Assembly (NCBI RefSeq): GCF_054482525.1
Contig: NZ_CM137006.1
Direction: 5' to 3' (one strand)
Length of the DNA stretch: 64,000 nucleotides
The notes beneath the pieces were generated by a model that saw only the letters and a list, made by a program, of their open reading frames with translations, did no database searches and had not been told where the DNA came from. Below are positions 1 to 64,000 of this stretch, in pieces. The position numbers and the translations under genes were made by a program. The first letter of the stretch is position 1. The number at the start of each line of letters is the position of its first letter.

Positions 1-10664: not shown

Positions 10665-12344
10665 TTACAAAGACAGAATCACTTTTGCACCCACCGCCAG
10701 CTGATAGAGGATGGTGGAAATACCACGGGTAACTTCAATGTTTTTCGATTCATATTTCGGCAGAACCATAATCTCATCGCCCGGTTTGAGTGAATCCACA
10801 TCTTCTGCGTTGACGGCTGCACCGTTCTGACGAATGACGATAATTCTGGCGTTACCCGATTTCTGCGTCAGGCCACCACATTTCTCGATGTAATCCTCGG
10901 TGGTCATACCCTTCTGCCAGCTCACCGCGTTCGGGAACAGCACTTCGCCATGAACCATAACCAGCGATGTTTTCTCCGGAATATTGATGACGTCGCCATC
11001 TTCAAGCAGAACAGAATCAATATTGGATTCGTTGAGGATCACTTCACCTTTCGGAACCACGGTGCGTGCTTTCGCCACAAAGCGGCTGATCAGTTGTGCT
11101 TCCTGCATTCGCAGGCTGGCTTCTTCTTTGGTGGATGACTGGGCAGAAAGTGAGGCTTCCTCCAGTTTTTGCAGCGAGAGATTCAGCATCTCTTTCTGAC
11201 GCTGAGCTACTGATGGGCGATAAAGCTGAACCGCGTTCATCTGCGACATGCTGTTCGGGCGGACTTTTTCCAGAACCGCACGCATAGTGGAACCATAAGG
11301 CAGTACCATGGCATGTTCACCGGAGTGCGCGCCTTCAACCCGCACCTGAATGGTGCCGGCATAGCGGTCAGTGCTCACGATTAAGGTATCGCCATTTTGC
11401 AACATACGGCCTGGTGCAGAACTGATCGGATAGTATTCGCTGCGTTTTTGCAGCCCCTGTTTACGCATAATCGTAATGTGAGTCGCGCCAGGCTTAGGGC
11501 GCGCCCAGCTCAACGCTTCCGTTACGGGAATGCTGCTTTCGCGGAACTCAAAGTCGTAGCTGTTAAAGACATCGCCCTGAACGCTGAAAGTATGCTGACG
11601 CGGCCCGACGATGATGGTGTCACCATCGGCGAACTGCGAAAGCCCCAGTTTGCCGTTCAGCAGGAAGTCGTACAGGTTGACGTTGGAGCGCACGCGGTTA
11701 CCGCGCTTGACCACAATATCAACGTAACTTCCGCGCTCTGGATCAACGCCGCCAGCCTTGATCAGATAATTGAGTAACGAATCAGACGTCACACCGCCAT
11801 ACAGACCAGGATTACGCACAAATCCGGTCACGTACACTTTTACTGGCTGCGCCTGTAATAAGGAGGCGTAGACGTTGACGTTGGACTGGTACACTTCTTT
11901 CACTTTGGATGTGACCAGGGCATTTAACTGACTATTACTGACGCCAGCAACTTTCACCGGACCAACGTTCGGCAGGAAAATATTACCTTTGGGATCAATC
12001 TGTAACGCACCATCAAAGGTGAACGCACCCCACAAGCGAACCTGAATGCTATCGCCCGGATTCAGAATATAGTCAGGGTTGAATCCTACCGTCGCACCGC
12101 TATCCGCGCTGGTGCCGTTGAAAAGTTGAGCACCAAACATGCGGCTCATGACCACCGGCGGTGCGGGCGGCGGGGTATTGTCAAAGCCGCTCATGTTTTG
12201 CGTATCCGATTTTTGTCCGCTCAGAATACCGGTAAGCGGCGCTGCTCCTGTCAGGTTTGGGTCAGCGTTAATATCAATGGCCGCGCTGGCCTGCGCAGCC
12301 TGACAGGCGGCAATCAGTAAAATTGATTTCAATAATTTCATCAC
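10665..12344 (-). CDS. kpsD: Capsule polysaccharide export protein KpsD
   Basis: 559 aa with N-terminal signal peptide MMKLLKSILLIAACQAAQASA; Wza/KpsD-like. Confidence 0.9.
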   Translation of the reverse strand: MMKLLKSILLIAACQAAQASAAIDINADPNLTGAAPLTGILSGQKSDTQNMSGFDNTPPPAPPVVMSRMFGAQLFNGTSADSGATVGFNPDYILNPGDSIQVRLWGAFTFDGALQIDPKGNIFLPNVGPVKVAGVSNSQLNALVTSKVKEVYQSNVNVYASLLQAQPVKVYVTGFVRNPGLYGGVTSDSLLNYLIKAGGVDPERGSYVDIVVKRGNRVRSNVNLYDFLLNGKLGLSQFADGDTIIVGPRQHTFSVQGDVFNSYDFEFRESSIPVTEALSWARPKPGATHITIMRKQGLQKRSEYYPISSAPGRMLQNGDTLIVSTDRYAGTIQVRVEGAHSGEHAMVLPYGSTMRAVLEKVRPNSMSQMNAVQLYRPSVAQRQKEMLNLSLQKLEEASLSAQSSTKEEASLRMQEAQLISRFVAKARTVVPKGEVILNESNIDSVLLEDGDVINIPEKTSLVMVHGEVLFPNAVSWQKGMTTEDYIEKCGGLTQKSGNARIIVIRQNGAAVNAEDVDSLKPGDEIMVLPKYESKNIEVTRGISTILYQLAVGAKVILSL

Positions 12345-12364
12345 AAACTCATTCAGCGACAGCG

Positions 12365-13513
12365 TTAATCTCGGTGATCTTCAATAACAGCCAGCAACAG
12401 TTTCAGGGTGCCGAACAGCAGGCAGCACACCAGTAACCAGCAGGCGATCAAATAAGGGATATTTGGAAAAGACGATTCCTGCGGCAACTGTGGCGAACTG
12501 ATCACTGACAGCACCTTGAGCTTACGAGCCGCTTCTACACGGGTCTTTTCAATGGAGGTCAGGGTCAGTTTGTACAGCTCGGTGTTGAACTCTACTTTTG
12601 ATTTGATTTCTTCAAAATCCACCGCCATACGGTTTAGCTTGTCACCCTGCGGCGCTGTGATTTTGCTTTTTTCTTCGTCAATTTGTGCCTGCAATGACTG
12701 AATCGCATTACGCGCACTCACAACTTGCGGGGCGTCCTCACGCAGATACGTCAGCAAGTTCCGCAGGTCCGCTTCCATCTGGATCTTCTGGCCCATCAGC
12801 GTATTCACTAACGTGCTCGCCGCCTGTGCCTGTGCCTGTGGATCCAGAACGTTGTTGTTGTCTTGATAAGAGAGCAATTCCGCTTTGCTGGCGTCCAGAC
12901 GCTGGCGTGCCTTTTCCATCTCCGTTTCTGCAAAGGCAAGCTGGTCACGCGCGATGCGATGTGACATCTCATTGATAAAGCGCTCTGACTCTTTCAGCAC
13001 GGTTTGGTTAAACTTAAGCGCAAATTCCGGGCTAAAGCCCTGCGTCTGAATATTCAGTAATCCGGTTTTATCGTCATACGAGACGTTGATACGGTCCTTG
13101 TAGTACTTCAGGAAGCCTTCTGCGGTTTCATCCTTGCTAAGATGATTAAGAAAATCGAGCCCGCTGTGGCTAAACGCTTCACGAAAATTTAGTTGCTTAT
13201 CCAGCGCCGCCAGCATATCCGGCGAGTTGATGTACTCTTTCAGATACAACGCATCTTCTGCGGAACTGGGGTTAGAGGCACCCAGAAGCAGACCAAAATT
13301 CAGGCTGCCGCTGTTTAAATCATCCGAGCGTTTAATGGCGACTTTCGACTCGCTCATATAGCGAGGCTGGCTGAAGATAGCCAGATAGATCAGCAGCACC
13401 GCCATCGGTGCCAGAATGATGATTTTCGCCAGGTGTTTTTGGATATCTGCCAGTGAGATGGCAGACAGACGAGCACGCATCCAGGATACGGCAGACTTCA
13501 CTTTTATCAACAT
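12365..13513 (-). CDS. kpsE: Capsule polysaccharide export inner-membrane protein KpsE
   Basis: 382 aa; N- and C-terminal hydrophobic segments and coiled-coil middle. Confidence 0.9.
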   Translation of the reverse strand: MLIKVKSAVSWMRARLSAISLADIQKHLAKIIILAPMAVLLIYLAIFSQPRYMSESKVAIKRSDDLNSGSLNFGLLLGASNPSSAEDALYLKEYINSPDMLAALDKQLNFREAFSHSGLDFLNHLSKDETAEGFLKYYKDRINVSYDDKTGLLNIQTQGFSPEFALKFNQTVLKESERFINEMSHRIARDQLAFAETEMEKARQRLDASKAELLSYQDNNNVLDPQAQAQAASTLVNTLMGQKIQMEADLRNLLTYLREDAPQVVSARNAIQSLQAQIDEEKSKITAPQGDKLNRMAVDFEEIKSKVEFNTELYKLTLTSIEKTRVEAARKLKVLSVISSPQLPQESSFPNIPYLIACWLLVCCLLFGTLKLLLAVIEDHRD

Positions 13514-13584
13514 GTAACGATTATCAAAGTTTCAGTGGGGCGCAAACTCAATGAGAGACTAACCTCTCGCACCCCGTTGCTTAA

Positions 13585-14568
13585 TTAGTCGAAAATGCGC
13601 ACAAGGCCAGTGACTTTATTTGCCTTGTTGGTCACCAATAACGTTGAGACGCGGTGCTTTTGCATTTTTTCTTCCGCTTCAATGATCATGGTGTCTTCCG
13701 GTAGCGTCAGCGGTTCACGTGTCATCATCTGCGCAGCCGTGGCGGATGTCAGAGAATCCTCTTTTTCCATAAAGCGACGCAGGTCACCGTCGGTGATAAT
13801 GCCCGCTAGCCCACCTTCTGCGTCTTCTACCATCACCATTCCCTGGCATCCGCTGGTGATACGTTGAATCACGGTTTTAAATGACGCATCCAGCTGTACC
13901 GCAGGAACATCATGCTGCATGACATCAGCAACGCGGGTCAGCAGGCGACGACCTAATGAACCGCCCGGGTGATAGCGCGCAAAATCATTCGGCATAAATT
14001 TGCGTTGGTGGATCATGGCAATCGCCAGCGCATCGCCGATCGCCATCGTCAGCGTGGTAGACGTTGTTGGTGCAAGATTATTCGGGCAGGTTTCATTCGC
14101 CATGTGGAGTTCCAGCACGGCATCAGCATTTTTCGCCAGCGTGGAATTTCCATTATTGGTAATGGCGATAATTCGGTTGCCGAAATTTTTCAGTGAAGGA
14201 ACTAGCTTGAGGATTTCATCCGTTTCACCGCTGGCAGAAATAAGGATCAGAAGATCGTAAGGCGTAATCATGCCCAGATCGCCATGGAAAGCTTCTGCAG
14301 GATGAATAAAGAAACTAGGCGTACCCGTAGAGGCCAGCGTCGCTGACATTTTACGACCGACATGCCCTGATTTACCCATTCCCGAAAGAATAACGTGACC
14401 TTTACAGTTCATTATCAAATTAAGGACACGCTGGTACTGCCCGGAATCCAGTTGTTTAGACAAGTTTTGTAATGCTGCGCCTTGTTCTGCCAGAGTCTGG
14501 CGAACAGAGGTAATTAGATATGGATCGATAGTACTGCTCTGGTCATCAGGTAAATGTCTTTCAGACAT
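13585..14568 (-). CDS. kpsF: Arabinose-5-phosphate isomerase KpsF
   Basis: SIS domain plus CBS pair. Start placed at ATG 14568 (MSERHLPDD), preceded by AAAGGAG, giving 327 aa; the track ORF begins 36 nt upstream at 14604. Confidence 0.85.
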   Translation of the reverse strand: MSERHLPDDQSSTIDPYLITSVRQTLAEQGAALQNLSKQLDSGQYQRVLNLIMNCKGHVILSGMGKSGHVGRKMSATLASTGTPSFFIHPAEAFHGDLGMITPYDLLILISASGETDEILKLVPSLKNFGNRIIAITNNGNSTLAKNADAVLELHMANETCPNNLAPTTSTTLTMAIGDALAIAMIHQRKFMPNDFARYHPGGSLGRRLLTRVADVMQHDVPAVQLDASFKTVIQRITSGCQGMVMVEDAEGGLAGIITDGDLRRFMEKEDSLTSATAAQMMTREPLTLPEDTMIIEAEEKMQKHRVSTLLVTNKANKVTGLVRIFD

Positions 14569-14604
14569 ATCAGCTCCTTTGCACGGAAATAATGCCACAG
14601 TCAC

Positions 14605-15296
14605 AGCAAACCCGAACCCACTATAATTTATTTATGCTAAATCAATGGGTTGTAACAAAATTTTTAATGAATATAAAACCATGGTCAGTCCATGCTTATA
14701 TGCAGGACTTATCACCTTCTTATTAAGTCGCAATGTCTCATGGAGGTGCGAAGATGCTGCAATATTACAGGCGAGAAGGGGAACCAAATTTTGCCCACCT
14801 ATTTAACACACCCCTACATTATGAACAAGGAATTTAGGATTTTTATCATTTATTAAAATGTTTCCTACTTGACTATTAAGACCAAAAACAATTTATCAAT
14901 TGATTATTTCCTCGTAAAAAAAGAACGTATGACCATGTTATTAATAAATAAAACACGTAAATAATGGTGATGTTGTTTTATGATTAACTATTTAAGAACG
15001 GTATAATAAACAGGTTGACAATTTCTATGTAAAGAAGAAAATAATAAAATTTTAGCGGTGACTATTGAATGATATGATAGTTGTGGTGTTGATTATTTCT
15101 GGTAATGAATGCGGAATTAAATCTGGCCGGATTGTATTTTTGCTATATCTATTTTTCAGGAGATTATTATTAAATAGAAAAATAACAATGGTGATTATCT
15201 CTGGTTGAGTTGGAGTCACGTATGCCAGCGAGTGCTTTCTTCCGGGCCTTCCTTCACTTCAGAGAAAGAGCCTATGGAAAAGAGGCAATCATCAGG
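14605..15296 (-). promoter_or_regulatory. AT-rich kps region 1 promoter and long 5' leader region (exact sites not mapped)
   Basis: About 690 bp AT-rich non-coding DNA upstream of kpsF; no specific binding site identified by eye. Confidence 0.35.
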
Positions 15297-16722
15297 TAAT
15301 GCCGATCAGTTAAGGATCAGTTGACCGATCCAGTGGCTGTGTAAGAATCCGGAAACGCTCACTTGTTTCCGGATTTTTTTATGCACATTGGACAGGCTCT
15401 TGATCTGGTATCCCGTTACGATTCTCTGCGTAACCCACTGACTTCTCTGGGGGATTACCTCGACCCCGAACTCATCTCTCGTTGCCTTGCCGAATCAGGT
15501 ACTGTAACGCTACGCAAGCGCCGTCTTCCCCTCGAAATGATGGTCTGGTGTATTGTTGGCATGGCGCTTGAGCGTAAAGAACCTCTTCACCAGATTGTGA
15601 ATCGCCTGGACATCATGCTGCCGGGCAATCGCCCCTTCGTTGCCCCCAGTGCCGTTATTCAGGCCCGCCAGCGCCTGGGAAGTGAGGCTGTCCGCCGCGT
15701 GTTCACGAAAACAGCGCAGCTCTGGCATAACGCCACGCCGCATCCGCACTGGTGCGGCCTGACCCTGCTGGCCATCGATGGTGTGTTCTGGCGCACACCG
15801 GATACACTAGAGAACGATGCAGCCTTCCCCCGCCAGACACATGCCGGGAACCCGGCGCTCTACCCGCAGGTCAAAATGGTCTGCCAGATGGAACTGACCA
15901 GCCATCTGCTGACGGCTGCAGCCTTCGGCACGATGAAGAACAGCGAAAATGAGCTTGCTGAGCAACTTATAGAACAAACCGGCGATAACACTCTGACGTT
16001 AATGGATAAAGGTTATTACTCACTGGGACTGTTAAATGCCTGGAGCCTGGCGGGAGAACACCGCCACTGGATGATACCTCTCAGAAAGGGAGCGCAATAT
16101 GAAGAGATCAGAAAACTGGGTAAAGGCGATCATCTGGTGAAGCTGAAAACCAGCCCGCAGGCACGAAAAAAGTGGCCGGGACTGGGAAATGAAGTGACAG
16201 CCCGCCTGCTGACCGTGACGCGCAAAGGAAAAGTCTGCCATCTGCTGACGTCGATGACGGACGCCATGCGCTTCCCCGGAGGAGAAATGGCGGATCTGTA
16301 CAGTCATCGCTGGGAAATCGAACTGGGATACAGGGAGATAAAACAGACGATGCAACTGAGCAGGCTGACGCTGAGAAGTAAAAAACCGGAGCTTGTGGAG
16401 CAAGAGCTGTGGGGTGTCTTACTGGCTTATAATCTGGTGAGATATCAGATGATTAAAATGGCGGAACATCTGAAAGGTTACTGGCCGAATCAACTGAGTT
16501 TCTCAGAATCATGCGGAATGGTGATGAGAATGCTGATGACATTGCAGGGCGCTTCACCGGGACGTATACCGGAGCTGATGCGCGATCTTGCAAGTATGGG
16601 ACAACTTGTGAAATTACCGACAAGAAGGGAAAGGGCCTTCCCGAGAGTGGTAAAGGAGAGGCCCTGGAAATACCCCACAGCCCCGAAAAAGAGCCAGTCA
16701 GTTGCTTAACTGACTGGCATTA
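15297..16722 (+). mobile_element. IS4 insertion sequence, 1426 bp, intact
   Basis: Terminal inverted repeats TAATGCCGATCAGTTAAGG (15297-) and CCTTAACTGACTGGCATTA (-16722); 11-bp direct repeat CAATCATCAGG at 15286-15296 and 16723-16733. Confidence 0.9.
15363..16709 (+). CDS. IS4 transposase
   Basis: 448-aa ORF inside IS4; true start may be the internal MHIGQALDL Met. Confidence 0.9.
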
Positions 16723-16814
16723 CAATCATCAGGCTCTTTTTGAGTCATATGCGCCGATAATCAACTGTCTTGAACGTAACAATTATGGAGCAACATGATG
16801 CTACGATTCATTTC

Positions 16815-17000
16815 ACTCTTCGTTCTTTCTGAGCATTGCGTTCAGGATGGTCAGCAATTTACGCATACAGTCAACCAGCGCCACTTTTTTGGTTTTTCCG
16901 GCTGCTGACAGATGCATGTAAAACGCCTTTATCACCGGATTAAACCAGGTTACCACAAGCGCTGCCATGTGCAGGGCTGCTCTTGCCTCCGTACGCGCAC
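16815..17000 (-). pseudogene. IS110-family transposase, C-terminal fragment
   Basis: Minus-strand translation ends ...VALVDCMRKLLTILNAMLRKNEE*, the conserved IS110-family C-terminus; no N-terminal part. Similar DNA at 56393-56460. Confidence 0.5.
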
Positions 17001-17162
17001 TGGCGTCGTTCGGCCAGCAGATATGTGTGGGATAACAGGGATGTTATGTGAACTGAACTGTGTTTTGTTAACGGGGGATGTTTATTGATGATTCGGTAGT
17101 GTTTAAGACCTGATGGCGTTATGCTCCCAAGTTTATTTTATATAAAGATCCAAAAGCAAAAA

Positions 17163-17180
17163 CCCGCCTTGTGGGCGGGT
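17163..17180. terminator. GC-rich hairpin (CCCGCC-TTGT-GGGCGGG) flanked by A/T runs
   Basis: Perfect short stem-loop with A-run before and T-run after; next to the tRNA-like repeat. Confidence 0.35.
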
Positions 17181-17193
17181 TCTTTAGAATTAG

Positions 17194-17215
17194 TGGTGCC
17201 GGACTCGGAATCGAA
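17194..17215 (-). repeat. tRNA-Phe 3'-end-like 22-nt repeat (island att-site remnant)
   Basis: TGGTGCCGGACTCGGAATCGAA is the reverse complement of a tRNA-Phe acceptor/T-arm 3' end with one base missing; no full tRNA present. Confidence 0.5.
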
Positions 17216-17325
17216 AATTTCTTTTATCATATTGATATTAATACAATTTGTTTGGTTTGATTAAAAATGTACCCTCAATTATACCCGCAGTCCCTTTTGA
17301 TATCGAAAGGGAATCACACTCGGGA

Positions 17326-18168
17326 TCAGGCTGAGAGCACAGAAGGAAAGTACCTGGCTATTATATCGTTAATTCTGTCAATCAGTTCCAGCCTTTTGAA
17401 AGTGATGTGTGCAGATCCCTTCTTAAAGTATTTAATGATGAACATCTCGTCTTCATAGCGCTCTTTACCCTGAACGGACTGGATGTGACCATCCAGACGA
17501 ATAGTGATGTTTTCCCGGTTGTCGGGGATCGGTTTGCCGCTGAACAGATGTAGCATTCTTTCCAGGTCGACGAGTCGGTCAGTCTGTTGCCCGGTGATAA
17601 GATGAAACCCCCACCGGTCCCACCTCACCAGGTTGTTGACGATAATTTTACTGCCAAATTTGCAGGGGCAATTGGTTTTGTAATTCCAGCTCAGTCCCCT
17701 GAAGACGTTGATCACCCCTCGCTCAAACACCTCATCCTTATTCTGGTGTAGTTGTTCAAATGTGCTCAGAATGTTCGCTTCACTGATTTCCGGAAAATTA
17801 TCGTGCTCCAGTGACCGGTACCATGTATCACGGGCCTGTGCATCCATTAAGGAAAGCATCCCTGAACGTTGCATCAGGTCACGCCAGATTTCGCGATCGA
17901 GATTGCGTGTGATAGCTTTCATTGCGGTTTCCGGTTTCTCCATCAGCCAGCAGCCGCAGCGAAAATCCTGTTTCATGGCCCAGTCCGGGGCGGCTTTACC
18001 GCCAATACTTTCTGTCATTGCTGAGATTTCAGCCAGTTGCCGGATAAGTGTGTCGATTTGCAGCAGTGTACTTTTTCGTACAGCCAGAATGTGGCGGATA
18101 CTGGTTGAGCAGATAACGTCCGTATGCCCGGTGACCACTTCCGGATGGGAGATTGTGATGTTTGACAT
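17326..18168 (-). CDS. Conserved island protein, probably DUF4942 family (CP4-44-like module, copy 1)
   Basis: 280 aa; paralog of 45243-46109; occupies the module-terminal position after the YeeW-like genes. Confidence 0.6.
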   Translation of the reverse strand: MSNITISHPEVVTGHTDVICSTSIRHILAVRKSTLLQIDTLIRQLAEISAMTESIGGKAAPDWAMKQDFRCGCWLMEKPETAMKAITRNLDREIWRDLMQRSGMLSLMDAQARDTWYRSLEHDNFPEISEANILSTFEQLHQNKDEVFERGVINVFRGLSWNYKTNCPCKFGSKIIVNNLVRWDRWGFHLITGQQTDRLVDLERMLHLFSGKPIPDNRENITIRLDGHIQSVQGKERYEDEMFIIKYFKKGSAHITFKRLELIDRINDIIARYFPSVLSA

Positions 18169-18252
18169 TATCGGTTTCCCTTTTGGTTTATAAACGAAAA
18201 CGCCAGCCGTATTCAGGCTGGCGTCAGGGTAATGAAGCGTGGTGAGTGATAT

Positions 18253-18450
18253 TCACCGGTTCTGGTGCAGAAGCTGCAGATGACGCAGGGTACGGACATC
18301 CTCTCTGGCCTGTTCGATACAGGGCAACAGTGCTGCCGAATCCGTTCTATCCTCATCGTTGTCAAAGATAATTCCCGATTCGCAGTCGATATTGTCCTGC
18401 AGCCACGCAATGAGGATATCCAGCGCTGTTTCCGTGGTTAATGATTTCAT
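18253..18450 (-). CDS. Small conserved protein downstream of yeeW-like gene (copy 1)
   Basis: MKSLTTETALDILIAWLQDNIDCESGIIFDNDEDR...; start placed at ATG 18450 behind AGGAACAAC; paralog at 46194-46391. Confidence 0.5.
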   Translation of the reverse strand: MKSLTTETALDILIAWLQDNIDCESGIIFDNDEDRTDSAALLPCIEQAREDVRTLRHLQLLHQNR

Positions 18451-18461
18451 GTTGTTCCTGG

Positions 18462-18950
18462 TTATCAGTCGAAAGTGGGCAGGTCCGGCAGACATTCAGC
18501 GCTGGCATCCAGATGAATGAGACTGACGCCATAACGTTGGATGAGTGTGACAAACAGACGACGGAACGTTTTTGACAGCCCCAGGCGTTTAAGCCGCAGA
18601 ACCGGATATGATCACGCATCGGTACGTAACAGATATCCGCTACCTGTGAAATGAATCCATTCTGATTCGCCGAAGTCACTGGTCTGGTGTGACAGTGAGT
18701 ACAACCAGGCGTTGTCCGTTTCCGTGATATGTGCGGTACTGCAGCGTATGCCGGCAAGGGTTGCAAATGGCGGTGGTGTGCAGGTTGACTGTTGGTCGGA
18801 TTCCTCTGCCACACGGAGTGAATAATCGTTTTCAGCGACGTTATTAATCAGTTCAGTGAGATTAACACCATCGACGTCAACGACAATTCGCCCCATGTTC
18901 AGTGCCTGCACATTAATGCTGTCGGCTTCCAGCATCAGGGAAAGTTTCAT
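18462..18950 (-). pseudogene. YeeW-like protein, truncated by a TGA nonsense codon at codon 113 (copy 1)
   Basis: Copy 2 (46403-46894) reads through TGG (W) where copy 1 has TGA; downstream frame in copy 1 still encodes SYPVLRLKRLG... Confidence 0.55.
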
Positions 18951-19321
18951 CGTTTCTCCGGATGCTTACCCAGGGTAATGTTATTTACCGTTCTGTAATT
19001 GTCGCGGGTCATCAGGCCGGTCGCCCTGCGAGCCCGGAGGATATCGATGCTGTTTATTAACTGAGAGCGGGTACAGGCACTGAATTCCGGCTGGTCGGTA
19101 CGCACCAGTGCGTATTTTTCAACAAGAAAGTTCACTGCATCGCACAGTGAAATGCCAGCTTCAATATGCTGCTCAATCACACGTTCATCGGCGAACGGTG
19201 TGTCATTCAGCGTAAGGCCGTAATGCTGGTCCAGCAACCGGGACAGCAGTGTCTGCCAGATGGTGACGGGAGACGGGCAGCGCGATGCCTCCCGTACGTG
19301 TGTGTCGGGTAATGTTTTCAT
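18947..19321 (-). CDS. cbtA: CbtA/YeeV-family toxin
   Basis: 124 aa, [56 protein letters not shown]... Confidence 0.85.
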
Positions 19322-19410
19322 ACTGAAGGTTTTCCTGATATGCAGAGATGAAAAATGGAAAAGTGGCGTGGTGAAAGCACCAGGCCGGAGCAGAAGGTTA
19401 TTCCGGTGGT

Positions 19411-19791
19411 TTACTTTTTCGTTTCGGATGTTGGATAAACAGCCAGATAAACGTAACCACAGCTGCCGAGGGTGTCGGCTTCGCAGGTCAGCCCTTTCGC
19501 ATACAGTGTGACGGTATGCTGATGGCGGGGATTCAGTTCACCGCCGGTGAGCATGAGTTCCAGTTGTTTCATCAGCAGCGGAAAGGCCTGGTCCAGGTGG
19601 TACGCATCCGCGTCGCTGAACAGGCCTCTGATACCGGCGCGGTCGGCAAGGTAATGCAACCGGTTACCCTCCTGCACCAGACGTGCCCCGAAACAGGGCG
19701 TCACGGTGCAGGGTAGCCCCCCACCAGGGGCGGTTGTTGTTGTCGGGATGCGTTGTCCCGGGGAGTGTGTCTGACACGATAAAATCCTCAC
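19411..19791 (-). CDS. cbeA: CbeA/YeeU-family antitoxin, N-terminal frameshift relative to copy 2
   Basis: Residues after ~25 match YeeU ([31 protein letters not shown]...); copy 1 has a 6-C run at 19727-19732 where copy 2 has 5. Confidence 0.7.
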
Positions 19792-19856
19792 AGAAAATCG
19801 GTTAAGAATGGTCCGGTGGTGGCGATAATTCTGCTCATCTGAATGCCCTTCCAGAC

Positions 19857-20078
19857 TCAGTTCAGGGTGACGCTCATCAGCCGGACATACGGGCCAAAAC
19901 TGTCCTTACGGCGTTCAGCAAACACAGCCAGCACACCGGGAATATCCTGCACTTCACGACCGGTATACGTCTCAGCACTGCCGTGCCAGCGGTACTTACC
20001 GGTACAGAACGGAAAAAGACGGGATGCAGGATGCTGTTGGTGAATACGCATGGCTTCACCACGGGTGATAATTTTCAT
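19857..20078 (-). CDS. yeeT: DUF987/YeeT-like protein
   Basis: 73 aa, MKIITRGEAMRIHQQHPASRLFPFCTGKYRWHG...; conserved position between radC-like and cbeA. Confidence 0.7.
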   Translation of the reverse strand: MKIITRGEAMRIHQQHPASRLFPFCTGKYRWHGSAETYTGREVQDIPGVLAVFAERRKDSFGPYVRLMSVTLN

Positions 20079-20146
20079 GATGGGATACCTCTGAAGACAG
20101 AAGATAAAAGTGAAAACAAGTGTGATGTGGTTGTGACGGTGACGGG

Positions 20147-20638
20147 TTAAAGCAGACCGTGTTCGGCAAAGGAGAAAACCTGGTTGCCACCGACTATCAG
20201 ATGGTCCGGCACCCGGATATCCACCAGGCCCAGTGCCTGTACCAGACGTTCCGTGATAAGGCGGTCTGCCTTACTGGGTGTGACTTCACCGGACGGGTGA
20301 TTGTGCGCCAGCACCACGGCAGCGGCATTGTGGTACAGGGCGCGTTTAATCACTTCCCGGGGATGGACTTCCGTGCGGTTGATGGTGCCGGTGAAGAGGG
20401 TTTCACCGGCAATCAGCTGATTCTGGTTATTCAGATACAGTACCCGGAACTCTTCACGCTCCAGTCCCGCCATGTTCAGAATCAGCCATTCCCGTGCCGC
20501 ACGGGTGGAGGTGAAGGCCACGCCGGGTTCATGAAGATGGCGTTCCAGGGTTTTCAGGGCCCGCAGAATGAGACTGCGCTCGCCGGGCGTCATCTCTCCT
20601 GGCAGAAAGGAAAGTTGTTGCATTGTGCTTCTCTCCAT
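20147..20638 (-). CDS. yeeS: RadC-like JAB-domain protein (YeeS/YkfG/YfjY family)
   Basis: 163 aa; JAMM-like motif HNHPSGEVTPSKAD. Confidence 0.85.
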   Translation of the reverse strand: MERSTMQQLSFLPGEMTPGERSLILRALKTLERHLHEPGVAFTSTRAAREWLILNMAGLEREEFRVLYLNNQNQLIAGETLFTGTINRTEVHPREVIKRALYHNAAAVVLAHNHPSGEVTPSKADRLITERLVQALGLVDIRVPDHLIVGGNQVFSFAEHGLL

Positions 20639-21124
20639 TCAGTCGATGATGCGCATAATGGCGCTGCATTCCGGATGCTGCAGGGCGTAATCCCGCAGCC
20701 GGTAATAATGGACCGTCATGGCATAACACTCCGTACGACAGGCATGATGACTGTACGTCATCAGACAGGCAGCAATGCCGGCGGCTTCCGGGCTCATTTC
20801 AGCGCGGTTACCGTTCATGACATTGAACAGTACCCATGTTTCGTCATCATCGTCATCCGGTTCGGGTGCCATAAATGCCCCTCCGTTATTCAGTGTGTAC
20901 AGATTCCAGATACCACCGCAGTAGTCTTCACACAGACGGTCCATCCAGCCGAAGACACGGGGCTCCAGGGTCACCCACTGTGGAATGAGGCCAAAGTGCT
21001 GTGGCCAGAAGCTGATGCACTGTTCATCAGGGACGGGAGTGGCAACCAGTTGAGACTGGTTATTCCCTGATGCAGTAGTTACGGAAACAGAAGGTGTGGT
21101 GGAATTATGTGAAACGGTTGTCAT
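20639..21124 (-). CDS. Antirestriction protein (KlcA/ArdB-like, YfjX/YafX family)
   Basis: Start placed at ATG 21124 (MTTVSHNS...) behind AAGGA; acidic DDDDDE stretch; paralog at 48551-49036. Confidence 0.8.
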   Translation of the reverse strand: MTTVSHNSTTPSVSVTTASGNNQSQLVATPVPDEQCISFWPQHFGLIPQWVTLEPRVFGWMDRLCEDYCGGIWNLYTLNNGGAFMAPEPDDDDDETWVLFNVMNGNRAEMSPEAAGIAACLMTYSHHACRTECYAMTVHYYRLRDYALQHPECSAIMRIID

Positions 21125-21214
21125 GATATTATTCCTTATAAAAAGCAAATGAATGAAGAAGGCTCGGGGGCAGGGACAGACGTGAGTCAGGACGGCGCTT
21201 TCAGGTAAACGGTA

Positions 21215-22033
21215 TCAGCGCATGTTCTCCAGCAGCGTTTCCGCCATCACCCATAATGCGCGATTGAGCTTAATATCGGTGTCGATGCTGTGAATGGCCC
21301 GGGTATGGATACGTTTTCCTCTGGCACTGCGGCCGGAAATTCCGCCTTTCAGCATATTCTCCTGGATGGTCTGATATGCGCTCCACAGGTCCTTACCGTA
21401 ATCCTCCCTGCGTCGTGGCGTAAGAATGTCAGCGGTGGTGACGGGCTGATGTTCGTCACCATAACGGTAAGTCAGGGCCGCCTGTGCCAGCGCCTGGCGT
21501 GCCGGTGGCGGCAGGACCAGCGACTGCATGGCATCACGCTTCTCCTCTATCCGGTCAAACACGCCCACCACCTCGTAAGCCCCTTCGATAACTTTCTCCA
21601 CTACATTTCCCCGGTGTGGAACACGCACTTCCCCCAGAGACTGGCCACAGACGCACCCGTTCTGGCAGACGAACCTGAAGTAACCCGGCAGCATCTGGTA
21701 GCTGGAGGTACCGTCATGAGAGTTGAGCAGAATAATTTCAGGGACATGTTCTCCGTTTATCTCTCCGGCCCGCCGCAGACGCAGCATGTGTTTGGTATAT
21801 TCCCGGCGGCTCTGGTCGCGCACACGGGTCTGGCAGGCGAAGAACGGCTGAAAGCCTTCCCGCTGCAGATTTTCCAGGACGGTAATGGTGGGAATGTACG
21901 CATACCGTTCACTGCGGGAGGTGTGCCGGTCTTCCCCAAAAATACTGGGTACATGGCGTATCAGTTCTTCATGTGTCAGCGGACGGTCACGGCGTATCTG
22001 GTTTACATGACCAAAACGACTTGCTAATCGCAT
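21215..22033 (-). CDS. DUF932-family protein (YfjQ/YafZ-like)
   Basis: 272 aa; conserved module position; paralog at 49128-49946. Confidence 0.7.
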   Translation of the reverse strand: MRLASRFGHVNQIRRDRPLTHEELIRHVPSIFGEDRHTSRSERYAYIPTITVLENLQREGFQPFFACQTRVRDQSRREYTKHMLRLRRAGEINGEHVPEIILLNSHDGTSSYQMLPGYFRFVCQNGCVCGQSLGEVRVPHRGNVVEKVIEGAYEVVGVFDRIEEKRDAMQSLVLPPPARQALAQAALTYRYGDEHQPVTTADILTPRRREDYGKDLWSAYQTIQENMLKGGISGRSARGKRIHTRAIHSIDTDIKLNRALWVMAETLLENMR

Positions 22034-22123
22034 GATTTGCTCCTTATGAATGAGTTAGCGGTATAAATGAAAAAGCCGCGTCTTCTGGAGAAGACGCGGC
22101 CTGATGGATCAAGTGAATGACGT

Positions 22124-22357
22124 TTATTGCCTGAGAATTCCCTCACTGGCGAGATACGGATTTAGCTGTTTTCCGGCATCAGGTTCAAAATTCCAGCACC
22201 GCCAGCGTAGCTGCCCTTCAGCATTGCGAATAACCAACCGGAAATGTGTTCCCTGGTCATCTTCAATAAGCACATTAAGGTAAGCCGTTGTGACGGCAAG
22301 TGCCTGGTTGCGTGAGAAAGGGCCTTCGGGCAATAAACGTGATGTACAACCCGGCAT
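22124..22357 (-). CDS. DUF905-family small protein
   Basis: 77 aa; paralog at 50037-50246 (…[15 protein letters not shown]…). Confidence 0.6.
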
Positions 22358-22427
22358 ATCTGTTGCTCCCTGTAAGTAAAAGGCCCCGGTAATGATGACC
22401 GGGGCCTGAAGGGGAGTGACCTGATTA

Positions 22428-25274
22428 TCAGAAAGTCACGTTCAGTGTGGCCTGACCGTTATAACCTTCAGCGCTGCTGCCGCTGACACTGTGGGCATAA
22501 CCGGCCTGAACGCCCAGGGTGATATTTTCCCGGACACGGGCTTCCAGTCCGGCCTGCAGGTCCAGTGACGTGCCATTCTGGGACGGTGAGAACGTCATGT
22601 TACTGCCGGCTGCGGCTGTACCCATGCTCATGTCTCCCCGGGAGCTGAAGGTGCGGATAACAGAAGGCTGTACCCACCAGTTCACCGGCAGTTCACTCAC
22701 GCTGTGTTTGGCACTGTCGCGCAGGGTGTCACGGGATGAGGTGCCTTCGCCAAAGGTCATATCGTTGTGGCTGCCCAGACGGAAACCGGCACGCACATGT
22801 TGTGCACTGCCATGCCCGAACTTCACATAACCGGCGTTATCCTGACCGTCATCCAGGGAGAGCCCCTGCCAGGTGTACTGCAGTTGTGGCTCCAGCATCA
22901 GGTTGTCAGTGATACTGAAGGGCAGACCGGTTTCCAGTGAGCCCAGCCAGCCCCAGCCCCGGGCGCGGAAGTCGTTATTGTCCGATGACGCTTTCATGCT
23001 GTGGCGGGTTCCCTGTGCCACAATGTCAGCCCACAGGCCGGAGGATGTGTGTACCAGATTCAGGTATCCGCCCAGACTGCCGGCATCATCCCGGACCGTG
23101 CCGGCGCGGGAGCCGTCATCATCCTTAACATCAACGGAAGAATGGCCTGCAGCACCATACACCCCTGTCGTCAGAGACATACCGGCAACCTCTGTTCTGA
23201 GCAGGTCACCCTCCAGACGGACGAAGCCATAGCTGCCGCTGCTTTCCGGCGTGGCCCCACGGGCAATACCGCCGTTGTTATCGTGCCCGAGATGACCGCC
23301 CTGAATGCTGAGACGGACGCTGTTATTTTCACCGTTTACACCGGTCTGATGGCTGCGGGAGCCTGCCAGAATCCGGTCATAGTCCATTGCCTGTGTCAGC
23401 ATGGAGGCATACAGGGGGACTTCAGCACGATAAGCATTTTCACTGCGCAGGTACCAGTCTTCATCGCTGTCACGGTTCAGGGTGTAGTTAAAGGCGCCGG
23501 CCTGAAGCGGGCGGCTCAGGGCAAACGCACCTTCTTCTGTGGTGGCACCATTCTGTGCATCCACAACCCGGATACCCTGTCCGGTGGTTGCCACCCCGAG
23601 GTTACTGTTTCCGACATTTGTGAACGCAAGCCAGGTTTTGCCGGTTGCCTGGCCACCATTAATCACCAGCTGGTCAGAGGCATTGCTGCCATCAAGGCGA
23701 ACACGCATATTGATGGTGCCCCCCTGACCGGTGAGGTTACTGGTGGTCAGTTTATGGAACGTTACCGGGGAGTCGCCTTTTGCAACAGCACGGCTCAGCG
23801 CGGCATCCGGTGTCGTCTGATTATCAAAGTGAATCTCTCCTGCGTTAACAATATCGCCGGTACTGACCACATCACCATTCAGTACCATGCTGGCGCCTTT
23901 ACTGAGCTGTGTTCTGCCACTCAGACTTCCCCCGGCAGCCAGCGTCAGTGTTCCACGATGTCCGACAGTGGTGTTGCCTGCCTGTCCCCCGGCATTAACC
24001 GTAAAGCTGCCGCCATTTTCCAGTAGCAGGCCGCTGGCCTGCCCGGATATGCCATCAATACTGAACTTACCGCTGGCATTGGTCCCCTCAACAGTGGCAC
24101 CACTGTCTGCTATCAGGGCACCACCGGATGTCATGGTGACATCTGTTGCCTTACCACCGGCAGACACTGCCAGGGTACCGCCGTCATCCACCAGTGTTTT
24201 CTGCGCTGAATGGCCCTCCAGTACATCCAGGCGACCGCCGGACTCCAGAACAACGCCGTCAGCCTTACCGTTTTCCACCGTGAAATTGCCCAGACGGTTG
24301 CTGCCGGTGACGGTTGCCGCCGTACTGGTGACCAGTGCGCCGCCCTGCGTCAGGGTGACATTCGTGGCTGTACCACCGGCGTTCACCTGCAGTTTGCCTT
24401 TCTGGTTAACGGTGGTGAAATCCGCCAGACCACCTTCCTTGATAATCTGCCAGCCGTCACTGTTAACAACAGTGCCAGACGCCGTACCGCCGTTGTGCAC
24501 ATACTGGTACCCCCCATTCAGCGTGGTATCCAGTGCGTGACCATGTACAGTCTGGTCGCCGCCGGCATAAACCACAGTGGTATTTGCCGTTCCTTCAGCA
24601 GCCACAATCTGACGACCATTTTTATTGATGGTGGTGCGTACGGCATCTCCGTAGACGGTCTGCCCGGTATCACCATTTTCCGCATCCGGTCCTCCTTCCG
24701 CGCCAGTATTCACAACCGTGTCGGTTGCCATTGCGCCGGATTTGACGGCCTGCCAGCCCTTCTCATTAATGACGGTACCCGTTGCAATCCCGCCTTCATG
24801 TACCCACTGCTCACCGCCGTTCAGAGTGGTGTTCACTGCCTGCCCCTGAAGGCTCTGTCCGCCTCCGGCCCTGATAACCGTGTCTGAAACGCTTCCTCCG
24901 GCATTCACTCTCTGAAGACCACCACCGGTGACAGTAGTGTTGTTGGCGATACCGCCATTTTGTATCCATTGCCCGCCGGTATTGGCCTCGTTATCCGGCC
25001 CATACTCCAGACCGGTACTGATGGTCATTCCGTTGGCTGTACCGAAGACAATCTGGTTGTCATGATTTTCCAGTGCTCCGCCGCTCACGGTTTCTCCCGC
25101 CTGTACAACCGTGTCAGCAGCCAGTACCGGGAGTGATGTGACAGCAGCAAGAGACAGCGCAACCGCCACACCGGCGCGTTTTCCCCGTGAGCGGGCCAGT
25201 TCGGAGGCCACCACCAGGGTGCCCGTAATGTGATTCCATACCAGCCTGTAGCTGGTGTTCAGATGTCGTTTCAT
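22428..25274 (-). CDS. flu: Antigen 43 (Ag43/Flu) self-associating autotransporter adhesin
   Basis: Start at [18 protein letters not shown] (ATG 25274 behind AAGGAAAA); extended signal peptide, repetitive passenger, C-terminal beta-barrel ending ...[12 protein letters not shown]. Track ORF starts 75 nt upstream. Confidence 0.9.
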
Positions 25275-25487
25275 CAGCTTTTCCTTACAGAGGGTGAATA
25301 AAAAAGCCGGTACCCACAAATGTGGATACCGGCAGGTACAAAACAGCATGGTCAGATAAAGTGGTTTTTCCCGGACATAAATGCTTCCCCTCTCTCATCC
25401 GCCTGAGAAGTATCAGTCCGTTGTGTGCAATTCCGTTCTGCATGATGAAGAGATTCAGCTGCCTTTTCGCAGGCCATTAACCACTAT

Positions 25488-25531
25488 AAACGATCGATAT
25501 AAACGATCGATATCTGTTTTATCGATCGTTT
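25488..25531 (-). promoter_or_regulatory. agn43 phase-variation switch: three GATC sites (Dam/OxyR region)
   Basis: GATC at 25492, 25505 and 25524 inside AAACGATCGATATAAACGATCGATATCTGTTTTATCGATCG, about 220-250 bp upstream of the Ag43 start. Confidence 0.6.
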
Positions 25532-25646
25532 TATTCTATTAATAACAAGGCAGCCACGCAAGAGAAACAGGAGGAGTATGAGGGGTTTGTGTCATGTTTT
25601 CAGTTGGTTAACGCAATGTAATCAGGCATTTCCTCTGGCAGAGTGT

Positions 25647-26519
25647 TCAGAAGAAAATCCAGTTCCATACAGCGCGGGCAACAGAGACCACCGAGTCACG
25701 GACGGCACGCAGAACCGTGCGTGCAACAGAGGCAATACAGACGCTCTCCGCTGTGTCAAATATCCGGTCCACCGCACCGGTAAACTGTTCACGGGCCTGA
25801 GACCGGACAGATTCCGTGCGCAGCTCGTCCTGCAGGCGGGTCATCAGGGGACTGGCGGCATGGTCGGGAAGCGCTGTCATGAGCGCACTGACCAGCGTAT
25901 CCAGTTCCCAGCCGGTGCGGGCCGATACGGCCACAACCGGATGTACGGGCCGGAACAGACGGAATACCGCCTCCGTTTTTTCGCGAATATTCTGTGCCTG
26001 TGCGGGAGAAGGCTGAATACCGGCCATATCCCATTCATGGCAGGGCTCCGTTTTGTCGGCCTGCGTCACCACAAACAGCACCTGCTGATGTCCCCGGTGC
26101 AGGATGTGTCGCCAGAAATACTCATCCACAGACAGGGCGCGGTCATCGGCTTTAATCAGCCACAGCACCAGGTCCAGTTCGGGCAGAATGTCACGGTACA
26201 GGGCTTCATACTCTGCATCTCTGTCCCGGCTCTCGCCCACCCCGGGCAGGTCAGTGATAACCATGCTGTGACCGTGGCCACTCAGACGGAAGCGCCGCAC
26301 TTCCCGGGTGCCGGCGTGAACATCACTGACCGGGGTGACCTCCCCCTGAAACAGTGCATTACAGAGTGAGGATTTACCGGCCCCGCTTTTACCCATAATG
26401 CCAATCACGGGTTCGTGACTGGTGAGTTTGCGCAGATGTTCCAGGATGTGACGGGAAAGTGAGTAAGGCAGGGAGGAGAGCGGTTTTTCAATTGCCTCAA
26501 TGGCATCAGACGGATTCAT
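25647..26519 (-). CDS. yeeP: YeeP/YfjP/YkfA-family GTPase (copy 1)
   Basis: P-loop GIMGKSGAGKSSLCNALF and DLPG motif; start placed at ATG 26519 (the longer track ORF begins with GTG and no SD). Confidence 0.8.
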   Translation of the reverse strand: MNPSDAIEAIEKPLSSLPYSLSRHILEHLRKLTSHEPVIGIMGKSGAGKSSLCNALFQGEVTPVSDVHAGTREVRRFRLSGHGHSMVITDLPGVGESRDRDAEYEALYRDILPELDLVLWLIKADDRALSVDEYFWRHILHRGHQQVLFVVTQADKTEPCHEWDMAGIQPSPAQAQNIREKTEAVFRLFRPVHPVVAVSARTGWELDTLVSALMTALPDHAASPLMTRLQDELRTESVRSQAREQFTGAVDRIFDTAESVCIASVARTVLRAVRDSVVSVARAVWNWIFF

Positions 26520-26748
26520 ACATGTATTCCCGGTGAAAAAAGACAAAACCCCGCACACCGGAAAGATGGCGGGGGGATTCACGGAGATAATATCTGCCTG
26601 AAATTATTTGGAATGCAGGTATATGTGGCTGATTTGTATCAGCTAATGAGTACAGGTCTGAATCTAATCTGACAGTCCGCTCTGTGCCAGGAGCGGACAT
26701 TGTTTTCCAACTATTACCTAAGCCTGCGAACCATCTCATCTTCACCCC

Positions 26749-27636
26749 TTAAATTCTCAATGTATCGATAACCGCTCGTAGGGCGGGTGACACATTGCGG
26801 TGCGGATAATAGATATATGAACCCTCCAGGCGTTGGCTGTAGCATTGCAAAACTCTGATTAGCGCCCCCTGTTCTATATCATCAGACACTAATTCCTCCG
26901 GAACATAGGCCAGCCCCAGACCTAGCCTTGCGGCTTTGGCTTCCATATAACTGTCAGCAAAGGCCCATTGTCCCTGAGGCTGATGGGTGATCTTTTTACC
27001 GTCCTGATTGAGTTCCCAGACATACAGACTGCCGTCGCCGAACTGGTAAGCGATGCAGGGATGACCTACTAAATCGGTGGGGGTTTGTGGAAATCCGTAG
27101 CGCTGAAAGTGCCCGGGCGTGCCGACAACAGCCATCTCCATATCGGGCGAAATGCGCACCGCAACCATACCGCTATCCACTTCCGAGCCCAGACGTATAC
27201 CGGCATCGAAGCGCTCAGTAATAATATCGACAAACCGGCTTTCGCTGATGAGCTCCAGCCGAATATCCGGGTATCGTTGTTTAAACACCGCCAGCTTCGG
27301 CAGCAGCACTTTATCAATGGCGTGCTGGCTCGCATTAATTCGGACCGTACCCGATGGTGTATGGCGATAATGGGCCAGTGTGGCAAGCCCCATATCTAAG
27401 GCGTCAAATCCAGATTCGACGTTTCGATAGAGTAACTCGCCGGCATGGGTGAGCGATAACTTGCGCGTGGTGCGTACCAGAAGCTGCACGCCCAGTCGCT
27501 CTTCCAGCTCGCGCACTGCACGGCTAATTCCTGATTGCGCCAGGCCAAGCCTCTGCGCGGCGGCGGTAAAACTCCCTTCTCGCACGACCTGCATAAACAG
27601 ATAGAGATCGTTATAGTTTTCCCGTTTCGCCATCAT
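26749..27636 (-). CDS. LysR-family transcriptional regulator
   Basis: 295 aa; N-terminal HTH FTAAAQRLGLAQSGISRAVRELEERLGVQLL plus LysR substrate-binding domain. Confidence 0.85.
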   Translation of the reverse strand: MMAKRENYNDLYLFMQVVREGSFTAAAQRLGLAQSGISRAVRELEERLGVQLLVRTTRKLSLTHAGELLYRNVESGFDALDMGLATLAHYRHTPSGTVRINASQHAIDKVLLPKLAVFKQRYPDIRLELISESRFVDIITERFDAGIRLGSEVDSGMVAVRISPDMEMAVVGTPGHFQRYGFPQTPTDLVGHPCIAYQFGDGSLYVWELNQDGKKITHQPQGQWAFADSYMEAKAARLGLGLAYVPEELVSDDIEQGALIRVLQCYSQRLEGSYIYYPHRNVSPALRAVIDTLRI

Positions 27637-27788
27637 CCTTCCCCTGCTGCATCACAATTCAGAACAATATGTTATTAATCTTAGCATTTTTTACCCTCTA
27701 ATTAGCACTATTAATGCTAACTATAATGTGCGCGTTGCAACAAAGCACAGCAGTGTTATCCGTATGAAACCAGTATCTGGCATATTTT

Positions 27789-28940
27789 ATGAGGGGGATT
27801 TTGATGACTGCTTTCACCCAAAAATTGACAGCCGCGATACCCACCATGCTGTTATGCGTATCATTAAGTGGAGTCACAAATATGAGTTACGCTGATACAA
27901 CCAATCCGAACGCGCCCGTTTCGCAGGTCGAGAAATGGGATAAAACTTTTGCTGAGAGCACGAAAGTTGATCACCGTAAGGTGACCTTTCCGAACCGGTA
28001 CGGGATCACCTTAGTCGGGGATCTCTATATACCGAAGGATCGTGGCGATCGCAAGCTGGCAGCAATTGCTGTTAGTGGCCCCTTCGGGGCGGTGAAAGAG
28101 CAATCCAGCGGCCTGTATGCGCAGACGCTGGCTGAACGGGGGTTTGTCACTCTGGCTTTTGACCCTTCATACACGGGTGAAAGCGGTGGCTACCCGCGAA
28201 ACGTCGCATCTCCGGATATCAACACCGAGGATTTCAGCGCGGCGGTTGATTTCTTAGGCCTGCAAAAAGAGGTGGATCGCAACCGTATCGGGTTGCTCGG
28301 CATCTGCGGATGGGGTGGCATGGCCTTAAACGACGCCGCGATGGACACACGTGTCAAGGCGGTGGCGAGCAGCGTGATGTATGACATGAGCCGTGCAATG
28401 GGGCATGGCGTGGGCGATGGCAAAGACCGCTATACCACTGCCGATCGTCGTGCCGTATTGCAGTATTTGAACATGCAGCGCTGGAAGGATGCTGAAAATG
28501 GCGCTTTCGCGCCAGGCGGGCATGATATTTACGTTGATGAGAAGGGCAACGTCACCGCTTCCGATCGTATTTTACCGGAAACTTTGCCAGCGAATTCTAA
28601 TCCGGTATTGAAAGAGTTCTTTGATTATTACCGCATGCCGCGTGGTTTCCATGCGCGTTCGGTCAACTCAACCAGTGCCTGGAATGCAACCATGCCTCTG
28701 TCATTTATGAATATGCCGCTGCTGAGTTACGCTAATGAAGTTACTATCCCTACACTCATCGTGACCGGTGAAAAAGCCCATTCACGCTATTTTGCTGAAG
28801 ATGCCTTTAAGGCAATCGGCAGCAAAGAGAAAGAGTTAGTGATTGTCCCCGAGGCAAACCATGTTGATCTGTACGACAACGTTGCGGGTAAGATCCCATT
28901 TGCCAAATTTGAGCAATTTTTCAAGGCAAACTTAAGATAA
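27789..28940 (+). CDS. Secreted alpha/beta-fold hydrolase (dienelactone-hydrolase-like)
   Basis: 383 aa; signal peptide ending ...NMSYA; GxCxWG nucleophile-elbow-like LGICGWGG; divergent from the LysR gene. Confidence 0.7.
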   Translation: MRGILMTAFTQKLTAAIPTMLLCVSLSGVTNMSYADTTNPNAPVSQVEKWDKTFAESTKVDHRKVTFPNRYGITLVGDLYIPKDRGDRKLAAIAVSGPFGAVKEQSSGLYAQTLAERGFVTLAFDPSYTGESGGYPRNVASPDINTEDFSAAVDFLGLQKEVDRNRIGLLGICGWGGMALNDAAMDTRVKAVASSVMYDMSRAMGHGVGDGKDRYTTADRRAVLQYLNMQRWKDAENGAFAPGGHDIYVDEKGNVTASDRILPETLPANSNPVLKEFFDYYRMPRGFHARSVNSTSAWNATMPLSFMNMPLLSYANEVTIPTLIVTGEKAHSRYFAEDAFKAIGSKEKELVIVPEANHVDLYDNVAGKIPFAKFEQFFKANLR

Positions 28941-29117
28941 CCCGAAAGGTTTACCAGGCCACCTGTCGTAAACGGGTGGCTTTTAACTGCCTGGTGTGAT
29001 GCAGAATATGCCGCATCGCCCTATATTCTCACCCAACTATTATGTCGTTATTCCCTGAATAACTTCTGACCCGATTGCGCTTGAATCTGGCTGGTTCGAT
29101 ATTAAGGGGGGCTAATA

Positions 29118-30311
29118 ATGTCCACTGTAAGTCTCAAACAATTATACGGAAAAACGCATGCATACTGGAGCGGCGTATTCGCCATGACGCTTTGCGTGTT
29201 TGTGCTGATCGCTTCTGAGTTTATGCCAGTCAGCCTGCTTACGCTCATTGCCCATGATTTGCACGTTACCGAAGGGCTGGCAGGGCAAGGAATTGCTGTC
29301 TCTGGTGCGCTGGCGGTGCTTACCAGTCTGACTATCTCCCGTATTGTCGGAGACCTGAATCGAAAATATCTTTTGCTGGGACTGACGGTCTTAATGGCCA
29401 TATCGGGAATAATTATCACTATAGCACCTGACTATCCGGTTTATATGCTGGGGAGGGCTCTGATTGGTGTTGTCATTGGAGGGTTCTGGTCAATGTCGGC
29501 TGCAACCGCCATTCGGCTCGTGCCGCAGCACCAGGTTTCCCGCGCACTGGCAATTTTTAACGGCGGAAACGCACTGGCCACCGTTGTGGCAGCGCCACTT
29601 GGTAGCTATCTGGGGACAACCATCGGCTGGCGTGGGGCCTTTTTATGTCTGGTCCCCCTTGCGATAGCTGCGTTCATCTGGCAATGGGTCAGTCTGCCTC
29701 CGATGGAAAGTGATAAAACACAAAAGCCACAGAGATCTGTGCTTCGCCTGTTCAGCGTTGCCATCGTACCAACGGGACTGCTGGCCTGCGGACTCTTCTT
29801 TATGGGACAGTTTGCTTTATTTACCTACGTGCGCCTCTTTCTGGAGAGCGTCACCAGAGTGGGACCTTCTGATCTTTCTCTGATTTTGCTCGCAATAGGT
29901 GTAGCAGGCTTTGTCGGCACAATGATCGTCTCAACATTCCTGAACACCATATTTTATAAGACCTTAATAATGATCCCGTTGCTTATGGCAGCGATTACCG
30001 GTGCGTTACTGCTGGTCGGACACCATATCTGGGCTGTTGCCGTTTTACTCAGCCTGTGGGGGCTACTTGCGACAGCTGCGCCAACGGGGTGGTGGACATG
30101 GATAGCACGCGCGTTACCCGAAGATGCAGAGACGGGGGGAGGCCTCATGGTTGCAGTGATTCAGTTATCTATTGCACTTGGTTCAACGGCTGGAGGTCTG
30201 GTATTCGACAGTCTGGGATGGAGAAGTGCTTTTGGTTTAAGTGGTTTGTTACTTCTGGGAGCGGTAGCGATGACATGTGCCACATCCCGTCAAAACAGGA
30301 AGGCGCAGTAG
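29118..30311 (+). CDS. MFS transporter
   Basis: 397 aa; about 12 hydrophobic segments; MFS-like motif GDLNRKYLLLG. Confidence 0.85.
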   Translation: MSTVSLKQLYGKTHAYWSGVFAMTLCVFVLIASEFMPVSLLTLIAHDLHVTEGLAGQGIAVSGALAVLTSLTISRIVGDLNRKYLLLGLTVLMAISGIIITIAPDYPVYMLGRALIGVVIGGFWSMSAATAIRLVPQHQVSRALAIFNGGNALATVVAAPLGSYLGTTIGWRGAFLCLVPLAIAAFIWQWVSLPPMESDKTQKPQRSVLRLFSVAIVPTGLLACGLFFMGQFALFTYVRLFLESVTRVGPSDLSLILLAIGVAGFVGTMIVSTFLNTIFYKTLIMIPLLMAAITGALLLVGHHIWAVAVLLSLWGLLATAAPTGWWTWIARALPEDAETGGGLMVAVIQLSIALGSTAGGLVFDSLGWRSAFGLSGLLLLGAVAMTCATSRQNRKAQ

Positions 30312-30843
30312 CGCAATCCTTTTATTTCTGGCGTACGCTCTTTAAGGCATCCGGCTGAGAGGCTAATGATCACTCCTCGCTCACAACGGACCTTCAGCTC
30401 AGCCGCTCCGGCCGCTTCATGCCATGAATGTACGCAGCCAGTCAGAATATTAAGGTGCGGATTTCAGTTCACTTGCCAGCCCAGTGATACAGGACAGTAA
30501 TGACCAACAATTTGGTATTGATACAACAAGTTGCGGCCCCGGTTCGTGGGGGAGATGAAACGAAGGTAGCTGAAGTTACTGAAATGAAGAATTCAGAGAG
30601 ACTGAATGATATGCCTCACCTTTAGTGAATAGTGTAAAAACGGGAGACTCTCACCCGAGATTATCCACTCATGCTCAATGTATAACTTTCGTGCCCCTCA
30701 CAGGTAAGAGCCGGATACATTCGTTGTGTATGCTGCAGAATTGGTAACCGGGGCCCTGCAGTCTTTAACTCCATGTCTTGTGCTGCTCATTTGCCACAAA
30801 ATCCTGGTACGTCTGCTCAATCATTTCATTCAGCAGTTTTTTT

Positions 30844-30852
30844 GGGGGGGGG
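30844..30852. repeat. G9 homopolymer inside a decayed coding region
   Basis: Nine consecutive G; minus-strand translation on either side gives protein-like sequence in two different frames. Confidence 0.5.
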
Positions 30853-32688
30853 CTCCACGACTTCGGGCAATACTTTCAGGCTGTTTGTGGATTTTTCCGG
30901 ACAGTTTCAGCGGGACGGAACCATCAGCACGTTCATCACGCCTTTTTTGTTGCTCCCTGGCACTTTTCAGTTCATCCACAATATAGCTGCTCTTCTCGCA
31001 TTTTTGCCGATTTTAAAAATGCGAACAAAACATCCGTACATGATGTACAGATTAAACTGCCAGGGACTGGTGTCAGAAAACCTCCGGTTAGCCTGCTCTT
31101 TCCGGAATGTGCCGGTTATGAAAAACCGGAAATTCAGTCTCTGTTGTAAGATGTACCCTCTGATACTACGTTTTCGTTTTCTCTGTGTATTTAACTCACT
31201 GTATTTATTGTCTTTTTAAGCCTGACTGATATTCTCCGGTCATAGTGTGCCTGATAGACATCCCGTAACCTTCTCATTTTTATATAAAAATACCTGCACT
31301 GTCTTCAGCGCATCTGTCTCCTTTAAGTAAAAAATGTTTTCACGTATTGCTGTAAATTCATTTTAAATCAGTATGTTATCCTGATATTGCTGTCTCCTGG
31401 TTTGATGCGTAATCGTTCTGCCTTTCTGGATGATTCTGGTGCTTCCGGGTGCATTCTCCTCTGCACATGCAACAGTTCGTCATCGCCACGTGCCCAAAAG
31501 CATATAAAAACGAATCGAATCTGATCGTTTTTTCAATCGTTTTTCACAGGAATTTCGTAGGGTGTTCTCCGCTATAGCCTCCATATTTGCTGTCTTTTTC
31601 TTCATAAATCGTATGCAATATAACCAGTCTGTCAAGACATCTTCCCTGCTGTTGAGGTGACGATCTCATTTCTGGTCTTTTCCGGGAGAGAGACGGTCAG
31701 ATGAGCGAGCCGGATTTACTGCCAGAGGTACTCCCCGCGGCAGAAAATAGTGCTCCTGTTTCCGCAATCCGGGATCGGCAACGTCCCATGGTTAATGCCA
31801 CTTGCAGCGTCAGGCACTGCAGGTTTACGTCGTGATCTGATTTCTTCTGCACTTATCCCGATCACGGAAGTTCCCCCTGCGCAGACATCGGTTCCTGCCG
31901 ACATCTCACAATACCGCCAGGCAGTCATGCAGTAACACCCGCAATGCGGTCTGCGGTTTTAAGCGCACTCTCCTGTATTCAGTGCACCGATAATGCATCA
32001 TAGAAAGTCCGGGGGGAGTTACTGAATGTCTGTTAAGTGGTGCCGTGGGTGGAGACTGCTTACTTTTCCACAGTAACTGCAGTCATTCAGGATGCTCAGG
32101 AGAGAATATGTCAACGCCACGGGCCGGGCCATTTTCATGCCAGCCAGGATATTTTCAATATTGATGCTGTCTGCTTTTCACCATTTCATCCTCACTGACT
32201 GATGTTGTATTTTTGTGCAGCACTACAGATTTGCGTTTCTCTTTTAACTGGTCACGCTCTCCTTTGATATTCAGCGTGGTTGAGTGATGCAGCAGTTGAT
32301 TCAGGATTGCTGTTGCCCTGCAACCACCATATCAACTTCTTCCCGGCATGCCGGCGCTGGTATCCAGGCCGGGTTTCGAAGTGAAGCGTTCCTGACGGAC
32401 TCATTGATATCCGGGCCGGATGTAGTCATGCAGCATGGAACGTCTACCCGTATACACTGACGGCGTCCGGCCGTGTACATCTCTTCCGCGGTTCAGGGAG
32501 CAGCTGTCGCCATGTACTTATTGTCACCAGGAGAGGCATGTACCGCAGCATGCCAGCTCAGCAGTGACAGGATGCCCTTAAGACATCCGTCATGGCTCAG
32601 TATGACGACGCCCCCGCTCTGCAGGTGAGCATGCGGGGCCGGGAGCAGCATTCCCGTATTTTGCCGCACCTTCCGGAAGCAACCGGCA

Positions 32689-33297
32689 TCAGTTACGGTT
32701 ATCGTCAACCGTTGTGCGGTATGCCAGGAGCACGTACTGATCCATCAGATCCGCCAGTGCTGCGTTCTGCTTCTGACGGTCGATGATCCATTCCCCCAGC
32801 TCTTTTTCTGATTTACGTTTCAGGTTCTCCGTCCAGTCGTCAAGGCTGTTTCCGGTCATTAAATCAAGCCAGCAAAGCCAGACCAGTTTGAGGCGCAACT
32901 CAGTGCCACCAAACTGACGGAAGAGGCTGATCAGTTTATTTGCCAGAGAACGCTGCCTCAGACGTTCACATTCAGACAGCAGAATGCCTTCCAGCATCGG
33001 ATGATGAACCAGCAGATGTTCGCTGGTGCATAAGTTCACCACCAGATCATCATCCAGGGGCGGCGTGGCCCGTTTGTCAGAGCCATAAATCAGCCGGTGC
33101 AGACTCCGGGGGACGATGGCAATCTCCGGTTTTTCACCATTGAATGACACCCACCCGGGCGTCAGATTATGGAAGTAGTGGATATTCGGATGACACACGC
33201 CCCAGGATACGGCGTGCCGGGTGAAGCCGGTCAGCCATTTCTGGTAGCTTTCGTGGAGCAGCTCGTAACGGGTCTGATACTGTGGTTTCATTTTCAT
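32689..33297 (-). CDS. Hypothetical protein downstream of alpA
   Basis: About 200-aa ORF; ATG 33297 behind GTGAGGAA; no motif recognised. Confidence 0.5.
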   Translation of the reverse strand: MKMKPQYQTRYELLHESYQKWLTGFTRHAVSWGVCHPNIHYFHNLTPGWVSFNGEKPEIAIVPRSLHRLIYGSDKRATPPLDDDLVVNLCTSEHLLVHHPMLEGILLSECERLRQRSLANKLISLFRQFGGTELRLKLVWLCWLDLMTGNSLDDWTENLKRKSEKELGEWIIDRQKQNAALADLMDQYVLLAYRTTVDDNRN

Positions 33298-33384
33298 ATT
33301 CCTCACGGGGGATAACAGGCAGCAGAACGCCGCCGGCAGGCCGGAGATTGCGTCTGCTGTGGGTGAAGGGGCAGTGGTTAAAAA

Positions 33385-33570
33385 TTACGGACGGGACTGT
33401 GCAATACGCGCCTGCAGCCAGGCTTCCACTTCACTTTTCAGCCAGCGGGAGCTGCGGCCAAGTTTGATGGGAGCCGGAAAGGCCCCATCCTTGATGAGCT
33501 TGTAAAACCACTTATCGGTCAGGCCGGTCAGCTGAGTGATAAACGCCATATCGACCATCTGGTCATCCAT
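33385..33570 (-). CDS. alpA: AlpA-family transcriptional regulator
   Basis: 61 aa; ITQLTGLTDKWFYKLIKDGAFPAPIKLGRSSRWLKSEVEAWL is AlpA/Vis-like. Confidence 0.8.
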   Translation of the reverse strand: MDDQMVDMAFITQLTGLTDKWFYKLIKDGAFPAPIKLGRSSRWLKSEVEAWLQARIAQSRP

Positions 33571-33580
33571 CAGCGAAACT

Positions 33581-33588
33581 GGGGGGGG
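33581..33588 (-). repeat. C8 homopolymer (coding strand) between an SD-preceded ATG (33592) and the alpA start
   Basis: GGGGGGGG on + strand; upstream ATG with GGAGG; current length gives a 9-codon out-of-frame mini-ORF overlapping the alpA ATG. Confidence 0.5.
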
Positions 33589-33975
33589 TCATAAAAATCT
33601 CCTCCGGATGTTGTTAATCTCAACCGGCGTTGATGATGAAAACAACGCACCACCTTCACCGGCATAACAACCGGGGAGAAACGTAAAAAATCAGTAGGGG
33701 AATATTCCTGCCAGGAGAGAAACGGTTGTGTACAGGCAATACAGGTTGTCTGTTTTGTCAGTGAAGCCGGTATAAACGGAAGATGATTTTGTGTTGCCGG
33801 AATATGGGATGGTATTTTGTCGTGACGGAATCAGTATTTTCAGTGATGATTATTACTGCGCAGGGGAGTACCGGAGAGAAACCACGCCCTGTACCTGCCA
33901 GAGCGGTGGTTTGTATTGACTGAACGGAAGATAAAGCGAGGTAAACACTGTTGTGGTGAGCGGAGAAGACTGAGA

Positions 33976-34767
33976 TTATTCTCTGTAATTACAAACAACA
34001 GTGATCTTATCCGGTTTTTTTACCGTTACGGGTTTCAGGGGATCAATTTTATAGACCGGGGTAATGACCACGCCGTAATTTATGGAGAAAAGCGGGATCC
34101 AGCAATAAACGTCAGGATATTTCTGTGTCTCCGGAATACCTTTTGTGCCAGAGGCCATCAGATCTTTAACGCTCACGAAAAATGACTTCCGCAGATCAAA
34201 AAAGTACTCGTTATATATCACATCCTTTGCCAGCAGGATGACTGCATTACCAACAGCCGATTTTACAGGTGTTTCATCAGGTGGATTATCGTGATTGTAT
34301 ATTGTTCTTTCTATATAAATAAAACAGGCATATTTCGTCTTCTCCCCGGATAGTTGCATCTGGTATTCGCAAATGTCTTTGATATACCGACTTTCAACCC
34401 TTCCAATCATCTTATCCCGGCGATAGTGTCTTTTATGTTTCAGCGCGTACAGAACACCATTTGAACTGTCAAACTCCAGGACACTTCTGGTGAAAAGTTT
34501 GTTTTCCCAGATCTCCAGACAATACTTCTCTGCACTGACGACATTGCGTTTGTGGGGAAGATCCCGTTGATACACTCCATTTAATAAGCGTGACTGCAGT
34601 TCGCCTGCAAGTTGATAGTAACAGTTAATGTCATTAAGGACAGGTGCTGTGGCGTTGAGTAATGTGTTGATTACCTTAGAGCGCGAAAGTTTGTGGGTAT
34701 GACAGTACTCATCCACAATTCGCAGTGTCTCATCACTGGTCATATTGAAAGTTATACGTGTTGTCAT
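33976..34767 (-). CDS. Hypothetical protein with N-terminal ribbon-helix-helix-like domain and ~220-aa unknown C-terminal domain
   Basis: 263 aa; N-terminus MTTRITFNMTSDETLRIVDEYCHTHKLSRSKVINTLL fits a beta-strand/two-helix RHH pattern; low GC. Confidence 0.55.
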   Translation of the reverse strand: MTTRITFNMTSDETLRIVDEYCHTHKLSRSKVINTLLNATAPVLNDINCYYQLAGELQSRLLNGVYQRDLPHKRNVVSAEKYCLEIWENKLFTRSVLEFDSSNGVLYALKHKRHYRRDKMIGRVESRYIKDICEYQMQLSGEKTKYACFIYIERTIYNHDNPPDETPVKSAVGNAVILLAKDVIYNEYFFDLRKSFFVSVKDLMASGTKGIPETQKYPDVYCWIPLFSINYGVVITPVYKIDPLKPVTVKKPDKITVVCNYRE

Positions 34768-35094
34768 GATGAAGTTTTCTGTTAATCATACTGGTTGATA
34801 TGCATAACATTTCATAAAAAATACTGTTAATTCATATAATTGATTTTTTGACTGGTTTTATCCTCGTGTGGTGGAAAGCAGTATTACTGCCACTGTAGTC
34901 AGCATAAATCTATCACACAGAACCACCGAAAATGAAGCATTGCTCAGGGGGAAGCTGCCACTCGTATGAGTTCTCTGAACCATGATAACCAGTATTTTTC
35001 GTTTTGGGTGATTTGTTTATCGTTACAGCTACATACAGTTCATGTACCATTAAAAAATAATAAAGGTTAATTAGTATTATTTATAGAAGTATGT

Positions 35095-35300
35095 TTATGT
35101 AATTCTACCGTGTAAATGAACCCTGTAATTCTACCTTGTAAATACACCTTGTAACCAAGTCCTGTAGAAGTCTGTCTCATAGAAGTATCTGTGCAGTGAT
35201 ATTCTCTGTAGTAGTACTTGTAACTCTGTCCTTAACTCTCTCTTCAGTAATGTAGTCCCGCAACACCTGAATATAAATCTGTAATGTTCACACACTGACT
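35095..35300. repeat. Iteron-like direct-repeat array in AT-rich leader
   Basis: Tandem GTAATTCTACC(G/T)TGTAAAT (35100-35145) followed by many TGTA(A/G) half-sites; lies in the 1.4-kb ORF-poor region upstream of the Gp2-like gene at 36183. Confidence 0.5.
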
Positions 35301-36182
35301 GTAACGTGCTTTGTTAAGTAATGTCTGCTATTTTTTTCTGTTATTTTTCCTGTTGTTTTCTGTATTTTGTTGTATGGTGTAATAACTATTCTGAACCCGT
35401 CATCACCTTTATAGCTAAGAGTATGACTTCGCCAGTGTTGATACTGTGGATAACGGTGATTAAGGAATTACTGTTAATGATCTGTTCCTGCAGCTCACCT
35501 GATGAGTTTTGGTAGTAATACGTAAAAGAGTATGCCTCATGTCATTAAAAAGTCTTCCGGAGTGTTGTTTAACCCTGTACCTCTGTTACTCATGTAGTAC
35601 GTTGCGGAAAGCTACGTTAATTGTAATATCTGGTTATGGCGTTATGCCTTCAGTATTAAAAACATCTTTTACCGGAGAAACTGGGAAGTGGAAAGGCTTT
35701 CGGGATAACGTCAGGCCATTATGACGATATTACGTTAATCACAGTACAAGATAACGAGAGGGTAATGGAATTTTAAACCAGAGTAGTTCCACTGTTGTTC
35801 ACTGGAAAAAGTGATTTCCCACGCGCGTTATAAGCTTACTCCAGAGGAGATGGAAGCCTTCAACTCTGCGGTCGATCACCGGCTGGCAGAACTGACCATG
35901 AACAAACTTTACGATCGTGTTCCCGCTTCAGTCTGGAAATATGTTACCTGATAAATGTTTCTGATGAAGTACAGTCGTCACAATGACATCACTTCAGATA
36001 TTATCTGCGCTGTGATTGACTGTCACGTATGCCGTTCTCTGTATGGTTCTGATACCCGGGTGTGGTCCCACTTTCTCTGTGGCGCCCGGGGAGTTGTGAA
36101 CCTGCACGTCTTCGTGTGATAACGTTTTCTTCAAAAATTACGCCAGCGCTTCTTCCTGTGTTACAGAACACGAGGAAGAAAC

Positions 36183-36782
36183 ATGAAGACTTACAACACC
36201 AATCCCGGTTACGAAATGGATCCCCAGCTCCTGACACACTTTAACCAGCATCTGGATTCATTATTCGGGGTATATTCGAAACTGTTACCGTTCAGAATGG
36301 ATTTTGCTTACCGAAAAAACACCCTCAGCTACAGATGTGCCTGCAGGTACGCCATGTGCGCGGAGATACTGCGACTGATTAACGAAGTGGGAGAGAAACT
36401 GGTCGGGTATGCCTGGGTAATGGAATATACGGAACGTAAAGGGCTTCACATTCATTTTGTGGGCTATCTGAACGGTCAGAGCCACAGGAGTTCGTATCTG
36501 GTATCCAGATTGATGGGAGATATCTGGAGGCGGGTTACCGAGGGTGATGGTTACTACCACTGGTGCCGGTTTAATAAAAATTATCCGGTAAACATTAACC
36601 ACGTCATTCACTATTCAGATCACAAAGCGGTGAATGCCTTACGCTATGCCATCAGCTACCTGGCCAAACGAGAACAGAAAGAATGTGGCATCATCCTGAA
36701 ATGCAGCGGGCTTCCTGAAAAAAGTAATCGGGGTCGACCGCGACTGGGCAGCCCCCTGCCGGAGACTTATTCTCTGGTGTAA
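36183..36782 (+). CDS. Gp2-like protein (YfjJ/YagK family; inovirus replication-initiator-like)
   Basis: 199 aa; family pattern LPFRMDFAY...KGLHIHFVGYLNG...LRYAISYLAKREQKECG. Confidence 0.75.
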   Translation: MKTYNTNPGYEMDPQLLTHFNQHLDSLFGVYSKLLPFRMDFAYRKNTLSYRCACRYAMCAEILRLINEVGEKLVGYAWVMEYTERKGLHIHFVGYLNGQSHRSSYLVSRLMGDIWRRVTEGDGYYHWCRFNKNYPVNINHVIHYSDHKAVNALRYAISYLAKREQKECGIILKCSGLPEKSNRGRPRLGSPLPETYSLV

Positions 36783-37090
36783 GACCCTGAACGACAACTA
36801 CGGGCTGGCGCTAATTGTTACAGTCGGTTCCGGAGGCCACTTCAGGGACTCTGCGCATTTTTTACGACATGGCTATTCCGTATGAACCATACGGAGATTT
36901 AACCATGGCACATTCTTTACCATTCCTTCCGGCAACCGATACAGCACATCCTCCGATGTCCATCCCTGCCTGCTGACAGTTTTTTACGCCGGAGGGCCAT
37001 TGTGTGACAACCACAGTGCTGTAACAGCAACCAGCCTGCTTTACCCAAACTCCAGTCCAGATTTTAACTGAACCGCCATTCACACCCTGA

Positions 37091-39290
<2,200 letters not shown>

Positions 39291-39302
39291 GCTTTTCATA
39301 CT

Positions 39303-39803
39303 TTATGAACGTACATCAGCAAAATGCGTCAGTAATTTTTGATTAATGTCTTTAAACAGTTCACGTTCATCATAGGTCAGAGGACTCCAGATTTCTTTCA
39401 GGTACTGGTTTTGTGTAAGGGTAATGCCCTGAATAAAGGACAGGCCTTCAGATGTCAGACTGATTTTTTTAGCACGGCGGTCCTCTTTGCTATCAGTTCT
39501 TTCTGTATATCCGGCTTTTTCTAAAAAATCTGTAATGCGGGTAATGTTTGTTCTGGTAAACTGGAGTTCTCTGCTGATCTCTGAAGGCGAAAGACAATGA
39601 TTATCTGCTGTAGATAATACGGTGAGAACCATATATGTTGAGTAATTTATTCCGTATCCTCCCAGCATTCTCGATATATTATCCTGTATTTTCTTGTTTG
39701 CACGGATACAGAGTTGTATCAAAAGATGTTCCTGACAGGGATACAGGGGATCTTTGTTTTGTTGATATTTGATTATCTTCTCTAATGAGTGTATGTTTTC
39801 CAT
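39303..39803 (-). CDS. MarR-family regulator, possibly PapX/SfaX/FocX-like
   Basis: 166 aa; winged-helix LSPSEISRELQFTRTNITRITDFLEKAGYTER; low GC; stop codon lies 1-2 bp from the IS100 end. Confidence 0.65.
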   Translation of the reverse strand: MENIHSLEKIIKYQQNKDPLYPCQEHLLIQLCIRANKKIQDNISRMLGGYGINYSTYMVLTVLSTADNHCLSPSEISRELQFTRTNITRITDFLEKAGYTERTDSKEDRRAKKISLTSEGLSFIQGITLTQNQYLKEIWSPLTYDERELFKDINQKLLTHFADVRS

Positions 39804-40603
39804 TTAATCATTTTCCATATACTGAAACATTCTGCCTTTATATAAAAGTGCATCAGTCATCCGGTAAATATCTACTTTTCACAACAATCTATGACTGCCT
39901 GATATCTGTATGAGTGAGGCGGCCCGGCAGAGAGTAAGAGCAGATTCCTTCAAATAAAAGAACATAAATGTTCATCGCTGACAAGATGGTGAAAGAATTA
40001 TTTATACTGTTAAATCAGTATAGATAATCTATCTGCCCCTGTGCTTTGTTGAACGAATCCTGACGGCCCTGAATATTCATGCAATATTATTTTATTCAGT
40101 GCACGGTAATATCCTGATTTCCATAGCATGGTGGATATGTGTATCCGGGATGGATGTTTACCAGAACCTTCTCTGTTCCAGTGTGTGGAGTTTTACAGAA
40201 GAGGCGACTGTATGCAACTCTTGCCCCGTAACTGTCTTTATTCGTTTCTCCACACTCTCCGGACATTGTAAATTCCAGATGTGTGGCAGTGTGTTTTTCG
40301 TAAATCGTACACAATGCATTTTTACACGGAGTTCAGCCAGTCGTATCACTGAGAGTTTTTTTTCTGATTTGTACCACTCATGCAGCAGTGATAAGGAGAT
40401 ATTTTCTCTGTCGGGCCAGCAGGGGCGGTGCCACCTGTTTAGTTTTCTTATGTTTGGTAAAAGAGAGGCTAAAATATATACAACAGGCGTATGTAATGAT
40501 TCATATTGTTAATCATTAACCAGTAAGAATTAATGTAGTGGATCGGTAATTCAGGACACCTCGAAATCCTGTTAATGTTAAAACAGTGAAAATGGGGTGA
40601 TGC

Positions 40604-40921
40604 ATGAGCAAAACTCGTCGGACTAAACGCACCTTTTCCCCGGAGTTCAGGCTCGAAGCTATCGAGCAAGTAGTTAAATACCAGCGCGATGTCAGAGAAG
40701 TCGCGCTGGCACTTGAGCTCAATCCTGACCATTTGCGTAAATGGATACGGTTGTATAAGCTGGAACTTCAGGGTATTGAGCCCGCTGGTAATGCCATACC
40801 CCTGAACAGCGAGAAATTCAGCAGCTTAAAAGCGCAGATAAAGCGCCTTGAGATGGAAAAAGAAATACTAAAGCAGGCTGCCGTGCTGATGAGCGAAATC
40901 CCCGGCAAGCTGTCGCGCTAA
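40604..40921 (+). CDS. IS3-family transposase OrfA (element A)
   Basis: 105 aa; HTH plus leucine-zipper-like C-terminus ...KRLEMEKEILKQAAVLMSE. Confidence 0.75.
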   Translation: MSKTRRTKRTFSPEFRLEAIEQVVKYQRDVREVALALELNPDHLRKWIRLYKLELQGIEPAGNAIPLNSEKFSSLKAQIKRLEMEKEILKQAAVLMSEIPGKLSR

Positions 40922-41040
40922 TCACACTGCTGAAAGCAAAGCGGCCAGTGCGGATTATTTGTCATTTATTCGGTGTTCACCGTAGCGTTTATTACGCGCA
41001 GGTGAAGCGTCCTGTTAATGTATCAGCGCCAATGATATAA
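40918..41040 (+). pseudogene. IS3-family OrfB 5' fragment (element A), cut by insertion of element B
   Basis: In the -1 frame after orfA; about 40 codons (…RPVRIICHLFGVHRSVYYAQVKRP…) then ends at the terminus of the inserted element. Confidence 0.5.
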
Positions 41041-41325
41041 GACAGTAATTAGGATTCGGACGATTTCCTGGACTGCTTTATTATGCCAGCCCGCATTGTT
41101 GGCGGTACATTTCAGGGATGACTGCACCCAGCGAAAATTTTATACGCCGCTCGTTATACCATCTGATGTAAGCATCCACATGCCGCATGAATTTTTCAGG
41201 CGTGATACCCAATCATTTACGCCCATAATATATTTCAGTTTTCAGTCTGCCGAAAAAGCCTTCGCATGCAGCATTATCAGGCGAGCATCCTTTACGGGAC
41301 ATTGAGCGAATAAGGCCTGCTGTAT

Positions 41326-41796
41326 TCACTCTTTCCAGCCAGGCCAGCGATAATGCCCACCTCTGTCACTGTGTATCACCGGTCGTTCGCCAGCATTTAA
41401 CGTTTCGACAGCGTTATCCAGCATAGTGTTGACCAGTTCAGCATCGGGGCGTGTACTGAGAGACCAGCTCACAACTTTTCTGTCGAAGCAGTCCACCACC
41501 GGTGATAGCCAGACTTTTCCTGCAGGAAGCTGGAACTCCGTGATATCTGTCAGCCATTTCTGATTAGGTTGCTCCGCCTTAAAATCTCTGGCGATAAGGT
41601 TATCCGGAGAAGGTCCGATTTCTCCGCAATATGAGCTGTAGCGGCGATGACGGTTACGGCTGACGACAAGCTGTTCCTCCACCATAAGTCTGCGTACAAC
41701 CTTTTCTGATAGCCGATCCCCCTCATGCCTGAGCATCGCATGCAGGCGACGATAGCCATAACACTGGTAATTACTGTTAAATATATCTGTCAGCAT
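41326..41796 (-). pseudogene. IS3-family OrfB fragment (element B)
   Basis: 156 aa covering the N-terminal and part of the catalytic region; the C-terminal region continues in another frame. Confidence 0.6.
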
Positions 41797-41904
41797 CGTA
41801 CGTATCGTGGCGTATTTATCACTGGCTTTCAGTGCAGCCCGGTGATAAAAATAACTGCTACGGGCAAGGCCCAGAACATGCAGTAATTCTGTCAGGGGAT
41901 ATGT

Positions 41905-42608
41905 TTATCTCAGGGCATCAGTAATCTTTGTTTTTTCTCTGTTGTTCAGGTGACTGATGCTGATGCCCGGGTCTTTTTTTATTATTTCCTCCGCTTTTTT
42001 CAGAATATCCAGTTCCATCTGCCGGCGGCGTATTTCCTGATTCAGTCGGGCGACTTCCTCCCGCAACGCATCGCGTTCTGCCTCCAGGGAAGGGGCGTTA
42101 TGTTTACGCATAGTCTGGTAAGCACTGTTGCCGATAATTTCATCTTTCCATTTATACAATACCGCGCGACTGACACCAATACGCCTGGCGATTTCACTGG
42201 CTGATCCTTGTCGTGTACAGAGTACCATGACAGCCTGACGTTTGACTTCTGGTTCAAAGGACGCAACCGGATTGGTCTTACTGGTAAATACACGTCGTCT
42301 GTCGGGGGAACGTTCATTAACCCAGCGAGCGAGCATATCGGTACAGGGATAACCCAGAGTCCTGCTGGTAAACGCCAGGCAGCAGCCGTGGTTAAGATAA
42401 TGTTCAACGGCAACCTGTTTTTGCTCATCGGAGTAACGGTGCTTATGACGAATGGATTCTTTTGATCCGCCACCTGCTTCCCATGAACGGATCCAACGCC
42501 GCAGATTTCTTTTCGAAGGGTAGCCCAGTTCGCGTACGACGGGGCCAGCTTCTTACCATATTTGAAATAAAGCTCAATGGTGCGAATTTTTTGTTCTTCA
42601 GTAAACAT
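41905..42608 (-). pseudogene. IS3-family OrfA, frameshifted (element B)
   Basis: Two overlapping ORFs in different frames together cover one orfA (MFTEEQKIRTIELYFKYGKK... and ...LYKWKDEIIGNSAYQ...EVARLNQEIRRRQMELDILKKAEEI). Confidence 0.6.
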
Positions 42609-42858
42609 GTTTCATCTCCTGAGAGTCCAGGAAATCGTCCGCATCCCCTAACGGTCAAAAATCGTGGCGTTGATACAGGGGAAATCCGTAGTTTTTGATG
42701 CCAGCCATAACGTGTTTGACTATAAAGTATTACGAAAGGACTTTAATGAGCCCCTGGAATAATTCATTAAAGTAATTTACTTCGCTATCCTTTTCCCAGT
42801 TACTCACAAAGAAAAATATTCATAAAATAATTCCCGGGCTGGCAGCCCGGGATGATTA

Positions 42859-44121
42859 CTATTTTAATGGATTGTTAATCTTTGCATATTCAAACGGGCT
42901 GATACATTGTTCTCTGTTCGCACCCAGAAAATCTGCCCACCACTGTAGCATCAGTCGACGTTCTTCCAGATGTTCTGCTTTATGGATATATGCAGCACGT
43001 ACACCATTACGCTCCTGATGGCTCATCTGACGTTCCACAGCATCGCGGGACCACAAACCTGATTCAATCAATGCACTGCACGCCATCGCCCGGAATCCAT
43101 GACCACAGACTTCCTGGGTTGTGTCATATCCCATCACCCTCAGGGCTTTATTTACAGTATTTTCACTGATCGGTTTACGCGGGTCATGTGCTCCCGTAAA
43201 GATCAGACCATTTTCACCAGCCCATGTCTGTAGTTCTGTCAGTATGGCTACAGCCTGTTTGCTGAGTGGCACAAGATGTGGTGTTCGCATCTTGGAGCCC
43301 CGGTGTGAGTATTTTACGCCTGGCAGAGGTTCGCGTTCGGCTGGAATAGTCCACATGGCATTGTCAATATCAATTTCAGACCAGCGGGAATATCTGAGTT
43401 CACTGGAACGAATAAAAACCAGTAAATTCAGCATAACTGCCAGTCGGGTGACAGGCTGACCTTTATAACCGTCAATACGCGACAGAAGTTCAGGCAGGCG
43501 TGAAAGATCCAGAGCAGGGCGATGCTGGCGTTTTACCGTGGTCAATGCACCAGCCATATCCAGAGCCGGGTTATATCTGATGATGCCAGACTGTACGGCA
43601 TAACGCATTACAGCAGATATTCTTTGCTGCAGACGACTGGCGATTTCATAAATTTGTTTTGCTTCTGCAGCACGAACAGGGATAAGCAGGTCCGGGGTAT
43701 TGAGTGTTGTGATATCCCGGTTGCCGATAAAGGGGAAAACGTGTGTCTCGAGGCTTTTGATTACTTTATCGCTGTGTGATTGTGCCCATTGTTTATTACT
43801 GGCATGCCAGCGTCGTGCAATATGTTCAAAAGAGAGTTGTAAATCAGGGACTACTTTTTTAGCTCTTTTTTGTTCGCAAGGGTCAATCCCCTCTGAAATC
43901 AGTTTTCGGGCCTCATCCCGTTTTGTACGAGCTTCGGAGAGAGAAACTTCTGGATATACACCAAGTGCCAGAGTCTTCTCCTTACCCAGAATACGATAAC
44001 GGAGACGCCAGTAACGGGAACCATTAGGATGAACCAGCAGGAACATGCCAGCCCCGTCAGTGAGTTTATAAGCCTTGTCAGTGTGCTTTGCAGCCCGGAT
44101 TTTTGCGTCAGTCAGTGCCAT
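42859..44121 (-). CDS. int: P4/CP4-57-type tyrosine integrase
   Basis: 420 aa; MALTDAKIRAAKHTDKAYKLTDGAGMFLLVHPNGSRYWRLRYR N-terminus; C-terminal catalytic region with R...HxxR...Y. Confidence 0.9.
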   Translation of the reverse strand: MALTDAKIRAAKHTDKAYKLTDGAGMFLLVHPNGSRYWRLRYRILGKEKTLALGVYPEVSLSEARTKRDEARKLISEGIDPCEQKRAKKVVPDLQLSFEHIARRWHASNKQWAQSHSDKVIKSLETHVFPFIGNRDITTLNTPDLLIPVRAAEAKQIYEIASRLQQRISAVMRYAVQSGIIRYNPALDMAGALTTVKRQHRPALDLSRLPELLSRIDGYKGQPVTRLAVMLNLLVFIRSSELRYSRWSEIDIDNAMWTIPAEREPLPGVKYSHRGSKMRTPHLVPLSKQAVAILTELQTWAGENGLIFTGAHDPRKPISENTVNKALRVMGYDTTQEVCGHGFRAMACSALIESGLWSRDAVERQMSHQERNGVRAAYIHKAEHLEERRLMLQWWADFLGANREQCISPFEYAKINNPLK

Positions 44122-44286
44122 AGTTCAGCCTTCTGAATGCGTTAAAGAGGGTACAAATTCTGTCGAACTGGGGTATACCCGCAATTATACCCACACAATG
44201 GGGTTGATGTGGGGGGAATCTGGTTGAGTTCGGTAGAATTGATTTGGAGGCAGAACGCTTAAATTGTGGCGTTCTGAAACGAAAAA

Positions 44287-44306
44287 CGGACCTCCGTGGA
44301 GGTCCG
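44287..44306 (-). terminator. Hairpin CGGACCTCC-GTG-GAGGTCCG followed by T-run on the minus strand
   Basis: Perfect 9-bp stem between the tRNA-like repeat and the integrase gene. Confidence 0.4.
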
Positions 44307-44318
44307 TTGATATGAATT

Positions 44319-44340
44319 TGGTGCCCGGACTCGGAATGAA
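44319..44340 (-). repeat. tRNA-Phe 3'-end-like repeat (island att-site remnant)
   Basis: TGGTGCCCGGACTCGGAAT matches the reverse complement of a tRNA-Phe 3' end, then diverges; no full tRNA. Confidence 0.55.
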
Positions 44341-44584
44341 ACTGGTTATATAACCAATTGTTTTGTATCGACTGTTTTATCCTTGTTCTTTTTGAGGCCA
44401 CCAATGAGGCCCCCATGTGCAATTCGAATTCTTTTGACGCTATAATCCCTCTTTCTTGTGGTTTGTTGTAATCATTTTGTCTGGTTCGATATGCTGAATC
44501 GCGGAATCGAAGTGACAACAAAATACAGAGATTTATAAAATACCTGGCTACCTGTGTTAGGGAGCGTTAACGCACAGATTTTGT

Positions 44585-44911
44585 TTATGGCTGCCAGAAA
44601 TGATCTGATGGTTTGTCGTCTGGCTCTGCAAGTACCCTGTTGATATCCCGGGAACCATGAACGATACGTTCGATACGAACTTCAGTATCCAGTACCCTGA
44701 ACAGCAGAAGGTAACGACCATACGAACAACCTCTGATCCCAGCCCCTAACTCGGGTCTTTCTCTGTAGAGTACTGGCGATTCGGCTATCAACAGACATTG
44801 TTGGTAAAGCTCTTCGGTAAAACTGATTGCACGGACAGGATTATCCTGAGCGATCCAGTCACCTATAGCTTCAAGATCGTGTTCTGCTAATGGTGAAACA
44901 GTCAGTTTCAT
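44585..44911 (-). CDS. parE: ParE/RelE-superfamily toxin (type II TA)
   Basis: 108 aa; 4-nt overlap with the upstream antitoxin gene. Confidence 0.75.
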   Translation of the reverse strand: MKLTVSPLAEHDLEAIGDWIAQDNPVRAISFTEELYQQCLLIAESPVLYRERPELGAGIRGCSYGRYLLLFRVLDTEVRIERIVHGSRDINRVLAEPDDKPSDHFWQP

Positions 44912-45171
44912 ATTGGCTGTTCACCTTCTGCCATCTTTTTGTATTTGTGCGTCAGTCGCCCGAATACCTCTTCAGCACTTTTACTTTCACCGCTGTTGAT
45001 GCCTGCGGCCACGGCGCTCTGGAGTGATTCAAGCTTTATCTGCTGTTCCCGTTCTTCCAGAGCACGAAGTCCGGCACGAATGACTTCACTTGTATTGTTG
45101 TACCGACCACTTTCTATTTGTTCGCGGATAAACGTTTCAAAGTAAGGACTGAGGGATACACTGGTAGGCAT
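44908..45171 (-). CDS. parD: ParD-like antitoxin (type II TA)
   Basis: 87 aa; ...SEVIRAGLRALEEREQQ... ParD-type fold signature. Confidence 0.7.
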   Translation of the reverse strand: MPTSVSLSPYFETFIREQIESGRYNNTSEVIRAGLRALEEREQQIKLESLQSAVAAGINSGESKSAEEVFGRLTHKYKKMAEGEQPI

Positions 45172-45242
45172 GGTTATTTTCTCGCCGATTGATTACTATC
45201 AATTAATAATAGTTAATATTCGCGAATTGTAAAATACCTCTT

Positions 45243-46109
45243 TTATGCCTTGCGGCTTTTGTTCACTGTGCTTGCCAGGGCTTCCGGGTAGTGTCTGGCA
45301 ATAATATCATTAAGCCTGTCAACCAGCTCTGGTTTCCTGAACGTGATGTGCGCGGAGCCCTTCTTAAAGTATCTGATGCTGAACATCTCATCTTCATAGT
45401 CCTCTTTACCCTGAACAGACTGGATGTGATCATCCAGATGAATGGTGATGTTTTCCCGGTTGTCGGGGATCGGTTTGCCGCTGAACAGGTGCAGCATTCT
45501 TTCCAGATCGGCAAGTCGATCGGCCTGTTGTCCGGTGATAAGATGAAACCCCCACCGGTCCCACCTCACCAGATTGTTGACGATAATTTTACTGCCAAAT
45601 TTGCAGGGTGAATTGGTTTTGTAATTCCAGCTCAGTCCTCTGAAAACGTTGAGCACCCCTCGCTCAAACACTTCATCTTTGTTCTGGTGCAGTTGTTCAA
45701 ACGTGCTCAGGATATTTGCTTCGCTGATTTCCGGAAAATTATCGTACTCCAGTGACCGGTACCATGTATCACGGGCTTGTGCATCCATTAATGACAGCAT
45801 CCCTGAACGTTGCATCAGATCACGCCAGATTTCGCGGTCAAGGTTGCGGGTGATGGCTTTCATTGCGGTTTCCGGTTTTTCCATCAGCCAGCAACCGCAG
45901 CGAAAATCCTGTTTCATGGCCCAGTCCAGTGCAGTTTTACCTCCGATGCTTTCCGTCAGCACCGAGATTTCTGCCAGTTGCCGGATAAGTGTGTCGATTT
46001 GCAGCAGCGCACTCTTTCGTACAGCCAGAATGTGGCGGATGCTGGTTGAGCCGATAACGTCCGTATGCCCGTTGACCACTTCCGGACGGGGGGCTGTGAT
46101 TTCAGACAT
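45243..46109 (-). CDS. Conserved island protein, probably DUF4942 family (copy 2)
   Basis: 288 aa; paralog of 17326-18168. Confidence 0.6.
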   Translation of the reverse strand: MSEITAPRPEVVNGHTDVIGSTSIRHILAVRKSALLQIDTLIRQLAEISVLTESIGGKTALDWAMKQDFRCGCWLMEKPETAMKAITRNLDREIWRDLMQRSGMLSLMDAQARDTWYRSLEYDNFPEISEANILSTFEQLHQNKDEVFERGVLNVFRGLSWNYKTNSPCKFGSKIIVNNLVRWDRWGFHLITGQQADRLADLERMLHLFSGKPIPDNRENITIHLDDHIQSVQGKEDYEDEMFSIRYFKKGSAHITFRKPELVDRLNDIIARHYPEALASTVNKSRKA

Positions 46110-46193
46110 AATCGATATTCCTTTTTGCAGATAAATGAAAACGCCAGCCCTGTTCAGGCTGGCGTCAGTGGAATGAAGTCTGGTGAGTAAGAC

Positions 46194-46391
46194 TCACCGG
46201 TTCTGTTGCAGAAGCTGCAACTGGCGCAGGATACGGATATCCTCCCTGGCCTGTTCGATACAGGGCAACAGTGCTGCCGAATCCGTTCTATCCTCATCGT
46301 TGTCAAAGATAATTCCCGATTCGCAGTCGATATTGTCCTGTAGCCACGCAATCAGAATATCCAGTGCGGTTTCCGTGGTTAATGATTTCAT
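46194..46391 (-). CDS. Small conserved protein downstream of yeeW-like gene (copy 2)
   Basis: Paralog of 18253-18450; start at ATG 46391, 11 nt after the yeeW-like stop. Confidence 0.5.
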   Translation of the reverse strand: MKSLTTETALDILIAWLQDNIDCESGIIFDNDEDRTDSAALLPCIEQAREDIRILRQLQLLQQNR

Positions 46392-46402
46392 GTTGTTCCT
46401 GG

Positions 46403-46894
46403 TTACCAGTCGAAAGTGGGCAGGTCCGGCAGACATTCAGCGCTGGCATCCAGATGAATGAGACTGACGCCATAACGTCGGGTAAGTGTGACAACCAGAC
46501 GACGGAACGTTTTTGACAGGCCCAGGCGCTTAAGCCGCAGAACCGGGTATGACCACGCATCGGTACGTAACAGATATCCGCTACCTGTGAAATGAATCCA
46601 TTCTGATTCGCCGGTGCCATTCGTCTGATGTGACAGCGAGTACAGCCAGGCGTTGTCCTTTGCCGTGATATGCGCGGTACTGCAGCGTATGCCGGTAAGG
46701 GCCGCCGCAGATGATGGCGTGCGCTCTGCTGATGTCCGGTCAGATTCATCAACAACACGAAGGGAGTAACCGTTATCGCAGACCACGTTAATCAGTTCAG
46801 CGAGAGTAACACCATCGACGTCAACGACAATGCGCCCCATGTTCAGTGCCTGCACGTTAATGCTGTCGGCTTCCAGCGTCAGGGCCAGTTTCAT
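46403..46894 (-). CDS. yeeW: YeeW-like protein, full length (copy 2)
   Basis: 163 aa; intact counterpart of the truncated copy at 18462-18950. Confidence 0.65.
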   Translation of the reverse strand: MKLALTLEADSINVQALNMGRIVVDVDGVTLAELINVVCDNGYSLRVVDESDRTSAERTPSSAAALTGIRCSTAHITAKDNAWLYSLSHQTNGTGESEWIHFTGSGYLLRTDAWSYPVLRLKRLGLSKTFRRLVVTLTRRYGVSLIHLDASAECLPDLPTFDW

Positions 46895-47268
46895 TGTTTC
46901 GCCCCCGGATGTTTACCCAGGGTAATGTTATTTACCGTTCTGTAATTGTCGCGGGCCATCAGGCCGGTTGCCCGGCGGGCCCGGAGGATATCAATACTGT
47001 TTATTAACTGAGAACGGGTACAGGCGCTGAATCCTGGCTGGTCGGTACGTACCAGTGCGTATTTTTCAACGAGAAAGTTCACCGCATCGCACAGTGAAAT
47101 GCCTGCCTCAATATGCTGCTCAATCACACGTTCATCAGCGAACGGTGTGTCATTCAGTGTGAGGCCGTAATGCTGGTCCAACAGTCGGGTGAGCAGTGTC
47201 TGCCAGATGGTGACGGGAGACGGGCAGCGCGATGCCTCCCGTACGTGTGTGTCAGGTAATGTTTTCAT
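46891..47268 (-). CDS. cbtA: CbtA/YeeV-family toxin (copy 2)
   Basis: Start at MKTLPDTHV (47268); the track ORF extends upstream to 47370. Confidence 0.85.
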   Translation of the reverse strand: MKTLPDTHVREASRCPSPVTIWQTLLTRLLDQHYGLTLNDTPFADERVIEQHIEAGISLCDAVNFLVEKYALVRTDQPGFSACTRSQLINSIDILRARRATGLMARDNYRTVNNITLGKHPGAKQ

Positions 47269-47314
47269 CTTAAGTTCTCTGTAACTGGTAGTGCTAAAGG
47301 TGAGATATTCGGGG

Positions 47315-47689
47315 TTATGAGGTGGTTGCGGGTGCCAGTGTCGGATAAACAGCCATATAAACGTAACCACAACTGCTGAGGGTATCGGCTTTGCAGGTCA
47401 GCCCTTTTGCATACAGCGTGACGGTATGCTGATGGCGGGGATTCAGTTCACCGCTGGTGAGCATGAGTTCCAGTTGTTTCATCAGCAGCGGAAAGGCCTG
47501 GTCCAGATGGTACGCATCCGCGTCGCTGAACCGGCCTCTGATACCGGCGCGGTCTGCAAGGTAATGCAACCGGTTACCCTCCTGCACCAGACGTGCCCCA
47601 AAACAGGGCGTCACGGTGCAGGGTAGCCCCCACCAGGGGCGGTCGTTGTTATCGTCGGGATGCGTTGTCCCGGGGAGAGTGTCTGACAC
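47315..47689 (-). CDS. cbeA: CbeA/YeeU-family antitoxin (copy 2, intact frame)
   Basis: 124 aa, [42 protein letters not shown]...; GTG start. Confidence 0.8.
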   Translation of the reverse strand: MSDTLPGTTHPDDNNDRPWWGLPCTVTPCFGARLVQEGNRLHYLADRAGIRGRFSDADAYHLDQAFPLLMKQLELMLTSGELNPRHQHTVTLYAKGLTCKADTLSSCGYVYMAVYPTLAPATTS

Positions 47690-47768
47690 GATAAAATCCT
47701 CACAGAAAATTGGTTAAGAATGGTCCGGTGGTGGCGATAATTCTGCTCTTCTGAATGCCCTTCCAGAC

Positions 47769-47990
47769 TCAGTTCAGGGTGACGCTCATCAGCCGGACAT
47801 ACGGGCCAAAACTGTCCTTACGGCGTTCAGCAAACACGGCCAGCACACCGGGAATATCCTGCACTTCACGACCGGTATACGCTTCAGCACTGCCGTGCCA
47901 GCGGTATTTGCCGGTACAGAACGGAAAAAGACGGGATGCCGGATGCTGACGGTGAATACGCATGGCTTCGCCACGGGTGATGATTTTCAT
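47769..47990 (-). CDS. yeeT: DUF987/YeeT-like protein (copy 2)
   Basis: 73 aa paralog. Confidence 0.7.
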   Translation of the reverse strand: MKIITRGEAMRIHRQHPASRLFPFCTGKYRWHGSAEAYTGREVQDIPGVLAVFAERRKDSFGPYVRLMSVTLN

Positions 47991-48058
47991 AGTGGGATAC
48001 CTCTGAAGACAGAAGATAAAAGTGAAAACAGGTGTGATATGGTTGTGGCGGTGACGGG

Positions 48059-48550
48059 TTAAAGCAGACCGTGTTCCGCAAAGGAGAAAACCTGGTTGCC
48101 ACCAACTATCAGATGGTCCGGTACCCGGATATCCACCAGGGCCAGTGCCTGTACCAGGCGTTCCGTGATAAGGCGATCTGCCTTACTGGGGGTGACTTCA
48201 CCGGACGGGTGGTTGTGTGCCAGTATCACGGCAGCGGCATTGTGGTACAGGGCACGTTTAATTACCTCCCGGGGATGGACTTCCGTGCGGTTGATGGTGC
48301 CTGTGAAGAGGGTTTCACCGGCAATCAGCTGATTCTGGTTGTTCAGATACAGTACCCGGAACTCTTCCCGCTCCAGTCCCGCCATGTTCAGAATCAGCCA
48401 TTCCCGTGCCGCATGCGTGGAGGTGAAGGCCACACCGGGTTCATGAAGATGGCGGTCCAGGGTTTTCAGGGCCCGCAGAATGAGGCTGCGCTCGCCGGGC
48501 GTCATCTCTCCGGGCAGAAAGGAAAGCTGTTGCATTGTGCTTCTCTCCAT
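48059..48550 (-). CDS. yeeS: RadC-like JAB-domain protein (copy 2)
   Basis: 163 aa; HNHPSGEVTPSKAD. Confidence 0.85.
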   Translation of the reverse strand: MERSTMQQLSFLPGEMTPGERSLILRALKTLDRHLHEPGVAFTSTHAAREWLILNMAGLEREEFRVLYLNNQNQLIAGETLFTGTINRTEVHPREVIKRALYHNAAAVILAHNHPSGEVTPSKADRLITERLVQALALVDIRVPDHLIVGGNQVFSFAEHGLL

Positions 48551-49036
48551 TCAGTCGATGATGCGCATAATGGCGTTGCATTCCGGATGCTGCAGGGCGT
48601 AATCCCGCAACCGATAATAATGGACCGTCATGGCATAATTCTCTGTACGACAGGCGTGATGACTGTACGCCATCAGACAGGCGGCAATGCCGGCGGCTTC
48701 CGGGCTCATTTCAGCGCGGTTGCCGTTCATGGCATTGAACAGTACCCATGTTTCGTCATCATCGTCATCCGGTTCGGGTACCATAAATGCCCCACCGTTG
48801 TTCAGGGTGTACAGATTCCAGATACCACCGCAGTAGTCTTCGCAAAGACGGTCCATCCAGCCGAAGACACGGGGCTCCAGGGTCACCCACTGTGGAATGA
48901 GGCCAAAATGTTGCGGCCAGAAACTGATGCGCTGTTCATCAGGGACGGGAGTGGCAACCAGTTGAGACTGGTTATTCCCTGGTGCAGTGGTTACGGAAAC
49001 AGAAGGCGTGGTGGAGCTATGCGAAAAGGTTGTCAT
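48551..49036 (-). CDS. Antirestriction protein (KlcA/ArdB-like, copy 2)
   Basis: 161 aa paralog. Confidence 0.8.
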   Translation of the reverse strand: MTTFSHSSTTPSVSVTTAPGNNQSQLVATPVPDEQRISFWPQHFGLIPQWVTLEPRVFGWMDRLCEDYCGGIWNLYTLNNGGAFMVPEPDDDDDETWVLFNAMNGNRAEMSPEAAGIAACLMAYSHHACRTENYAMTVHYYRLRDYALQHPECNAIMRIID

Positions 49037-49127
49037 GAGATGATTCCTTATAAAAAGTAAATGAATGGAAGAATGCCCGGGGACTGGTACAGACGTGAGT
49101 CAGGGTTGCACTTTCAGGGAAACAGCA

Positions 49128-49946
49128 TCAGCGCATGCTCTCCAGCAGCGTTTCTGCCATCACCCACAATGCGCGATTGAGCTTAATGTCCGTGTCGATG
49201 CTGTGAATGGCACGGGTGTGGATACGTTTTCCTTTAGCGCTGCGACCAGAAATCCCGCCTTTCAGCATATTTTCCTGGATGGTCTGATAAGCACTCCACA
49301 GGTCCTTACCGTAATCCTCCCGGCGTCGTGGCGTCAGAATGTCGGCGGTGGTGACGGGCTGATGTTCGTCACCATAACGGTAAGTCAGTGCCGCCTGTGC
49401 CAGCGCCTGGCGTGCCGGTGGCGGCAGGACCAGCGACTGCATGGCATCACGCTTTTCCTCAATCCGGTCAAAAACGCCCACCACTTCGTAAGCCCCTTCA
49501 ATGACTCTGTCCACCACATTTCCCCGGTGCGGAACACGCACTTCCCCCAGAGACTGACCACAGACGCAGCCGTTCTGGCAGACGAACCTGAAGTAACCCG
49601 GCAGCATCTGGTAGCTGGAGGTACCGTCATGGGAGTTCAGCAGGATGATTTCAGGGACATGTTGTCCGTTTATCTCCCCGTCACGGCGCAGACGCAGCAT
49701 GTGTTTGGTATACCCCCGGCGGCCCGGGTCACGTACGCGGGTCTGGCAGGCAAAGAAGGGCTGAAAGCCTTCCCGCTGCAGGCTTTCCAGCACGGTGATG
49801 GTGGGGATCCAGGTATAGTTCTCGCTTCTGGATGTGTGCTTATCTTCCCCGAATACGCTGGGGACGACCTGCATCAGTTCTTCGCGAGTTAAGGGGCGGT
49901 CACGGCGTATCTGGTTCGCATAACCAAAACGACTTGCTAATCGCAT
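49128..49946 (-). CDS. DUF932-family protein (copy 2)
   Basis: 272 aa paralog. Confidence 0.7.
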   Translation of the reverse strand: MRLASRFGYANQIRRDRPLTREELMQVVPSVFGEDKHTSRSENYTWIPTITVLESLQREGFQPFFACQTRVRDPGRRGYTKHMLRLRRDGEINGQHVPEIILLNSHDGTSSYQMLPGYFRFVCQNGCVCGQSLGEVRVPHRGNVVDRVIEGAYEVVGVFDRIEEKRDAMQSLVLPPPARQALAQAALTYRYGDEHQPVTTADILTPRRREDYGKDLWSAYQTIQENMLKGGISGRSAKGKRIHTRAIHSIDTDIKLNRALWVMAETLLESMR

Positions 49947-50036
49947 GATTTGCTCCTTATGAATGAGTTAGCGATATAAATGAAAAAGCCGCGCCTCCCG
50001 GAGAAGACGCGGCCTGATGGATGAAATGAATGACGT

Positions 50037-50246
50037 TTATTGTCTGAGAAGCCCTTCACTGGCGAGCCACACATTAAGCTGTTTTCCGGCATCGGATTCA
50101 AAATTCCAGTACCGCCAGCGCAACTGACCTTCAGCATTACGGATAACCAGCCGGAAATGCGTTCCCTGGTCATCTTCAATAAGCACATTGCGGTAAGCTG
50201 TTGTGACGGCAACCGCCTGTTCGCGTGAGAAAGGGCCTTCGGGCAA
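50037..50246 (-). CDS. DUF905-family small protein (copy 2)
   Basis: 69 aa paralog. Confidence 0.6.
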
Positions 50247-50275
50247 TTAAACAGGGTGACAGTCCGACATACCGG

Positions 50276-50953
50276 CTATTTTCCGATAAATTCAACGCTG
50301 GCACCGGTGGCATTACCGTCAGCACCAACCGTGACGGTCACTTTGTCGTACGCACGGTCTTCAGGATTGAACACTTCAAACTCAACCTTATTGCCTTTTA
50401 CTTCGTAAGAGCCAAAATCAGCGGTTTCTGTTGTTTCCTCGTCATATTCCCGGGCGTATGCCAGCCGGGCAGCCTGCAGGACGGAATCTTTATTAATGGC
50501 GGGTGTCTGTTTCGGGGAAAAACCGGCAAGTGATGTGACAAATTTCGGACAGACCTTCAGCATATCACCGCGGGTGAATTCCATTCGTACACCAAATGCC
50601 TGTAAAACGGACACATCACGCTCTGCTATGGAGTGAACGGCTTTTTTGACCATTTCCGGCGCCTGTCCGACTTCCACCTCAACAGCCCTGAATCCTGTCT
50701 GCTGATTACACATTTGTGATGTGGGGATCAGGTTACCGTTAATACTGATACGGCTGCCCAGGAGCGTCTGTACGCCATTCGGGCATCCCTGCATCAGGCC
50801 GGTAATACCAATCGTGCCATTTTTCAGCATTACCAGCGCCTGACCATCTTCCGTCATGGTCTGACACCAGCCGTTTTTGACAGCCCAGTTACCGGCGGAG
50901 GTGGAGAAGGATGCCACAGTGAACAGCAGGGGAAAAAGCATTCTGGTATTCAT
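50276..50953 (-). CDS. Secreted or periplasmic protein of unknown function (occupies the Ag43 slot in module 2)
   Basis: 225 aa; signal peptide MNTRMLFPLLFTVASFSTSAGN; several Cys. Confidence 0.6.
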   Translation of the reverse strand: MNTRMLFPLLFTVASFSTSAGNWAVKNGWCQTMTEDGQALVMLKNGTIGITGLMQGCPNGVQTLLGSRISINGNLIPTSQMCNQQTGFRAVEVEVGQAPEMVKKAVHSIAERDVSVLQAFGVRMEFTRGDMLKVCPKFVTSLAGFSPKQTPAINKDSVLQAARLAYAREYDEETTETADFGSYEVKGNKVEFEVFNPEDRAYDKVTVTVGADGNATGASVEFIGK

Positions 50954-51071
50954 GACTGACCTCTGAAATTAAAGAGCGTGTTATTGATAATGACAGACGG
51001 TATACGGCAGTGGTTACCGTAATCCGTTGTCGTGTAAAGGTATACGGTTGCCACGGGGGACTCCGGGGCGC

Positions 51072-51956
51072 TCAGAACAGGTGATCCCACAGTGTGACCA
51101 GTAGGTGGATAATGCGGGCCCGGGCTTTACGCAGAAGCTGTAACATCCAGGCCGGAAAACTGAACCGGGCAACGGCGTCGTCAAAACTTTTCCCGATGGC
51201 GTCACCAAAAGTCTGTTGTGCGTGTTTCCGGGCCTGTTCAGAGCGGTTTTCCCCCCGGATATGTGAATAAACCGCGCTGGTTGCCTGTGGTGGCAGTGCG
51301 TGGATCATCAGTGACACCAGTGCCGGAAGATTCCAGCCGACAGGCGCTGCAACGGAGAGTACCGGAAATGATGACGGGAACAGGGTGGCCACCCGGGCTG
51401 TTACTGTCGCCAGTGAGAGTTCCTGCTGACGGGACGGGCATTTTTCTGCGTCGTTCCATTCTTCAGCAGGAAACACGCGATCGGCATGGCTGAGAACAAA
51501 CAGAAAACGCGAGGGATCTGCACCTTCATTCAGTAAAAACTGATGCATGGCAATATCAGCAGCATACGCACGTTCATCAGCCCGCAGGATCCAGATAATC
51601 AGATCCAGTTCCGGCAGTAACTGACGGTAAAGCTCCCGGTATTCCTGATCATGCTGCGGTGTTTCACCAATGCCGGGCAGATCGACCAGCGTCATTCTGC
51701 GTTCACCAATCTGCAGGGTGAGGCGATGAGCCTGGCGGGTGCAGCCGTTCAGGGGATGCGTGGCGCAGATACGGGACTGAAAAATGGCATTACACAGACT
51801 GCTTTTGCCGGTGCCGGATTTACCCATAATGCCAATCACGGGCTCGTAATGAATAACACCGTGGAGATGTTCAAGGATTTTCTGGCGAATTTCTTCAGGA
51901 AGAAACGTCAGATATGATTTCACTTGTGCGGAGAGGGAAGAATGGCTGAATGACAT
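51072..51956 (-). CDS. YeeP/YfjP/YkfA-family GTPase (copy 2)
   Basis: 294 aa; P-loop GIMGKSGTGKSSLCNAIF, DLPGIG. Confidence 0.85.
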   Translation of the reverse strand: MSFSHSSLSAQVKSYLTFLPEEIRQKILEHLHGVIHYEPVIGIMGKSGTGKSSLCNAIFQSRICATHPLNGCTRQAHRLTLQIGERRMTLVDLPGIGETPQHDQEYRELYRQLLPELDLIIWILRADERAYAADIAMHQFLLNEGADPSRFLFVLSHADRVFPAEEWNDAEKCPSRQQELSLATVTARVATLFPSSFPVLSVAAPVGWNLPALVSLMIHALPPQATSAVYSHIRGENRSEQARKHAQQTFGDAIGKSFDDAVARFSFPAWMLQLLRKARARIIHLLVTLWDHLF

Positions 51957-52062
51957 ACCGGTATCCTGTTGATTTCACTGAACCGGATCACACTAATCCG
52001 GTTTATCATTCAGGTAATATGGGCGTGAAAAAATCTGGAGTGACAAAGTGTGGAGGGAAGAG

Positions 52063-52995
52063 ATGACTGCACAACAGATTGATGCATTACGCGACATTGT
52101 TAATAAGGCCAGAGTTACCGCCATTTGTAAAAGTCCGGCCTGGAAATATACTCTGCGAATACTGAAGCGCAGCAGACTCGTGTACAGAGGAGAACGGTCA
52201 GAATCGTTTGATCCGGAGAAACATTTTAATCGTTATACGGTGCGTTATCTGTACCTGCTTAACATAATGGCACTTGAGCTAAAGTCAGATACACGGATTA
52301 AGGTTGAGGTAGGTCAATGGTATCGCATGACGGGTAAACGTTTATCACTTAATGTCCCGCCTTTTATGCTGATTCCGCGTAATATCCGGAGAAAAGTGGA
52401 TGGATTCAGACAATCAGAAGGCGAAGCAACAAAACAAACGGCTCAACCGTTCACGGGCAGTTTGTATGAGGTTTTGAGCAGGGATAACGATTCGGCTGAG
52501 CTGGACGCCTGGTTTGCTGAACCACCGCTGACACGACAGGAAGTGCGGGAGGGGAGGCGTGTCACAGATTTTAATCCATGGGCGCAGTCTTCGTTTATTT
52601 GCCGTTCAGCATCCCCGACGTTTGAACTTTTTTACCAGGAATATAAGCGACTGGGATTAAGTGTTTTTTTTGATCCGGAAAATAGAAAACCTTTTGAAAG
52701 TATAAAAAAACATTTCGGGGATAAACCACAGTTACTGGAGAGACTGGGGGATGTGTTGTTTTTCACGTCGCTTTATAACCAGGGATGTTTAGGGGAGTTT
52801 GTCAATGCGCTTGTGGAAAAGGAGGACATTTATCTGAAAGCGTCCCCCGGGGAAGAAAAGCTGAAAGCACACCAGAAAATGATTAACTACATTGAAGAGT
52901 TCTGCAACAAAATGACGGAAAAGTATCTGATATCCGCAGCCAGGAGACACTACCAAAAGAAGAAAATCGGCAGGAGCAGAAGTGGTGAAAGTTAA
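52063..52995 (+). CDS. Hypothetical protein A (unknown function)
   Basis: ATG 52063 behind GGAGGG; 310 aa; no recognised motif; divergent from the GTPase gene. Confidence 0.55.
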   Translation: MTAQQIDALRDIVNKARVTAICKSPAWKYTLRILKRSRLVYRGERSESFDPEKHFNRYTVRYLYLLNIMALELKSDTRIKVEVGQWYRMTGKRLSLNVPPFMLIPRNIRRKVDGFRQSEGEATKQTAQPFTGSLYEVLSRDNDSAELDAWFAEPPLTRQEVREGRRVTDFNPWAQSSFICRSASPTFELFYQEYKRLGLSVFFDPENRKPFESIKKHFGDKPQLLERLGDVLFFTSLYNQGCLGEFVNALVEKEDIYLKASPGEEKLKAHQKMINYIEEFCNKMTEKYLISAARRHYQKKKIGRSRSGES

Positions 52996-53822
52996 TACAG
53001 TCTGTGGTTCTGAATCACCAGCCTGTGGTTCTGAATCAGATGTTCCAGGACAGCCTGTTGTGTTGTTTTCAGTTCTCTGGTCAGTCTGTCCAGAGTACGT
53101 TTTGCATCTGATGATATTTTAACGTTGATTTGTACCCGCTTATCTTTTTTTCCGTCGGTAAACTGTTTTCGGAATGCATTGTGCATCTTGTCGAAAAATT
53201 TTTCTTTTGCGGCAACCCCATAGTGAAGTACTTTTGGCTGCTGTAAGTATGGTGTATCTGCGGGGAATAAAATTTTTAGTAAAACTACGATAGCAATGTA
53301 TCTTTCGTTATCACTTACAGGATAAAACCAGGAAAGATACGTGTGCGGGATGCGTGCATTGATATATTTCCATGCCCATTCGAGTTGTTCTGTATTCTTT
53401 TTAAGCCATTTGGCTTCGTTTCTCTTTTCGATCTGCAGCCAGTTTTGATGCATTGTTGAGATGAAGCAATCTGATTGATTGTCAAGGATTAATGCATTAA
53501 TCCATTTGCTTATAACATCCAGTCTCATTTCATGATCTGAAGGAATTGTTGTTATGGGTATACTCCCCGCAGGAATCAGCCCCATCATGGCTGTATTGAA
53601 CCCTAATTCATTACGAACCCCAAGGAGTTTGGGATCTGTGTTAATTATAACTAACCAGAACCAGAATGCTGCAATTTCATTTTTTTTAACCCATTCAGGT
53701 ATGTGATTATCTGTCAGTTGTTTATCATTCAACAAATACTCAATTGTTTCATTTTCCCAGCTATATCCATTCACGTTATAACCATCTTCATATTGTTTCA
53801 TCTGATTACGCCTCAATCGCAT
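52992..53822 (-). CDS. Hypothetical protein B (unknown function) with C-terminal ribbon-helix-helix-like segment
   Basis: Low-GC ORF; C-terminus ...VKISSDAKRTLDRLTRELKTTQQAVLEHLIQNH; alternative starts at 53801 or 53915; 3' end overlaps gene A by 4 nt. Confidence 0.5.
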   Translation of the reverse strand: MRLRRNQMKQYEDGYNVNGYSWENETIEYLLNDKQLTDNHIPEWVKKNEIAAFWFWLVIINTDPKLLGVRNELGFNTAMMGLIPAGSIPITTIPSDHEMRLDVISKWINALILDNQSDCFISTMHQNWLQIEKRNEAKWLKKNTEQLEWAWKYINARIPHTYLSWFYPVSDNERYIAIVVLLKILFPADTPYLQQPKVLHYGVAAKEKFFDKMHNAFRKQFTDGKKDKRVQINVKISSDAKRTLDRLTRELKTTQQAVLEHLIQNHRLVIQNHRLY

Positions 53823-54494
53823 TCTCTTCTGGTGATTTTCACTATCACATGGAAATCGAATATGCAAGGAAGTTAACAAAAAAACATTGCATCCGGACTT
53901 GTGTTCAAAAAGCAATCACTTCAAGGCTTGATCACTCTGTGAGATGCTGAAGAACTATTCTCTAACTATTCACGATCTATTCTTGATCTATTCATAATAA
54001 ATTAAAACATGCTATCAACTACTGCTCATATCCTCCTTGGGTGTGTCGTTGTACTGTTCGACTGTTCTTGTGGTCAGATTAACAATCTGAAGAGTAAAAG
54101 CGACAGTAATCTGTCTGTTATAGTGGCGATAAAAACACTGAATGCGCATCCTGTATGTGAAATCCTGTCATGTGGAGCAGTAAGCAATGACAGGCATGCA
54201 TGTTATATGTGAAGGGGGCCGGGAGACGACATAATCAGTATGGCTGTCATTCTGGTTGTAAAACGCGATCACTTTCCGGGGGTAAAAGATGATATGGAAG
54301 CTGACAAACGGTTTGCTTCGGATTGTCTTTTCTGGGGCCTGAAATACGGGGACAGAAAAATAATTCCAGAGTAAATCTGCTCCGTTTTCAGAACAAAAAT
54401 CCCCATGCTGGCCGTGAAAAACTGAAACGAACATTCAGTCTGCATGAGTGTCTGAAGATGTTGAGAATGTCGGTATGATACTATATACACATGT

Positions 54495-54700
54495 TTTTAT
54501 TAAGTGTTATATACATATCTTTTTAAATAGATAATTCTACACATATTTTACTAAGTGTTTTTACTAAGCATTTCAGTAAGTGTTATACACGTATTTTCTA
54601 CTAAGTGTTTTACCAGACATACACATGTTTTCATAAACAATTCTACAAGTGTTTTCATTAAGTATTGTTATACACATTGCTTTGTCTGATACACATCCAG
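54495..54700. repeat. Iteron-like array of TAAGTGTT / ATACAC motifs
   Basis: At least five (C)TAAGTGTT copies at about 22-25-bp spacing, interleaved with ATACAC; inside a 1.6-kb ORF-poor region between hypothetical B and the Gp2-like gene at 55552. Confidence 0.5.
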
Positions 54701-55506
54701 TTTAGTAAACCTGTCAGTCCTGTTTTTACGTTAACTAAAATCAGCTTAATGCTACTACAAAACAATCTTTCCTGTTTAAGCAATCAATATGATATTCTAT
54801 TTTTCTGATGTTACATTTAACCTTTTATGAGTTTTCGTGTTTTTAGTCGTTAACCTGAGACAAGTGTTTTTATGTAAAACGCAAATCCGGCTGAGATAAC
54901 CTGGCGTGATTTACTGTGTGCTTACGATGATTTTGTTAAATGGTTTTATGGATGATTTTGTAGCGATAAGATTGATGAGATGATTAACTGGCCCTGGTGT
55001 TTTTTCTCAGTGCAAGGTGATTATCTTCATCATAAGGCTCTTTTCAGAAAAAGCGTGATGATTGGTTCTGGTGTTTTGATTCAGATGAGATTTACGTTAT
55101 CGATGGTTAATCGTTTTTATGGTGTGTTGAAAAGTAACGTTTTCAGGATAAGAAAATCGATTCTGATGTTGGTGGTTTTTGTTCTCGGGGCAGGGTTATC
55201 TGTAAACAGGTTTTAAACGCGCTATTCGGCTCTGTGATTGAGTTTTGTGGTTAAGCTGTAGGTTTTGGTATTGTTGTTGATTCACAGCAGCAGAAAGCGT
55301 TCTGATTGCGTTTTTGGTGTTTTGTTTGCACGTTCTGTTGATCCGTTTCCCTTCGGGCTTTGTAGTTTTTAAAAACCATTTATGCCGTTGTTGTGTGTTT
55401 TACCCTGCGTGTAGGTTTATCTTTTCTTCGTGGGGGATTCATTCTGTTTTAATCAGGAGCCATTGGCGTTGCTCAATGGCGGGATGCCGTAAAGTTTTAC
55501 CGCAGT

Positions 55507-55544
55507 GATTAATGATGTGAAGTCAATCCAAATCAACGGAGATC
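55507..55544 (+). promoter_or_regulatory. Conserved ~35-40-bp element GATTAATGATGTGAA...CAACGGAGATC (copy 1)
   Basis: Near-identical core to 61295-61327; ends 8 bp before the Gp2-like gene start at 55552. Confidence 0.4.
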
Positions 55545-55551
55545 TCTCATC

Positions 55552-56283
55552 ATGAATCAACCAATACACAATGCTTACTGGTTATCCCGTTTTGACAGCC
55601 TTCTCGACAGTGCCCTAGTGCAGCACCGTGCCGTCTCGTTAATTCGGGTGGATTTACGTTTTCCTGAGTATATGCCTGCCACTATTATGGATACCGATTT
55701 AGATTCAGCAGTGATTTCTCGTTTTTTCGAATCCCTGAAAGCAAAAATTCAGGCTTACCAGCGGAAAAAACGACGTGCCAACAAGCGTGTGCGTGCAACC
55801 ACTCTGCGTTATTTCTGGTGTCGGGAGTTTGGCAAGGAAAAAGGCAGGAAACATTATCACGTGATATTACTGCTCAACAAAGATACCTGGTGCTCGCCAG
55901 GGGATTTCACCGTTCCTTCTTCGCTGGCGACGCTGATCAAGCTGGCATGGTGCAGTGCTCTGCATCTCGAGCCCTGGCAGGGTAATGGACTGGTTCATTT
56001 TTCCAGGCGGACGCCTTTCCGTAAACCGACATCATCTGATGCTCGCCCTTCTTCCGATGATACGCCTTTGTCGGGTGGATGTTCTGAAACCAGGAAGGCT
56101 TCAGACAAAAAGCCGGGTGAAGCCGCTGTTCTCTGGGTCAAGCGTGGTGATGTGGAAGCGATGCAGAAAGCCATGGAGAGAGCCTGTTATCTCGTGAAGT
56201 ATGAGACGAAGCAGCATGACGGTTCTGGGCAACGTAATTATGGTTGCAGTCGTGGGCCGGGGCGTCTACTGGATGGCAGGTGA
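55552..56283 (+). CDS. Gp2-like protein (YfjJ/YagK family)
   Basis: 243 aa; VSLIRVDLRFP...RKHYHVILLLNKD...CYLVKYETKQ family pattern. Confidence 0.75.
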   Translation: MNQPIHNAYWLSRFDSLLDSALVQHRAVSLIRVDLRFPEYMPATIMDTDLDSAVISRFFESLKAKIQAYQRKKRRANKRVRATTLRYFWCREFGKEKGRKHYHVILLLNKDTWCSPGDFTVPSSLATLIKLAWCSALHLEPWQGNGLVHFSRRTPFRKPTSSDARPSSDDTPLSGGCSETRKASDKKPGEAAVLWVKRGDVEAMQKAMERACYLVKYETKQHDGSGQRNYGCSRGPGRLLDGR

Positions 56284-56392
56284 GCCCTGTAAAACGGCAT
56301 CCGGTGCCTGAGCATACGTCACGTAATTAACTGTCTTGACCAACAAAATTATGGAGTAACCTGATGGCAGGATTCATTACATTTCTTTGTTC

Positions 56393-57034
<642 letters not shown>

Positions 57035-57051
57035 TATTGCCCATTCTTGCT

Positions 57052-57094
<43 letters not shown>

Positions 57095-57467
57095 TGGCTC
57101 AGCGTATGCGCCATTTGCTTACATATGGGCTTAAACCCTAAGGGGCCCCAGGCTGCATACGCTTTGCCAAATCTGTTCGCTGCTCATGATAACGAAGAAC
57201 CAGGATACAAGGTGGAAGATCCTCAACGCTCAGGGGCGCAATGTTCCCTGTGTTTCATGCCCCCATCGTTTGTTGCTGTGGTGCCAGACTTCTGAGGCAC
57301 CTCCATGTCGTTTTGCTTTTGTCAGCATCATAAATGCGTCGGGACTGGTGAATGGATACAAGCCATTTTATTATCGACGTCAGCGAACATACTCACAATG
57401 TCGGTATATTTCTGAACTGAACAGTAAGTTTTGCGTTGATTACAGTATGCGAAGGAGGTCCATTACA

Positions 57468-59072
57468 ATGAATCCCGATTATGTGCAATCCTTGCAGACA
57501 TCCCACCACTTCCCAGCTGATTTAACCTACAGATTATTTCCTAGTGAGCTTGCGTATCTCATTGACGACTTATATGAAAGTACCCAACTTCCGTTGGAGC
57601 TCATTTTTAATACTGTACTGGCAACGCTCTCACTCTCCTGTCAGTCATTGGTTGACGTTGTTCATCCTCACACCAACATGCCGGAACCCTGCTCACTTTA
57701 TCTGTTGGCAATCGCAGAGCCAGGCGCGGGAAAAACAACGATAAACAGACTGGTGATGAACCCCTGTTACGAATTTGCCGATCGACTCATTCAACAATAC
57801 GAAGAGAGAAACAAAGATTATAAGACTGAACTACAGATCTGGAATACCCGGCAGAAAGCGCTTGCTGCCAATTTAAGAAAGGTTGTTAACCGGGGGTATC
57901 CGGGGGAACAGGAAGAAGAGGCGCTGCGTAATCACGAAAGAAATAAACCGACACGTCCGGTTCGACCGAATTTTATCTATGAAGATGTTTCGCTTAAAGC
58001 GCTTGTGGAAGGGCTCAATGAACATCCTGAGGCAGGGGTTATTTCTGATGAGGCGGTCACTTTTTTCAGAAGCTATCTGAAAAATTATCCGGGCCTGTTG
58101 AATAAAGCATGGAGTGGGCAACCGTTTGATTTTGGACGGGCTGACGAGAAATACCATATCGCGCCACGTCTGACATTTTCGTTAATGTCTCAGCCGGATG
58201 TCTTTACGAATTATATAAATAAAAATGACGTACTGGCGTGGGGAAGCGGATTTCTTTCCCGGTTTCTGTTCAGTCAGGTTGTAAGTTCTTCCTGGATACG
58301 TGATTATACGAGAGGTGAGTTCAGAACAATATCAACCCTGGAGAACTTTCATAAAAAGATTAACGGATTCCTGTTAAACCACAACATTAATTTCCCCGGC
58401 ATGAGCACCGAAAGGAAGACATTAAAACTTGCGAAGAAAGCGTTGGGGGAGTGGCAGGAAAACCAGATTAAGATTGAAAGAAAAGCGCTTGCAGGCGGGG
58501 AGTGGGAACACATCAGAGATATTGTTCTGAAAGCAGGTTCTAATATACTGAGGATAGCTGGAATATTCACCTGCTATTGCTATAAAGATGCTGAGGAAAT
58601 TGAATCAATTGCGCTTTTTAAAGCTATGCATCTCATGGACTGGTATCTGGAGGAGGCGAGCACAATATTTTATCCCATGTCTGCACGATGCCAGTTTGAA
58701 CAGGATGCCTGTGAACTGTATGCATGGATTATGACCCGAATAAGGCAGAATAATTGGCGTGCTATCAGGAAAACAGACATTGAAAGATATGGTCCCAATC
58801 GACTGAGAAGAGCAGAAAAACTTACACCTGTACTCAATCAGTTAATCTGTCAGGGGTATTTATGTATCATCAGAATGCGATCGCATCAGGCACTTTATGT
58901 TTCTGTTTATTGTAACAATGGTTACCTCCTTCCTTTAGGCGCAATGTATTACGAACAGTTTGATATTGTTCTACCCGAGAATATTCATAAAGCGAAAGCA
59001 TATCACGTTAATATTCCACCGGAATTAATTCCGTCATTTGCGTCACCTTTTTCAGAGTATAGCTTATTTTGA
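57468..59072 (+). CDS. DUF3987-like P-loop protein (YfjI-like; putative primase/helicase-associated)
   Basis: Start ATG 57468 behind AAGGAGG (track ORF extends 282 nt upstream); Walker A-like AEPGAGKTT. Confidence 0.7.
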   Translation: MNPDYVQSLQTSHHFPADLTYRLFPSELAYLIDDLYESTQLPLELIFNTVLATLSLSCQSLVDVVHPHTNMPEPCSLYLLAIAEPGAGKTTINRLVMNPCYEFADRLIQQYEERNKDYKTELQIWNTRQKALAANLRKVVNRGYPGEQEEEALRNHERNKPTRPVRPNFIYEDVSLKALVEGLNEHPEAGVISDEAVTFFRSYLKNYPGLLNKAWSGQPFDFGRADEKYHIAPRLTFSLMSQPDVFTNYINKNDVLAWGSGFLSRFLFSQVVSSSWIRDYTRGEFRTISTLENFHKKINGFLLNHNINFPGMSTERKTLKLAKKALGEWQENQIKIERKALAGGEWEHIRDIVLKAGSNILRIAGIFTCYCYKDAEEIESIALFKAMHLMDWYLEEASTIFYPMSARCQFEQDACELYAWIMTRIRQNNWRAIRKTDIERYGPNRLRRAEKLTPVLNQLICQGYLCIIRMRSHQALYVSVYCNNGYLLPLGAMYYEQFDIVLPENIHKAKAYHVNIPPELIPSFASPFSEYSLF

Positions 59073-59092
59073 AATAACCTTACACAGATAAA

Positions 59093-59116
59093 ACAAAATC
59101 AACCAACCTTCATTCG
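59093..59116 (+). terminator. Hairpin CCAACCTTC-ATTC-GGAGGTTGG downstream of the DUF3987 gene
   Basis: Stem-loop 20 bp after the stop; weak T-tract. Confidence 0.3.
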
Positions 59117-60668
59117 GAGGTTGGTGATAAGGCGTTTTGCATATCCTGCACCTATGCAAATGTTCACCAATTATGGGGGGGGAATGAGAATTTCTCTGAA
59201 AAAACCGCTACGGTAGCAACAGTAGCAGCACATGCACCACATCTGTGATTTAATTTTGTTTTCATAATGACCTGCTGTCAGAGCTGGTTGAATACAGGAG
59301 TGTGCGCACTGGTGGAAGCATGGCTTTCGTTTTTTATTGATCGAAAGTGAATCGAAAGATTATTTTTAACATAGATTAAAGCTAATCATTAACCATATTG
59401 TGTGAGTTTTCATATATAACTTCGTTTGATTTTCGTCGTGATGAGTGTAGGTGTATATGATAATGTCGGTCTCTGCCTGAATAACGAATGGTTATCACTG
59501 TTACTGAAAAGAGATGCTGTTCAAGTTTGCATTTCAATAGGAGAGTGAAGAAAAATGATTTGATATTTTTTCTGTAAGATAATGGTTTGTCATGTTCGTA
59601 TTCAGAACGGATGATTTCTTATTTTTACTCATCAAACATGGATAATTTTAATTTAGGTTTATTACTATAATTAGTATCTACCCCTTTATTTATCATCCAT
59701 CTCTGCCCTTCATTTTCCCTCTCTGTCTTTACACATTCCATTACTCTTATTCTCATCCAGTTATATTCACTCCCTTCCTTGTCTAATCTTCATTGTCACC
59801 ATTATCATGGTATCCACCTTCTCCATTCCTCAATCATAACTACTGTAACTCATATGATACTCAGATAAGTTATTCTCTACTACGCTATTGCTGATATCCA
59901 TCTGTTCCTGTTTTCAGTAAAATAATAATTTATTTTAATTTTATCCATCATGAGCTGTATTTGCTTAACAATGATTGTTTATCTGATATGTTTTAACCAT
60001 TCTGGTAAATATCAATACTTCTGTCATCACTGATTAACTGAATGCTTACTCTTTAATAAGGTATCCATTATTCTGTAACGATTAGCCGAGCAGGGTAAAT
60101 AACAGAATTAATAGAGTGAATTTCTGATTGTGTTTGTTCGTTCCTGATTATCTTGTATTTTAAATAAAATGAAAATTATCCATCCATGGTATGTTTCATT
60201 CTGGTACCGTGTACCCGTTAACGTTCATATCTTGAACATGAGTTGTTTTTAACAGATAAAATGAGTGCGTGTAAGTTTATTGGGTTACAGGTATCGTGTT
60301 GGCCTTGTACACGGTTTTTTAGAACCATTGAGAGCAAGTTTGTAATTTATGATGGTGATTAGTCGTAATATGTTTCTTGAACTTCTGATCGTGGGTTTTT
60401 ATCGCATATTTTGCAGTATTTCGTGATGTTTATTGATTCTGTATTTTATTCACTCCTCGTTTATCTCATCTCTTTAGCTAATACCATCAGATAATCCATT
60501 TATTTCTGCACAACGCTACGTGTCGTTAATAACCGACGTATCCATTCTGTTACAGCATGCCTGATAAATACCGTCTGTAAGTTATTACCGTTTTAGATCT
60601 GATTATGAGCGAAAGCATTAATTCGTTTACAGCACTTAAAACGTCATTAACTTTCAGGAGTCATCAGC

Positions 60669-61235
60669 ATGCCTAAATCTTACACACCAAACTGGTTTTT
60701 TACCGCTTTACTTGACAATCACATCAATCAGTTGGTCGCACGCTATTCCCGTCTGCGGGCCTTACGCATGGATTTCTTCTACAGGAAAGATACGCCTGAT
60801 TTCTTACAACCTGATCATCGCTGGCTTGAATTGCAGTTGCGTATGCTGCTGGAGCAGGTGGAACAATTTGAAAATATCGTTGGTTTCTTCTGGGTGATTG
60901 AATGGACGGCTGATCATGGTTTTCATGCGCATGCGGTTTTCTGGCTCGATCGTCAGAGGGTTAAAAAAATATATCCCTTTGCGGAGCGGATTACGGAATG
61001 CTGGCAGTCTATTACGCATAACAGCGGTTCGGCACACCGCTGTACATATCAGCCGCATTATACATACAACATCAACATTCCTGTGCGCCACAACGATCCT
61101 GAAAGCATCGATAATATTCGCGGTGCCCTGCATTATCTGGCGAAAGAAGAGCAAAAAGACGGGCTGTGTGCCTACGGCTGCAGTGAAGTTCCTGAGCGTC
61201 CTGCTGCAGGGCGTCCTCGTAAGCCTCACTTCTGA
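60669..61235 (+). CDS. Gp2-like protein (YfjJ/YagK family)
   Basis: 188 aa; LRMDFFYRKD...HGFHAHAVFWLDR...LHYLAKEEQKDG. Confidence 0.75.
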   Translation: MPKSYTPNWFFTALLDNHINQLVARYSRLRALRMDFFYRKDTPDFLQPDHRWLELQLRMLLEQVEQFENIVGFFWVIEWTADHGFHAHAVFWLDRQRVKKIYPFAERITECWQSITHNSGSAHRCTYQPHYTYNINIPVRHNDPESIDNIRGALHYLAKEEQKDGLCAYGCSEVPERPAAGRPRKPHF

Positions 61236-61294
61236 AGCTTAAGGCCTGAGCCTCCGCTCCTGGAAACACTCCGTCGGTAAAAATCTACCGCCCT

Positions 61295-61327
61295 GATTAA
61301 TGATGTGAACTGAAGTCAACGGAGATC
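61295..61327 (+). promoter_or_regulatory. Conserved element GATTAATGATGTGAA...CAACGGAGATC (copy 2)
   Basis: Matches 55507-55544 with a 3-bp insertion and a 7-bp deletion; lies between two Gp2-like genes. Confidence 0.4.
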
Positions 61328-61518
61328 ATTCACCTTAAACCCACCTCAGGAATTTTACACCTGTCTGGTCTCCTGACTGTCCTGGCATACGACATCTGCC
61401 ATCCCCGGTTCCACGGTTATCACATCAACAATCTCAGTACACGACGCCTTCAGTTTCACCATACGCTCGTCTTTCGCTGGCGGGGATGCGTCGTGCGTTT
61501 CCATATGGAGCATATCTT

Positions 61519-62091
61519 ATGAATGGTATCCCTCATTTCGACTATAGCCTGGCGCCCTTCTGGCCGTCTTATCAGAACAAAATCATCGGTGTTCTCAACC
61601 GTGCGCTGCGTGAACAGTCCTGCTCCCGGGTACGGCGGATCCTGCTTCGTCTGCCGTGGGAACATGACAACGCCTTCAGTGACAGAAAAATCTGGTTCGG
61701 TATGGATTTTATCGAAACCGTCAGTGCGCTGATGAATGCAACACCCGGACGTGACCTCTGCTGGCTCCTGACCCGTCATCCTGAAAAACCGGAATACCAC
61801 GTGGTGTTATGCGTCAGACAGGAGTATTTCGATGGCCCTGAACTGGACCGGCTGATTCTGGATGCCTGGAGCAACGTACTGGGCTTCGCGTCACCGGGTG
61901 AAGCGGCACCGTACCAGAAGCAGATAACACGGGATGTGGTGCTGGACAGTCGTTCACCGGACTGCGAAGACATCCTCAAAGAGTTGATATGGGCGTTCAG
62001 TGATTTCGCCCGCGATCGTCGTGGTGTGCGCGATCCGGAAGCCCGTTACCTCGCCGGTAATCCCTGGTATCCCGTAGCAGGCCAGCTCTGA
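61519..62091 (+). CDS. Gp2-like protein, divergent (putative YfjJ/YagK family)
   Basis: Start ATG 61519 behind GGAG; RVRRILLRLPW...EYHVVLCVRQEY resembles the family core. Confidence 0.5.
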   Translation: MNGIPHFDYSLAPFWPSYQNKIIGVLNRALREQSCSRVRRILLRLPWEHDNAFSDRKIWFGMDFIETVSALMNATPGRDLCWLLTRHPEKPEYHVVLCVRQEYFDGPELDRLILDAWSNVLGFASPGEAAPYQKQITRDVVLDSRSPDCEDILKELIWAFSDFARDRRGVRDPEARYLAGNPWYPVAGQL

Positions 62092-62159
62092 AAACACCGT
62101 TCAGCAGATTAATCCGCATTTGCACAACCTTCATAAATCTCATAAAGGACATTCTGACC

Positions 62160-62396
62160 ATGTTGACCTCAATGACAGGCCACGACAGCGTGTTGCTGCG
62201 TGCTGACGATCCCCTGATCGACATGAACTACATCACCAGTTTCACCGGTATGACCGACAAATGGTTTTACAAGCTGATCAGTGAAGGCCATTTCCCGAAA
62301 CCCATCAAGCTGGGCCGCAGCAGCCGCTGGTACAAAAGTGAAGTGGAGCAGTGGATGCAGCAGCGAATTGAGGAATCACGAGGAGCAGCAGCATGA
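62160..62396 (+). CDS. alpA: AlpA-family transcriptional regulator
   Basis: ITSFTGMTDKWFYKLISEGHFPKPIKLGRSSRWYKSEVEQW; true start may be the internal MNYITSF Met. Confidence 0.75.
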   Translation: MLTSMTGHDSVLLRADDPLIDMNYITSFTGMTDKWFYKLISEGHFPKPIKLGRSSRWYKSEVEQWMQQRIEESRGAAA

Positions 62397-62506
62397 AACG
62401 TGTTGTGATGCCGGTACGCTGGCAATGTGCAAAATGCCGGCGCTGGTATTGCGGAAATCAGCCCTGTCCCTGGTGCTGGCGACATTACCGTTCATTTTCC
62501 TGCTGA
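62393..62506 (+). CDS. Small Cys-rich zinc-ribbon-like ORF (37 aa) coupled to alpA
   Basis: ATG overlaps the alpA stop (ATGA) with AGGAG 7 nt upstream; MKRVVMPVRWQCAKCRRWYCGNQPCPWCWRHYRSFSC has two CxxC pairs. Too short for the ORF track. Confidence 0.35.
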   Translation: MKRVVMPVRWQCAKCRRWYCGNQPCPWCWRHYRSFSC

Positions 62507-62664
62507 CCCTCTCCGGTCAGCCAGCAGGTTGTAGCTCTTTCCTGACTGATTCGTCATTCCATTCACATTGTTTATAACTGGCATTACACCGGTGTTGATG
62601 CGCACCTTCCCGTGTGTCTGCACCGGCTTAACAAAATTCAACAGGGTTTGAAAAGGAACATTTC

Positions 62665-63213
62665 GTGCAAATAACCGAAGCCTTAATTTCAGAGCCGGGA
62701 GACATCCGGCGTTTTGTTCAGCAGGCGGTGGACCACTGGCCGCGTCTGCTGGCAGTCCACTTCACGCTCCATTCGGCTGAAGGAAACATCAACGGGCAAC
62801 AGATTCAGGCATTCTGTACTTCCTTTTACCGACAGGTGCACGAACGTATTACTGAGCGTAATCACACTGCCTGTCCATCCTCGCCGGTGGTATTACGCTG
62901 GTTGCGGGAACAACATGGAGGAGCAACAATACGATGCCTGTTGCTGCTCAGCCAGACGAGCATTTGCCATCCGCGGGCCAGTGCCACGGTTGATGAAGAA
63001 TGTTCGCAACGGGTGGATTTATTGCAACAGACCTGGAAGGTGATAAGCGCTGGCGGACAATGCCAGGTTGAAAGGTGTTTTCGGGTTGCCCGGGGTGATA
63101 CATCTGGCCAGTATGTTGCGTTAAAAACAGTCGCATTGTCTCTGGGGTTACCGGTTGTGATCGCCATTACCCATCGTCCGGTACAGCGCTGTACATTGAT
63201 TACAGCTCAGTGA
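62665..63213 (+). CDS. Hypothetical protein, possibly divergent Gp2-like
   Basis: 182 aa, GTG start; weak pattern similarity (RLLAVHFTLHS...RCLLLLSQ). Confidence 0.45.
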   Translation: MQITEALISEPGDIRRFVQQAVDHWPRLLAVHFTLHSAEGNINGQQIQAFCTSFYRQVHERITERNHTACPSSPVVLRWLREQHGGATIRCLLLLSQTSICHPRASATVDEECSQRVDLLQQTWKVISAGGQCQVERCFRVARGDTSGQYVALKTVALSLGLPVVIAITHRPVQRCTLITAQ

Positions 63214-63231
63214 ATCAGCGCAGTTGTGCAG

Positions 63232-63534
63232 TCAACGAGGTTTTCTGGCTTTTCGTCGGTCATTCAGCATCATTAAACGGGTCTCTGCCTCTTTCTGTTC
63301 CTGTGGTGTCACTTCCCCGCACGGCTGACCGTTCAGGTTGTAACGGGCGCCACCTGCTATTAACGCACGGTAATAGCGCGGAGACTGCACATAAGACGCC
63401 ACTGCTGCATGTAATGTACCAGCGCCAAACGCCAGTTCTCGGATGGCGATATCCTGTATCAGGTCGTCAGGTATCCCCACTTTAAGTGGTTTTGTTTTTT
63501 TCCCGGTTGAATGACTCAGGCCAGAGTTCCACAA
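63232..63534 (-). CDS. Hypothetical protein
   Basis: 100-aa ORF; unknown function. Confidence 0.35.
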   Translation of the reverse strand: MWNSGLSHSTGKKTKPLKVGIPDDLIQDIAIRELAFGAGTLHAAVASYVQSPRYYRALIAGGARYNLNGQPCGEVTPQEQKEAETRLMMLNDRRKARKPR

Positions 63535-63548
63535 GACGAATAATGCGC

Positions 63549-63743
63549 TTACGGTTTTTGCTCTGGCGTTTTGTCATGTCGCCACGGTGTTTTATCAGCA
63601 GGTTTCTGTTTATCGTTCAACTGTGGTATCTGGTCACCGGCCTTCATTTTGTATGCTGTGTCCGTTTTATCCTGCAGCGGCGTTGCCGGTGATTTACTGA
63701 AAATACCCTGCGGTTTACGGTTAATGGTCAGAGTTACCATCAA
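63549..63743 (-). CDS. Hypothetical small protein
   Basis: 64-aa ORF 14 nt upstream of 63232-63534; Lys/Pro/Asp-rich; could be spurious. Confidence 0.25.
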   Translation of the reverse strand: MMVTLTINRKPQGIFSKSPATPLQDKTDTAYKMKAGDQIPQLNDKQKPADKTPWRHDKTPEQKP

Positions 63744-64000
63744 TTTTGTTACCTCGCGCTGTCAATGGAAGTAGTACCTCATCCGATATCTGAAAATGTT
63801 TTCCGGTGGATGTTACAGCGAATTTCATGTAAGACATGTTGTTGTCGGTATTGTTCAGTACTGTGCGTTGTGAGCGTATTCGTTATCAGACAGAGGGGCA
63901 GGGAACAAACGTCAGAGGTTAAGGATATCCGGGAACAAATGGCGTAAACGGACATCTCAGTGCCTGAGAAACAGTACAGGTCAGGCCATCATGGCCTGCA

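What the first reader, a model, noticed from the sequence alone, without database searches (positions are those of the whole stretch)
33563..33592. C8 tract between an SD-ATG and alpA sets the reading frame
An ATG at 33592 with a GGAGG site is followed by eight C (coding strand). At this length it gives a 9-codon mini-ORF ending in a TGA that overlaps the alpA ATG. With seven C the upstream ATG would fuse in frame to AlpA. The alpA ATG has no obvious Shine-Dalgarno of its own. This could be a slipped-strand switch controlling AlpA output, and hence integrase or excision control.
Basis: partly seen in the sequence, partly recalled or inferred. Interest (0 to 1): 0.45.

Follow-up and report, generated by a model that had tools for sequence, protein, structure and literature searches.

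The report
Unstable poly-C run breaks alpA start
A run of eight C's just after the true start codon of a small island regulator gene (AlpA family) in E. coli is one base too long and breaks the reading frame. The same run is 7 to 11 C's long in otherwise near-identical E. coli strains, so it is a real mutational hot spot, but it has not been shown to work as a purposeful on/off switch.

Summary
On the minus strand there is GGAGG (33605-33601), ATG (33592-33590), A, C8 (33588-33581), a 9-codon ORF ending at TGA 33565-33563, and a 61-codon AlpA-family ORF from ATG 33570 with no Shine-Dalgarno.

The "mini-ORF plus alpA" layout is not the native design. All nine diverged E. coli paralogs I fetched have one continuous 68-codon gene starting at the SD-ATG (consensus ATG ACC ACC CCA = MTTPVSLMDD...). 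The "alpA ATG" is internal Met8. An A-to-C change made ACC CCC CCA (C7, in frame), and the window carries C7+1.

The tract is hypermutable:
- Complete genomes with identical 37-nt flanks: C7 116, C8 16, C9 5, C10 7, C11 1.
- Loci within 5 or fewer SNPs per 1.7 kb of the window carry C7 to C11, with 2-3 lengths inside single SNP haplotypes.
- Short-read metagenome contigs show C7, C8 and C9.
- Clonal isolate sets share one length, so switching is not fast.

Out-of-frame alleles probably still make some AlpA, by reinitiation at Met8 or +1 slippage on CCC-C. This is inferred, not shown.

Verdict: a new example of a known kind, a frameshift polymorphism at a simple repeat. An adaptive switch is unproven. 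Interest is moderate to low.

The parts
33601..33605 (-). Shine-Dalgarno GGAGG of the native alpA-family start, 8 nt upstream of the ATG
   Evidence: sequence. Invariant in all 11 aligned paralogs. Anti-SD duplex energy is -9.5 kcal/mol.
33590..33592 (-). Native (ancestral) start codon of the 68-codon AlpA-family gene
   Evidence: RefSeq annotates a 207-nt CDS from this ATG in 9 diverged paralogs and in in-frame alleles.
33581..33588 (-). Poly-C tract (C8): a hypermutable mononucleotide repeat in codons 2-4, one base longer here than the in-frame C7
   Evidence: Allele counts are C7 116, C8 16, C9 5, C10 7, C11 1.
33563..33592 (-).
33385..33570 (-). 61-codon remainder of the AlpA-family gene, starting at internal Met8. 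It has no SD and contains the whole winged-helix domain.
   Evidence: Pfam Phage_AlpA covers residues 5-52. Alignments to PDB 8c3t and TorI 1z4h start at or after residue 7 of the 68-aa form. SD energy is +0.7 kcal/mol.
33385..33592 (-). Full extent of the frameshifted AlpA/excisionase-family gene (68 codons if C7, 69 if C10)
32689..33306 (-). Downstream conserved ~200-aa gene of unknown function. It lies 78-87 nt after the alpA stop, depending on which start is used (GTG 33306 from the ORF listing, or 33297 as annotated in strain 746). It is probably co-transcribed and could suffer polarity.
   Evidence: Same gene order in every locus fetched. No Pfam, NCBIfam or PHROG match. Co-transcription is inferred.
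33976..34767 (-). Upstream conserved 263-aa gene (Pfam PF27701, UCP007319), followed by a 383-nt spacer before the alpA ATG
   Evidence: No sigma-70 consensus promoter was found in 33200-34100.
42859..44121 (-). P4-type tyrosine integrase of the same CP4-like island. It lies 9.3 kb upstream of alpA, with IS21 and IS3 fragments in between.
   Evidence: NCBIfam PRK09692 integrase domain, E = 9.5e-73, below the curated cut-off. ORF map.

Best explanation
The C8 run is a hypermutable mononucleotide repeat inside codons 2-4 of a 68-codon AlpA/excisionase-family gene. That gene's true start is the SD-ATG at 33592.

Origin. The family ancestor reads ATG ACC ACC CCA (MTTP...). An A-to-C substitution produced ACC CCC CCA (C7, in frame). 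That run now gains and loses C's by replication slippage.

State in the window. The allele is C7+1. Ribosomes loaded at the strong SD stop after 9 codons at TGA 33565-33563, and the full-length protein is lost. The 61-aa 'AlpA' called by gene finders is the remainder from internal Met8, which has no SD.

Likely leakiness (inferred, not shown). The allele is probably a strong down-mutation rather than a null, for three reasons:
- The stop lies within 5 nt of Met8. In C9 alleles it overlaps Met8 as TGATG, the classic termination-reinitiation geometry.
- CCC-C next to a start codon is the most +1-shift-prone context known in E. coli. A +1 slip there restores exactly the C7 product.
- The seven lost residues lie outside the DNA-binding fold.

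Across E. coli the tract behaves as a recurrent, reversible frameshift polymorphism (C7 to C11). Its rate is orders of magnitude above point substitution, but it is slow enough that clones keep one length.

Whether selection uses it as a switch for island regulation or excision is unknown.
For: Shown by sequence or tools:
- Anatomy of the locus.
- Family consensus and a continuous 207-nt CDS in 9 diverged paralogs plus in-frame alleles.
- Tract-only differences among otherwise 100% identical 160-500-nt sequences.
- Exact-flank counts in 5,426 complete genomes: C7 116, C8 16, C9 5, C10 7, C11 1, none at C12 or longer.
- Counts in a 15-billion-protein collection: the 61-aa form on 748 contigs, MTPPVSL (C7) on 286, MTPPPVSL (C10) on 137, MPPPVSL on 184. 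In a second protein background, C7 is on at least 1000 contigs and the 61-aa form on 38.
- Metagenome contigs, some named as SPAdes assemblies: C7 x2, C8 x3, C9 x2.
- Haplotype test: 23 loci within 5 or fewer SNPs per 1.7 kb of the window carry six tract states. Single SNP haplotypes hold 2-3 states each. That means at least 6 tract events against 6 SNPs in about 1,680 nt.
- Two assemblies of strain NCTC86 differ by C8 versus C7 as the only indel in 20 kb.
- Mink isolates 4FM and 3CM differ by C11 versus C10 as the only change in about 9.6 kb.
- SD energies of -9.5 versus +0.7 kcal/mol.
- Domain limits.

From the literature:
- About 1% +1 frameshifting at CCC-C next to AUG in E. coli (PMC4519876).
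- Reinitiation needs overlaps or very short distances (PMC6728339, PMC10666635).
Against: - No direct evidence that Met8 is used, that +1 slippage occurs here, or that AlpA levels differ between alleles.
- The C8 geometry is an 8-nt overlap, not one of the canonical -1 or -4 overlaps, so reinitiation may be poor.
- Some length calls could be homopolymer errors in long-read assemblies. NCTC86 LR217818 appears to be one, judged from my own knowledge of that sequencing project; no tool reported the platform.
- The loci used in the haplotype test were retrieved by protein variant. They show that events occurred, not their population frequencies.
- Recombination between paralogous islands could mimic some recurrent changes.
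Confidence: 0.8

Rival explanations
1. Adaptive contingency locus. The poly-C tract is maintained by selection as a reversible slipped-strand switch. It toggles AlpA between full expression (C7, C10), coupled reinitiation (C9) and weak expression (C8, C11), creating heterogeneity in island excision or island gene expression.
For: - The tract sits immediately after the start codon, the classic position for translational phase variation.
- Length changes recur within single SNP haplotypes.
- Both in-frame and out-of-frame alleles are common. In the window's own 501-nt haplotype, 9 of 27 are in frame. The 61-aa form is on 748 contigs.
- A second paralog background also carries ATG+C8 (strain 98228).
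- Pairs from the same strain or the same study differ only at the tract.
Against: - Most of the family has an interrupted, stable sequence (ACCACCCC and similar). Only about 145 of roughly 2,650 matching records carry a pure tract with these flanks.
- Clonal sets all share one length: ESY001-3, MRSN3463xx, WCHEC strains, MLI106K2/K4, GN03551/GN03139.
- The in-frame fraction of about 1/3 equals the neutral expectation.
- From my own knowledge, C7-C8 runs in mismatch-repair-proficient E. coli slip at about 1e-8 to 1e-6 per generation, far below classical phase variation.
- No phenotype is known.
- No paper reporting this tract was found.
Confidence: 0.15
2. Neutral decay. The AlpA-family gene is dispensable in this degraded island, and the C8 allele is simply a pseudogenising frameshift at a mutational hot spot with no remaining function.
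For: - The island is littered with IS elements and pseudogenes: IS21, IS3 fragments, a truncated AAA ATPase, LysR with an internal stop, Mu transposase remnants.
- IS insertions lie just upstream of alpA in NCTC86, UTI89, 3CM and others.
- The in-frame fraction in the window's haplotype is about 1/3.
Against: - The 61-codon remainder is intact and identical on 748 contigs, with no secondary lesions.
- In-frame C10 and ATG+C8 alleles in the same haplotypes look like frame restorations.
- Stops in both wrong frames fall at Met8, so expression may persist.
- This reading overlaps the best explanation. The two differ only on whether residual function remains.
Confidence: 0.3
3. Sequencing or assembly artefact. 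The extra C in the window is a homopolymer miscall.
For: - Homopolymers of 8 or more are error-prone in long-read assemblies.
- The two NCTC86 assemblies disagree (C8 versus C7).
Against: - C8 is found in 16 complete genomes, including independent pairs of related isolates.
- C8 and C9 occur in SPAdes-type metagenome contigs and draft assemblies.
- The 61-aa ORF is on 748 contigs.
- There are no other indels in the 20 kb around the NCTC86 difference.
Confidence: 0.03
4. Dedicated leader peptide. The 9-codon ORF is a conserved upstream ORF that delivers ribosomes to an SD-less alpA start by translational coupling.
For: The upstream ATG has a strong SD, alpA's ATG has none, and the stop is next to that ATG.
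Against: A separate uORF exists only in out-of-frame tract alleles. The nine diverged paralogs and the commonest tract allele (C7) have one continuous ORF from the SD-ATG.
Confidence: 0.03

Closest known systems
Translational phase variation by homopolymeric tracts at the 5' end of a coding sequence (contingency loci of Neisseria, Haemophilus, Campylobacter, Bordetella; for example siaD poly-C, and the B. pertussis tracts in PMC1891110)
   Same: - A poly-C/G run lies directly after the start codon.
- Single-base gains and losses move the gene in and out of frame.
- Lengths differ among near-identical strains, with recurrent changes.
   Different: - The tract is short (7-11) and sits in a mismatch-repair-proficient species.
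- Clones keep one length, so the rate is probably orders of magnitude lower.
- The tract is a recent derivative in a minority of the gene family.
- The OFF states are probably leaky.
- No phenotype is known.
Reversible 7A-to-6A frameshift in E. coli kpsC (group 3 capsule; PMC13410964)
   Same: - Same species.
- A short mononucleotide run in a coding sequence, with rare slipped-strand frameshifts that are reversible.
- The frameshift is also seen in natural isolates.
   Different: - kpsC has a clear phenotype (capsule loss), and reversion was shown experimentally.
- Here nothing has been tested, and the gene is a small regulator or excisionase.
AlpA of prophage CP4-57, TorI of KplE1, and other PF05930 excisionase/regulator proteins
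   Same: - A small (60-70 aa) winged-helix protein with a Pfam Phage_AlpA match.
- Encoded in an integrase-bearing island.
- Sequence similarity to PDB 8c3t (AlpA family) and 1z4h (TorI).
   Different: - Only distantly related to those characterised proteins (E about 1e-3 to PDB chains).
- Not adjacent to the integrase.
- Its target and role (excision versus transcription) are unknown.
- No characterised member that I know of has a frame-setting repeat.
Termination-reinitiation coupling at TGATG/ATGA overlaps (PMC6728339, PMC10666635) and +1 slippage of tRNAPro on CCC-C near the start codon (PMC4519876)
   Same: - C9 alleles create a TGATG overlap with Met8.
- C8 puts the stop 5 nt past Met8.
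- The tract provides CCC-C at codon 3.
   Different: - These are by-products of a frameshift mutation, not a conserved gene arrangement.
- Efficiency here has not been measured.

Membership tests
SSR-mediated translational phase variation (contingency locus) | Simple repeat within the 5' coding region, or between the promoter elements, of the gene | tested here: met
   C8 occupies codons 2-4 of the 68-codon gene.
SSR-mediated translational phase variation (contingency locus) | Unit gains and losses alternate between an intact and a truncated reading frame | tested here: met
   The gene is in frame at C7, C10 and C13. Products are 6-10 aa at C5, C6, C8, C9, C11 and C12.
SSR-mediated translational phase variation (contingency locus) | Repeat number polymorphic among closely related strains, with recurrent changes | tested here: met
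   C7 to C11 occur in loci 5 or fewer SNPs per 1.7 kb apart, with 2-3 lengths within single SNP haplotypes.
SSR-mediated translational phase variation (contingency locus) | High-frequency reversible switching within a clonal population (roughly 1e-5 per generation or more) | tested here: inconclusive
   No read-level data were available. Clonal isolate sets share one length. Two sibling or same-strain pairs differ only at the tract, but a sequencing error cannot be excluded for these.
SSR-mediated translational phase variation (contingency locus) | Switching changes a phenotype under fluctuating selection | not testable with these tools
   The function of this AlpA paralog is unknown.
AlpA / excisionase family (Pfam PF05930 Phage_AlpA) | Sequence match to the family model above the curated threshold | tested here: met
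   37 bits against a cut-off of 21, covering residues 5-52 of the 61-aa form. PHROG 'excisionase and transcriptional regulator', E = 1e-9. PDB 8c3t and 1z4h at E about 2e-3 to 6e-3.
AlpA / excisionase family (Pfam PF05930 Phage_AlpA) | Acts on the cognate integrase or att site (recombination directionality) or activates island transcription | not testable with these tools
   The integrase is in the same island but 9.3 kb away, with IS21 and IS3 fragments in between.
Conserved upstream ORF / leader-peptide coupling | A separate short ORF upstream of the main start, conserved across homologs | tested here: not met
   Nine diverged paralogs and the C7 and C10 alleles have one continuous ORF.
Programmed +1 ribosomal frameshifting (prfB type) | Out-of-frame arrangement conserved across homologs, with a slippery site plus stimulators | tested here: not met
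   The out-of-frame arrangement is present in a minority of alleles only. A CCC-C slippery site is present, but no conserved in-frame stop or internal SD stimulator was identified.

The most novel reading that the evidence does not exclude
E. coli, usually said to lack repeat-based contingency genes, carries a genuine slipped-strand switch in a mobile-island regulator. Poly-C length would set three translation modes of AlpA:
- direct SD-driven full-length protein (C7, C10);
- TGATG-coupled reinitiation (C9);
- weak backward reinitiation or +1 slippage (C8, C11).

Lineages or subpopulations would then differ heritably but reversibly in island excision, or in expression of island cargo such as Ag43 and toxin-antitoxin genes.
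Probability: 0.15. Interest if true: 0.6.

Novelty: new member of a known kind. Interest (0 to 1): 0.33.

Why it matters
Annotation. The 61-aa "AlpA family / helix-turn-helix transcriptional regulator" (WP_001341133.1, found on hundreds of assemblies) is the remainder of a frameshifted 68-aa gene. It is not a distinct protein with its own start.

Biology. This is a documented case in E. coli of a coding homopolymer that mutates about a thousand times faster than a single flanking nucleotide site and flips a regulator of a widespread CP4-like island in and out of frame. If AlpA controls excision or island transcription, the tract would give heritable, reversible variation in island behaviour. 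If not, it remains a useful fast-evolving marker and a caution for pseudogene calling.

Tried and rejected
- RNA structure around the start. The 111-nt fold has z = 0.32, no better than shuffles. The hairpin reported by the terminator scan is on the opposite strand and relies on G-T pairs that become A-C mismatches in the mRNA. An SD-sequestering structure is therefore rejected.
- Promoter scan of 33200-34100 found no sigma-70 consensus. The promoter remains unknown.
- One scan of species-representative genomes with a general pattern gave a single hit, an E. coli-like contig in a Collinsella MAG. Cross-species breadth could not be assessed this way.
- An early reading from nine 3-kb loci suggested that each length is tied to one SNP haplotype. 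With 36 loci this held only partly, because lengths recur across and within haplotypes.
- Three literature searches for a report of this tract, or for AlpA phase variation in E. coli, found nothing relevant. The AlpA hits were the unrelated H. pylori adhesin.
- I first assumed the window was colinear with strain 746 throughout. It is so only for 21990-36517, at 99.4%.
- The 205-aa and 263-aa neighbours gave no informative family match.
- Structure prediction was not run. The Pfam and PDB alignment limits already place the seven lost residues outside the domain.

Full report
**1. What is in the sequence**

On the minus strand the text reads CCGGAGGAGATTTTT ATG A CCCCCCCC AGTTTCGCTG ATG GAT GAC CAG.
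- GGAGG is at 33605-33601.
- The ATG is at 33592-33590.
- The C8 run is at 33588-33581.

From that ATG the frame gives MTPPSFADG and stops at TGA 33565-33563. A second ORF of 61 codons runs from ATG 33570 to 33385. It matches Pfam Phage_AlpA at 37 bits, above the cut-off of 21.

Pairing to the anti-SD is -9.5 kcal/mol upstream of ATG 33592 and +0.7 upstream of ATG 33570. Removing one C joins the two ORFs into MTPPVSLMDDQ... of 68 aa.

The C8 stop begins 5 nt after the A of ATG 33570 (ATGGATGA) and does not overlap it. The TGATG overlap appears only in the C9 and C12 frame.

A C8 run is not statistically remarkable in this window.

**2. Where the window comes from**

The window is E. coli chromosome. 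The 501 nt around the finding are 100% identical to 12 complete genomes, and 3,542 of 5,426 genomes carry a related sequence, usually in several copies.

The locus lies in a CP4-like genomic island. On the minus strand the gene order is:
- a P4-type integrase (42859-44121);
- IS21 and IS3 fragments and a MarR-like gene;
- a YagK/YfjJ gene and Hha;
- a 263-aa UCP007319 protein;
- the AlpA-family gene;
- a conserved ~200-aa protein;
- degraded cargo;
- a YeeP-like GTPase and Ag43;
- antirestriction, RadC/JAB and YeeU/CbtA genes.

A second island tail at 45.3-49 kb and a second, more distant AlpA paralog at 62160-62396 show that islands are stacked in tandem.

**3. The native gene is 68 codons long**

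I fetched nine paralogs at 85-99% identity. All are annotated with a 207-nt CDS that starts at the SD-ATG.

In the alignment, GGAGGA, the ATG and everything from GTTTC[G/A]CTGATGGATGACC onward are essentially invariant. The eight bases after the ATG read ACCACCCC (consensus, MTTP), AATACCCC, GCTACCCC, ACCCCCCC or CCCCCCCC. No paralog without a pure C run has a frame break.

Three conclusions follow:
- The mini-ORF is not a conserved leader. It is the stump of a frameshifted gene.
- ATG 33570 is internal Met8.
- The homopolymer arose by an A-to-C substitution that fused CC and CCCC into C7.

**4. The tract is hypermutable**

*Complete genomes.* Six sequences identical over 160 nt differ only at the tract: C8, C8, C9, C10, C11 and ATG+C8. 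Searches with exact 37-nt flanks across 5,426 complete genomes give C7 116, C8 16, C9 5, C10 7, C11 1, and nothing at C12 or longer. Within the window's own 501-nt haplotype (99% or more identical) the 27 records are 12 C8, 5 C9, 7 C10, 1 C11 and 2 ATG+C8.

*Protein collection.* Contig counts in a collection of about 15 billion proteins:

| Protein form | Contigs |
|---|---|
| 61-aa form (same AlpA protein background as the window) | 748 |
| MTPPVSL (C7) | 286 |
| MTPPPVSL (C10) | 137 |
| MPPPVSL (ATG+C8) | 184 |
| MPPPPVSL | 3 |
| Second protein background, C7 form | at least 1000 |
| Second protein background, 61-aa form | 38 |

*Other assemblies.* Nine contigs carrying the 61-aa form have C8 or C9. 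Seven metagenome contigs, several of them SPAdes assemblies, have C7 x2, C8 x3 and C9 x2. The variation is therefore not a long-read artefact.

*Haplotype test.* For 36 loci I aligned 380 nt upstream and 1,300 nt downstream of the tract, with the tract removed. Twenty-three loci lie within 5 SNPs of the window.
- One SNP haplotype holds C7, C9 and C10.
- Another holds C7, C10 and C11.
- The window's own haplotype holds C8 and C10.

This needs at least six tract events against six substitutions in about 1,680 flanking bases. As a single locus, the tract has changed as often as all 1,680 flanking sites together, roughly three orders of magnitude more often than any one of those sites. The same lengths have arisen more than once.

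*Same-strain and sibling pairs.* Two assemblies of strain NCTC86 differ by C8 versus C7 as the only indel in 20 kb. Two mink isolates from one study differ by C11 versus C10 as the only change in about 9.6 kb.

*Counter-evidence.* Groups of clonal isolates all share one length: ESY001-3, four MRSN strains, three WCHEC strains, MLI106K2/K4, GN03551/GN03139, and FXCREC004/035. The tract is a hot spot on an evolutionary time scale, not a rapid flip-flop.

**5. Consequences for expression (inference)**

In the C8 allele, ribosomes recruited by the strong SD terminate after nine codons. Three features suggest the allele is leaky rather than null:
- Stops in both wrong frames fall at Met8: 5 nt past its A in C8 and C11, and overlapping it as TGATG in C9. 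Termination-reinitiation in E. coli works at overlaps and very short distances and collapses by about 20 nt (PMC6728339, PMC10666635).
- AUG ACC CCC C places CCC-C at codon 3. CCC-C next to the start codon gives about 1% +1 frameshifting in E. coli (PMC4519876). A +1 slip here reproduces the C7 protein exactly.
- The seven residues lost lie outside the fold. The Pfam match starts at residue 12 of the 68-aa form, and PDB alignments to an AlpA-family protein (8c3t) and TorI (1z4h) start at residues 17 and 7. The second paralog in the window has a quite different N-terminal tail.

The CTGATGGATGA motif that provides these stops is invariant in the whole family, including members with no homopolymer. 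It therefore predates the tract and was not built for it.

No significant mRNA structure or sigma-70 promoter was found nearby.

**6. Adaptive switch or neutral hot spot?**

For a switch:
- the position of the tract;
- the recurrence of length changes;
- the abundance of both frames;
- apparent frame restorations (C10, ATG+C8) in the same haplotypes.

Against a switch:
- Only about 145 of roughly 2,650 matching genome records have a pure tract with these flanks.
- The in-frame share in the window's haplotype (9 of 27) is what neutrality predicts.
- Clones are uniform in length.
- The island is degraded and often has IS elements just upstream of alpA.
- No phenotype is known.

I put the adaptive reading at about 0.15.

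**7. Comparison with what is known**

Mechanistically this is the same kind of thing as homopolymer-driven translational phase variation in Neisseria, Haemophilus and Bordetella. Within E. coli it resembles the reversible 7A-to-6A frameshift in kpsC (PMC13410964).

It meets the structural criteria for a contingency locus (repeat at the 5' end, frame alternation, strain polymorphism). The kinetic and phenotypic criteria could not be tested.

It is a member of the AlpA/excisionase family by sequence. Its role in excision is untested.

It fails the tests for a conserved leader ORF and for programmed frameshifting.

Three literature searches found no report of this tract.

**8. Verdict**

- Observation: confirmed.
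- Interpretation: partly supported.
- Novelty: a new example of a known kind.
- Interest: moderate to low until a rate or a phenotype is measured.

Noticed in passing
window 30837-30852 (minus strand reads GAGCCCCCCCCCAAAAAAACTG): A C9 run directly followed by A7. In strain 746 the region is annotated as a truncated hypothetical CDS. Only 14 genome records match the surrounding 141 nt at 99% or more. About 2,000 others match at 90-95% with spans 2-3 nt shorter, so this may be a second length-variable tract in the same island.
   Followed up: partly
window 59172-59190 (+): ATG followed by G8 and then an overlapping ATGA (ATGGGGGGGGAATGAGA). It lies in the spacer after the 628-aa ORF 57186-59072. 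The form is the same as the finding (start codon plus G/C homopolymer), but it was not examined.
   Followed up: no
window 62160-62396 (+): A second AlpA-family paralog of 78 aa, 69% identical over the domain. It has a different, longer N-terminal tail and no homopolymer, and sits just after a 201-aa ORF (61486-62091). It appears to belong to a neighbouring, tandemly inserted island.
   Followed up: partly
window 45292-48976 versus 16723-21064: Two copies of the CP4-like island tail (DUF4942, CbtA/YeeU toxin-antitoxin, DUF987, JAB/RadC and antirestriction genes). Both match the single tail copy of strain 746 at about 91-98%. This indicates tandem islands, with the integrase at 42859-44121 abutting the end of the next island. 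No tRNA gene was found anywhere in the window.
   Followed up: partly
window 33570-33665 (minus): A 31-codon ORF from an SD-less ATG at 33665 runs through the SD and the tract and ends at the TGA of TGATG overlapping Met8. In some paralogs the equivalent upstream ATG is in frame, and gene callers report 89-92-aa 'AlpA' proteins (P0006, P0007, P0010). These are probably over-extended calls.
   Followed up: partly
window 36183-36782 (+) and 37403-39204 (-): The YagK/YfjJ (inovirus Gp2-like) gene is intact in the window but interrupted by ISEc31 in the otherwise 99.4%-identical strain 746. The window instead carries an IS21 (istA/istB) nearby. IS content differs between near-identical islands.
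   Followed up: no
L035 (JAIJJM010000108.1, 'Collinsella sp.' MAG), 3560-3613: A contig in a Collinsella metagenome-assembled genome carries this E. coli island sequence (the AATACCCC allele). It is most likely a binning contaminant.
   Followed up: no
L026 versus L027 (NCTC86 assemblies), locus positions about 19890-20081: The two assemblies of strain NCTC86 differ by a cluster of substitutions inside the Ag43 gene. This suggests paralog recombination or misassembly among Ag43 copies. An IS3 sits 158 nt upstream of the alpA start in this strain.
   Followed up: no

Follow-up and report, generated by a model that had tools for sequence, protein, structure and literature searches.

In the window, by which we mean the whole 64-kb stretch of DNA that was analysed, the gene under study is an open reading frame on the minus strand that begins with ATG and encodes 263 amino acids (Table 1). 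The N-terminus of its translation matches the one quoted in the original prediction. RefSeq annotates the same frame as WP_001301056.1, a "hypothetical protein", across many E. coli genomes. Downstream on the same strand lie alpA, 405 nt away, and a gene for a 205-aa protein. On the upstream side there is a short inverted repeat, an array of 13-nt units and a gene of YagK/YfjJ type on the opposite strand. The gene had been described as low in G+C and as located between alpA and the repeat array, and both statements are correct: its G+C content is 41.5%, below that of both the window (47.5%) and alpA (55%), and alpA and the array flank it on either side.

Table 1. Genes, protein domains and DNA elements at the yagM-like locus, in window coordinates.
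Feature	Position	Strand	Basis or remark
205-aa protein, conserved partner downstream of alpA	32689..33306	-	without Pfam, PHROG, NCBIfam or PADLOC match
alpA, AlpA-family excisionase-like regulator	33385..33570	-	PHROG 66 at 2.7e-9; RefSeq
YagM-family (PF27701/UCP007319) protein, 263 aa, WP_001301056.1	33976..34767	-	ORF; RefSeq CDS; PF27701 on homologues; hhalign
C-terminal alpha+beta domain, residues 75-263, family-specific	33979..34545	-	fold without convincing known neighbour
N-terminal ribbon-helix-helix (RHH) domain, residues 1-45	34633..34767	-	beta-strand R4-I-T6-F-N8, helix 12-25
RHH turn K-L-S28-R-S30, then second helix extending to residue 66		-	in the N-terminal domain
Candidate operator, inverted repeat TTATGCA-N12-TGATTAA, 26 bp	34782..34807	-	ends 14 nt upstream of ATG
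Array of 5-6 13-nt units TGTAAnnnnnnnn	35098..35167	+	head-to-tail, in a 1-kb intergenic region; 0 expected by chance
YagK/YfjJ ("inovirus-type Gp2") Rep-like protein, 199 aa	36183..36782	+	Pfam REP_ORF2-G2P 8.6e-5, YagK_YfjJ_C 1.8e-4

At least 80% of the surrounding 2.1-kb region is found in 738 of 5426 complete genomes, and this region, with the frame intact, is 100% identical among many unrelated E. coli strains. Full-length homologues with 21-57% identity are present in Citrobacter, Salmonella, Pectobacterium, Klebsiella, Hafnia, Cedecea, Enterobacter, Edwardsiella, Aeromonas, Buttiauxella and Providencia. The family is small, with 38 representatives at 50% identity among 1.84 billion proteins. 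Compared with a 92%-identical allele, the dN/dS of the gene is 0.32. By these sequence comparisons the frame is a real gene under selection, and the reading frame proposed earlier is confirmed by the RefSeq CDS, the full-length homologues in other genera and the dN/dS value.

The protein is not an orphan. Sequence comparison places it in the catalogued family PF27701, named UCP007319, together with YagM of E. coli K-12. Membership was established through the precomputed annotation of its homologues, all of which carry PF27701, and by comparison with YagM: the family alignment matched K-12 YagM by hhalign with a probability of 100% (E 7.7e-41, 244 aligned columns), and tblastn against plasmids matched yagM on F-prime plasmids bearing the K-12 CP4-6 region (E 6e-7). 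As for the protein itself, there was no match in Pfam-A (in a copy that lacks the PF27701 model), NCBIfam, PHROGs, PADLOC or, by sequence, the PDB, beyond sub-threshold or weak ones, which agrees with the earlier statement that no motif is recognisable beyond the N-terminus. A literature search found nothing on WP_001301056, PF27701 or UCP007319, and yagM appears in screen lists only, with no assigned function. At the level of these screens, the ASKA clone of yagM gives resistance to H2O2 and HOCl (PMC8228696), and the Keio yagM mutant loses rifampicin-induced persistence (PMC5845583).

In terms of structure, residues 1-45 are best described as an RHH DNA-binding head, a description supported by the predicted structure and by the sequence pattern. 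The AlphaFold2 model, built on a 23-sequence alignment (pLDDT 79.5), shows an extended stretch (residues 1-11) and two helices, 12-25 and the long 29-66, separated by a short turn, and within residues 1-45 the RHH topology of strand, helix, G/x-x-S/T/N turn and helix is present. Structurally, the head comes closest to the type II antitoxins ParD, PrpA, TacA, MazE4, FitA and DinJ. In the family alignment the turn residues S28 and S30 do not vary, and T6, D19 and R29 hardly do. Residues 1-39 of the family profile align with residues 1-38 of CopG from the PDB, at an E of about 1 that is suggestive, with MKKRLTITL...GLSKSAMIS of CopG against MTTRITFNM...KLSRSKVIN of WP_001301056.1.

Matches to RHH proteins at the sequence level are weak (E 0.0025 and about 1). 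The NCBIfam RHH model aCcr1 gives a sub-threshold 17.7 bits against a cut-off of 60, 3 of 23 relatives match DUF6364 weakly (E 0.001 to 0.1), and no curated RHH sequence model matches significantly, with no Pfam match at E<=10. The automatic UniProt names of some relatives, for example "CopG family transcriptional regulator", agree with an RHH head. The original prediction of an N-terminal RHH-like fold joined to a domain without known function therefore stands on predicted structure and pattern, with a domain of about 190 aa; the structure prediction it had called for does contain the RHH fold.

When residues 75-263 are modelled alone, they form a confident, compact alpha+beta domain (pLDDT 87.2, pTM 0.84), in which D191 and G207 are invariant across the family. 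Foldseek against AFDB50 returned members of the same family only, and a profile search with this domain alone found PF27701 proteins only and nothing in the PDB. Neither search placed the domain in another architecture. It is thus found only behind an RHH head and is without recognisable relative, and going by the model we consider it a candidate new fold. Foldseek and the profile searches also gave no match to a characterised housekeeping family; such a match had been named as an outcome that would count against the prediction. A weak PDB sequence match to YvoA pointed to a GntR/HutC regulator; the model contradicts this, since the expected winged helix-turn-helix (residues 46-114) with a UTRA domain behind it is not seen.

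CP4-type islands (CP4-6, CP4-44, CP4-57 and pathogenicity-island relatives) occur in most E. coli and carry adhesins, toxin-antitoxin modules and defence systems. The alpA gene is the activator of excision in CP4-57, and the control of AlpA-driven excision of CP4 islands is poorly understood. In the window, alpA and the 205-aa orphan come after the YagM-like gene on its strand, with an Hha fragment and the YfjJ-like gene running divergently. At the DNA level the 205-aa gene is homologous to the gene that follows alpA in Citrobacter locus L002 (6043-6618), and the yagM-like gene is inverted relative to alpA in the window when compared with Citrobacter. The YagK/YfjJ protein, whose RefSeq name agrees, has HUH-like LHIHFV and YLAK motifs in its translation, which point to a Rep of rolling-circle type, or a nickase, as part of the island core. 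The YagK/YfjJ-like gene is split by ISEc31 in strain 746.

Several further elements were observed around this group of genes. A 46-aa ORF at 35811-35951 (+) matches the Hha profile over positions 28-71 of 72 (E 4.5e-21), which covers the C-terminal two thirds; RefSeq annotates it as a 49-aa Hha/YmoA family protein, and it may be a truncated or a minimal Hha paralogue within the island. Just right of the YfjJ-like gene, IS100 (IS21-family istA/istB, 37403-39204) truncates a zinc-ribbon gene. The window also contains a P4-type integrase at 42859-44121, a ParDE pair at about 44100-44900, and two CP4-type "yee" modules (GTPase/Ag43 ... RadC, YeeU/CbtA, DUF4942) at about 17000-27000 and 45000-53000.

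A contig search with the family alignment (A1) gave 6 loci. At nearly all loci with enough flanking sequence, among them every chromosomal one, the YagM-like gene adjoins AlpA-family and YagK/YfjJ (REP_ORF2-G2P) genes, close to a P4-type integrase. The arrangement of these genes varies. A colinear order int-X-alpA-yagM-like-(yagL-like)-yagK-like is seen in L010, L011, L019 and CP4-6 of K-12. In L002-L006, L013 and L014 the order is divergent: the yagM-like gene heads a GTPase-DUF932-antirestriction-RadC-CbeA-CbtA operon, and alpA and yfjJ lie on the opposite strand. In L008 and L016 the gene lies beside int and is divergent from alpA. True cargo, such as type I R-M, Dpd and metabolic genes, varies around the int/AlpA/YfjJ core. 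Because the YagM-like gene has a fixed alpA, YagK/YfjJ and integrase neighbourhood while the cargo varies, we assign it to the island core, and the earlier view of it as island cargo does not hold in this comparison of homologue neighbourhoods across genera. YfjH of CP4-57 occupies the same slot in the same orientation relative to int and alpA, between intA and alpA. By BLASTP, sequence-profile and profile-profile comparison (hhalign probability 0.2%), however close its position, YfjH is not a homologue of the YagM-like protein.

The inverted repeat just upstream of the gene is also conserved. TTATGCA-N12-TGATTAA has a single match in the 64-kb window, with 0.12 expected. In the slightly relaxed form TTATGCA-N12-TGMWTAA, exactly one copy is found at each of 15 loci (L001-L006, L008, L013, L014 and L021-L026); in each case it precedes the start codon of the YagM-like gene by no more than about 40 nt. 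These motif-bearing loci represent about 8-9 lineages, and their proteins fall to as little as 21% identity. When 8 upstream regions are aligned, the two arms are left as the sole invariant block, with the spacer and flanks diverging, and the copy on the Providencia plasmid NZ_CP114799.1 (L018), upstream of a protein with 30% identity, has the same arms with a spacer of N13. AlpA and YagK are absent from that plasmid and YagL is absent from the window, so the YagM-like protein is the sole protein common to all motif loci. The recurrence of the motif is in part due to shared ancestry of the loci.

The plasmid itself is circular, with 4136 bp and three genes only, which encode the YagM-like protein, a YagL-like serine recombinase and a 381-aa orphan, and has no recognisable Rep. 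The 381-aa protein was considered as a YagK-like Rep and discarded, with no similarity and no family match.

The palindrome co-varies with the beta-strand of the head. Every member with an R-I-T-F-N/S strand has the TTATGCA motif, and the members with the strands KAVTFS, KEITFS, KRITIT, NRINVN, QPTSIN and KKHSVTF are without it. One pair consists of the Providencia protein and P0036, which are 77% identical and have the strands KRITFN and KAVTFS, respectively. At the P0036 locus (L009, 2716-2749) a different palindrome, CACCTTAAG...CTTAAGGTG, takes the same position as the Providencia one (L018, 3439-3469). On the sequences, this pair, each member with its own palindrome, is a candidate for a natural specificity swap. 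At the P0029 locus (L017, 3252-3279; strand NRINVN) a perfect repeat TGACATTA-N12-TAATGTCA lies about 100 nt upstream of the gene, with spacing equal to that of the TTATGCA palindrome and different arms. The 13-nt array is another matter. Its units start with TGTAA and it is present in the E. coli lineage only (L001, L015, L021), with none in the Citrobacter, Pectobacterium, Klebsiella or Buttiauxella loci. We rejected it as the site of the YagM-like protein, as it is unrelated to the palindrome arms and absent outside E. coli.

Taken together, we propose that the YagM-like gene encodes an autoregulated RHH repressor of the regulatory module of CP4-type islands, which here would include the downstream alpA; we put the probability of this reading at roughly 55%. 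Two N-terminal heads would pair into a two-stranded beta-ribbon with R4, T6 and N8 facing the major groove, and the ribbon would read the arms of TTATGCA-N12-TGATTAA, a site that separates the gene's own promoter region from its start codon. With about 19 bp from one arm centre to the other, binding is probably by two RHH dimers, which the long second helix (residues 29-66) and the C-terminal domain may hold together. The C-terminal domain would then serve as an oligomerisation module, possibly also as one that senses a signal or a partner. For an RHH ribbon dimer on repeated sites, the inverted repeat that co-varies with the beta-strand gives indirect support, the structure prediction being that of a monomer.

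Binding would repress, rather than activate, the transcription unit of the protein itself. In the window this unit would continue into alpA and the 205-aa gene, and in other genera into the GTPase-DUF932-antirestriction-RadC-CbeA/CbtA operon. Co-transcription with alpA is uncertain because a weak terminator-like hairpin lies between the two genes. A scan with the sigma-70 consensus found no convincing minus-strand promoter upstream of the palindrome. Against a repressor, a large, conserved domain of 190 aa is more than a plain repressor would need.

Among the alternatives, an accessory role at an origin or relaxosome survives best, and we hold it to be unlikely. Here the RHH head would bind and bend DNA near the nick site of the YagK/YfjJ protein and the C-terminus would recruit this Rep, so that the protein would serve mainly the replication or transfer of the excised island and not transcription. 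TraY, TraM and other RHH auxiliaries serve relaxases near nick sites, and the synteny with the YagK/YfjJ Rep-like gene fits such a role. The palindrome, however, hugs the start codon of the YagM-like gene whatever the position and orientation of the Rep gene (0.3-1.4 kb away, on either strand), the Providencia plasmid keeps both the YagM-like gene and the palindrome without a detectable YagK/YfjJ homologue, and the repeat array beside the E. coli gene is absent in other genera.

It is still less probable, indeed very unlikely, that the gene is a decaying remnant of a degraded cryptic island, without present function and kept by linkage. IS elements and pseudogenes abound in the island, the protein is truncated in many of its database entries, and some E. 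coli copies have an IS3 insertion in the region. The frame in the window is nevertheless intact and identical in many unrelated strains, its dN/dS points to selection, and other genera retain both full-length orthologues and the palindrome ahead of them.

The least probable reading, and a highly improbable one, is the one raised in the original prediction, a single-chain addiction or abortive-infection protein. In such a protein a toxic or effector C-terminus, behind an antitoxin-like RHH head, would be released or activated on phage infection or on loss of the island. The antitoxins among the head's structural neighbours, the defence systems carried nearby on islands and a conserved C-terminal domain, with invariant D191 and G207 and assigned to no function, are in its favour, but positive evidence is missing: PADLOC defence-protein profiles gave 0 families at E<=0.1, the C-terminal domain shows no likeness to toxins that partner RHH antitoxins, and a phage genome collection contained no match to the protein. 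PHROGs gave only a chance-level match of 13 residues (E 0.049), NCBIfam no toxin or defence match, and the adjacent cognate toxin gene or toxin domain of a type II system is not found. With membership of the K-12 YagM family added, the regulator-effector claim is not supported.

Returning to the autoregulated repressor, part of this picture was already in the databases: PF27701 is catalogued, and the RHH head is recognised automatically in some entries. What is new is the link to YagM, the synteny with the core module, a candidate operator that co-varies with the beta-strand, and a C-terminal domain without structural neighbour. In this way YagM, a family of the y-ome, gains a fold assignment and a specific candidate operator, and appears as a fixed member of the int/AlpA/YfjJ core. 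With the KRITFN/KAVTFS pair and its palindromes the function of the family becomes testable by gel-shift and reporter assays, and the gene can be struck off as a likely defence or addiction effector. The result is useful and testable; for a specialist it is not surprising.

In comparison with known systems, K-12 YagM, from the cryptic prophage CP4-6, is homologous to WP_001301056.1 over the whole length and has the same neighbourhood logic (intF - yagN - AlpA-like HTH - yagM - yagL - yagK). The identity is only about 21-25%, and YagM is extended by about 33 residues at its N-terminus, differs in its beta-strand (KKHSVTF) and reads S-H-S where WP_001301056.1 has S-R-S. Its locus has no TTATGCA palindrome, and the gene after it is that of the serine recombinase YagL, which the window lacks.

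The RHH antitoxins of type II systems (ParD, PrpA, TacA, FitA) also have an RHH followed by an extended helix, and are the best structural matches to residues 1-70. They differ in having a cognate toxin gene and a tail that wraps the toxin, and they are 3x shorter, whereas WP_001301056.1 has no toxin gene and ends in a folded globular domain.

A wider analogy can be drawn with SaPI Stl and phage CI, master repressors with a comparable two-domain logic, where a DNA-binding head is joined to a C-terminal domain that senses a partner or signal. By this analogy, proteins of the YagM family could be master switches of AlpA/YfjJ islands in Enterobacterales, in which the RHH head would silence alpA and the operon through TTATGCA, and a helper phage, a conjugative element or stress would target the C-terminal receiver and so trigger excision. 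We consider this extension quite unlikely. The Stl/CI-like position, beside int and divergent from the excision/replication operon, is compatible with L008, L016 and the loci with divergent alpA-yfjJ. Unlike that layout, the YagM-like gene is colinear with alpA in L010, L011 and L019, and the heads of Stl and CI are of HTH type, unrelated to the YagM-like protein in sequence and fold.

Finally, CopG of pMV158, Arc and Mnt have the same N-terminal fold and register as the head of WP_001301056.1. CopG is an RHH alone, of 45 aa, to which WP_001301056.1 adds the long helix and the 190-aa domain, and the arms of CopG-type operators are adjacent, whereas those of the candidate operator are about 19 bp apart. 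CopG-like repressors and WP_001301056.1 also share an adjoining gene of Rep type and a palindrome at the protein's own promoter region, implying autoregulation.

What the first reader, a model, noticed from the sequence alone, without database searches (positions are those of the whole stretch)
35095..35300. Second iteron-like array, with a perfect-spacing tandem 22-mer
GTAATTCTACCGTGTAAATGAA and GTAATTCTACCTTGTAAATACA are tandem, followed by repeated TGTA(A/G) half-sites, in the 1.4-kb leader of the Gp2-like gene at 36183. It parallels the 54.5-kb array but with a different repeat sequence, suggesting distinct specificity per initiator.
Basis: seen in the sequence. Interest (0 to 1): 0.45.

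Follow-up and report, generated by a model that had tools for sequence, protein, structure and literature searches.

The report
Variable 13-base repeat array upstream of Rep-like gene
A real, strain-variable array of 13-base direct repeats sits at the head of the long upstream region of a replication-initiator-like gene in an E. coli genomic island; it looks like a set of protein-binding sites, but nothing here shows that it is a replication origin.

Summary
The unit is 13 nt (TGTAA-N5-YC-N), in two alternating types that give a 26-nt super-period. Six units (35098-35175) and five more same-strand TGTAR copies up to 35304 form the strongest periodic signal in the 64-kb window.

The window is E. 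coli chromosome. The array lies in a CP4-like island, in a 1,415-nt divergent spacer between a YagM-like gene and a Gp2-like gene. That gene's product keeps the HUH and Tyr motifs of rolling-circle initiators.

Ten alleles carry 5-11 units, some with mutated cores. The array was found only in this E. coli lineage; other lineages of the subfamily, and Salmonella, Citrobacter and Pectobacterium islands with the same gene pair, lack it.

It starts 16 nt after a ~21-nt element conserved upstream of Gp2-like genes in about ten lineages. A second array at 54.5 kb stays linked to another Gp2-family gene while its left neighbour changes.

Best reading (about 0.35): lineage-specific binding sites in the Rep-like gene's control or origin region. 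Rivals: operator or Rho-loading leader, leftward promoter cluster, neutral minisatellite. Classical iteron criteria are not met.

The parts
35098..35175 (+). Core array: six 13-nt direct repeats (TGTAA/G-N5-YC-N), in two alternating unit types that give a 26-nt super-period.
   Evidence: Copy number is 5-11 in ten alleles.
35207..35304 (+). Five dispersed same-strand TGTAR copies (35207, 35219, 35251, 35280, 35300) at irregular spacing. Most are kept in most other alleles.
35061..35081 (+). Conserved AT-rich element TAAAGGTTAATTAGTATTATT (consensus TWWRGGT-N4-9-TRTWAYT), 16 nt upstream of the array. It may be a -10-containing promoter with a regulator site, or a Rep recognition or nick site.
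   Evidence: It is on the coding strand 165-1118 nt upstream of Gp2-like genes in about ten lineages. The pattern matches only twice in the 64-kb window.
35324..35368 (+). T-tract region with an 11-12-nt period (TCTGTTATTTTT), likely intrinsically curved AT-rich DNA.
   Evidence: TRF; AT skew -0.33.
35445..35453 (-). The only perfect DnaA box (TTATCCACA) in the 64-kb window.
   Evidence: It is kept in six of the seven aligned alleles.
35802..35951 (+). Truncated Hha/YmoA-family paralogue inside the 'leader'. It is full length in some alleles and absent in others.
   Evidence: (Pfam HHA, 4.9e-20, profile positions 16-57).
36183..36782 (+). Gp2-like gene (199 aa). It is HUH-type Rep-like, with invariant H89-x-H91 and Y155/Y159/K162.
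   Evidence: (REP_ORF2-G2P and YagK_YfjJ_C, both below the curated cut-off).
33976..34767 (-). Divergent YagM-like gene (263 aa, family UCP007319) with a possible N-terminal ribbon-helix-helix.
   Evidence: BLASTP to K-12 YagM, 3e-14; PF27701; weak aCcr1 hit.
33385..33570 (-). AlpA-family regulator or excisionase-like gene, downstream of the YagM-like gene.
   Evidence: (Phage_AlpA, 3.1e-09).
54483..54700 (+). Second array (module 2): composite repeats ATACACRT plus ACTAAGTGTT, period 12-13/25. Six DnaA-box-like TTATNCACA copies lie on one strand.
55552..56283 (+). YagK/YfjJ (Gp2-family) gene of module 2, 243 aa.
   Evidence: YagK_YfjJ_C, 7.4e-37.
59652..59672 (+). Second copy of the conserved element (TTTAGGTTTATTACTATAATT), about 1.0 kb upstream of a third Gp2-like gene.
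60669..61235 (+). Third Gp2-like gene (188 aa, 33% identical to the 199-aa protein).

Best explanation
The array is a lineage-specific, copy-number-variable set of direct-repeat protein-binding sites at the head of the upstream control region of the Gp2-like gene. That gene encodes a small HUH-type Rep-like protein of a CP4-like E. coli genomic island.

Proposed mechanism: an island-encoded DNA-binding protein recognises the TGTAA core plus the YC at positions 11-12 of each 13-bp unit, and several copies bind side by side. The Rep-like protein itself is the leading candidate, by analogy with HUH initiators that bind short direct repeats next to their cleavage site. The bound protein would sit next to the conserved 21-nt element (35061-35081), which would be the Rep recognition or nick site, the gene's promoter, or both. 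The result would be to load or position the initiator, to autoregulate the operon, or both.

Shown here:
- The repeat, its significance and its polymorphism.
- Its position next to a family-wide conserved element.
- Its linkage to the Gp2 side.
- The HUH and Tyr motifs of the protein.

Inferred only:
- That any protein binds the array, and which one.
- Any role in replication.
For: - The signal is highly non-random and confined to one strand.
- Across 27 distinct units from ten alleles, positions 1-5 (TGTAA) and 12 (C) are nearly fixed while positions 6-10 vary. This is the pattern expected for a short recognition core.
- Five more TGTAR copies lie outside the 13-nt register, and most are kept in most alleles.
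- The array begins 16 nt after a ~21-nt element present on the coding strand upstream of Gp2-like genes in about ten lineages, down to about 35-40% protein identity. These include lineages with no YagM-like neighbour (L156, L011, window 59652). The derived pattern matches only twice in the 64-kb window, and the chance of a match per 1.7-kb region is at most 0.04.
- Module 2 shows the same layout with a different repeat, and its array, leader and gene stay together while the left neighbour changes. Its repeat includes six same-strand DnaA-box-like sites against 0.29 expected.
- The only perfect DnaA box in the window lies 270 nt beyond the array.
- The Gp2-like protein has invariant H89-x-H91 and Y155/Y159/K162 and weak Pfam hits to REP_ORF2-G2P and YagK_YfjJ_C.
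- A pLDDT-80 model matches parvovirus NS1, AAV Rep, circovirus Rep and SIRV1 ORF119 nuclease domains.
- That some HUH origin-binding domains bind tandem short repeats (AAV Rep, parvovirus NS1, pMV158 RepB, geminivirus Rep) is from my own knowledge.
Against: - No binding or replication data exist.
- The array is absent from the other lineages of the subfamily. The local direct-repeat test downstream of the conserved element gives 41 pairs against 4.6 expected here. It is marginal in L156, L009, L017 and L019 and null in six others.
- Salmonella, Citrobacter and Pectobacterium islands with the same divergent gene pair have a spacer of about 370-400 nt without it.
- Many E. coli genomes match only parts of the spacer (2229 genomes with any match against 747 for the array segment).
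- In several alleles two or three units have mutated cores (TGTCA, CGTAA, TGCAG), which suggests weak constraint.
- A 13-bp spacing is 1.24 helical turns, so it does not keep sites on one face of the DNA.
- The array is about 1.0 kb from the gene start.
- No stable hairpin is present for an HUH nick site (z = +1.0).
- Pfam scores are below the curated cut-offs, and the structural matches are weak (TM about 0.3) among many generic ferredoxin-fold hits.
Confidence: 0.35

Rival explanations
1. Transcribed-leader or operator model. The conserved element is an activator-dependent promoter (-10 TATTAT/TATAAT with no -35), possibly AlpA-dependent. The array lies at about +10 to +90 of a long untranslated leader. 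There it acts either as a downstream operator or roadblock, or at RNA level as a Rho-loading (rut-like) attenuator that keeps the Rep-like operon silent unless an antiterminator is present.
For: - The element contains TATTAT/TATAAT. Its conserved TTTRGGT part sits where the P. aeruginosa AlpA binding element lies, between -35 and -10 (PMC7969949).
- An AlpA gene accompanies most of these islands.
- The 78-nt array meets the published rut heuristics: 78 nt, C 17 against G 12, and a C every 13 nt. RhoTermPredict uses 78 nt, C>G and C every 11-13 nt (PMC6407284).
- The array is less structured than shuffled sequence.
- In most relatives the leader downstream of the element is strongly C-rich and G-poor (G 6-12%, C 24-32%).
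Against: - No -35 element is conserved, and three lineages have TGTTAT, which lacks the key A at position 2 of the -10.
- The consensus promoter scan finds no + strand promoter there.
- No terminator-like hairpins are found in the leader.
- The best-conserved part of each unit, TGTAA, contains a G and is not explained by Rho binding.
- No transcription data were available.
Confidence: 0.22
2. Neutral minisatellite. A 13/26-nt unit was amplified by slippage or unequal recombination in AT-rich non-coding island DNA, and it has no sequence-specific function.
For: - Copy number varies from 5 to 11 among ten alleles, with whole-unit gains and losses.
- Cores are mutated in some units.
- The array is confined to one E. 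coli island lineage.
- IS elements insert in the same spacer in other strains, so the region tolerates disruption.
Against: - The old, diverged unit types still share TGTAA and YC at fixed register.
- Out-of-register TGTAR copies are conserved further downstream.
- The array is placed exactly beside a conserved element.
- Module 2 shows an independent parallel.
Confidence: 0.2
3. Leftward promoter cluster. On the - strand each pair of units reads TTTACA/ATTACA, 16-17 nt, then TAGAAT/AATAAT. The array would therefore provide tandem sigma-70 promoters, or RNA polymerase binding sites, that drive the YagM-like/alpA operon.
For: - Four of the 11 promoter-like sites in 34600-36300 lie in the array on the - strand (35155-35076), pointing at the YagM-like gene.
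- The most proximal one (-35 in the first unit, -10 AATAAT at 35081-35076) is kept in all alleles.
Against: - It would leave a 5' UTR of about 300 nt.
- A cross-genus conserved TATGAT box lies about 20 nt before the YagM-like start, so a proximal promoter is likely.
- Relatives with the same gene have no such cluster.
- The matches are only 9 of 12 to the consensus.
Confidence: 0.1
4. Classical theta-type iteron origin: a plasmid-like oriV with iterons, a DnaA box and AT-rich DNA, fired by the neighbouring initiator.
For: Direct repeats, AT-rich T-tract DNA and a single perfect DnaA box all lie within 350 nt. Module 2's array is rich in DnaA-box-like sites.
Against: - The period is 13/26 nt rather than about 22.
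- The adjacent protein is HUH-type, not RepA-like.
- The array is about 1 kb from the gene.
- No plasmid or phage shows similarity to this DNA except in the hha part.
- The array is absent from relatives.
Confidence: 0.08

Closest known systems
Rep-binding direct repeats next to the cleavage site of HUH initiators (pMV158 RepB 'bind' locus, geminivirus and circovirus iterons, AAV Rep binding element). This comparison is from my own knowledge.
   Same: - Short direct repeats in one orientation lie beside a conserved AT-rich element.
- They are upstream of a gene for a small HUH/Tyr protein.
- The repeat sequence differs between lineages, while the neighbouring element is conserved.
   Different: - No hairpin presents a nick site.
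- The 13-nt period and the 5-11 copies are unusual.
- The repeats are missing in the other lineages of the subfamily.
- The element is chromosomal, in an integrative island.
- No nicking or binding has been shown.
Iterons of theta plasmids and of island replicons (for example pSC101, P1 and SGI1 oriV). This comparison is from my own knowledge.
   Same: A direct-repeat array with nearby AT-rich DNA and a DnaA box, upstream of a putative initiator gene in a mobile element.
   Different: - The period is 13/26 nt, not 17-22 nt on about 22-bp centres.
- The initiator family is different.
- The gene is about 1 kb away.
- Copy number varies between strains.
Rho utilisation sites in long 5' leaders (criteria as used by RhoTermPredict, PMC6407284).
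   Same: The array spans 78 nt, has C>G, has a C every 13 nt and is unstructured. Related leaders are strongly G-poor.
   Different: - It is a true tandem repeat with a conserved G-containing core.
- Transcription of this strand is not shown.
AlpA or Q-type antiterminator loading promoters (P. aeruginosa alpB promoter, PMC7969949).
   Same: A conserved element lies just upstream of a -10-like hexamer, AlpA genes are present in the islands, and a long leader precedes the regulated gene.
   Different: - No -35 element.
- No intrinsic terminator in the leader.
- The element's sequence is unrelated to GGGACG-N5-GGTA.
- This concerns the neighbouring element, not the array itself.

Membership tests
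Classical plasmid iterons (theta replicons) | Direct repeats of about 17-22 bp spaced on about 22-bp centres (whole helical turns) | tested here: not met
   The unit is 13 nt and the super-period 26 nt.
Classical plasmid iterons (theta replicons) | Cognate RepA/pi/TrfA-type initiator encoded next to the repeats | tested here: not met
   The neighbouring protein gives only REP_ORF2-G2P and YagK_YfjJ_C hits and has HUH/Tyr motifs. It lies about 1.0 kb away.
Classical plasmid iterons (theta replicons) | AT-rich unwinding region and DnaA boxes beside the repeats | tested here: inconclusive
   There is one perfect DnaA box at 35445-35453 and T-tract DNA at 35324-35368, but no cluster of boxes.
Classical plasmid iterons (theta replicons) | Initiator binding and origin activity | not testable with these tools
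   This needs gel-shift or footprinting assays and a replication assay.
HUH-initiator origin (double-strand origin or oriT-like) | Adjacent protein with HUH metal-binding motif and catalytic Tyr | tested here: met
   H89-x-H91, Y155, Y159 and K162 are invariant in nine sequences down to 37% identity. The fold is compatible with HUH nuclease domains, though weakly.
HUH-initiator origin (double-strand origin or oriT-like) | Recognition or nick sequence conserved among related initiators | tested here: inconclusive
   A ~21-nt element is conserved upstream of about ten lineages on the coding strand. Nothing shows that it is cleaved, and it could equally be a promoter.
HUH-initiator origin (double-strand origin or oriT-like) | Nick site presented in a hairpin or cruciform | tested here: not met
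   The region 35060-35340 folds no better than shuffles (z = +1.01). Only an 8-bp all-AT inverted repeat flanks the element, and it is not conserved in other lineages (by eye).
HUH-initiator origin (double-strand origin or oriT-like) | Binding repeats present across the family | tested here: not met
   Local direct repeats are strongly significant only in this lineage. They are marginal in four lineages and absent in six.
Rho utilisation site | About 78 nt, C>G, C every 11-13 nt, unstructured | tested here: met
   The 78 nt hold 17 C and 12 G, with YC at a fixed 13-nt register. The fold z-score is +1.0. Criteria are from PMC6407284.
Rho utilisation site | Lies in a transcribed, untranslated RNA and causes Rho-dependent termination | not testable with these tools
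   No transcript data were available, and the consensus scan finds no + strand promoter at the element.
Variable-number tandem repeat | Whole-unit copy-number differences between strains | tested here: met
   Ten alleles carry 5-11 units.

The most novel reading that the evidence does not exclude
The conserved 21-nt element and the repeats beside it would be the origin (recognition or nick site plus loading sites) of an unrecognised rolling-circle replication or mobilisation module. That module would be built on the small Gp2-like HUH protein, often paired with a DUF3987 helicase-like protein and AlpA. It is widespread in CP4-like 'cryptic prophage' islands of Enterobacteriaceae. These islands would then replicate, or transfer as single strands, after excision, and the variable array would tune that activity between strains.
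Probability: 0.12. Interest if true: 0.75.

Novelty: new variant of a known kind. Interest (0 to 1): 0.4.

Why it matters
The YagK/YfjJ ('inovirus Gp2-like') proteins are core genes of a very common class of enterobacterial and Pseudomonas genomic islands, and no function is known for them. Parts of this spacer occur in 2229 of 5426 complete E. coli genomes. The array segment itself occurs in 747.

If the array and the conserved element next to it are the DNA sites on which the Rep-like protein acts, these 'cryptic' islands would have an active replication or mobilisation step. That step could be tested directly with simple binding, nicking and copy-number assays.

If the array is only a minisatellite, it remains a useful strain-typing polymorphism and nothing more.

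Tried and rejected
- **Rfam, whole window.** Nothing at the locus.
- **Similarity to plasmids and phages.** Only the hha part matches plasmids. There is no phage match, so the array is not borrowed from a known replicon.
- **Pattern scans of viral contigs.** Hits were unrelated tandem repeats or chance AT-rich matches. One locus (L219) was simply the E. coli paralogue. The patterns were too unspecific.
- **Pattern scan of metagenome contigs.** Of 120 hits, seven carry the real array with its neighbouring element.
- **YagM-like protein as the binder.** I consider this unlikely. Homologues 52-58% identical, with a well-conserved N-terminal region, occur in Citrobacter, Salmonella and Pectobacterium without any TGTAA repeats. 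Its structure model was too poor to use (pLDDT 55.7).
- **Integrase arm-type or excisionase sites.** Rejected. The array is not at an island end, no tRNA gene or att site is near it, and there is no TGTAR cluster near the integrase gene.
- **Shared motifs between leaders 1 and 2.** None beyond chance.
- **Known E. coli regulator sites, from memory (CpxR, TyrR, OmpR, PhoB, ArcA).** Spacing or symmetry does not fit. This was not tested further.
- **K-12 yfjJ and yagK.** They have short upstream gaps, no array and no conserved element.
- **Literature.** No paper assigns a function to YagK/YfjJ or describes this spacer.

Full report
**What is there**

The window is E. coli chromosome. It is 99.9-100% identical to strain AH50 over the 12 kb compared, 33000-45000.

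The finding lies in a CP4-like (P4-type integrase) genomic island, in a 1,415-nt spacer (34768-36182) between two divergent gene groups.
- Leftward: a 263-aa YagM-like gene, an AlpA-family gene and a 205-aa gene.
- Rightward: a truncated hha paralogue, the 199-aa 'inovirus-type Gp2' gene, a zinc-ribbon gene fragment, and then IS100.

They are 4 nt apart. The real unit is 13 nt: TGTAA, five variable bases, YC, and one more base. Two unit types alternate, which gives a 26-nt super-period.

Six units fill 35098-35175. Five more TGTAR copies on the same strand follow, up to 35304. This is 11 copies in 210 nt against 1.75 per kb in the window. TGTAA at period 13 is the only 5-mer in the whole 64 kb with five or more copies at a fixed period of 8-30 nt.

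**Population and phylogenetic behaviour**

Parts of the spacer occur in 2229 of 5426 complete E. coli genomes. The array-bearing segment occurs in 747.

Ten alleles carry 5-11 units, and the window allele, with 6, is among the shortest. Across 27 distinct units, positions 1-5 and 12 are almost fixed while positions 6-10 vary. However, several alleles have units with mutated cores: TGTCA, CGTAA, TGCAG.

The rest of the spacer is well conserved among seven aligned alleles (80-100% identity in the searched segment). The hha segment is absent from two of them, and hha is full length in two other alleles.

The array was not found outside this E. coli lineage.
- Salmonella, Citrobacter and Pectobacterium islands have the same divergent YagM-like/Gp2-like pair but a spacer of only about 370-400 nt, with no TGTAA repeats.
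- Seven more distant Gp2-like loci show no comparable array.
- K-12 yfjJ and yagK have short upstream gaps.
- Plasmids match only the hha part, and phages not at all.
- In a metagenome pattern scan, the only genuine copies were the same E. coli island.

**To which gene does the array belong?**

The array starts 16 nt downstream of an AT-rich element, 35061-35081 (TAAAGGTTAATTAGTATTATT). This element is the only part of the spacer shared with the 63%-identical paralogue lineage (L156, L011). In that lineage the left neighbour is a DUF3987 gene and there is no YagM-like gene.

Versions of the element (TWWRGGT, 4-9 nt, TRTWAYT) lie on the coding strand 165-1118 nt upstream of Gp2-like genes in these genera:
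- Budvicia
- Serratia
- Enterobacter
- Pseudocitrobacter
- Citrobacter
- Pectobacterium
- Salmonella

A copy also lies upstream of a third Gp2-like gene in this window (element at 59652, gene at 60669-61235). The pattern matches only these two places in the 64 kb. Its chance of occurring per 1.7-kb region is at most 0.04. The pattern was derived from the instances themselves, so these numbers are indicative only.

Downstream of the element, the coding strand is C-rich and G-poor in most lineages.

The 54.5-kb array behaves in a parallel way.
- It is a composite repeat (ATACACRT plus ACTAAGTGTT), with period 12-13/25.
- It lies about 0.9-1.0 kb upstream of a distant Gp2-family gene.
- It varies in copy number.
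- It stays attached to that gene while the left neighbour changes.
- It holds six same-strand DnaA-box-like sites against 0.29 expected.

**What the neighbouring protein is**

The 199-aa protein gives only sub-threshold Pfam hits, to REP_ORF2-G2P and YagK_YfjJ_C. But H89-x-H91 and Y155/Y159/K162 are invariant down to 37% identity.

A pLDDT-80 model finds parvovirus NS1, AAV Rep, circovirus Rep and SIRV1 ORF119 nuclease domains among its best matches. The scores are weak, and many generic ferredoxin-fold hits appear alongside them. An HUH-type initiator or nuclease is the best reading of the protein.

The YagM-like protein (BLASTP to K-12 YagM, 3e-14) may start with a ribbon-helix-helix. Its homologues in other genera have no TGTAA repeats upstream, so it is a poor candidate for the binder.

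**How it most likely works**

I favour, at about 0.35, a set of protein-binding direct repeats at the head of the Rep-like gene's control or origin region. They would be bound by an island protein, and the Rep-like protein is the leading candidate.

Arguments for:
- The short conserved core at fixed register.
- The out-of-register extra copies.
- The single orientation.
- The position beside a family-wide conserved element.
- The module-2 parallel.
- The single perfect DnaA box of the window, 270 nt further on.

Arguments against:
- Relatives lack repeats. The test gives 41 pairs against 4.6 expected here, is marginal in four lineages and null in six.
- Cores are mutated in some units.
- The spacing is 13 bp, which is 1.24 helical turns.
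- The gene is about 1 kb away.
- There is no hairpin.

**Rivals**

- *Transcribed leader or operator (0.22).* The element contains TATTAT/TATAAT, and its conserved part sits where the AlpA binding element lies in P. aeruginosa (PMC7969949). The 78-nt array meets published rut heuristics, with C 17 against G 12 and a C every 13 nt (PMC6407284). But there is no -35, no transcript evidence and no terminator-like hairpin, and the conserved TGTAA is not explained.
- *Neutral minisatellite (0.20).*
- *Leftward promoter cluster (0.10).* On the - strand the units read TTTACA/ATTACA, 16-17 nt, TAGAAT/AATAAT. However, a cross-genus conserved TATGAT box sits just before the YagM-like start.
- *Classical theta-type iteron origin (0.08).* This fails the period and initiator-family criteria.

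**Comparison with what is known, and novelty**

The closest analogues are the Rep-binding direct repeats of HUH initiators, and plasmid or island iterons. The array works like them at best. It does not meet the defining features of classical iterons, and only some of those of an HUH origin.

No paper found here assigns a function to YagK/YfjJ proteins or describes this spacer. A preprint lists Gp2-like proteins, AlpA and RadC as likely core genes of a related island class in Pseudomonas (10.1101/2024.08.29.610337). The hha copies correspond to the known hha2/hha3 paralogues (PMC4864382).

I rate the array a new variant of a known kind, of moderate interest (0.4). The more interesting by-product is the conserved 21-nt element upstream of Gp2-like genes.

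Noticed in passing
window 35061-35081 and 59652-59672; also L156 3251-3271, L013 about 4171-4191, and L017, L019, L154, L015, L016, L014 upstream of their Gp2-like genes: A ~21-nt AT-rich element (TWWRGGT, 4-9 nt, TRTWAYT) lies on the coding strand 165-1118 nt upstream of Gp2-like genes in about ten lineages, down to about 35-40% protein identity. It contains a -10-like TATWAT with no -35. Part of it (TAGTATTAT) resembles the circovirus/nanovirus nonanucleotide TAGTATTAC. It could be a promoter with a regulator site, or a Rep recognition site.
   Followed up: partly
window 59673-59870; leaders in L009, L017, L019, L154, L015, L016: Immediately downstream of the conserved element, the coding strand is strongly C-rich and G-poor (G 6-12%, C 24-32% over up to 200 nt). 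The 200 nt upstream of the element do not show this skew in most lineages.
   Followed up: partly
window 54483-54695: One of the two motifs of the 54.5-kb array (ATACACRT) makes six same-strand matches to the DnaA-box consensus TTATNCACA, allowing one mismatch. Shuffles give 0.29 on average. One copy (54668) is a perfect TTATACACA.
   Followed up: partly
window 35445-35453 (- strand): The only perfect DnaA box (TTATCCACA) in the 64-kb window lies inside this spacer, 270 nt beyond the array. It is kept in six of the seven aligned alleles.
   Followed up: partly
window 35802-35951; L145 4573-4785; L147 4360-4572; absent in L007 and L008: The hha paralogue inside the 'leader' is N-terminally truncated here (49 aa with a CTG start in RefSeq). 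It is full length (71 aa) in other alleles and missing altogether in others.
   Followed up: partly
window 53952-53993: An 11-nt direct-repeat array (GAACTATTCTC, 3.8 copies) lies just upstream of a - strand gene (52992-53822). By eye, that gene's product ends in a ribbon-helix-helix-like segment.
   Followed up: no
window 60669-61235: A third Gp2-like gene (188 aa, 33% identical to the 199-aa protein). It follows a DUF3987 gene (57186-59072) and a 1.6-kb gap, and an AlpA-like ORF lies downstream at 62160-62396. The window therefore holds three Gp2-family genes.
   Followed up: partly
window 35324-35368: T-tracts repeated at 11-12 nt (TCTGTTATTTTT, 2.8-3.4 copies), likely intrinsically curved DNA, lie between the array and the DnaA box.
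   Followed up: no
L145 3245-4458, L146 2837-4065, L147 2678-3847, L001 13759-14972; window 37403-39204: IS3-family elements are inserted at different points of this spacer, or of the Gp2-like gene, in other strains. In the window, IS100 cuts the zinc-ribbon gene downstream of the Gp2-like gene.
   Followed up: no
L149 and L151, about 393 nt upstream of the Gp2-family gene: A perfect (TGATGG) hexamer microsatellite of 6.8-7.8 copies lies in the module-2 leader of some strains. The window allele has no such repeat.
   Followed up: no
window 25293-25529 (- strand): Rfam match to IS102 RNA (79.4 bits). It was the only Rfam hit in the window.
   Followed up: no

What the first reader, a model, noticed from the sequence alone, without database searches (positions are those of the whole stretch)
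39303..40314. Orphan PapX/SfaX-like MarR regulator without its fimbrial operon
This low-GC MarR-type gene resembles the regulators encoded at the 3' end of P/S/F1C fimbrial operons, but no fimbrial genes precede it. The upstream region (39804-40600) has only short ORFs; one minus-strand ORF ending at 40096 might be the tail of a degraded adhesin gene. An orphan regulator could still act on motility or other targets.
Basis: partly seen in the sequence, partly recalled or inferred. Interest (0 to 1): 0.4.

Follow-up and report, generated by a model that had tools for sequence, protein, structure and literature searches.

The report
Stranded PapX-like motility regulator gene
This is an intact but divergent copy of the PapX/SfaX/FocX "X" regulator, which normally sits at the end of E. 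coli fimbrial operons and shuts off flagella; here insertion sequences have cut it away from any fimbrial genes, yet it keeps its own promoter, so it is an ordinary new member of a known family rather than a new kind of system.

Summary
Window 39303-39803 (minus strand) is an intact 166-aa MarR-fold gene ("winX"). It is about 72% identical in protein and 81% in DNA to PapX/SfaX. No other pap or sfa gene product matches anywhere in the 64-kb window.

The gene and 730 bp of upstream DNA (39291-40533) form a 1.24-kb fragment. IS100 bounds it 12 bp after the stop codon, and an IS3-family remnant bounds it upstream. The fragment lies in a decayed pheV/kps-type island.

The first about 200 bp upstream are homologous to the papX/sfaX proximal-promoter region, and the -35, -10 and start site are conserved. 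The next about 75 bp are a frameshifted remnant of the 3' end of a sfaY-like EAL gene, not of an adhesin. The remaining about 450 bp match nothing.

Several lines point to a stand-alone repressor of flhDC:
- The recognition helix is identical to PapX's.
- The residues I recall as PapX's DNA-binding residues are invariant.
- A host genome carries the exact 29-bp site I recall as the PapX site upstream of flhD.
- winX is the only X gene in all 30 complete genomes that carry it.
- In ST131 strain EC958, an IS1-stranded papX still scores as a motility repressor.

Function was not tested. I file it as a new member of a known kind, of low to moderate interest.

The parts
39303..39803 (-). winX: intact 166-aa MarR-fold regulator of the PapX/SfaX/FocX 'X' family (RefSeq WP_001301088.1, annotated only as 'MarR family transcriptional regulator')
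   Evidence: ORF. Pfam MarR and MarR_2. Protein identity is 71-72% to PapX/SfaX and 80-81% to the iol-linked orphan X. The AlphaFold model has MarR topology with mean pLDDT 78.6, and all top PDB matches are MarR proteins.
39946..39984 (-). Conserved proximal promoter: -35 TTGTCA (39984-39979), 19-bp spacer, -10 TTTTAT (39959-39954), and the A at 39946 that corresponds to the mapped papX/focX start site
   Evidence: Alignment with papX, sfaX and iolX upstream DNA and coordinates. PMC6246914 maps the papX/focX start to an A 144 bp upstream of the ATG, with hexamers 19 bp apart. The hexamer assignment is my inference.
39804..40009 (-). 5' region shared with papX, sfaX and focX (leader plus promoter)
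   Evidence: blastn identity of 75-80% to regions upstream of papX and sfaX. It is 100% identical in L007, L008 and L020.
40010..40085 (-). Frameshifted remnant of the last ~25 codons of a sfaY-like EAL gene
   Evidence: The DNA alignment to sfaY-sfaX runs to 40081. A 23-nt block has 20 identities, and 0 of 2000 shuffles reach its score. The translation MNIQGRQ...GADRLS compares with SfaY MNVQGCQ...GADELS.
40086..40533 (.). About 450 bp of unassigned DNA that always travels with this X allele; no detectable coding or RNA feature
   Evidence: Similarity to the rest of sfaY is not above shuffled controls (95 of 500 shuffles reach the score). There is no Pfam or NCBIfam hit and no real homologue in 1.84e9 proteins. 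There is no Rfam hit. The sequence is found only in identical copies.
37337..39290 (-). IS100 (istA/istB), whose end lies 12 bp after the winX stop codon; no target-site duplication
   Evidence: istA and istB ORFs and annotation.
40534..41022 (+). Left end and frameshifted orfA of an IS3-family element that truncates the upstream DNA
   Evidence: The end of the element matches many plasmids and chromosomes (query positions 1-70). It is annotated as a frameshifted, incomplete transposase.
41081..42608 (-). Second IS3-family element (pseudogene) inserted into the first
   Evidence: Annotation; ORFs.
42673..42762 (+). 90-bp remnant of a phosphoethanolamine transferase gene; the intact gene lies between papX and the integrase in strain F11
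42859..44121 (-). P4-type tyrosine integrase at the island end. The same int-to-winX module abuts yqgA-pheV in GCA_000687125.1, and homology to the window ends at about 44340

Best explanation
winX is a divergent allele of the fimbria-linked 'X' regulators (PapX, SfaX, FocX). IS-mediated rearrangements removed the pilus operon it once terminated, together with almost all of the preceding sfaY-like EAL gene. What remains is a 1.24-kb fragment that still carries the family's own proximal sigma-70 promoter.

I infer that it is transcribed from that promoter, forms a MarR-type dimer, and binds the PapX site about 220 bp upstream of the flhDC start site, lowering flagellar gene expression and motility. 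Without a fimbrial operon to read through from, it would act as a fimbria-independent brake on motility. In the genomes that carry it, it is the only X protein.

Shown here: family membership, orphan status, the IS boundaries, conservation of the promoter sequence, conservation of the DNA-reading residues, and presence of the target sequence in one host genome. Inferred only: expression, DNA binding and any effect on motility.
For: Family:
- DNA identity is about 81% and protein identity 71-72% to annotated papX/sfaX, across the full 166 aa.
- The MarR fold is supported by Pfam, PDB sequence matches, an AlphaFold model and Foldseek.

DNA-reading parts:
- Residues 82-98 (FTRTNITRITDFLEKAGY) are identical to PapX of strain F11. 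The wHTH segment 50-120 is 82% identical, against 61-65% for the N- and C-terminal helices.
- K37 and R110 are invariant in 13 X-family proteins. They correspond to PapX K54 and R127, which I recall as DNA-binding residues from Reiss & Mobley 2011.

Constraint: dN/dS is 0.25-0.36 against iolX, PapX and SfaX.

Promoter: the TTGTCA and TTTTAT hexamers (19-bp spacer) and the start-site A align with papX/sfaX. PMC6246914 reports that this proximal promoter drives papX and focX independently of the operon.

Target: winX-carrying strain 746 has the exact 29-bp sequence TTACGGTGAGTTATTTTAACTGTGCGCAA in an IS-free uspC-flhD intergenic region, about 420 bp upstream of the flhD ATG. That position agrees with the '220 bp upstream of the TSS' given in PMC6246914.

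Precedent: in EC958, papX is stranded between two IS1 copies with papH-papG deleted. It was still a TraDIS hit for enhanced motility (PMC5425062).

No redundancy: all 30 complete genomes with winX have exactly one X-family locus.
Against: There are no expression or binding data for this allele.

All 30 complete-genome copies, and the assembly contig L020, have an identical gene sequence. Nothing can therefore be said about selection since the gene was stranded; the dN/dS values reflect older divergence.

The surrounding island is decaying. A close relative, strain GF43, has lost winX and its promoter to an IS3 insertion at the position equivalent to 40137, so the gene is dispensable.

The dimerisation helices differ by about 35-40% from PapX.

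The X homologue VatX (44% identity to PapX) has no effect on motility (PMC6246914).

The identities of the 29-bp site and of K54/R127 rest on my memory of a paper that could not be opened.
Confidence: 0.55

Rival explanations
1. winX is an inert relic. It is a recently stranded gene that is still intact only because too little time has passed, and it does nothing useful; either it is not expressed enough or it has no consequence.
For: The fragment is bounded by IS elements in a heavily rearranged island, and IS100 has no target-site duplication. All copies are identical, so persistence carries no signal of selection. GF43 lost the gene. The exact allele is rare, in 30 of 5426 complete genomes.
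Against: The ORF is full length, with a Shine-Dalgarno-like GGAA upstream, and both promoter hexamers are intact. The same 5' part survives in a second genomic context beside pgaA/ycdT with a different IS boundary. A second orphan lineage, iolX, is also kept intact in 46 genomes. The stranded papX of EC958 is functional.
Confidence: 0.22
2. winX is an active regulator whose targets or signal differ from PapX's. It might act on type 1 fimbriae or island genes, or respond to a different ligand, so that motility is not its main output.
For: The N-terminal and C-terminal helices, which form the dimer and ligand region in MarR proteins, are only 61-65% identical to PapX, while the wHTH is 82% identical. 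PMC6246914 shows that X proteins also regulate each other, with FocX repressing papX, without a recognisable PapX site. VatX shows that an X homologue can lack a motility role.
Against: The recognition helix is identical and the wing DRR motif is invariant, which argues for the same DNA specificity. The flhD site is present and intact in a host genome.
Confidence: 0.18
3. It is a generic MarR/MprA-type regulator that only resembles PapX superficially and never belonged to a pilus operon.
For: RefSeq names it only 'MarR family transcriptional regulator'. The best NCBIfam model is MprA at 125.5 bits.
Against: The MprA score is below its cut-off of 157. Protein identity to PapX/SfaX is 71-72% over the full length, and homology continues about 280 bp upstream into the sfaX leader and the sfaY tail.
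Confidence: 0.02

Closest known systems
PapX (P-fimbrial operon, CFT073/F11), the MarR-like repressor of flhDC
   Same: 166-aa MarR fold. Protein identity is 71%, the recognition helix is identical, and the K54/R127 equivalents are conserved. The proximal promoter is homologous. Like papX of CFT073 and EC958, it lies in a pheV-type island.
   Different: No pap genes precede it. The N- and C-terminal helices differ by about 35-40%. A stop codon directly upstream of the ATG rules out the 183-aa form that RefSeq annotates for PapX.
SfaX/FocX with SfaY (promoter-distal genes of S and F1C operons)
   Same: Protein identity is 72%. The upstream homology reaches further than with pap loci (to 40081) and includes the tail of the EAL gene sfaY, so the ancestor had a Y-X arrangement.
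   Different: Only about 25 frameshifted codons of the Y gene remain, and no sfa or foc structural genes remain.
IS1-stranded papX of ST131 strain EC958
   Same: An X gene cut off from the pilus assembly genes by insertion sequences, keeping about 320 bp of upstream DNA. It was still found to repress motility by TraDIS.
   Different: EC958 keeps a canonical papX allele and retains papI, papB and a frameshifted papA nearby. winX is a divergent allele with no pap remnant at all.
iol-linked orphan X ('iolX', WP_001066241/242)
   Same: This is the closest full-length relative, at 80-81% protein identity, and its C-terminal third is the most similar. It is also orphan and cut by an IS3-family element about 170 bp upstream.
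   Different: It sits in a different genomic place, beside an inositol catabolism cluster, and is a different allele present in 46 genomes.
VatX (X gene next to the vat autotransporter)
   Same: A MarR-like X gene that is not attached to a fimbrial operon (PMC6246914).
   Different: It is only 44% identical to PapX and has no motility phenotype. winX is much closer to PapX.

Membership tests
MarR family (winged helix-turn-helix dimeric regulators) | Sequence match to the MarR wHTH domain above curated cut-offs | tested here: met
   PF01047 scores 40.7 bits against a cut-off of 24.6, and PF12802 scores 41.2 against 27. There are 47 PDB MarR sequences at E<=1e-3.
MarR family (winged helix-turn-helix dimeric regulators) | MarR fold: N- and C-terminal dimerisation helices flanking an HTH plus beta-wing | tested here: met
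   The AlphaFold model has helices 2-17, 23-48, 54-65, 73-80 and 84-97, a wing at 100-116, and helices 118-139 and 144-165; mean pLDDT is 78.6. All top Foldseek PDB hits are MarR proteins such as MftR, PecS and MarR, with probability 1.00.
X family (17-kDa PapX/SfaX/FocX regulators) | High full-length identity to PapX/SfaX/FocX, far above the usual 25-35% between MarR proteins | tested here: met
   Protein identity is 71-72% and DNA identity about 81% over all 166 codons. The nearest named proteins in the 5.8-billion-protein search are SfaX and PapX.
X family (17-kDa PapX/SfaX/FocX regulators) | Encoded as the 3'-terminal gene of a P, S or F1C fimbrial operon | tested here: not met
   No pap or sfa protein other than X matches the window, and IS elements lie on both sides. 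Only a sfaY-tail remnant shows the former linkage. This feature is positional; the EC958 papX also fails it.
X family (17-kDa PapX/SfaX/FocX regulators) | Own proximal promoter upstream of the X gene, homologous among papX, focX and sfaX | tested here: met
   The sequence is conserved: -35 TTGTCA, a 19-bp spacer, -10 TTTTAT and the start-site A, matching the description in PMC6246914. Promoter activity was not tested.
X family (17-kDa PapX/SfaX/FocX regulators) | DNA-binding residues (PapX Lys54 and Arg127) and recognition helix conserved | tested here: met
   K37 and R110 are invariant in the 13-sequence alignment, and the helix FTRTNITRITDFLEKAGY is identical to PapX of F11. The role of these residues is recalled from Reiss & Mobley 2011, which could not be opened.
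X family (17-kDa PapX/SfaX/FocX regulators) | Binds the flhD promoter site and represses motility | not testable with these tools
   Only the precondition could be checked: the exact 29-bp site is present in carrier strain 746.
MprA/EmrR equivalog (NCBIfam NF008122) | Score at or above the curated cut-off of 157 bits | tested here: not met
   The score is 125.5 bits.

The most novel reading that the evidence does not exclude
The X gene with its promoter (and, ancestrally, the Y-X pair of EAL gene plus MarR gene) may be a portable cross-talk module between adhesins and motility that moves and recombines among loci. It occurs at the end of chaperone-usher operons (pap, sfa/foc and a pap-like operon in L023). 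It also occurs at the end of a type IVb pil operon (L025/L026). It occurs as an IS-bounded orphan in at least three further places: the pheV island, beside the iol cluster, and beside pgaA/ycdT. Mosaic alleles exist, with the winX 5' two-thirds joined to a papX 3' third.

On this reading, winX would be a domesticated stand-alone member that sets a constant, fimbria-independent level of flhDC repression in a lineage that has no other X protein.
Probability: 0.25. Interest if true: 0.4.

Novelty: new member of a known kind. Interest (0 to 1): 0.25.

Why it matters
X proteins are the known link between adhesin expression and flagellar shut-off in extraintestinal E. coli. A divergent X allele that has lost its operon, keeps its promoter and is the only X gene in its lineage is a natural test of whether these regulators act independently of fimbriae. 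It also shows that gene-presence screens keyed to papX, sfaX or focX, and RefSeq naming, miss some X-family motility regulators: winX in 30 and iolX in 46 of 5426 complete genomes. The practical consequence is modest. It is a candidate modifier of motility in one lineage and a caution for virulence-gene typing.

Tried and rejected
**Adhesin remnant.** A tblastn of PapG, PapF, FocH, SfaS-like and SfaG proteins against 39205-40700 gave only chance-level hits. The same was true for a PapG-like adhesin from L023.

**Rest of a Y (EAL) gene in 40086-40533.**
- The Pfam EAL model does not hit any frame at E<=10, though it does hit SfaY itself.
- A local DNA alignment to sfaY scores no better than shuffled sequence.
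- The EAL protein of L025 gives nothing.
- By eye I saw a weak 'RVK' motif match to SfaY, but I dropped it as statistically unsupported.

**Any homologue of the upstream ORFs.** I searched a stitched three-frame translation against 1.84e9 proteins. It returned only ORF calls from the same DNA plus a spurious repeat-driven hit to a eukaryote-type CAP-domain protein.

**An intact ancestral operon.**
- A 24-mer from 40480-40503 in metagenome contigs found 4 contigs, all with the same IS-bounded context.
- Contigs encoding the closest proteins (L007, L008, L019, L020) are all IS-bounded.
- A peptide-pattern scan of 100,044 species-representative genomes found no X relative. This scan is limited to two exact peptide patterns.

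**Other checks.**
- There is no Rfam family in 39200-40700.
- There is no intrinsic terminator, and no excess of promoter-like sites in the generic scan; that scan allows only 16-18-bp spacers and so cannot see the 19-bp-spacer promoter.
- The malX/cit island context seen in strain 746 turned out not to apply to this window. The window is colinear with strain AH50 and lacks that 29-kb segment.

Full report
**1. What is there**

The ORF at 39303-39803 on the minus strand is real: 166 aa with an ATG start. It exceeds the Pfam cut-offs for MarR and MarR_2. It matches 47 solved MarR proteins by sequence. It gives an AlphaFold model with the canonical MarR layout, mean pLDDT 78.6, and the best PDB fold matches for that model are all MarR regulators. 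The ORF is AT-rich, at 37.7% GC against 47.5% for the window. The best NCBIfam model is MprA/EmrR, but the score is below its cut-off (125.5 against 157 bits), so it is not that protein.

**2. It belongs to the PapX/SfaX/FocX family**

Of 5426 complete E. coli genomes, 1395 hold a sequence similar to this gene. In about 1300 of them it is the gene RefSeq calls papX or sfaX, at about 81% DNA identity over the whole length. Against PapX of strain F11 and SfaX of strain 8178, protein identity is 71.3% and 71.9%.

Identity is uneven along the protein. The wHTH core (residues 50-120) is 82% identical to PapX, while the N- and C-terminal helices are 65% and 61% identical. The stretch FTRTNITRITDFLEKAGY, which forms the predicted recognition helix, is identical to PapX.

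K37 and R110 are invariant across 13 X-family proteins. They correspond to PapX Lys54 and Arg127 in the 183-aa numbering. I recall these from Reiss & Mobley 2011 as needed for DNA binding, but that paper could not be opened, so this point rests on memory.

dN/dS against PapX, SfaX and the iol-linked relative is 0.25-0.36.

**3. It is orphan**

A tblastn of every pap (F11) and sfa/foc (8178) operon protein against the whole window finds only the X gene. RefSeq annotation of genomes colinear with the window shows no fimbrial gene in the region. These genomes are AH50 for 30000-44500 (100% identity) and strain 746 for 37337-60603.

The window carries, in order:
- a kps capsule cluster;
- a CP4-like module with Ag43;
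- IS100;
- winX;
- two nested IS3-family remnants;
- a 90-bp remnant of a phosphoethanolamine transferase gene;
- a P4-type integrase;
- a second CP4-like module.

In assembly GCA_000687125.1 the same integrase-to-winX module lies directly beside yqgA and the pheV position. Canonical papX also lies near a pheV-type tRNA-Phe in EC958.

**4. Boundaries**

Homology with every other X locus stops 12 bp after the stop codon, at 39291. The terminal inverted repeat of IS100 begins there.

IS100 spans 37337-39290. Its two flanks are unrelated and carry no target-site duplication (AGCAC against GCTTT). It therefore marks a rearrangement rather than a simple insertion. Strain 746 has a different left junction, with an extra 29 kb of cit/acnB/malX DNA.

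Upstream, the non-IS sequence ends at 40533, where an IS3-family end begins (query positions 1-70). The stranded fragment is therefore 39291-40533, or 1243 bp.

**5. The 730 bp upstream**

*39804-40009.* This part aligns with the DNA upstream of papX, sfaX and the iol-linked X. PMC6246914 reports that papX and focX are transcribed both with their operons and from a proximal promoter. That promoter's start is an A 144 bp upstream of the ATG, and its hexamers are 19 bp apart. In F11 the A at -144/-143 is preceded by TTGTCA, 19 bp and TTTTAT. The window has the same hexamers at 39984-39979 and 39959-39954, and the corresponding A at 39946. Assigning the hexamers is my inference.

A one-base deletion and a TAA directly before the ATG rule out the 183-aa form that RefSeq annotates for PapX and SfaX. 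A GGAA lies at Shine-Dalgarno distance. PMC6246914 also numbers PapX from the 166-aa start: its A97T and M103T differences fall on EKAGY and KRM.

*40010-40085.* This part matches the last codons of sfaY, the EAL-domain gene (Pfam EAL, E=3e-18) that precedes sfaX. A 23-nt block has 20 identities, and none of 2000 shuffles reaches its score. The translation reads MNIQGRQ and then, after a frameshift, GADRLS, against SfaY MNVQGCQ...GADELS. The F11 pap locus keeps a similar degenerate Y tail between papG and papX, so this remnant is a family trait rather than a local accident.

*40086-40533.* This part is unassigned. It shows no similarity to the rest of sfaY beyond chance, to adhesins, to Pfam, NCBIfam or Rfam, or to 1.84 billion protein representatives apart from ORF calls on the same DNA.

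**6. Relatives and distribution**

The exact allele occurs in 30 of 5426 complete genomes. It is always 100% identical and is always the only X-family locus in the genome.

The same upstream DNA and the first two-thirds of the gene occur, base for base, in two other assemblies (L007, L008). There the last third of the gene and the 3' flank are of papX type. In L007 the fragment lies beside pgaA/ycdT and is cut by a different IS3 element at the position equivalent to 40376. X alleles therefore recombine, and this 5' half has been stranded at least twice.

A second orphan lineage is 80-81% identical to winX. It lies beside an inositol cluster, is cut about 170 bp upstream, and occurs in 46 genomes.

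More distant X proteins (67-70% identity to winX) occur at the end of a pap-like operon (L023). They also occur, preceded by an EAL gene, at the end of a type IVb pil operon (L025/L026).

No copy with an intact upstream operon was found for winX in complete genomes, in metagenome contigs or among species representatives. Strain GF43, which shares the island at about 99% identity, has an IS3 element at the position equivalent to 40137 and lacks winX.

**7. Likely mechanism**

PapX and FocX repress flhDC and swimming. The effect depends on a PapX site centred 220 bp upstream of the flhDC start site (PMC6246914).

In winX-carrying strain 746 the uspC-flhD intergenic region is free of IS elements. 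It contains the exact 29-mer TTACGGTGAGTTATTTTAACTGTGCGCAA at L014:4579-4607, about 420 bp upstream of the flhD ATG. I recalled that sequence as the PapX site. Its position fits the paper's description, given a leader of about 198 nt, which is my own knowledge.

An IS1-stranded papX in EC958, with papH-papG deleted, was still recovered as a repressor of motility by TraDIS (PMC5425062). An X gene left with only its proximal promoter can therefore work.

Putting these together, the best-supported reading is that winX is expressed from its own promoter and represses flhDC independently of any fimbriae (confidence 0.55). Expression, binding and phenotype are inferred, not shown.

**8. Rivals**

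- *Inert relic (0.22).* The identical copies give no signal of selection, the island is decaying, and GF43 lost the gene.
- *Active but retargeted (0.18).* The dimer and ligand helices have diverged, and VatX shows that an X homologue can lack a motility role. However, the DNA-reading surface is conserved.
- *Generic MarR unrelated to fimbriae (0.02).* This is refuted by the full-length identity to PapX/SfaX and by the homology that continues upstream.

**9. Novelty and score**

This is a known family in a known kind of situation: X genes outside fimbrial operons (vatX) and an IS-stranded papX are already on record. What is new is a divergent, unnamed allele that is the sole X gene of its lineage, together with the observation that X genes exist as recombining modules in several contexts. 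I rate it a new member of a known kind, with interest 0.25.

Noticed in passing
L007:5988-7070 and L008:1-1304 against window 39291-40594: These are mosaic X alleles. The upstream DNA and codons 1 to about 98-118 are 100% identical to winX, but the last third of the gene and the 3' flank are of papX type. This indicates recombination between X genes.
   Followed up: partly
L002:14001-14501 and L003:14001-14501: A second orphan X lineage ('iolX') is 80-81% identical in protein to winX. It lies next to an inositol catabolism cluster, is cut by IS3-family DNA about 170 bp upstream, and is present in 46 of 5426 complete genomes. It is annotated only as a MarR family regulator.
   Followed up: partly
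L025:8985-10501 and L026:4202-5718: An EAL gene plus an X gene (70% identical to winX) sit at the 3' end of a type IVb pil operon (secretin, PilO, ATPase, PilS, shufflon PilV). The Y-X pair is therefore not restricted to chaperone-usher fimbriae. An IS100-like element lies just downstream there too, at a different position.
   Followed up: no
window 39804-39830; L004:12232 and L005:12159: RefSeq annotates PapX and SfaX as 183 aa. In winX and iolX a stop codon lies immediately upstream of the conserved ATG, and a GGAG/GGAA lies at Shine-Dalgarno distance from it. The 166-aa start is therefore probably the true one across the family.
   Followed up: partly
window 37337-39290: IS100 has no target-site duplication, and its left junction differs between carrier genomes. 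AH50 and the window have a truncated zinc-ribbon gene there, whereas strain 746 has IS66 remnants preceded by a 29-kb cit/acnB/agaR/malX segment that the window lacks.
   Followed up: partly
L017:13300-14620 (strain GF43), equivalent to window 40137: A closely related island (about 99% identical) carries an IS3-family element at this point. It lacks winX and its promoter but keeps 40137-40533.
   Followed up: yes
L005:11897-12000 (strain F11): The about 100 bp between papG and the papX leader retain a degenerate copy of the sfaY 3' end (…GAATTATCCGCGATTACTGAGCAGTATGGATAA). This suggests that papX was derived from a Y-X arrangement.
   Followed up: no
window 1-14600: A group 2/3-type capsule (kps) cluster lies here: kpsF-like SIS gene, kpsE, kpsD, kdsB/kpsU, kpsC, kpsS, and a region-2 set with glf and glycosyltransferases. 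An IS4 follows at about 15363-16709.
   Followed up: no
window 17300-25350 and 44580-50000: There are two CP4-like island modules, each with CbtA/YeeU-type toxin-antitoxin pairs, RadC/JAB, antirestriction, DUF932 and DUF4942 genes. The left one is followed by an Ag43/Cah autotransporter (22428-25349). A RelE/ParD pair lies at 44585-45171.
   Followed up: no
window about 44337-44340: Homology with contigs where the integrase abuts yqgA-pheV ends here. ARAGORN finds no tRNA anywhere in the window. The integrase is therefore internal to a tandem or composite island in this genome.
   Followed up: partly
Genome-contig scan: No X-family relative was found in representatives of 100,044 bacterial and archaeal species using two conserved peptide patterns. 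The family may be confined to non-reference E. coli strains, though the scan's sensitivity is limited.
   Followed up: no

What the first reader, a model, noticed from the sequence alone, without database searches (positions are those of the whole stretch)
40540..42657. Nested IS3-family elements: one inserted into the orfB of another
Element A (orfA 40604-40921) has its orfB cut after about 40 codons at 41040, exactly where element B begins. Element B is defined by inverted repeats at 41041-41074 and 42624-42657 and has its own orfA and orfB in pieces. The 3' remainder of element A is absent, implying a later deletion.
Basis: seen in the sequence. Interest (0 to 1): 0.3.

Follow-up and report, generated by a model that had tools for sequence, protein, structure and literature searches.

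The report
Dead IS3 elements abutting in island
This is ordinary mobile-element debris in an E. coli tRNA-Phe genomic island: a full-length but mutated IS3-family insertion sequence sits against the cut-off front 39% of a second IS3-family element, and nothing about it is biologically unusual.

Summary

- **Element A:** It starts at 40534, not 40540. It matches other copies only up to 41021, so 488 of about 1,255 bp are retained.
- **Element B:** It is a complete copy of a 1,661-bp IS3-family element. Intact copies elsewhere (five examined, mostly ETEC-type diarrhoeal isolates) have 53/54-bp inverted repeats, TG..CA ends, 4-bp target duplications and one 510-aa transposase ORF. Here it spans 41019-42677, not 41041-42657.
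- **State of B:** It is dead, with two frameshifts and two nonsense codons. It has no target duplication.
- **Right flank of B:** It is not element A. It is the last 87 nt of a 1,674-nt phosphoethanolamine-transferase gene, followed by a P4-type integrase and a tRNA-Phe att remnant.

B therefore joins two unrelated sequences, which needs at least one further rearrangement. This could be recombination between two B copies or an adjacent deletion. Whether B ever transposed into A cannot be decided.

The identical arrangement occurs in about 35 of 5,426 complete E. coli genomes, and no intermediates were found. ISfinder names could not be obtained. Interest is low.

The parts
40534..41021 (+). 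Element A: 5' 39% of a roughly 1,253-1,257-bp IS3-family insertion sequence (left inverted repeat, orfA, start of orfB). Bases 41019-41021 (TGT) are shared with B's tip, so the true cut lies between 41018 and 41021.
   Evidence: It is 93-94% identical to positions 1-488/491 of full-length copies L008 and L010, and to the truncated copy L002 over the same stretch. All comparators continue ...AATGTGCAAAGAATTG where the window switches to B. PGAP annotates the matching CDS as 40604-41022, 'transposase, frameshifted, missing C-terminus'.
40534..40560 (+). Left terminal inverted repeat of A (TGTAGTGGATCGGTAATTCAGGACACC).
   Evidence: Homology among five copies with unrelated left flanks begins here. 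The right ends of full copies read TGTAGTGGATCACAAAATCAGGACACC in reverse complement.
40604..40921 (+). A orfA (105 aa; HTH_Tnp_1). The frame is open but damaged: a 1-bp deletion and a 1-bp insertion about 30 nt apart scramble roughly 11 codons relative to the other copies.
   Evidence: ORF list; Pfam and NCBIfam matches; alignment A1, columns 267 and 299.
40852..41021 (+). Retained start of A's orfB (-1 frame). The frame opens at 40852, and an A AAA G motif at 40858-40862 is the likely frameshift site. About 55 codons are retained.
   Evidence: Frame analysis. Calling A AAA G the slippery site is an inference by analogy with IS3, from memory.
41019..42677 (-). Element B: complete-length (1,659 bp) but inactivated copy of a 1,661-bp IS3-family insertion sequence. 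The minimal extent is 41021-42675 if the outer TG and CA belong to the flanks.
   Evidence: It aligns end to end with the intact reference L015:1499-3159 (79 mismatches, about 95% identity). Other intact copies confirm the termini and 4-bp target duplications.
41019..41074 (.). B terminal inverted repeat at the transposase C-terminal side (TGTATCAGCGCCAATGATATAAGACAGTAATTAGGATTCGGACGATTTCCTGGACT).
   Evidence: It matches the 54-bp tip of intact copies (TGTCAGCGCCAATGATATAAGACAGTAATGGGGATGCGGACGATTTCCTGGACT), which is flanked by target duplications. It is 44/56 identical to the other arm.
42624..42677 (.). B terminal inverted repeat at the transposase N-terminal side (reverse complement TGTATCAACGCCACGATTTTTGACCGTTAGGGGATGCGGACGATTTCCTGGACT).
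   Evidence: It matches the 53-bp tip of intact copies. A 34-bp solo remnant elsewhere (L016) is identical over 42642-42673 and then ends ...TTGACA. The transferase homology starts at 42676.
41081..42608 (-). B transposase pseudogene (the reference is one 510-aa ORF with two HTH regions plus HTH_21, rve and rve_2 domains). Lesions: 1-bp deletion near 42544, nonsense codon at 41905-41907, 4-bp deletion near 41343, nonsense codon at 41210-41212.
   Evidence: ORF fragments; nucleotide alignment to the intact copy; domain matches, with NCBIfam transpos_IS3 at 363.6 bits against a cut-off of 160. PGAP note: 'frameshifted; internal stop'.
42676..42762 (+). Last 87 nt of a 1,674-nt phosphoethanolamine-transferase gene (3' remnant), directly abutting B.
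   Evidence: It matches nt 1588-1674 of the intact gene in L005. PGAP annotates a fragment at 42673-42762.
42859..44121 (-). P4-type tyrosine integrase of the island (context).
   Evidence: ORF; PGAP annotation.
44319..44337 (-). 19-nt 3' end of tRNA-Phe (att-type repeat) marking the end of this island (context). No complete tRNA gene is present in the window.
   Evidence: Comparison with the full tRNA-Phe of L001; ARAGORN finds no tRNA in the window.

Best explanation
The region is a fossil junction of two unrelated IS3-family insertion sequences inside an E. coli tRNA-Phe (pheV/pheU) genomic island.

Element A is a roughly 1.25-kb element. Only its first 488 bp survive (40534-41021).

Element B is 41019-42677. 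It is a full-length copy of a 1,661-bp element that is still mobile in other E. coli (intact copies examined came mostly from ETEC-type diarrhoeal isolates). It has 53/54-bp terminal repeats, TG..CA ends, 4-bp target duplications and a single 510-aa DDE transposase.

Both copies here are dead. B has two frameshifts and two nonsense codons. A's orfA carries compensating frameshifts, and about 60% of A is missing.

B's two flanks come from different DNA. On the left is A's orfB. On the right are the last 87 nt of a phosphoethanolamine-transferase gene that normally lies beside the island's integrase. There is no target-site duplication.

The arrangement therefore needed one transposition of B plus a second event anchored exactly at a B terminus. 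That event was either homologous recombination between two directly oriented B copies (one in A, one in the transferase gene) or a B-mediated adjacent deletion. It removed the rest of A, about 1.6 kb of the transferase gene and whatever lay between them.

Shown: the identities, the termini, the lesions and the mismatched flanks. Inferred: which deletion mechanism acted and in what order the events occurred.
For: - **Termini of B:** They are fixed by intact copies. L006 interrupts IS100 istB with a CAGC duplication. L011, L013 and L015 have CATG, AAGG and ACAT duplications.
- **Intact reference of B:** 1,661 bp with one 510-aa ORF.
- **Window copy of B:** It aligns end to end at about 95% identity with four inactivating lesions.
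- **Termini and length of A:** Taken from L008, L009 and L010. A's homology ends at 41021 in all four comparators.
- **Right flank of B:** It equals nt 1588-1674 of an intact transferase gene next to the same integrase type.
- **Nothing else nearby:** There are no other A, B or transferase pieces in the window.
- **Family membership:** NCBIfam transpos_IS3 at 363.6 bits for B's catalytic part; rve, rve_2 and HTH_21 domains; HTH_Tnp_1 for both N-termini.
- **Distribution:** The identical module is present in 34-36 complete genomes.
- **Precedent:** Deletion by recombination between paired IS copies is documented on the Shigella virulence plasmid (PMC5629016).
Against: - No intermediate was found in complete E. 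coli genomes: neither B with both halves of A, nor B with both halves of the transferase gene. The second event and its mechanism are therefore inferred only.
- The window copy differs from every other copy at both tips in the same way (TGTATCA instead of TGTCA). Either the tips carry a symmetric 2-bp insertion, or position 2 is mutated at both ends and the outer TG/CA belong to the flanks. Neither is explained, and it leaves a 2-3-bp uncertainty at each boundary.
- ISfinder names could not be obtained.
Confidence: 0.88

Rival explanations
1. B transposed into the orfB of an intact A at about 41018-41021. Later a deletion starting exactly at B's right terminus removed A's remainder and everything up to nt 1587 of the transferase gene. 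This includes the variant in which a second B copy in the transferase gene recombined with the one in A.
For: - A is cut precisely at a B terminus.
- B-type elements do land inside other insertion sequences: IS100 istB in L006 and an IS66-type element in L011/L012.
- IS-pair recombination deletions are documented.
Against: There is no target duplication, no A remainder in the window, and no genome with B flanked on both sides by A.
Confidence: 0.5
2. B never inserted into A. B transposed into the phosphoethanolamine-transferase gene. A leftward deletion anchored at B's left terminus then ended by chance inside A's orfB.
For: - The B/transferase junction sits in the conserved integrase-transferase backbone of tRNA-Phe islands.
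- It persists in a strain (L017) where an IS1 has removed the A side.
- The transferase sequence resumes exactly at 42676.
Against: No genome shows the 5' part of the transferase gene to the left of B. L017 is explained by a later IS1 event and is not an intermediate.
Confidence: 0.35
3. A and B are parts of one composite or single longer element (the refutation condition the first reader named).
For: They are always adjacent in the 34 genomes that carry this exact module.
Against: - A occurs alone as a roughly 1.25-kb unit with its own inverted repeats in the pap, hly and other contexts.
- B occurs alone with its own repeats and target duplications in at least five unrelated contexts.
- The 34 genomes share the module at about 100% identity, so they represent one inherited event.
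Confidence: 0.01
4. The inverted repeat is a chance match and B is only a transposase pseudogene without defined ends.
For: The outer 30 nt of the two arms are only moderately alike.
Against: Each arm separately matches the corresponding arm of intact copies over its full length. Those copies are bounded by 4-bp duplications of uninterrupted target sequence.
Confidence: 0.01

Closest known systems
IS3 family insertion sequences (ISfinder family; e.g. IS3, IS911, IS150)
   Same: Both elements share the family hallmarks:
- an HTH_Tnp_1 N-terminal region;
- a DDE (rve) catalytic region in B, and in full-length A copies according to PGAP;
- TG..CA termini and terminal inverted repeats;
- 4-bp target duplications (B);
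- an A-rich frameshift window at the orfA/orfB boundary;
- a length of 1.25 kb for A.
   Different: - B is long for the family (1,661 bp).
- B has unusually long 53/54-bp repeats and a duplicated N-terminal HTH region.
- In most intact copies of B the transposase is one continuous 510-aa ORF through an A8 tract rather than two frames. L006 has the two-frame form.
- Neither element could be given an ISfinder name here. PGAP gives only 'IS3 family transposase'.
IS-pair recombination and IS-mediated adjacent deletions in virulence islands and plasmids (e.g. Shigella pINV, PMC5629016)
   Same: An insertion sequence with intact ends but no target duplication joins two sequences that were not originally neighbours.
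   Different: Here the event is ancient and fixed. Both elements are mutated and the module is inherited in about 35 genomes. The partner copy or intermediate is not available, so the mechanism is inferred.
tRNA-Phe (pheV/pheU) genomic islands of E. coli with a P4-type integrase
   Same: The integrase lies next to a tRNA-Phe att site with a phosphoethanolamine-transferase gene beside it. IS100, IS66 and IS3 debris is present. The malX and citrate-lyase cargo seen in collinear strains was not located in this window itself.
   Different: In this window the island is followed by only a 19-nt tRNA-Phe remnant and then a second CP4-like island. The transferase gene is reduced to 87 nt.

Membership tests
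IS3 family (element B) | DDE transposase with rve catalytic core matching the family model | tested here: met
   The intact homologue (L004 catalytic part) scores 363.6 bits on NCBIfam NF033516 transpos_IS3 (cut-off 160). It also matches Pfam rve, rve_2, rve_3 and HTH_21. The window copy is about 95% identical in DNA.
IS3 family (element B) | Terminal inverted repeats ending 5'-TG...CA-3' | tested here: met
   Intact copies read TGTCA(G/A)CGCC...TGACA. The window copy reads TGTATCA... at both ends if the maximal boundaries are taken. The alternative reading gives TA...TA.
IS3 family (element B) | Short (3-4 bp) target-site duplication | tested here: met
   Intact copies show 4-bp duplications of CAGC, CATG, AAGG and ACAT. 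The window copy has none: TTAA versus GGGG, or AATG versus CAGG.
IS3 family (element B) | Two overlapping ORFs (orfA, orfB) joined by programmed -1 frameshifting | tested here: inconclusive
   Most intact copies have a single 510-aa ORF running through an A8 tract. One copy (L006) has a 1-bp deletion right after that tract, giving a two-frame form that PGAP calls a programmed frameshift. Frameshifting itself cannot be tested here.
IS3 family (element A) | OrfA with HTH_Tnp_1 DNA-binding domain followed by -1-frame orfB | tested here: met
   Pfam HTH_Tnp_1 at 2.5e-14; NCBIfam transpos_IS3 positions 1-85 (44.6 bits, partial). The -1 frame opens at 40852 across an A AAA G motif.
IS3 family (element A) | DDE catalytic domain in orfB | not tested
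   It is absent from the window because A is truncated at 41021. Full-length copies L008-L010 are annotated 'IS3 family transposase' by PGAP, but I did not scan their orfB myself.
IS3 family (element A) | Terminal inverted repeats TG...CA and length 1.2-1.5 kb | tested here: met
   Full copies are 1,253-1,257 bp. Their ends read TGTAGTGGATCGGTAATTCAGGACACC and TGTAGTGGATCACAAAATCAGGACACC in reverse complement. Only the left repeat is present in the window.
Nested insertion (B transposed into A) | The interrupted element's two halves flank the inserted element, with a target-site duplication | tested here: not met
   The right flank of B is a phosphoethanolamine-transferase remnant, not A. There is no A remainder in the window and no duplication. 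An original nested insertion followed by deletion remains possible but is not demonstrated.

The most novel reading that the evidence does not exclude
The window's B copy differs from all other examined copies by the same 2-base change at both termini (TGTATCA versus TGTCA). A same-lineage solo tip elsewhere (L016) has the standard end. The most novel reading is that both terminal dinucleotides were changed in concert: either position 2 mutated at both ends, giving non-cleavable TA...TA ends, or a symmetric 2-bp insertion. This would hint at some coupling between the two ends, such as gene conversion between the inverted repeats or an aberrant circle-junction resolution. The tip-swapped copy in L006 likewise suggests that the 25-bp perfect inner repeats recombine and flip the element's interior.
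Probability: 0.15. Interest if true: 0.2.

Novelty: already known. Interest (0 to 1): 0.07.

Why it matters
It matters little. The result corrects the anatomy of a small piece of IS debris: A is 40534-41021, B is 41019-42677, and an 87-nt transferase remnant follows B. It also shows that a full-length insertion sequence without a target duplication marks a deletion or recombination scar in a tRNA-Phe island. That is useful for annotating and reconstructing the history of this island type, which occurs at pheV or pheU in about 35 complete E. coli genomes. It reveals no new kind of element or mechanism.

Tried and rejected
- **Naming the elements:** No ISfinder access was available.
  - NCBIfam and PGAP give only 'IS3 family'.
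  - Cluster names give only 'IS3 family transposase' for B, and one unverified 'IS602 transposase' label for A's OrfA.
  - PLSDB annotations add nothing.
  - ISSfl4 was considered for B and rejected because it is about 2.6 kb.
  - A paper search on papX, papG and IS3 was unhelpful.
- **Searching for intermediates:** None was found, neither B inside intact A nor B inside the intact transferase gene. Queries of the whole region and of each junction against 5,426 complete E. coli genomes found only the same module or unrelated contexts.
- **Searching for the window-specific tip:** The exact pattern TATCAGCGCCAATGATATAAGAC gave 0 hits in species-representative genomes.
- **The common B-like copy:** It matches only 41052-42653 and is present in about 800 genomes. 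It looked at first like the true extent of B, but it is a tip-less relic; the one copy examined (L003) lies next to sat.
- **The 730-bp stretch left of A (39804-40533):** It has no Pfam matches in its ORFs and occurs only in the same 34 genomes.
Full report
**What the window is.** The region 37337-44340 is about 100% identical to chromosomal segments of several complete E. coli genomes. There it is annotated, left to right, as:

- IS100 istB/istA;
- a MarR-family regulator;
- 'transposase, frameshifted, missing C-terminus' (40604-41022);
- 'IS3 family transposase, frameshifted, internal stop' (41081-42608, minus strand);
- 'phosphoethanolamine transferase, missing N-terminus' (42673-42762);
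- a tyrosine integrase (42859-44121);
- tRNA-Phe.

In different strains this module sits at pheU (dicD/dsbD/cutA side) or at pheV (yqgA/speC side). In the window itself only the 19-nt 3' end of tRNA-Phe is present (44319-44337). A second CP4-like island follows, as in strain 746.

**Checking the observation.** The ORF 40604-40921 exists and is an IS3-type OrfA. It matches Pfam HTH_Tnp_1 at 2.5e-14 and the N-terminal 85 positions of NCBIfam transpos_IS3. An inverted repeat brackets the minus-strand transposase fragments. The repeat finder gives arms 41052-41074 and 42624-42646, 23 nt and 96% complementary. So two IS3-family elements do lie side by side.

**Element B: true ends.** Most E. coli matches to B cover only 41052-42653. 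The one such copy I examined (L003) is a tip-less relic next to sat.

Other copies extend further. The decisive one is L006, where an intact copy interrupts IS100 istB. Comparison with the uninterrupted IS100 in the window shows the target CTCACTCAGCTTCATAG. It has become ...CTCACTCAGC|TGTCAACGCC...GGCGCTGACA|CAGCTTCATAG. That gives TG...CA ends and a 4-bp duplication, CAGC.

Three further contexts give duplications CATG, AAGG (in umuC) and ACAT. The reference element (L015:1499-3159) is 1,661 bp with terminal repeats of 54 and 53 nt and one 510-aa ORF.

The window copy aligns to it end to end: 1,659 bp, 79 mismatches, about 95% identity. Its arms are 41019-41074 and 42624-42677, identical at 44 of 56 aligned positions.

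Independent support comes from the right flank. Homology to an intact phosphoethanolamine-transferase gene begins at 42676. A solo remnant of the same tip lineage in another genome is identical over 42642-42673 and then ends ...GTTGACA.

So B is 41019-42677, not 41041-42657.

**Element B: coding state.** Relative to the intact ORF, the window copy has:

- a 1-bp deletion near 42544;
- a nonsense codon at 41905-41907;
- a 4-bp deletion near 41343;
- a nonsense codon at 41210-41212.

The catalytic part of an intact homologue scores 363.6 bits on NCBIfam transpos_IS3 (cut-off 160). It carries HTH_21, rve and rve_2 domains, and the N-terminus has two HTH regions.

Intact copies mostly have one continuous ORF through an A8 tract, where IS3 elements usually frameshift. 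One copy (L006) has a 1-bp deletion there, giving a two-frame arrangement. 'orfA and orfB in pieces' is therefore only approximately right.

**Element A.** Four other copies in unrelated contexts were compared: between papG and papX, upstream of hlyC on a plasmid, in UM146, and next to dcuS. They share the left end TGTAGTGGATCGGTAATTCAGGACACC, which in the window starts at 40534. Full copies are 1,253-1,257 bp, with a matching right repeat.

All four comparators continue ...CCTGTTAATGTGCAAAGAATTG. The window reads ...CCTGTTAATGTATCAGCGCC, so A's homology ends at 41021. The window therefore keeps 488 bp, or 39% of A.

About 55 codons of that frame are retained, or 33 after the orfA stop. Calling this motif the frameshift site is my inference by analogy with IS3, from memory.

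A's orfA is itself damaged. A 1-bp deletion and a 1-bp insertion scramble roughly 11 codons relative to the other copies.

**What lies to the right of B.** It is not A. Positions 42676-42762 correspond to nt 1588-1674 of a 1,674-nt phosphoethanolamine-transferase gene. That gene is intact next to the same kind of integrase in another tRNA-Phe island (L005). A BLAST of full-length A, B and the transferase gene against the whole window finds no other pieces.

**How it arose.** B has both ends but no target duplication. The flanks are TTAA versus GGGG, or AATG versus CAGG with the minimal boundaries. The flanks are also unrelated to each other. One transposition cannot produce that. A second event anchored exactly at a B terminus is required. 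Three histories fit:

1. B inserted into A, then a rightward deletion ran from B's right end into the transferase gene.
2. B inserted into the transferase gene, then a leftward deletion ran from B's left end into A.
3. Two B copies, one in each target, recombined.

IS-pair recombination causing deletions is well documented, for example on the Shigella virulence plasmid.

I looked for intermediates in 5,426 complete E. coli genomes with the whole region and with each junction. The A-B junction occurs in 34 genomes and the B-transferase junction in 36. One extra strain is explained by a later IS1 deletion within B. No genome shows either half-step, so the order of events is unresolved. I give histories that include a true insertion into A about 0.5, the pure-deletion history about 0.35, and the remainder to other possibilities.

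**Residual boundary ambiguity.** Every other copy starts TGTCA(G/A)CGCC, but the window copy reads TGTATCA(G/A)CGCC at both ends.

- One reading is that the tips carry a symmetric 2-bp insertion, giving B = 41019-42677.
- The other is that the tips are TATCA..., with position 2 mutated at both ends, and the outer TG and CA belong to the flanks, giving B = 41021-42675.

The native A sequence (...AATGTG...) and the native transferase sequence (...GGCAGGG...) both fit the second reading. The exact tip was not found in any other context. I could not resolve this. It changes the boundaries by 2-3 bp only.

**Comparison with the known.** Both elements meet the tested IS3-family criteria; the membership table lists them. 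They occur in hundreds of sequenced genomes annotated as IS3-family transposases. Truncated or abutting insertion sequences are routine in E. coli genomic islands. I could not assign ISfinder names.

**Verdict.** This is a real feature with corrected boundaries. The nested-insertion reading is partly supported, the feature is of an already known kind, and interest is low.

Noticed in passing
window 39303-39803 (- strand) and 39804-40533: The 'MarR family regulator' left of element A is 73% identical to PapX, the regulator at the end of the pap fimbrial operon. In another genome (L008) a full copy of element A lies between papG and papX. The 730 bp between this gene and A has no annotated feature and no Pfam match, and occurs only in the same 34 genomes. 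It may be a remnant of a fimbrial operon.
   Followed up: partly
window 37337-39290 (IS100): The IS100 copy is a rearrangement breakpoint. The window is collinear with strain 746 and others only to the right of 37337. To the left, the window carries sequence that lies about 28 kb away in strain 746.
   Followed up: partly
window 44319-44337 and 44341-64000: Only the 19-nt 3' end of tRNA-Phe is present and ARAGORN finds no tRNA. A RelE/ParE-ParD pair (44585-45171) and a second CP4-like island (CbtA/YeeU, RadC, antirestriction) follow. This is a tandem island array. The same integrase-transferase remnant-B-A module sits at pheV in some strains and at pheU in another.
   Followed up: partly
L006:1460-3120 (NZ_CM128601.1): In this intact B copy inside IS100 istB, the two outer roughly 28-nt tips are swapped relative to the interior when compared with all other copies. 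This would result from inversion by recombination between the element's own perfect 25-bp inner inverted repeats.
   Followed up: no
L014, right end of the B copy (about 3160-3190): The flank contains a tandem duplicate of the outer 23 nt of B's terminal repeat (TGTCAACGCCAAGATTATTGGCC) directly next to the real tip.
   Followed up: no
L016:2501-2534 (NZ_CP033378.1): A solo 34-bp remnant of B's right tip lies about 100 bp downstream of a group II intron reverse-transcriptase gene (ltrA). It is identical to the window over 32 bp but has the standard ...TTGACA end.
   Followed up: no
window 41019-41025 and 42671-42677: Both tips of the window's B copy differ from all other copies by the same two bases (TGTATCA versus TGTCA). 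This symmetric change is unexplained.
   Followed up: partly
L015:1499-3159 and related loci L011-L014: The B-type element has 2-5 matching places per replicon in the ETEC-type strains and plasmids listed (for example B7A and O6:H16 strains). It encodes one 510-aa transposase through an A8 tract instead of the usual two-frame IS3 arrangement. A copy with a 1-bp deletion after that tract (L006) restores a two-frame form.
   Followed up: partly

Follow-up and report, generated by a model that had tools for sequence, protein, structure and literature searches.

The window analysed here, a stretch of DNA of 64,000 nucleotides, carries on its minus strand a short bicistronic operon in which a parD antitoxin gene comes first and is followed by a parE toxin gene. 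The two reading frames share 4 bp (44908-44911, reading ATGA on the minus strand), the start of parE overlapping the stop of parD. An overlapping pair of this type had been noted in the first-pass annotation of the sequence, and that description is confirmed, with exact coordinates and family matches above the cutoffs. The genes and the signals around them are as follows.

44908-45171, minus strand: parD antitoxin gene, 87 aa, matching PF03693 and TIGR02606
44585-44911, minus strand: parE toxin gene, 108 aa, matching PF05016
45206-45233, minus strand: sigma-70-like promoter, TTTACA-16-TATTAT, 10/12 in a consensus scan (a pattern match alone)
45194-45218, minus strand: candidate ParD operator, a 25-bp imperfect palindrome, TATTAACTATTA-T-TAATTGATAGTA
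44285-44308, minus strand: terminator-like hairpin with a T-run, directly past the tRNA-Phe repeat described below

ParE matched the Pfam family PF05016 (ParE_toxin) with an E value of 7.9e-18 and 65.3 bits (cutoff 23). ParD matched PF03693 (ParD_antitoxin; E=4.5e-17, 62.7 bits, cutoff 21) and TIGR02606 (E=5.7e-28, 96.8 bits, cutoff 46), and is a ParD of the CC2985 type. The Pfam and NCBIfam matches of both proteins are far beyond chance and above the curated cutoffs. The N-terminus of ParD is of the ribbon-helix-helix type, and the C-terminal segment SAEEVFGRLxxKY, which is conserved, probably binds the toxin. By every computable feature the pair is a bona fide ParDE type II toxin-antitoxin. 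It is already annotated automatically in RefSeq (WP_000779483.1 and ParD-family proteins), where the toxin is named 'RelE/ParE family'. Another open reading frame of 137 aa on the minus strand (44108-44521) runs across the repeat and the terminator and was taken as spurious.

Toxin branch and control region

PF05016 covers the entire RelE/ParE superfamily, and the branch to which the toxin belongs was therefore checked by sequence, profile and fold. When ParE was used as a single query against all PDB chains, up to E=10, eight sequences were matched, all of them ParE toxins. They include 6x0a (2.8e-13), PrpT (7ycs), Caulobacter ParE1 (3kxe) and 5ceg, as well as E. coli O157 ParE2 (5cw7), V. 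cholerae ParE2 (7r5a) and M. tuberculosis ParE1 (8c24). A profile built from 12 ParE orthologs gave significant PDB matches to ParE toxins alone. RelE, YoeB, HigB and YafQ were not matched in the PDB by the single sequence or by the profile, up to E=10. The AlphaFold2 model of ParE had a mean pLDDT of 79; residues 1-95 were modelled confidently and the tail (96-107) was predicted to be disordered. With this model as the Foldseek query, ranks 1-22 were all occupied by ParE or ParE-like chains, with TM values of 0.71-0.89, and RelE, YoeB and YafQ came below them, the first RelE with a TMq of 0.59. PrpT (7ycs) and PfiT (9w3a) are among the ParE-like chains in these top ranks, the latter being described as a member of the ParE/RelE superfamily. 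The best solved relatives of ParD are V. cholerae ParD2 (7b22), Caulobacter ParD1 (3kxe) and M. tuberculosis ParD1 (8c24), and the ParD relatives found are cognate partners of ParE toxins.

That the toxin is instead a RelE-type ribosome-dependent mRNA interferase, and not a gyrase poison, seems very unlikely. The ParE and RelE groups have a common fold, the Pfam family and the RefSeq name span both of them, and the toxin gives a sub-threshold match to TIGR02385 (RelE_StbE; 24.3 bits, cutoff 27.9). However, neither PDB search returned a RelE, YoeB, HigB or YafQ chain, 22 ParE or ParE-like chains (TMt 0.71-0.89) outrank the first RelE, and the partner of the toxin is a ParD of the CC2985 type. 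The toxin was assigned to the ParE branch because sequence, profile and predicted fold all group it with solved ParE toxins, and on the same three lines of comparison the RelE-type reading was rejected.

The spacer of 71 bp between parD and the DUF4942 gene upstream of it contains the promoter-like site. The candidate operator overlaps the -10 element and ends 22 nt upstream of the parD ATG. When the 120 nt upstream of parD were aligned for 15 loci with otherwise unrelated flanks, a conserved block was seen which ends about 20 nt before the ATG. Its consensus, TACTAACAGTTA-N-TAACTGATAGTA, is a palindrome that is 11/12 symmetric in 10 orthologous loci and lies at the same distance from the ATG, the central base of the 25 bp being free to vary among loci. 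The E. coli copy is less symmetric than those of the orthologs (9/12 compared to 11/12). The shape of the palindrome is as would be expected for the operator of a ribbon-helix-helix antitoxin, and ParD is predicted to bind there. Because the promoter-like site and the palindrome are kept across genera although the loci have unrelated flanks, it seems that the cassette brings its own promoter and operator with it. No canonical terminator was found directly after parE, the hairpin at 44285-44308 being the only terminator-like signal downstream of the gene. An Rfam scan of 44000-45400, which covers both the spacer and the conserved 169-bp island end described below, gave no match at E<=1.

The end of the island and its tRNA-Phe repeat

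The window, which is E. coli DNA, holds two tandem pheV islands, here called A and B, both of which use the tRNA-Phe site. The features that define their shared junction, and the genes next to parDE, are the following.

44319-44337, plus strand: direct repeat, in reverse complement the last 19 nt at the 3' end of tRNA-Phe, a unique exact match in the window
17194-17215, plus strand: tRNA-Phe repeat at the distal end of island A, in which 1 nt is deleted
42859-44121, minus strand: P4-type tyrosine integrase of island A, intact, 420 aa (PF13356, PF22022, PF00589)
44341-44509, no strand: conserved non-coding island end, common to parDE-type and AbiE-type islands
45243-46109, minus strand: DUF4942 gene, with which the conserved backbone of island B ends (PF13708 at 2e-69; RefSeq of identical DNA)
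46891-47268, minus strand: CbtA gene (RefSeq of 99.98%-identical DNA; reading frame intact)
47315-47689, minus strand: CbeA gene (RefSeq of 99.98%-identical DNA; reading frame intact)

Strain 746 has an annotated tRNA-Phe gene (pheV, with yqgA and speC as neighbours) whose 3' end is matched without a difference by the 19-mer at 44319-44337; 0 copies of this 19-mer are expected in shuffles of the window. The DNA of this strain is 99.98% identical to positions 37337-64000 of the window. A tRNA scan of the window found no tRNA gene: the repeat comprises only 19 nt of the tRNA, and the complete pheV gene is outside the window. At this repeat the two islands meet, island B with its distal end (attR) and island A with its proximal end. 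Island A extends from the repeat at 17194-17215 to the P4-type integrase at 42859-44121, and island B extends from 44340 to beyond the end of the window. In strain 746 island B ends about 62 kb away, with an intact integrase and a tRNA-Phe gene at this far end. The conserved stretch at 44341-44509 is possibly an attP arm.

The parDE genes are the last cargo of island B, a pathogenicity island, and lie inside its distal repeat, with 244-247 bp between the parE stop codon and the repeat. Directly before them comes the conserved module RadC-DUF987-CbeA-CbtA-DUF5983-DUF957-DUF4942, of which the DUF4942 gene is directly upstream of parD. The first-pass annotation had placed the pair 250 bp from an att-like repeat, just inside an island boundary and beside its 'module 2'; the distance agrees closely, the boundary can now be named as the 3' end of tRNA-Phe, and the neighbouring module is the one containing DUF4942, CbtA and CbeA. 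Its further statement that parDE is a second toxin-antitoxin in the island besides CbtA/CbeA also holds, the cbtA and cbeA reading frames being intact in the same island.

In Yokenella regensburgei the module and parDE are arranged as in the window, and the repeat follows 228 bp after parE. Beyond it there are ordinary chromosomal genes and no integrase. Because the chromosome resumes after the repeat in Yokenella, the repeat is a true island end. Island A has a DUF4942 gene of its own (17326-18168), which lies 110 bp from the repeat of that island with no toxin-antitoxin in between. Intact integrases and a gene for an AlpA-like/HTH regulator are present, and island B has the structure of a large, decayed mosaic in which IS elements and pseudogenes are combined.

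Distribution, exchange and decay

The parDE pair was found in 472 of 5426 complete E. coli genomes (8.7%), at 505 places. All of these places (505/505) are chromosomal, and no copies were found on E. coli plasmids. In 464 of the 472 genomes the pair is at least 99% identical to the copy in the window, every listed copy is annotated as intact, and the junction is the same as in the window in 470 genomes. The DUF4942 gene is far more common, with 7105 places in 3824 E. coli genomes, 505 of which (~7%) have parDE beside it. The absence of parDE from ~93% of the sister islands, including island A and an otherwise equivalent pheU island of strain N25, means that parDE is optional cargo with no core island function and that islands of this kind persist without it. 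This optional presence argues against a core maintenance function in DUF4942-ended islands.

Alignments with E. coli ATCC 25922 and JJ2434 delimit the segment that is exchanged, since homology stops at ~44510 and resumes at ~45290, inside the 3' end of the DUF4942 gene.

44510-45290 (approximate limits), no strand: exchangeable cargo slot, comprising parDE with its promoter and a replacement for the last ~15 codons of DUF4942

In ATCC 25922 and JJ2434 the slot contains a DUF6088/AbiEi-like gene and an AbiEii nucleotidyltransferase gene. The adjoining 169 bp (44341-44509) recur, at about 90% identity, in some 635 other E. coli genomes without parDE, and AbiEi/AbiEii occupy the homologous slot in about 635 genomes. 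The region downstream of DUF4942 was also surveyed in eight sampled islands. Two carried parDE (VR50, and S19-141 at pheU next to cadC), one carried a gene for an EAL-domain protein (SCU-122), and in five the slot was empty (three islands at tRNA-Ser, one on the selC side and N25 at pheU). The pair is thus not a regular part of this family of elements, being absent from six of the eight sampled islands as well as from island A. S19-141 and N25, both at pheU, have identical outside flanks and repeats and differ in the type of island end. The site is a variable cargo slot which is enriched in toxin-antitoxins and not reserved for them; the idea of a slot reserved for toxin-antitoxin modules was weakened by the EAL-domain gene of SCU-122 and by the many empty islands.

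[quoted passage not shown] Its position and a neighbouring IS110-family fragment suggest that it is the same locus as the AbiE found in the slot. In the PAI-pheV of CFT073 the two genes are thus probably in the homologous slot, between DUF4942 and the conserved 169-bp end with the tRNA-Phe repeat. Like parDE they are a two-gene toxin-antitoxin in the same orientation, but they form an unrelated type IV system, and the toxin gene is frameshifted in ATCC 25922 and JJ2434.

Outside E. coli, a scan of one genome per species revealed orthologous pairs in more than 11 genera of Enterobacterales, with toxin identities of 69-89%. The genera include Yokenella, Tenebrionibacter, Erwinia, Prodigiosinella, Cedecea, Pantoea, Izhakiella, Photorhabdus and Pluralibacter, together with another Enterobacteriaceae isolate. 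In all intact ortholog pairs parD precedes parE, with an overlap of 1 or 4 bp (11 orthologs). Only the Yokenella ortholog has the same island context as the window. In other genera with enough flanking sequence the cassette, which is mobile, is found beside a tyrosine recombinase, a primase, SymE toxins, AbiEi/AbiEii, Fic or T6SS PAAR/Hcp genes, and relatives at 70-82% are carried by a 221-kb Salmonella plasmid and by Pantoea megaplasmids. The idea that parDE travels with the island backbone was rejected outside E. coli and Yokenella, the contexts elsewhere being unrelated. A collection of 50,697 phage records held a single distant homolog, in a Ralstonia phage, and thus the pair is not phage cargo.

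Pairwise dN/dS values against the E. coli genes were 0.04-0.12 for parD and 0.06-0.12 for parE, in comparisons in which synonymous sites are close to saturation, and they indicate that both genes are under purifying selection. The ParE of the window has kept all 59 invariant positions, and both reading frames of the pair are full length. Half-decayed copies, with parE broken and parD intact, were seen in four lineages and the reverse was never seen. The parE gene has a nonsense codon at position 11 in Pluralibacter, is disrupted after about residue 64 in Pantoea agglomerans and after residue 26 in Photorhabdus noenieputensis, and has been lost in E. coli STE15, where parD is kept. Such toxin-first decay would be the pattern expected of an active toxin and is an indirect sign of activity. 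It is extremely unlikely that the pair in the window is a non-functional remnant, a toxin-antitoxin by annotation that is no longer expressed or active. The island around it is heavily decayed, and both the operator symmetry and the parD Shine-Dalgarno sequence of the E. coli copy are weaker than those of the orthologs, but a promoter-like site is present, the genes are complete with 59 of the 59 invariant ParE positions, and the sequence is near-identical in 464 genomes.

Possible role at the island end

We consider it somewhat probable that parDE is an autoregulated, gyrase-poisoning addiction module which penalises the loss of island B. In such a module one promoter, overlapped by the 25-bp palindrome, would serve parD and, after it, parE, whose translation is expected to be coupled to that of parD. 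Dimers of ParD would sit on the palindrome by means of their ribbon-helix-helix N-termini and so repress the operon, and the C-terminal segment of ParD would wrap around ParE and neutralise it. If the island segment were lost, whether it was excised at the tRNA-Phe repeats or deleted, ParD, which is expected to be labile, would decay, and the stable ParE left over would poison DNA gyrase, so that the segregant would be killed or arrested. The net effect would be a bias against the loss of island B or of A and B together, with no protection against the loss of A alone: as there are three copies of the repeat, integrase-mediated loss of B or of A and B would remove parDE, and loss of A alone would not.

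The addiction reading is supported by the family identity of both proteins, the overlapping genes, the low dN/dS values, the cassette's own control region, the toxin-first decay and the position inside the repeat, all described above, and by the intact integrase and the tRNA-Phe gene at the far end of the island in strain 746. Gyrase is the presumed target by family membership of ParE. Most ParE toxins are reported to be gyrase inhibitors, with reported exceptions such as ParE2 of E. coli O157 (PMC8706911). The precedent that makes stabilisation of the island plausible is ParESO/CopASO, found on the CP4So element of Shewanella oneidensis. According to PMC8706911 (citing Yao et al. 2018), it is a ParE-family toxin-antitoxin that maintains the element after its excision. 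This system resembles the window pair in having a ParE-family toxin on a CP4-type integrative element, and it is the best functional analogue of the stabilisation hypothesis. It differs in its antitoxin, CopA_SO, which has another name and belongs to another family, and in its operator, which consists of GTANTAC repeats; no sequence match to it was obtained in the PDB searches up to E=10. The absence of parDE from about 93% of the sister islands, the palindrome of the E. coli copy, with its symmetry of only 9/12, and the decayed mosaic structure of the island count against the addiction reading, as does the reported connection of AbiE, which fills the slot in other strains, with phage susceptibility and not with stability (PMC12488582).

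It is also possible, though unlikely, that the cassette is anti-phage cargo acting by abortive infection. ParE would then be freed when a phage stops host transcription or degrades ParD, and the slot would be a place where defence modules gather. Phage defence is a real rival to stabilisation because the AbiE occupant of the homologous slot, present between the same flanks in about 635 genomes, has been reported to change phage susceptibility in CFT073 (PMC12488582). In Photorhabdus namnaonensis AbiEi/AbiEii are directly upstream of the orthologous parDE, and other orthologs lie among SymE, Fic and T6SS accessory genes. On the other hand, PADLOC-DB contained no match at E<=0.01 for ParE or ParD, nor for DUF4942, our literature search found no report of ParDE as a phage-defence system, and the phage records gave only the one distant homolog. 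The slot is moreover empty in other islands or holds an EAL-domain protein that is not a defence protein. A more specific version of this idea, which we regard as doubtful, is that the stretch from DUF4942 to the repeat in pheV and pheU islands is a dedicated exchange slot, in which conflict modules (ParDE, AbiEi/AbiEii) are swapped by recombination between the conserved flanks, and that ParDE serves chiefly as phage defence or as a lock on adjacent virulence or capsule DNA and not for generic addiction. If this were true, it would be an arrangement like that of the P4 hotspots for CP4-type islands, of which no description was found in the searchable papers.

Quite unlikely, too, is a purely selfish mobile toxin-antitoxin which has settled at a permissive, non-essential site and is kept since it is hard to delete, with no benefit to island or host. 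The occurrence in unrelated contexts (recombinase, primase, SymE, the 221-kb Salmonella plasmid and the Pantoea megaplasmids) of a cassette of two genes that carries a promoter and palindrome of its own, an island context common to Yokenella only, toxin-first decay in several lineages and presence in just 8.7% of the E. coli genomes would all agree with it. Against it, 464 of the 472 E. coli carriers have a copy at least 99% identical to that of the window, all listed copies are annotated as intact, and the position at the end of the island is kept across two genera at a toxin identity of 89%. This explanation also overlaps with addiction, because addiction stabilises linked DNA as a by-product.

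No paper on a chromosomal E. coli ParDE of this kind was found in the literature, and reviews list E. coli ParDE as a plasmid locus. The pair described here is an uncharacterised ortholog group of the well-known ParDE type, and in E. coli it is chromosomal and restricted to islands. The added value is modest and consists of the exchangeable-slot context and of a natural presence/absence series, in which parDE, AbiE, an EAL protein or nothing is found at identical junctions. The window itself holds two sister islands side by side, one with parDE and one without. The series offers a clean comparison between phage defence and the stabilisation of capsule, adhesin and resistance islands by a toxin-antitoxin at the island end. 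It also ties the capsule-associated AbiE locus of CFT073 to the exchangeable slot and not to the capsule cluster as such.

The archetype of the family is the ParDE of plasmid RK2, which the window pair resembles in family, gene order and addiction logic (Jiang et al. 2002, as cited in PMC6521040 and PMC8706911). RK2 ParDE differs in being plasmid-borne and is likened here by description alone, no RK2 structure being among the PDB matches. The closest solved toxin is that of Mesorhizobium opportunistum ParDE (6x0a, 5ceg), with 39% identity (E=2.8e-13), TM values of 0.88-0.89 and an rmsd of 2.2 A. ParD and ParE are paired there as in the window, but the M. opportunistum pair is from an alphaproteobacterial chromosome or plasmid, its antitoxin similarity is weak (E=1e-3) and it lacks the island-end context. 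The closest solved antitoxins belong to Caulobacter ParD1-ParE1 (3kxe), V. cholerae ParD2-ParE2 (7b22/7r5a) and M. tuberculosis ParD1-ParE1 (8c24), with E values of 5e-11 to 2e-9. These pairs share the CC2985-type ribbon-helix-helix N-terminus of ParD and a toxin fold with TM values of 0.85-0.86 to the window ParE, whereas the identity of their toxins is only 20-30% and none of them is at the end of a tRNA island. The V. cholerae copies are in a superintegron, and those of Caulobacter and M. tuberculosis are chromosomal. A precedent for toxicity among enterobacterial pairs is a chromosomal ParE/RHH pair of Erwinia amylovora, which was shown to be toxic in E. coli, with its antitoxin neutralising the effect (PMC6521040). 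The likeness of this tested pair to that of the window is by description alone; Erwinia species carry orthologs of the window pair at 74-77% identity.

Toxin loss in parDE and AbiE copies

Decay of parDE was found to begin with the toxin: in every decaying copy, namely those of Pluralibacter, Pantoea agglomerans, Photorhabdus noenieputensis and E. coli STE15, parE had been lost and parD was intact. The parE lesions are listed by comparison locus (L) or database match (H).

Lesions of parE in decaying parDE copies
L018, 1035-1067: Pluralibacter, nonsense codon at position 11
L019, ~6190: Pantoea agglomerans, truncation
L022, ~6080: Photorhabdus noenieputensis, truncation
H82: E. coli STE15, deletion

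ParD was also the sole annotated partner in the Pantoea plasmid matches H135-H137. In E. coli ATCC 25922 and JJ2434, where the slot, i.e. the exchangeable cargo stretch between DUF4942 and the island end, holds an AbiE module, the toxin gene AbiEii is annotated as frameshifted (L005 4185-5119 and L006 4185-5118, respectively) and the DUF6088 antitoxin-like gene as intact. The AbiE occupant of the slot is thereby another case of toxin-first decay, as in the decaying parDE copies.

Cargo types in other genomes

The slot is not restricted to toxin-antitoxin modules. At the pheV island end of E. coli SCU-122, DUF4942 is followed by a 511-aa EAL-domain gene (L039 1361-2896), c-di-GMP phosphodiesterase-like, which is a third, non-TA type of cargo. 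The island of Yokenella regensburgei is collinear except that DUF957 and DUF4942 are separated by an inserted, oppositely oriented ORF of 323 aa (L007 3378-4349), judged from its sequence to encode a putative glycosyltransferase-like protein. In Photorhabdus namnaonensis an AbiEi_3/AbiEii pair lies immediately upstream of the orthologous parDE (L015 2078-3778); the two kinds of module found as alternatives in the slot of E. coli here stand side by side.

The conserved island end

The non-coding island end (44341-44509, 169 bp) shows ~90% conservation when islands of the parDE type are compared with those of the AbiE type. A 10-nt inverted repeat at 44340-44359 abuts the tRNA-Phe core, and the island end, for which Rfam gave no match, probably serves as an attP arm or as a binding region for the integrase. 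One promoter-like site sits exactly on the slot boundary and is directed into parE on the antisense strand:

44512-44541, + strand: GTGACA-18-TAAAAT, 10/12 consensus

It may be a chance match, since the promoter scan gave no more sites than were found in shuffles.

Tandem islands and the capsule cluster

A second repeat and a second DUF4942 gene indicate that the window contains two tandem sister islands, of which only the upstream one carries parDE.

Second set of island features (island A)
17194-17215: tRNA-Phe 3'-end repeat, 22 nt, 1-nt deletion
17326-18168: DUF4942 gene, 110 bp from the repeat

Beyond island A lies a group 2 capsule (kps) cluster (1-14600), set apart from parDE by IS4, an IS110 fragment and one whole extra island. 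In ATCC 25922 and JJ2434 the same IS110 fragment connects kpsF to the end of the AbiE-type island.

Gene states in island A (~18465-19777) were read from the annotation of strain AH50, which is 99.7% identical to the window over 14000-38000. According to this annotation the CbtA toxin gene is intact, a frameshift affects its YeeU/CbeA antitoxin and DUF5983 is interrupted by an internal stop; it is odd that CbtA should be orphaned beside a broken antitoxin.
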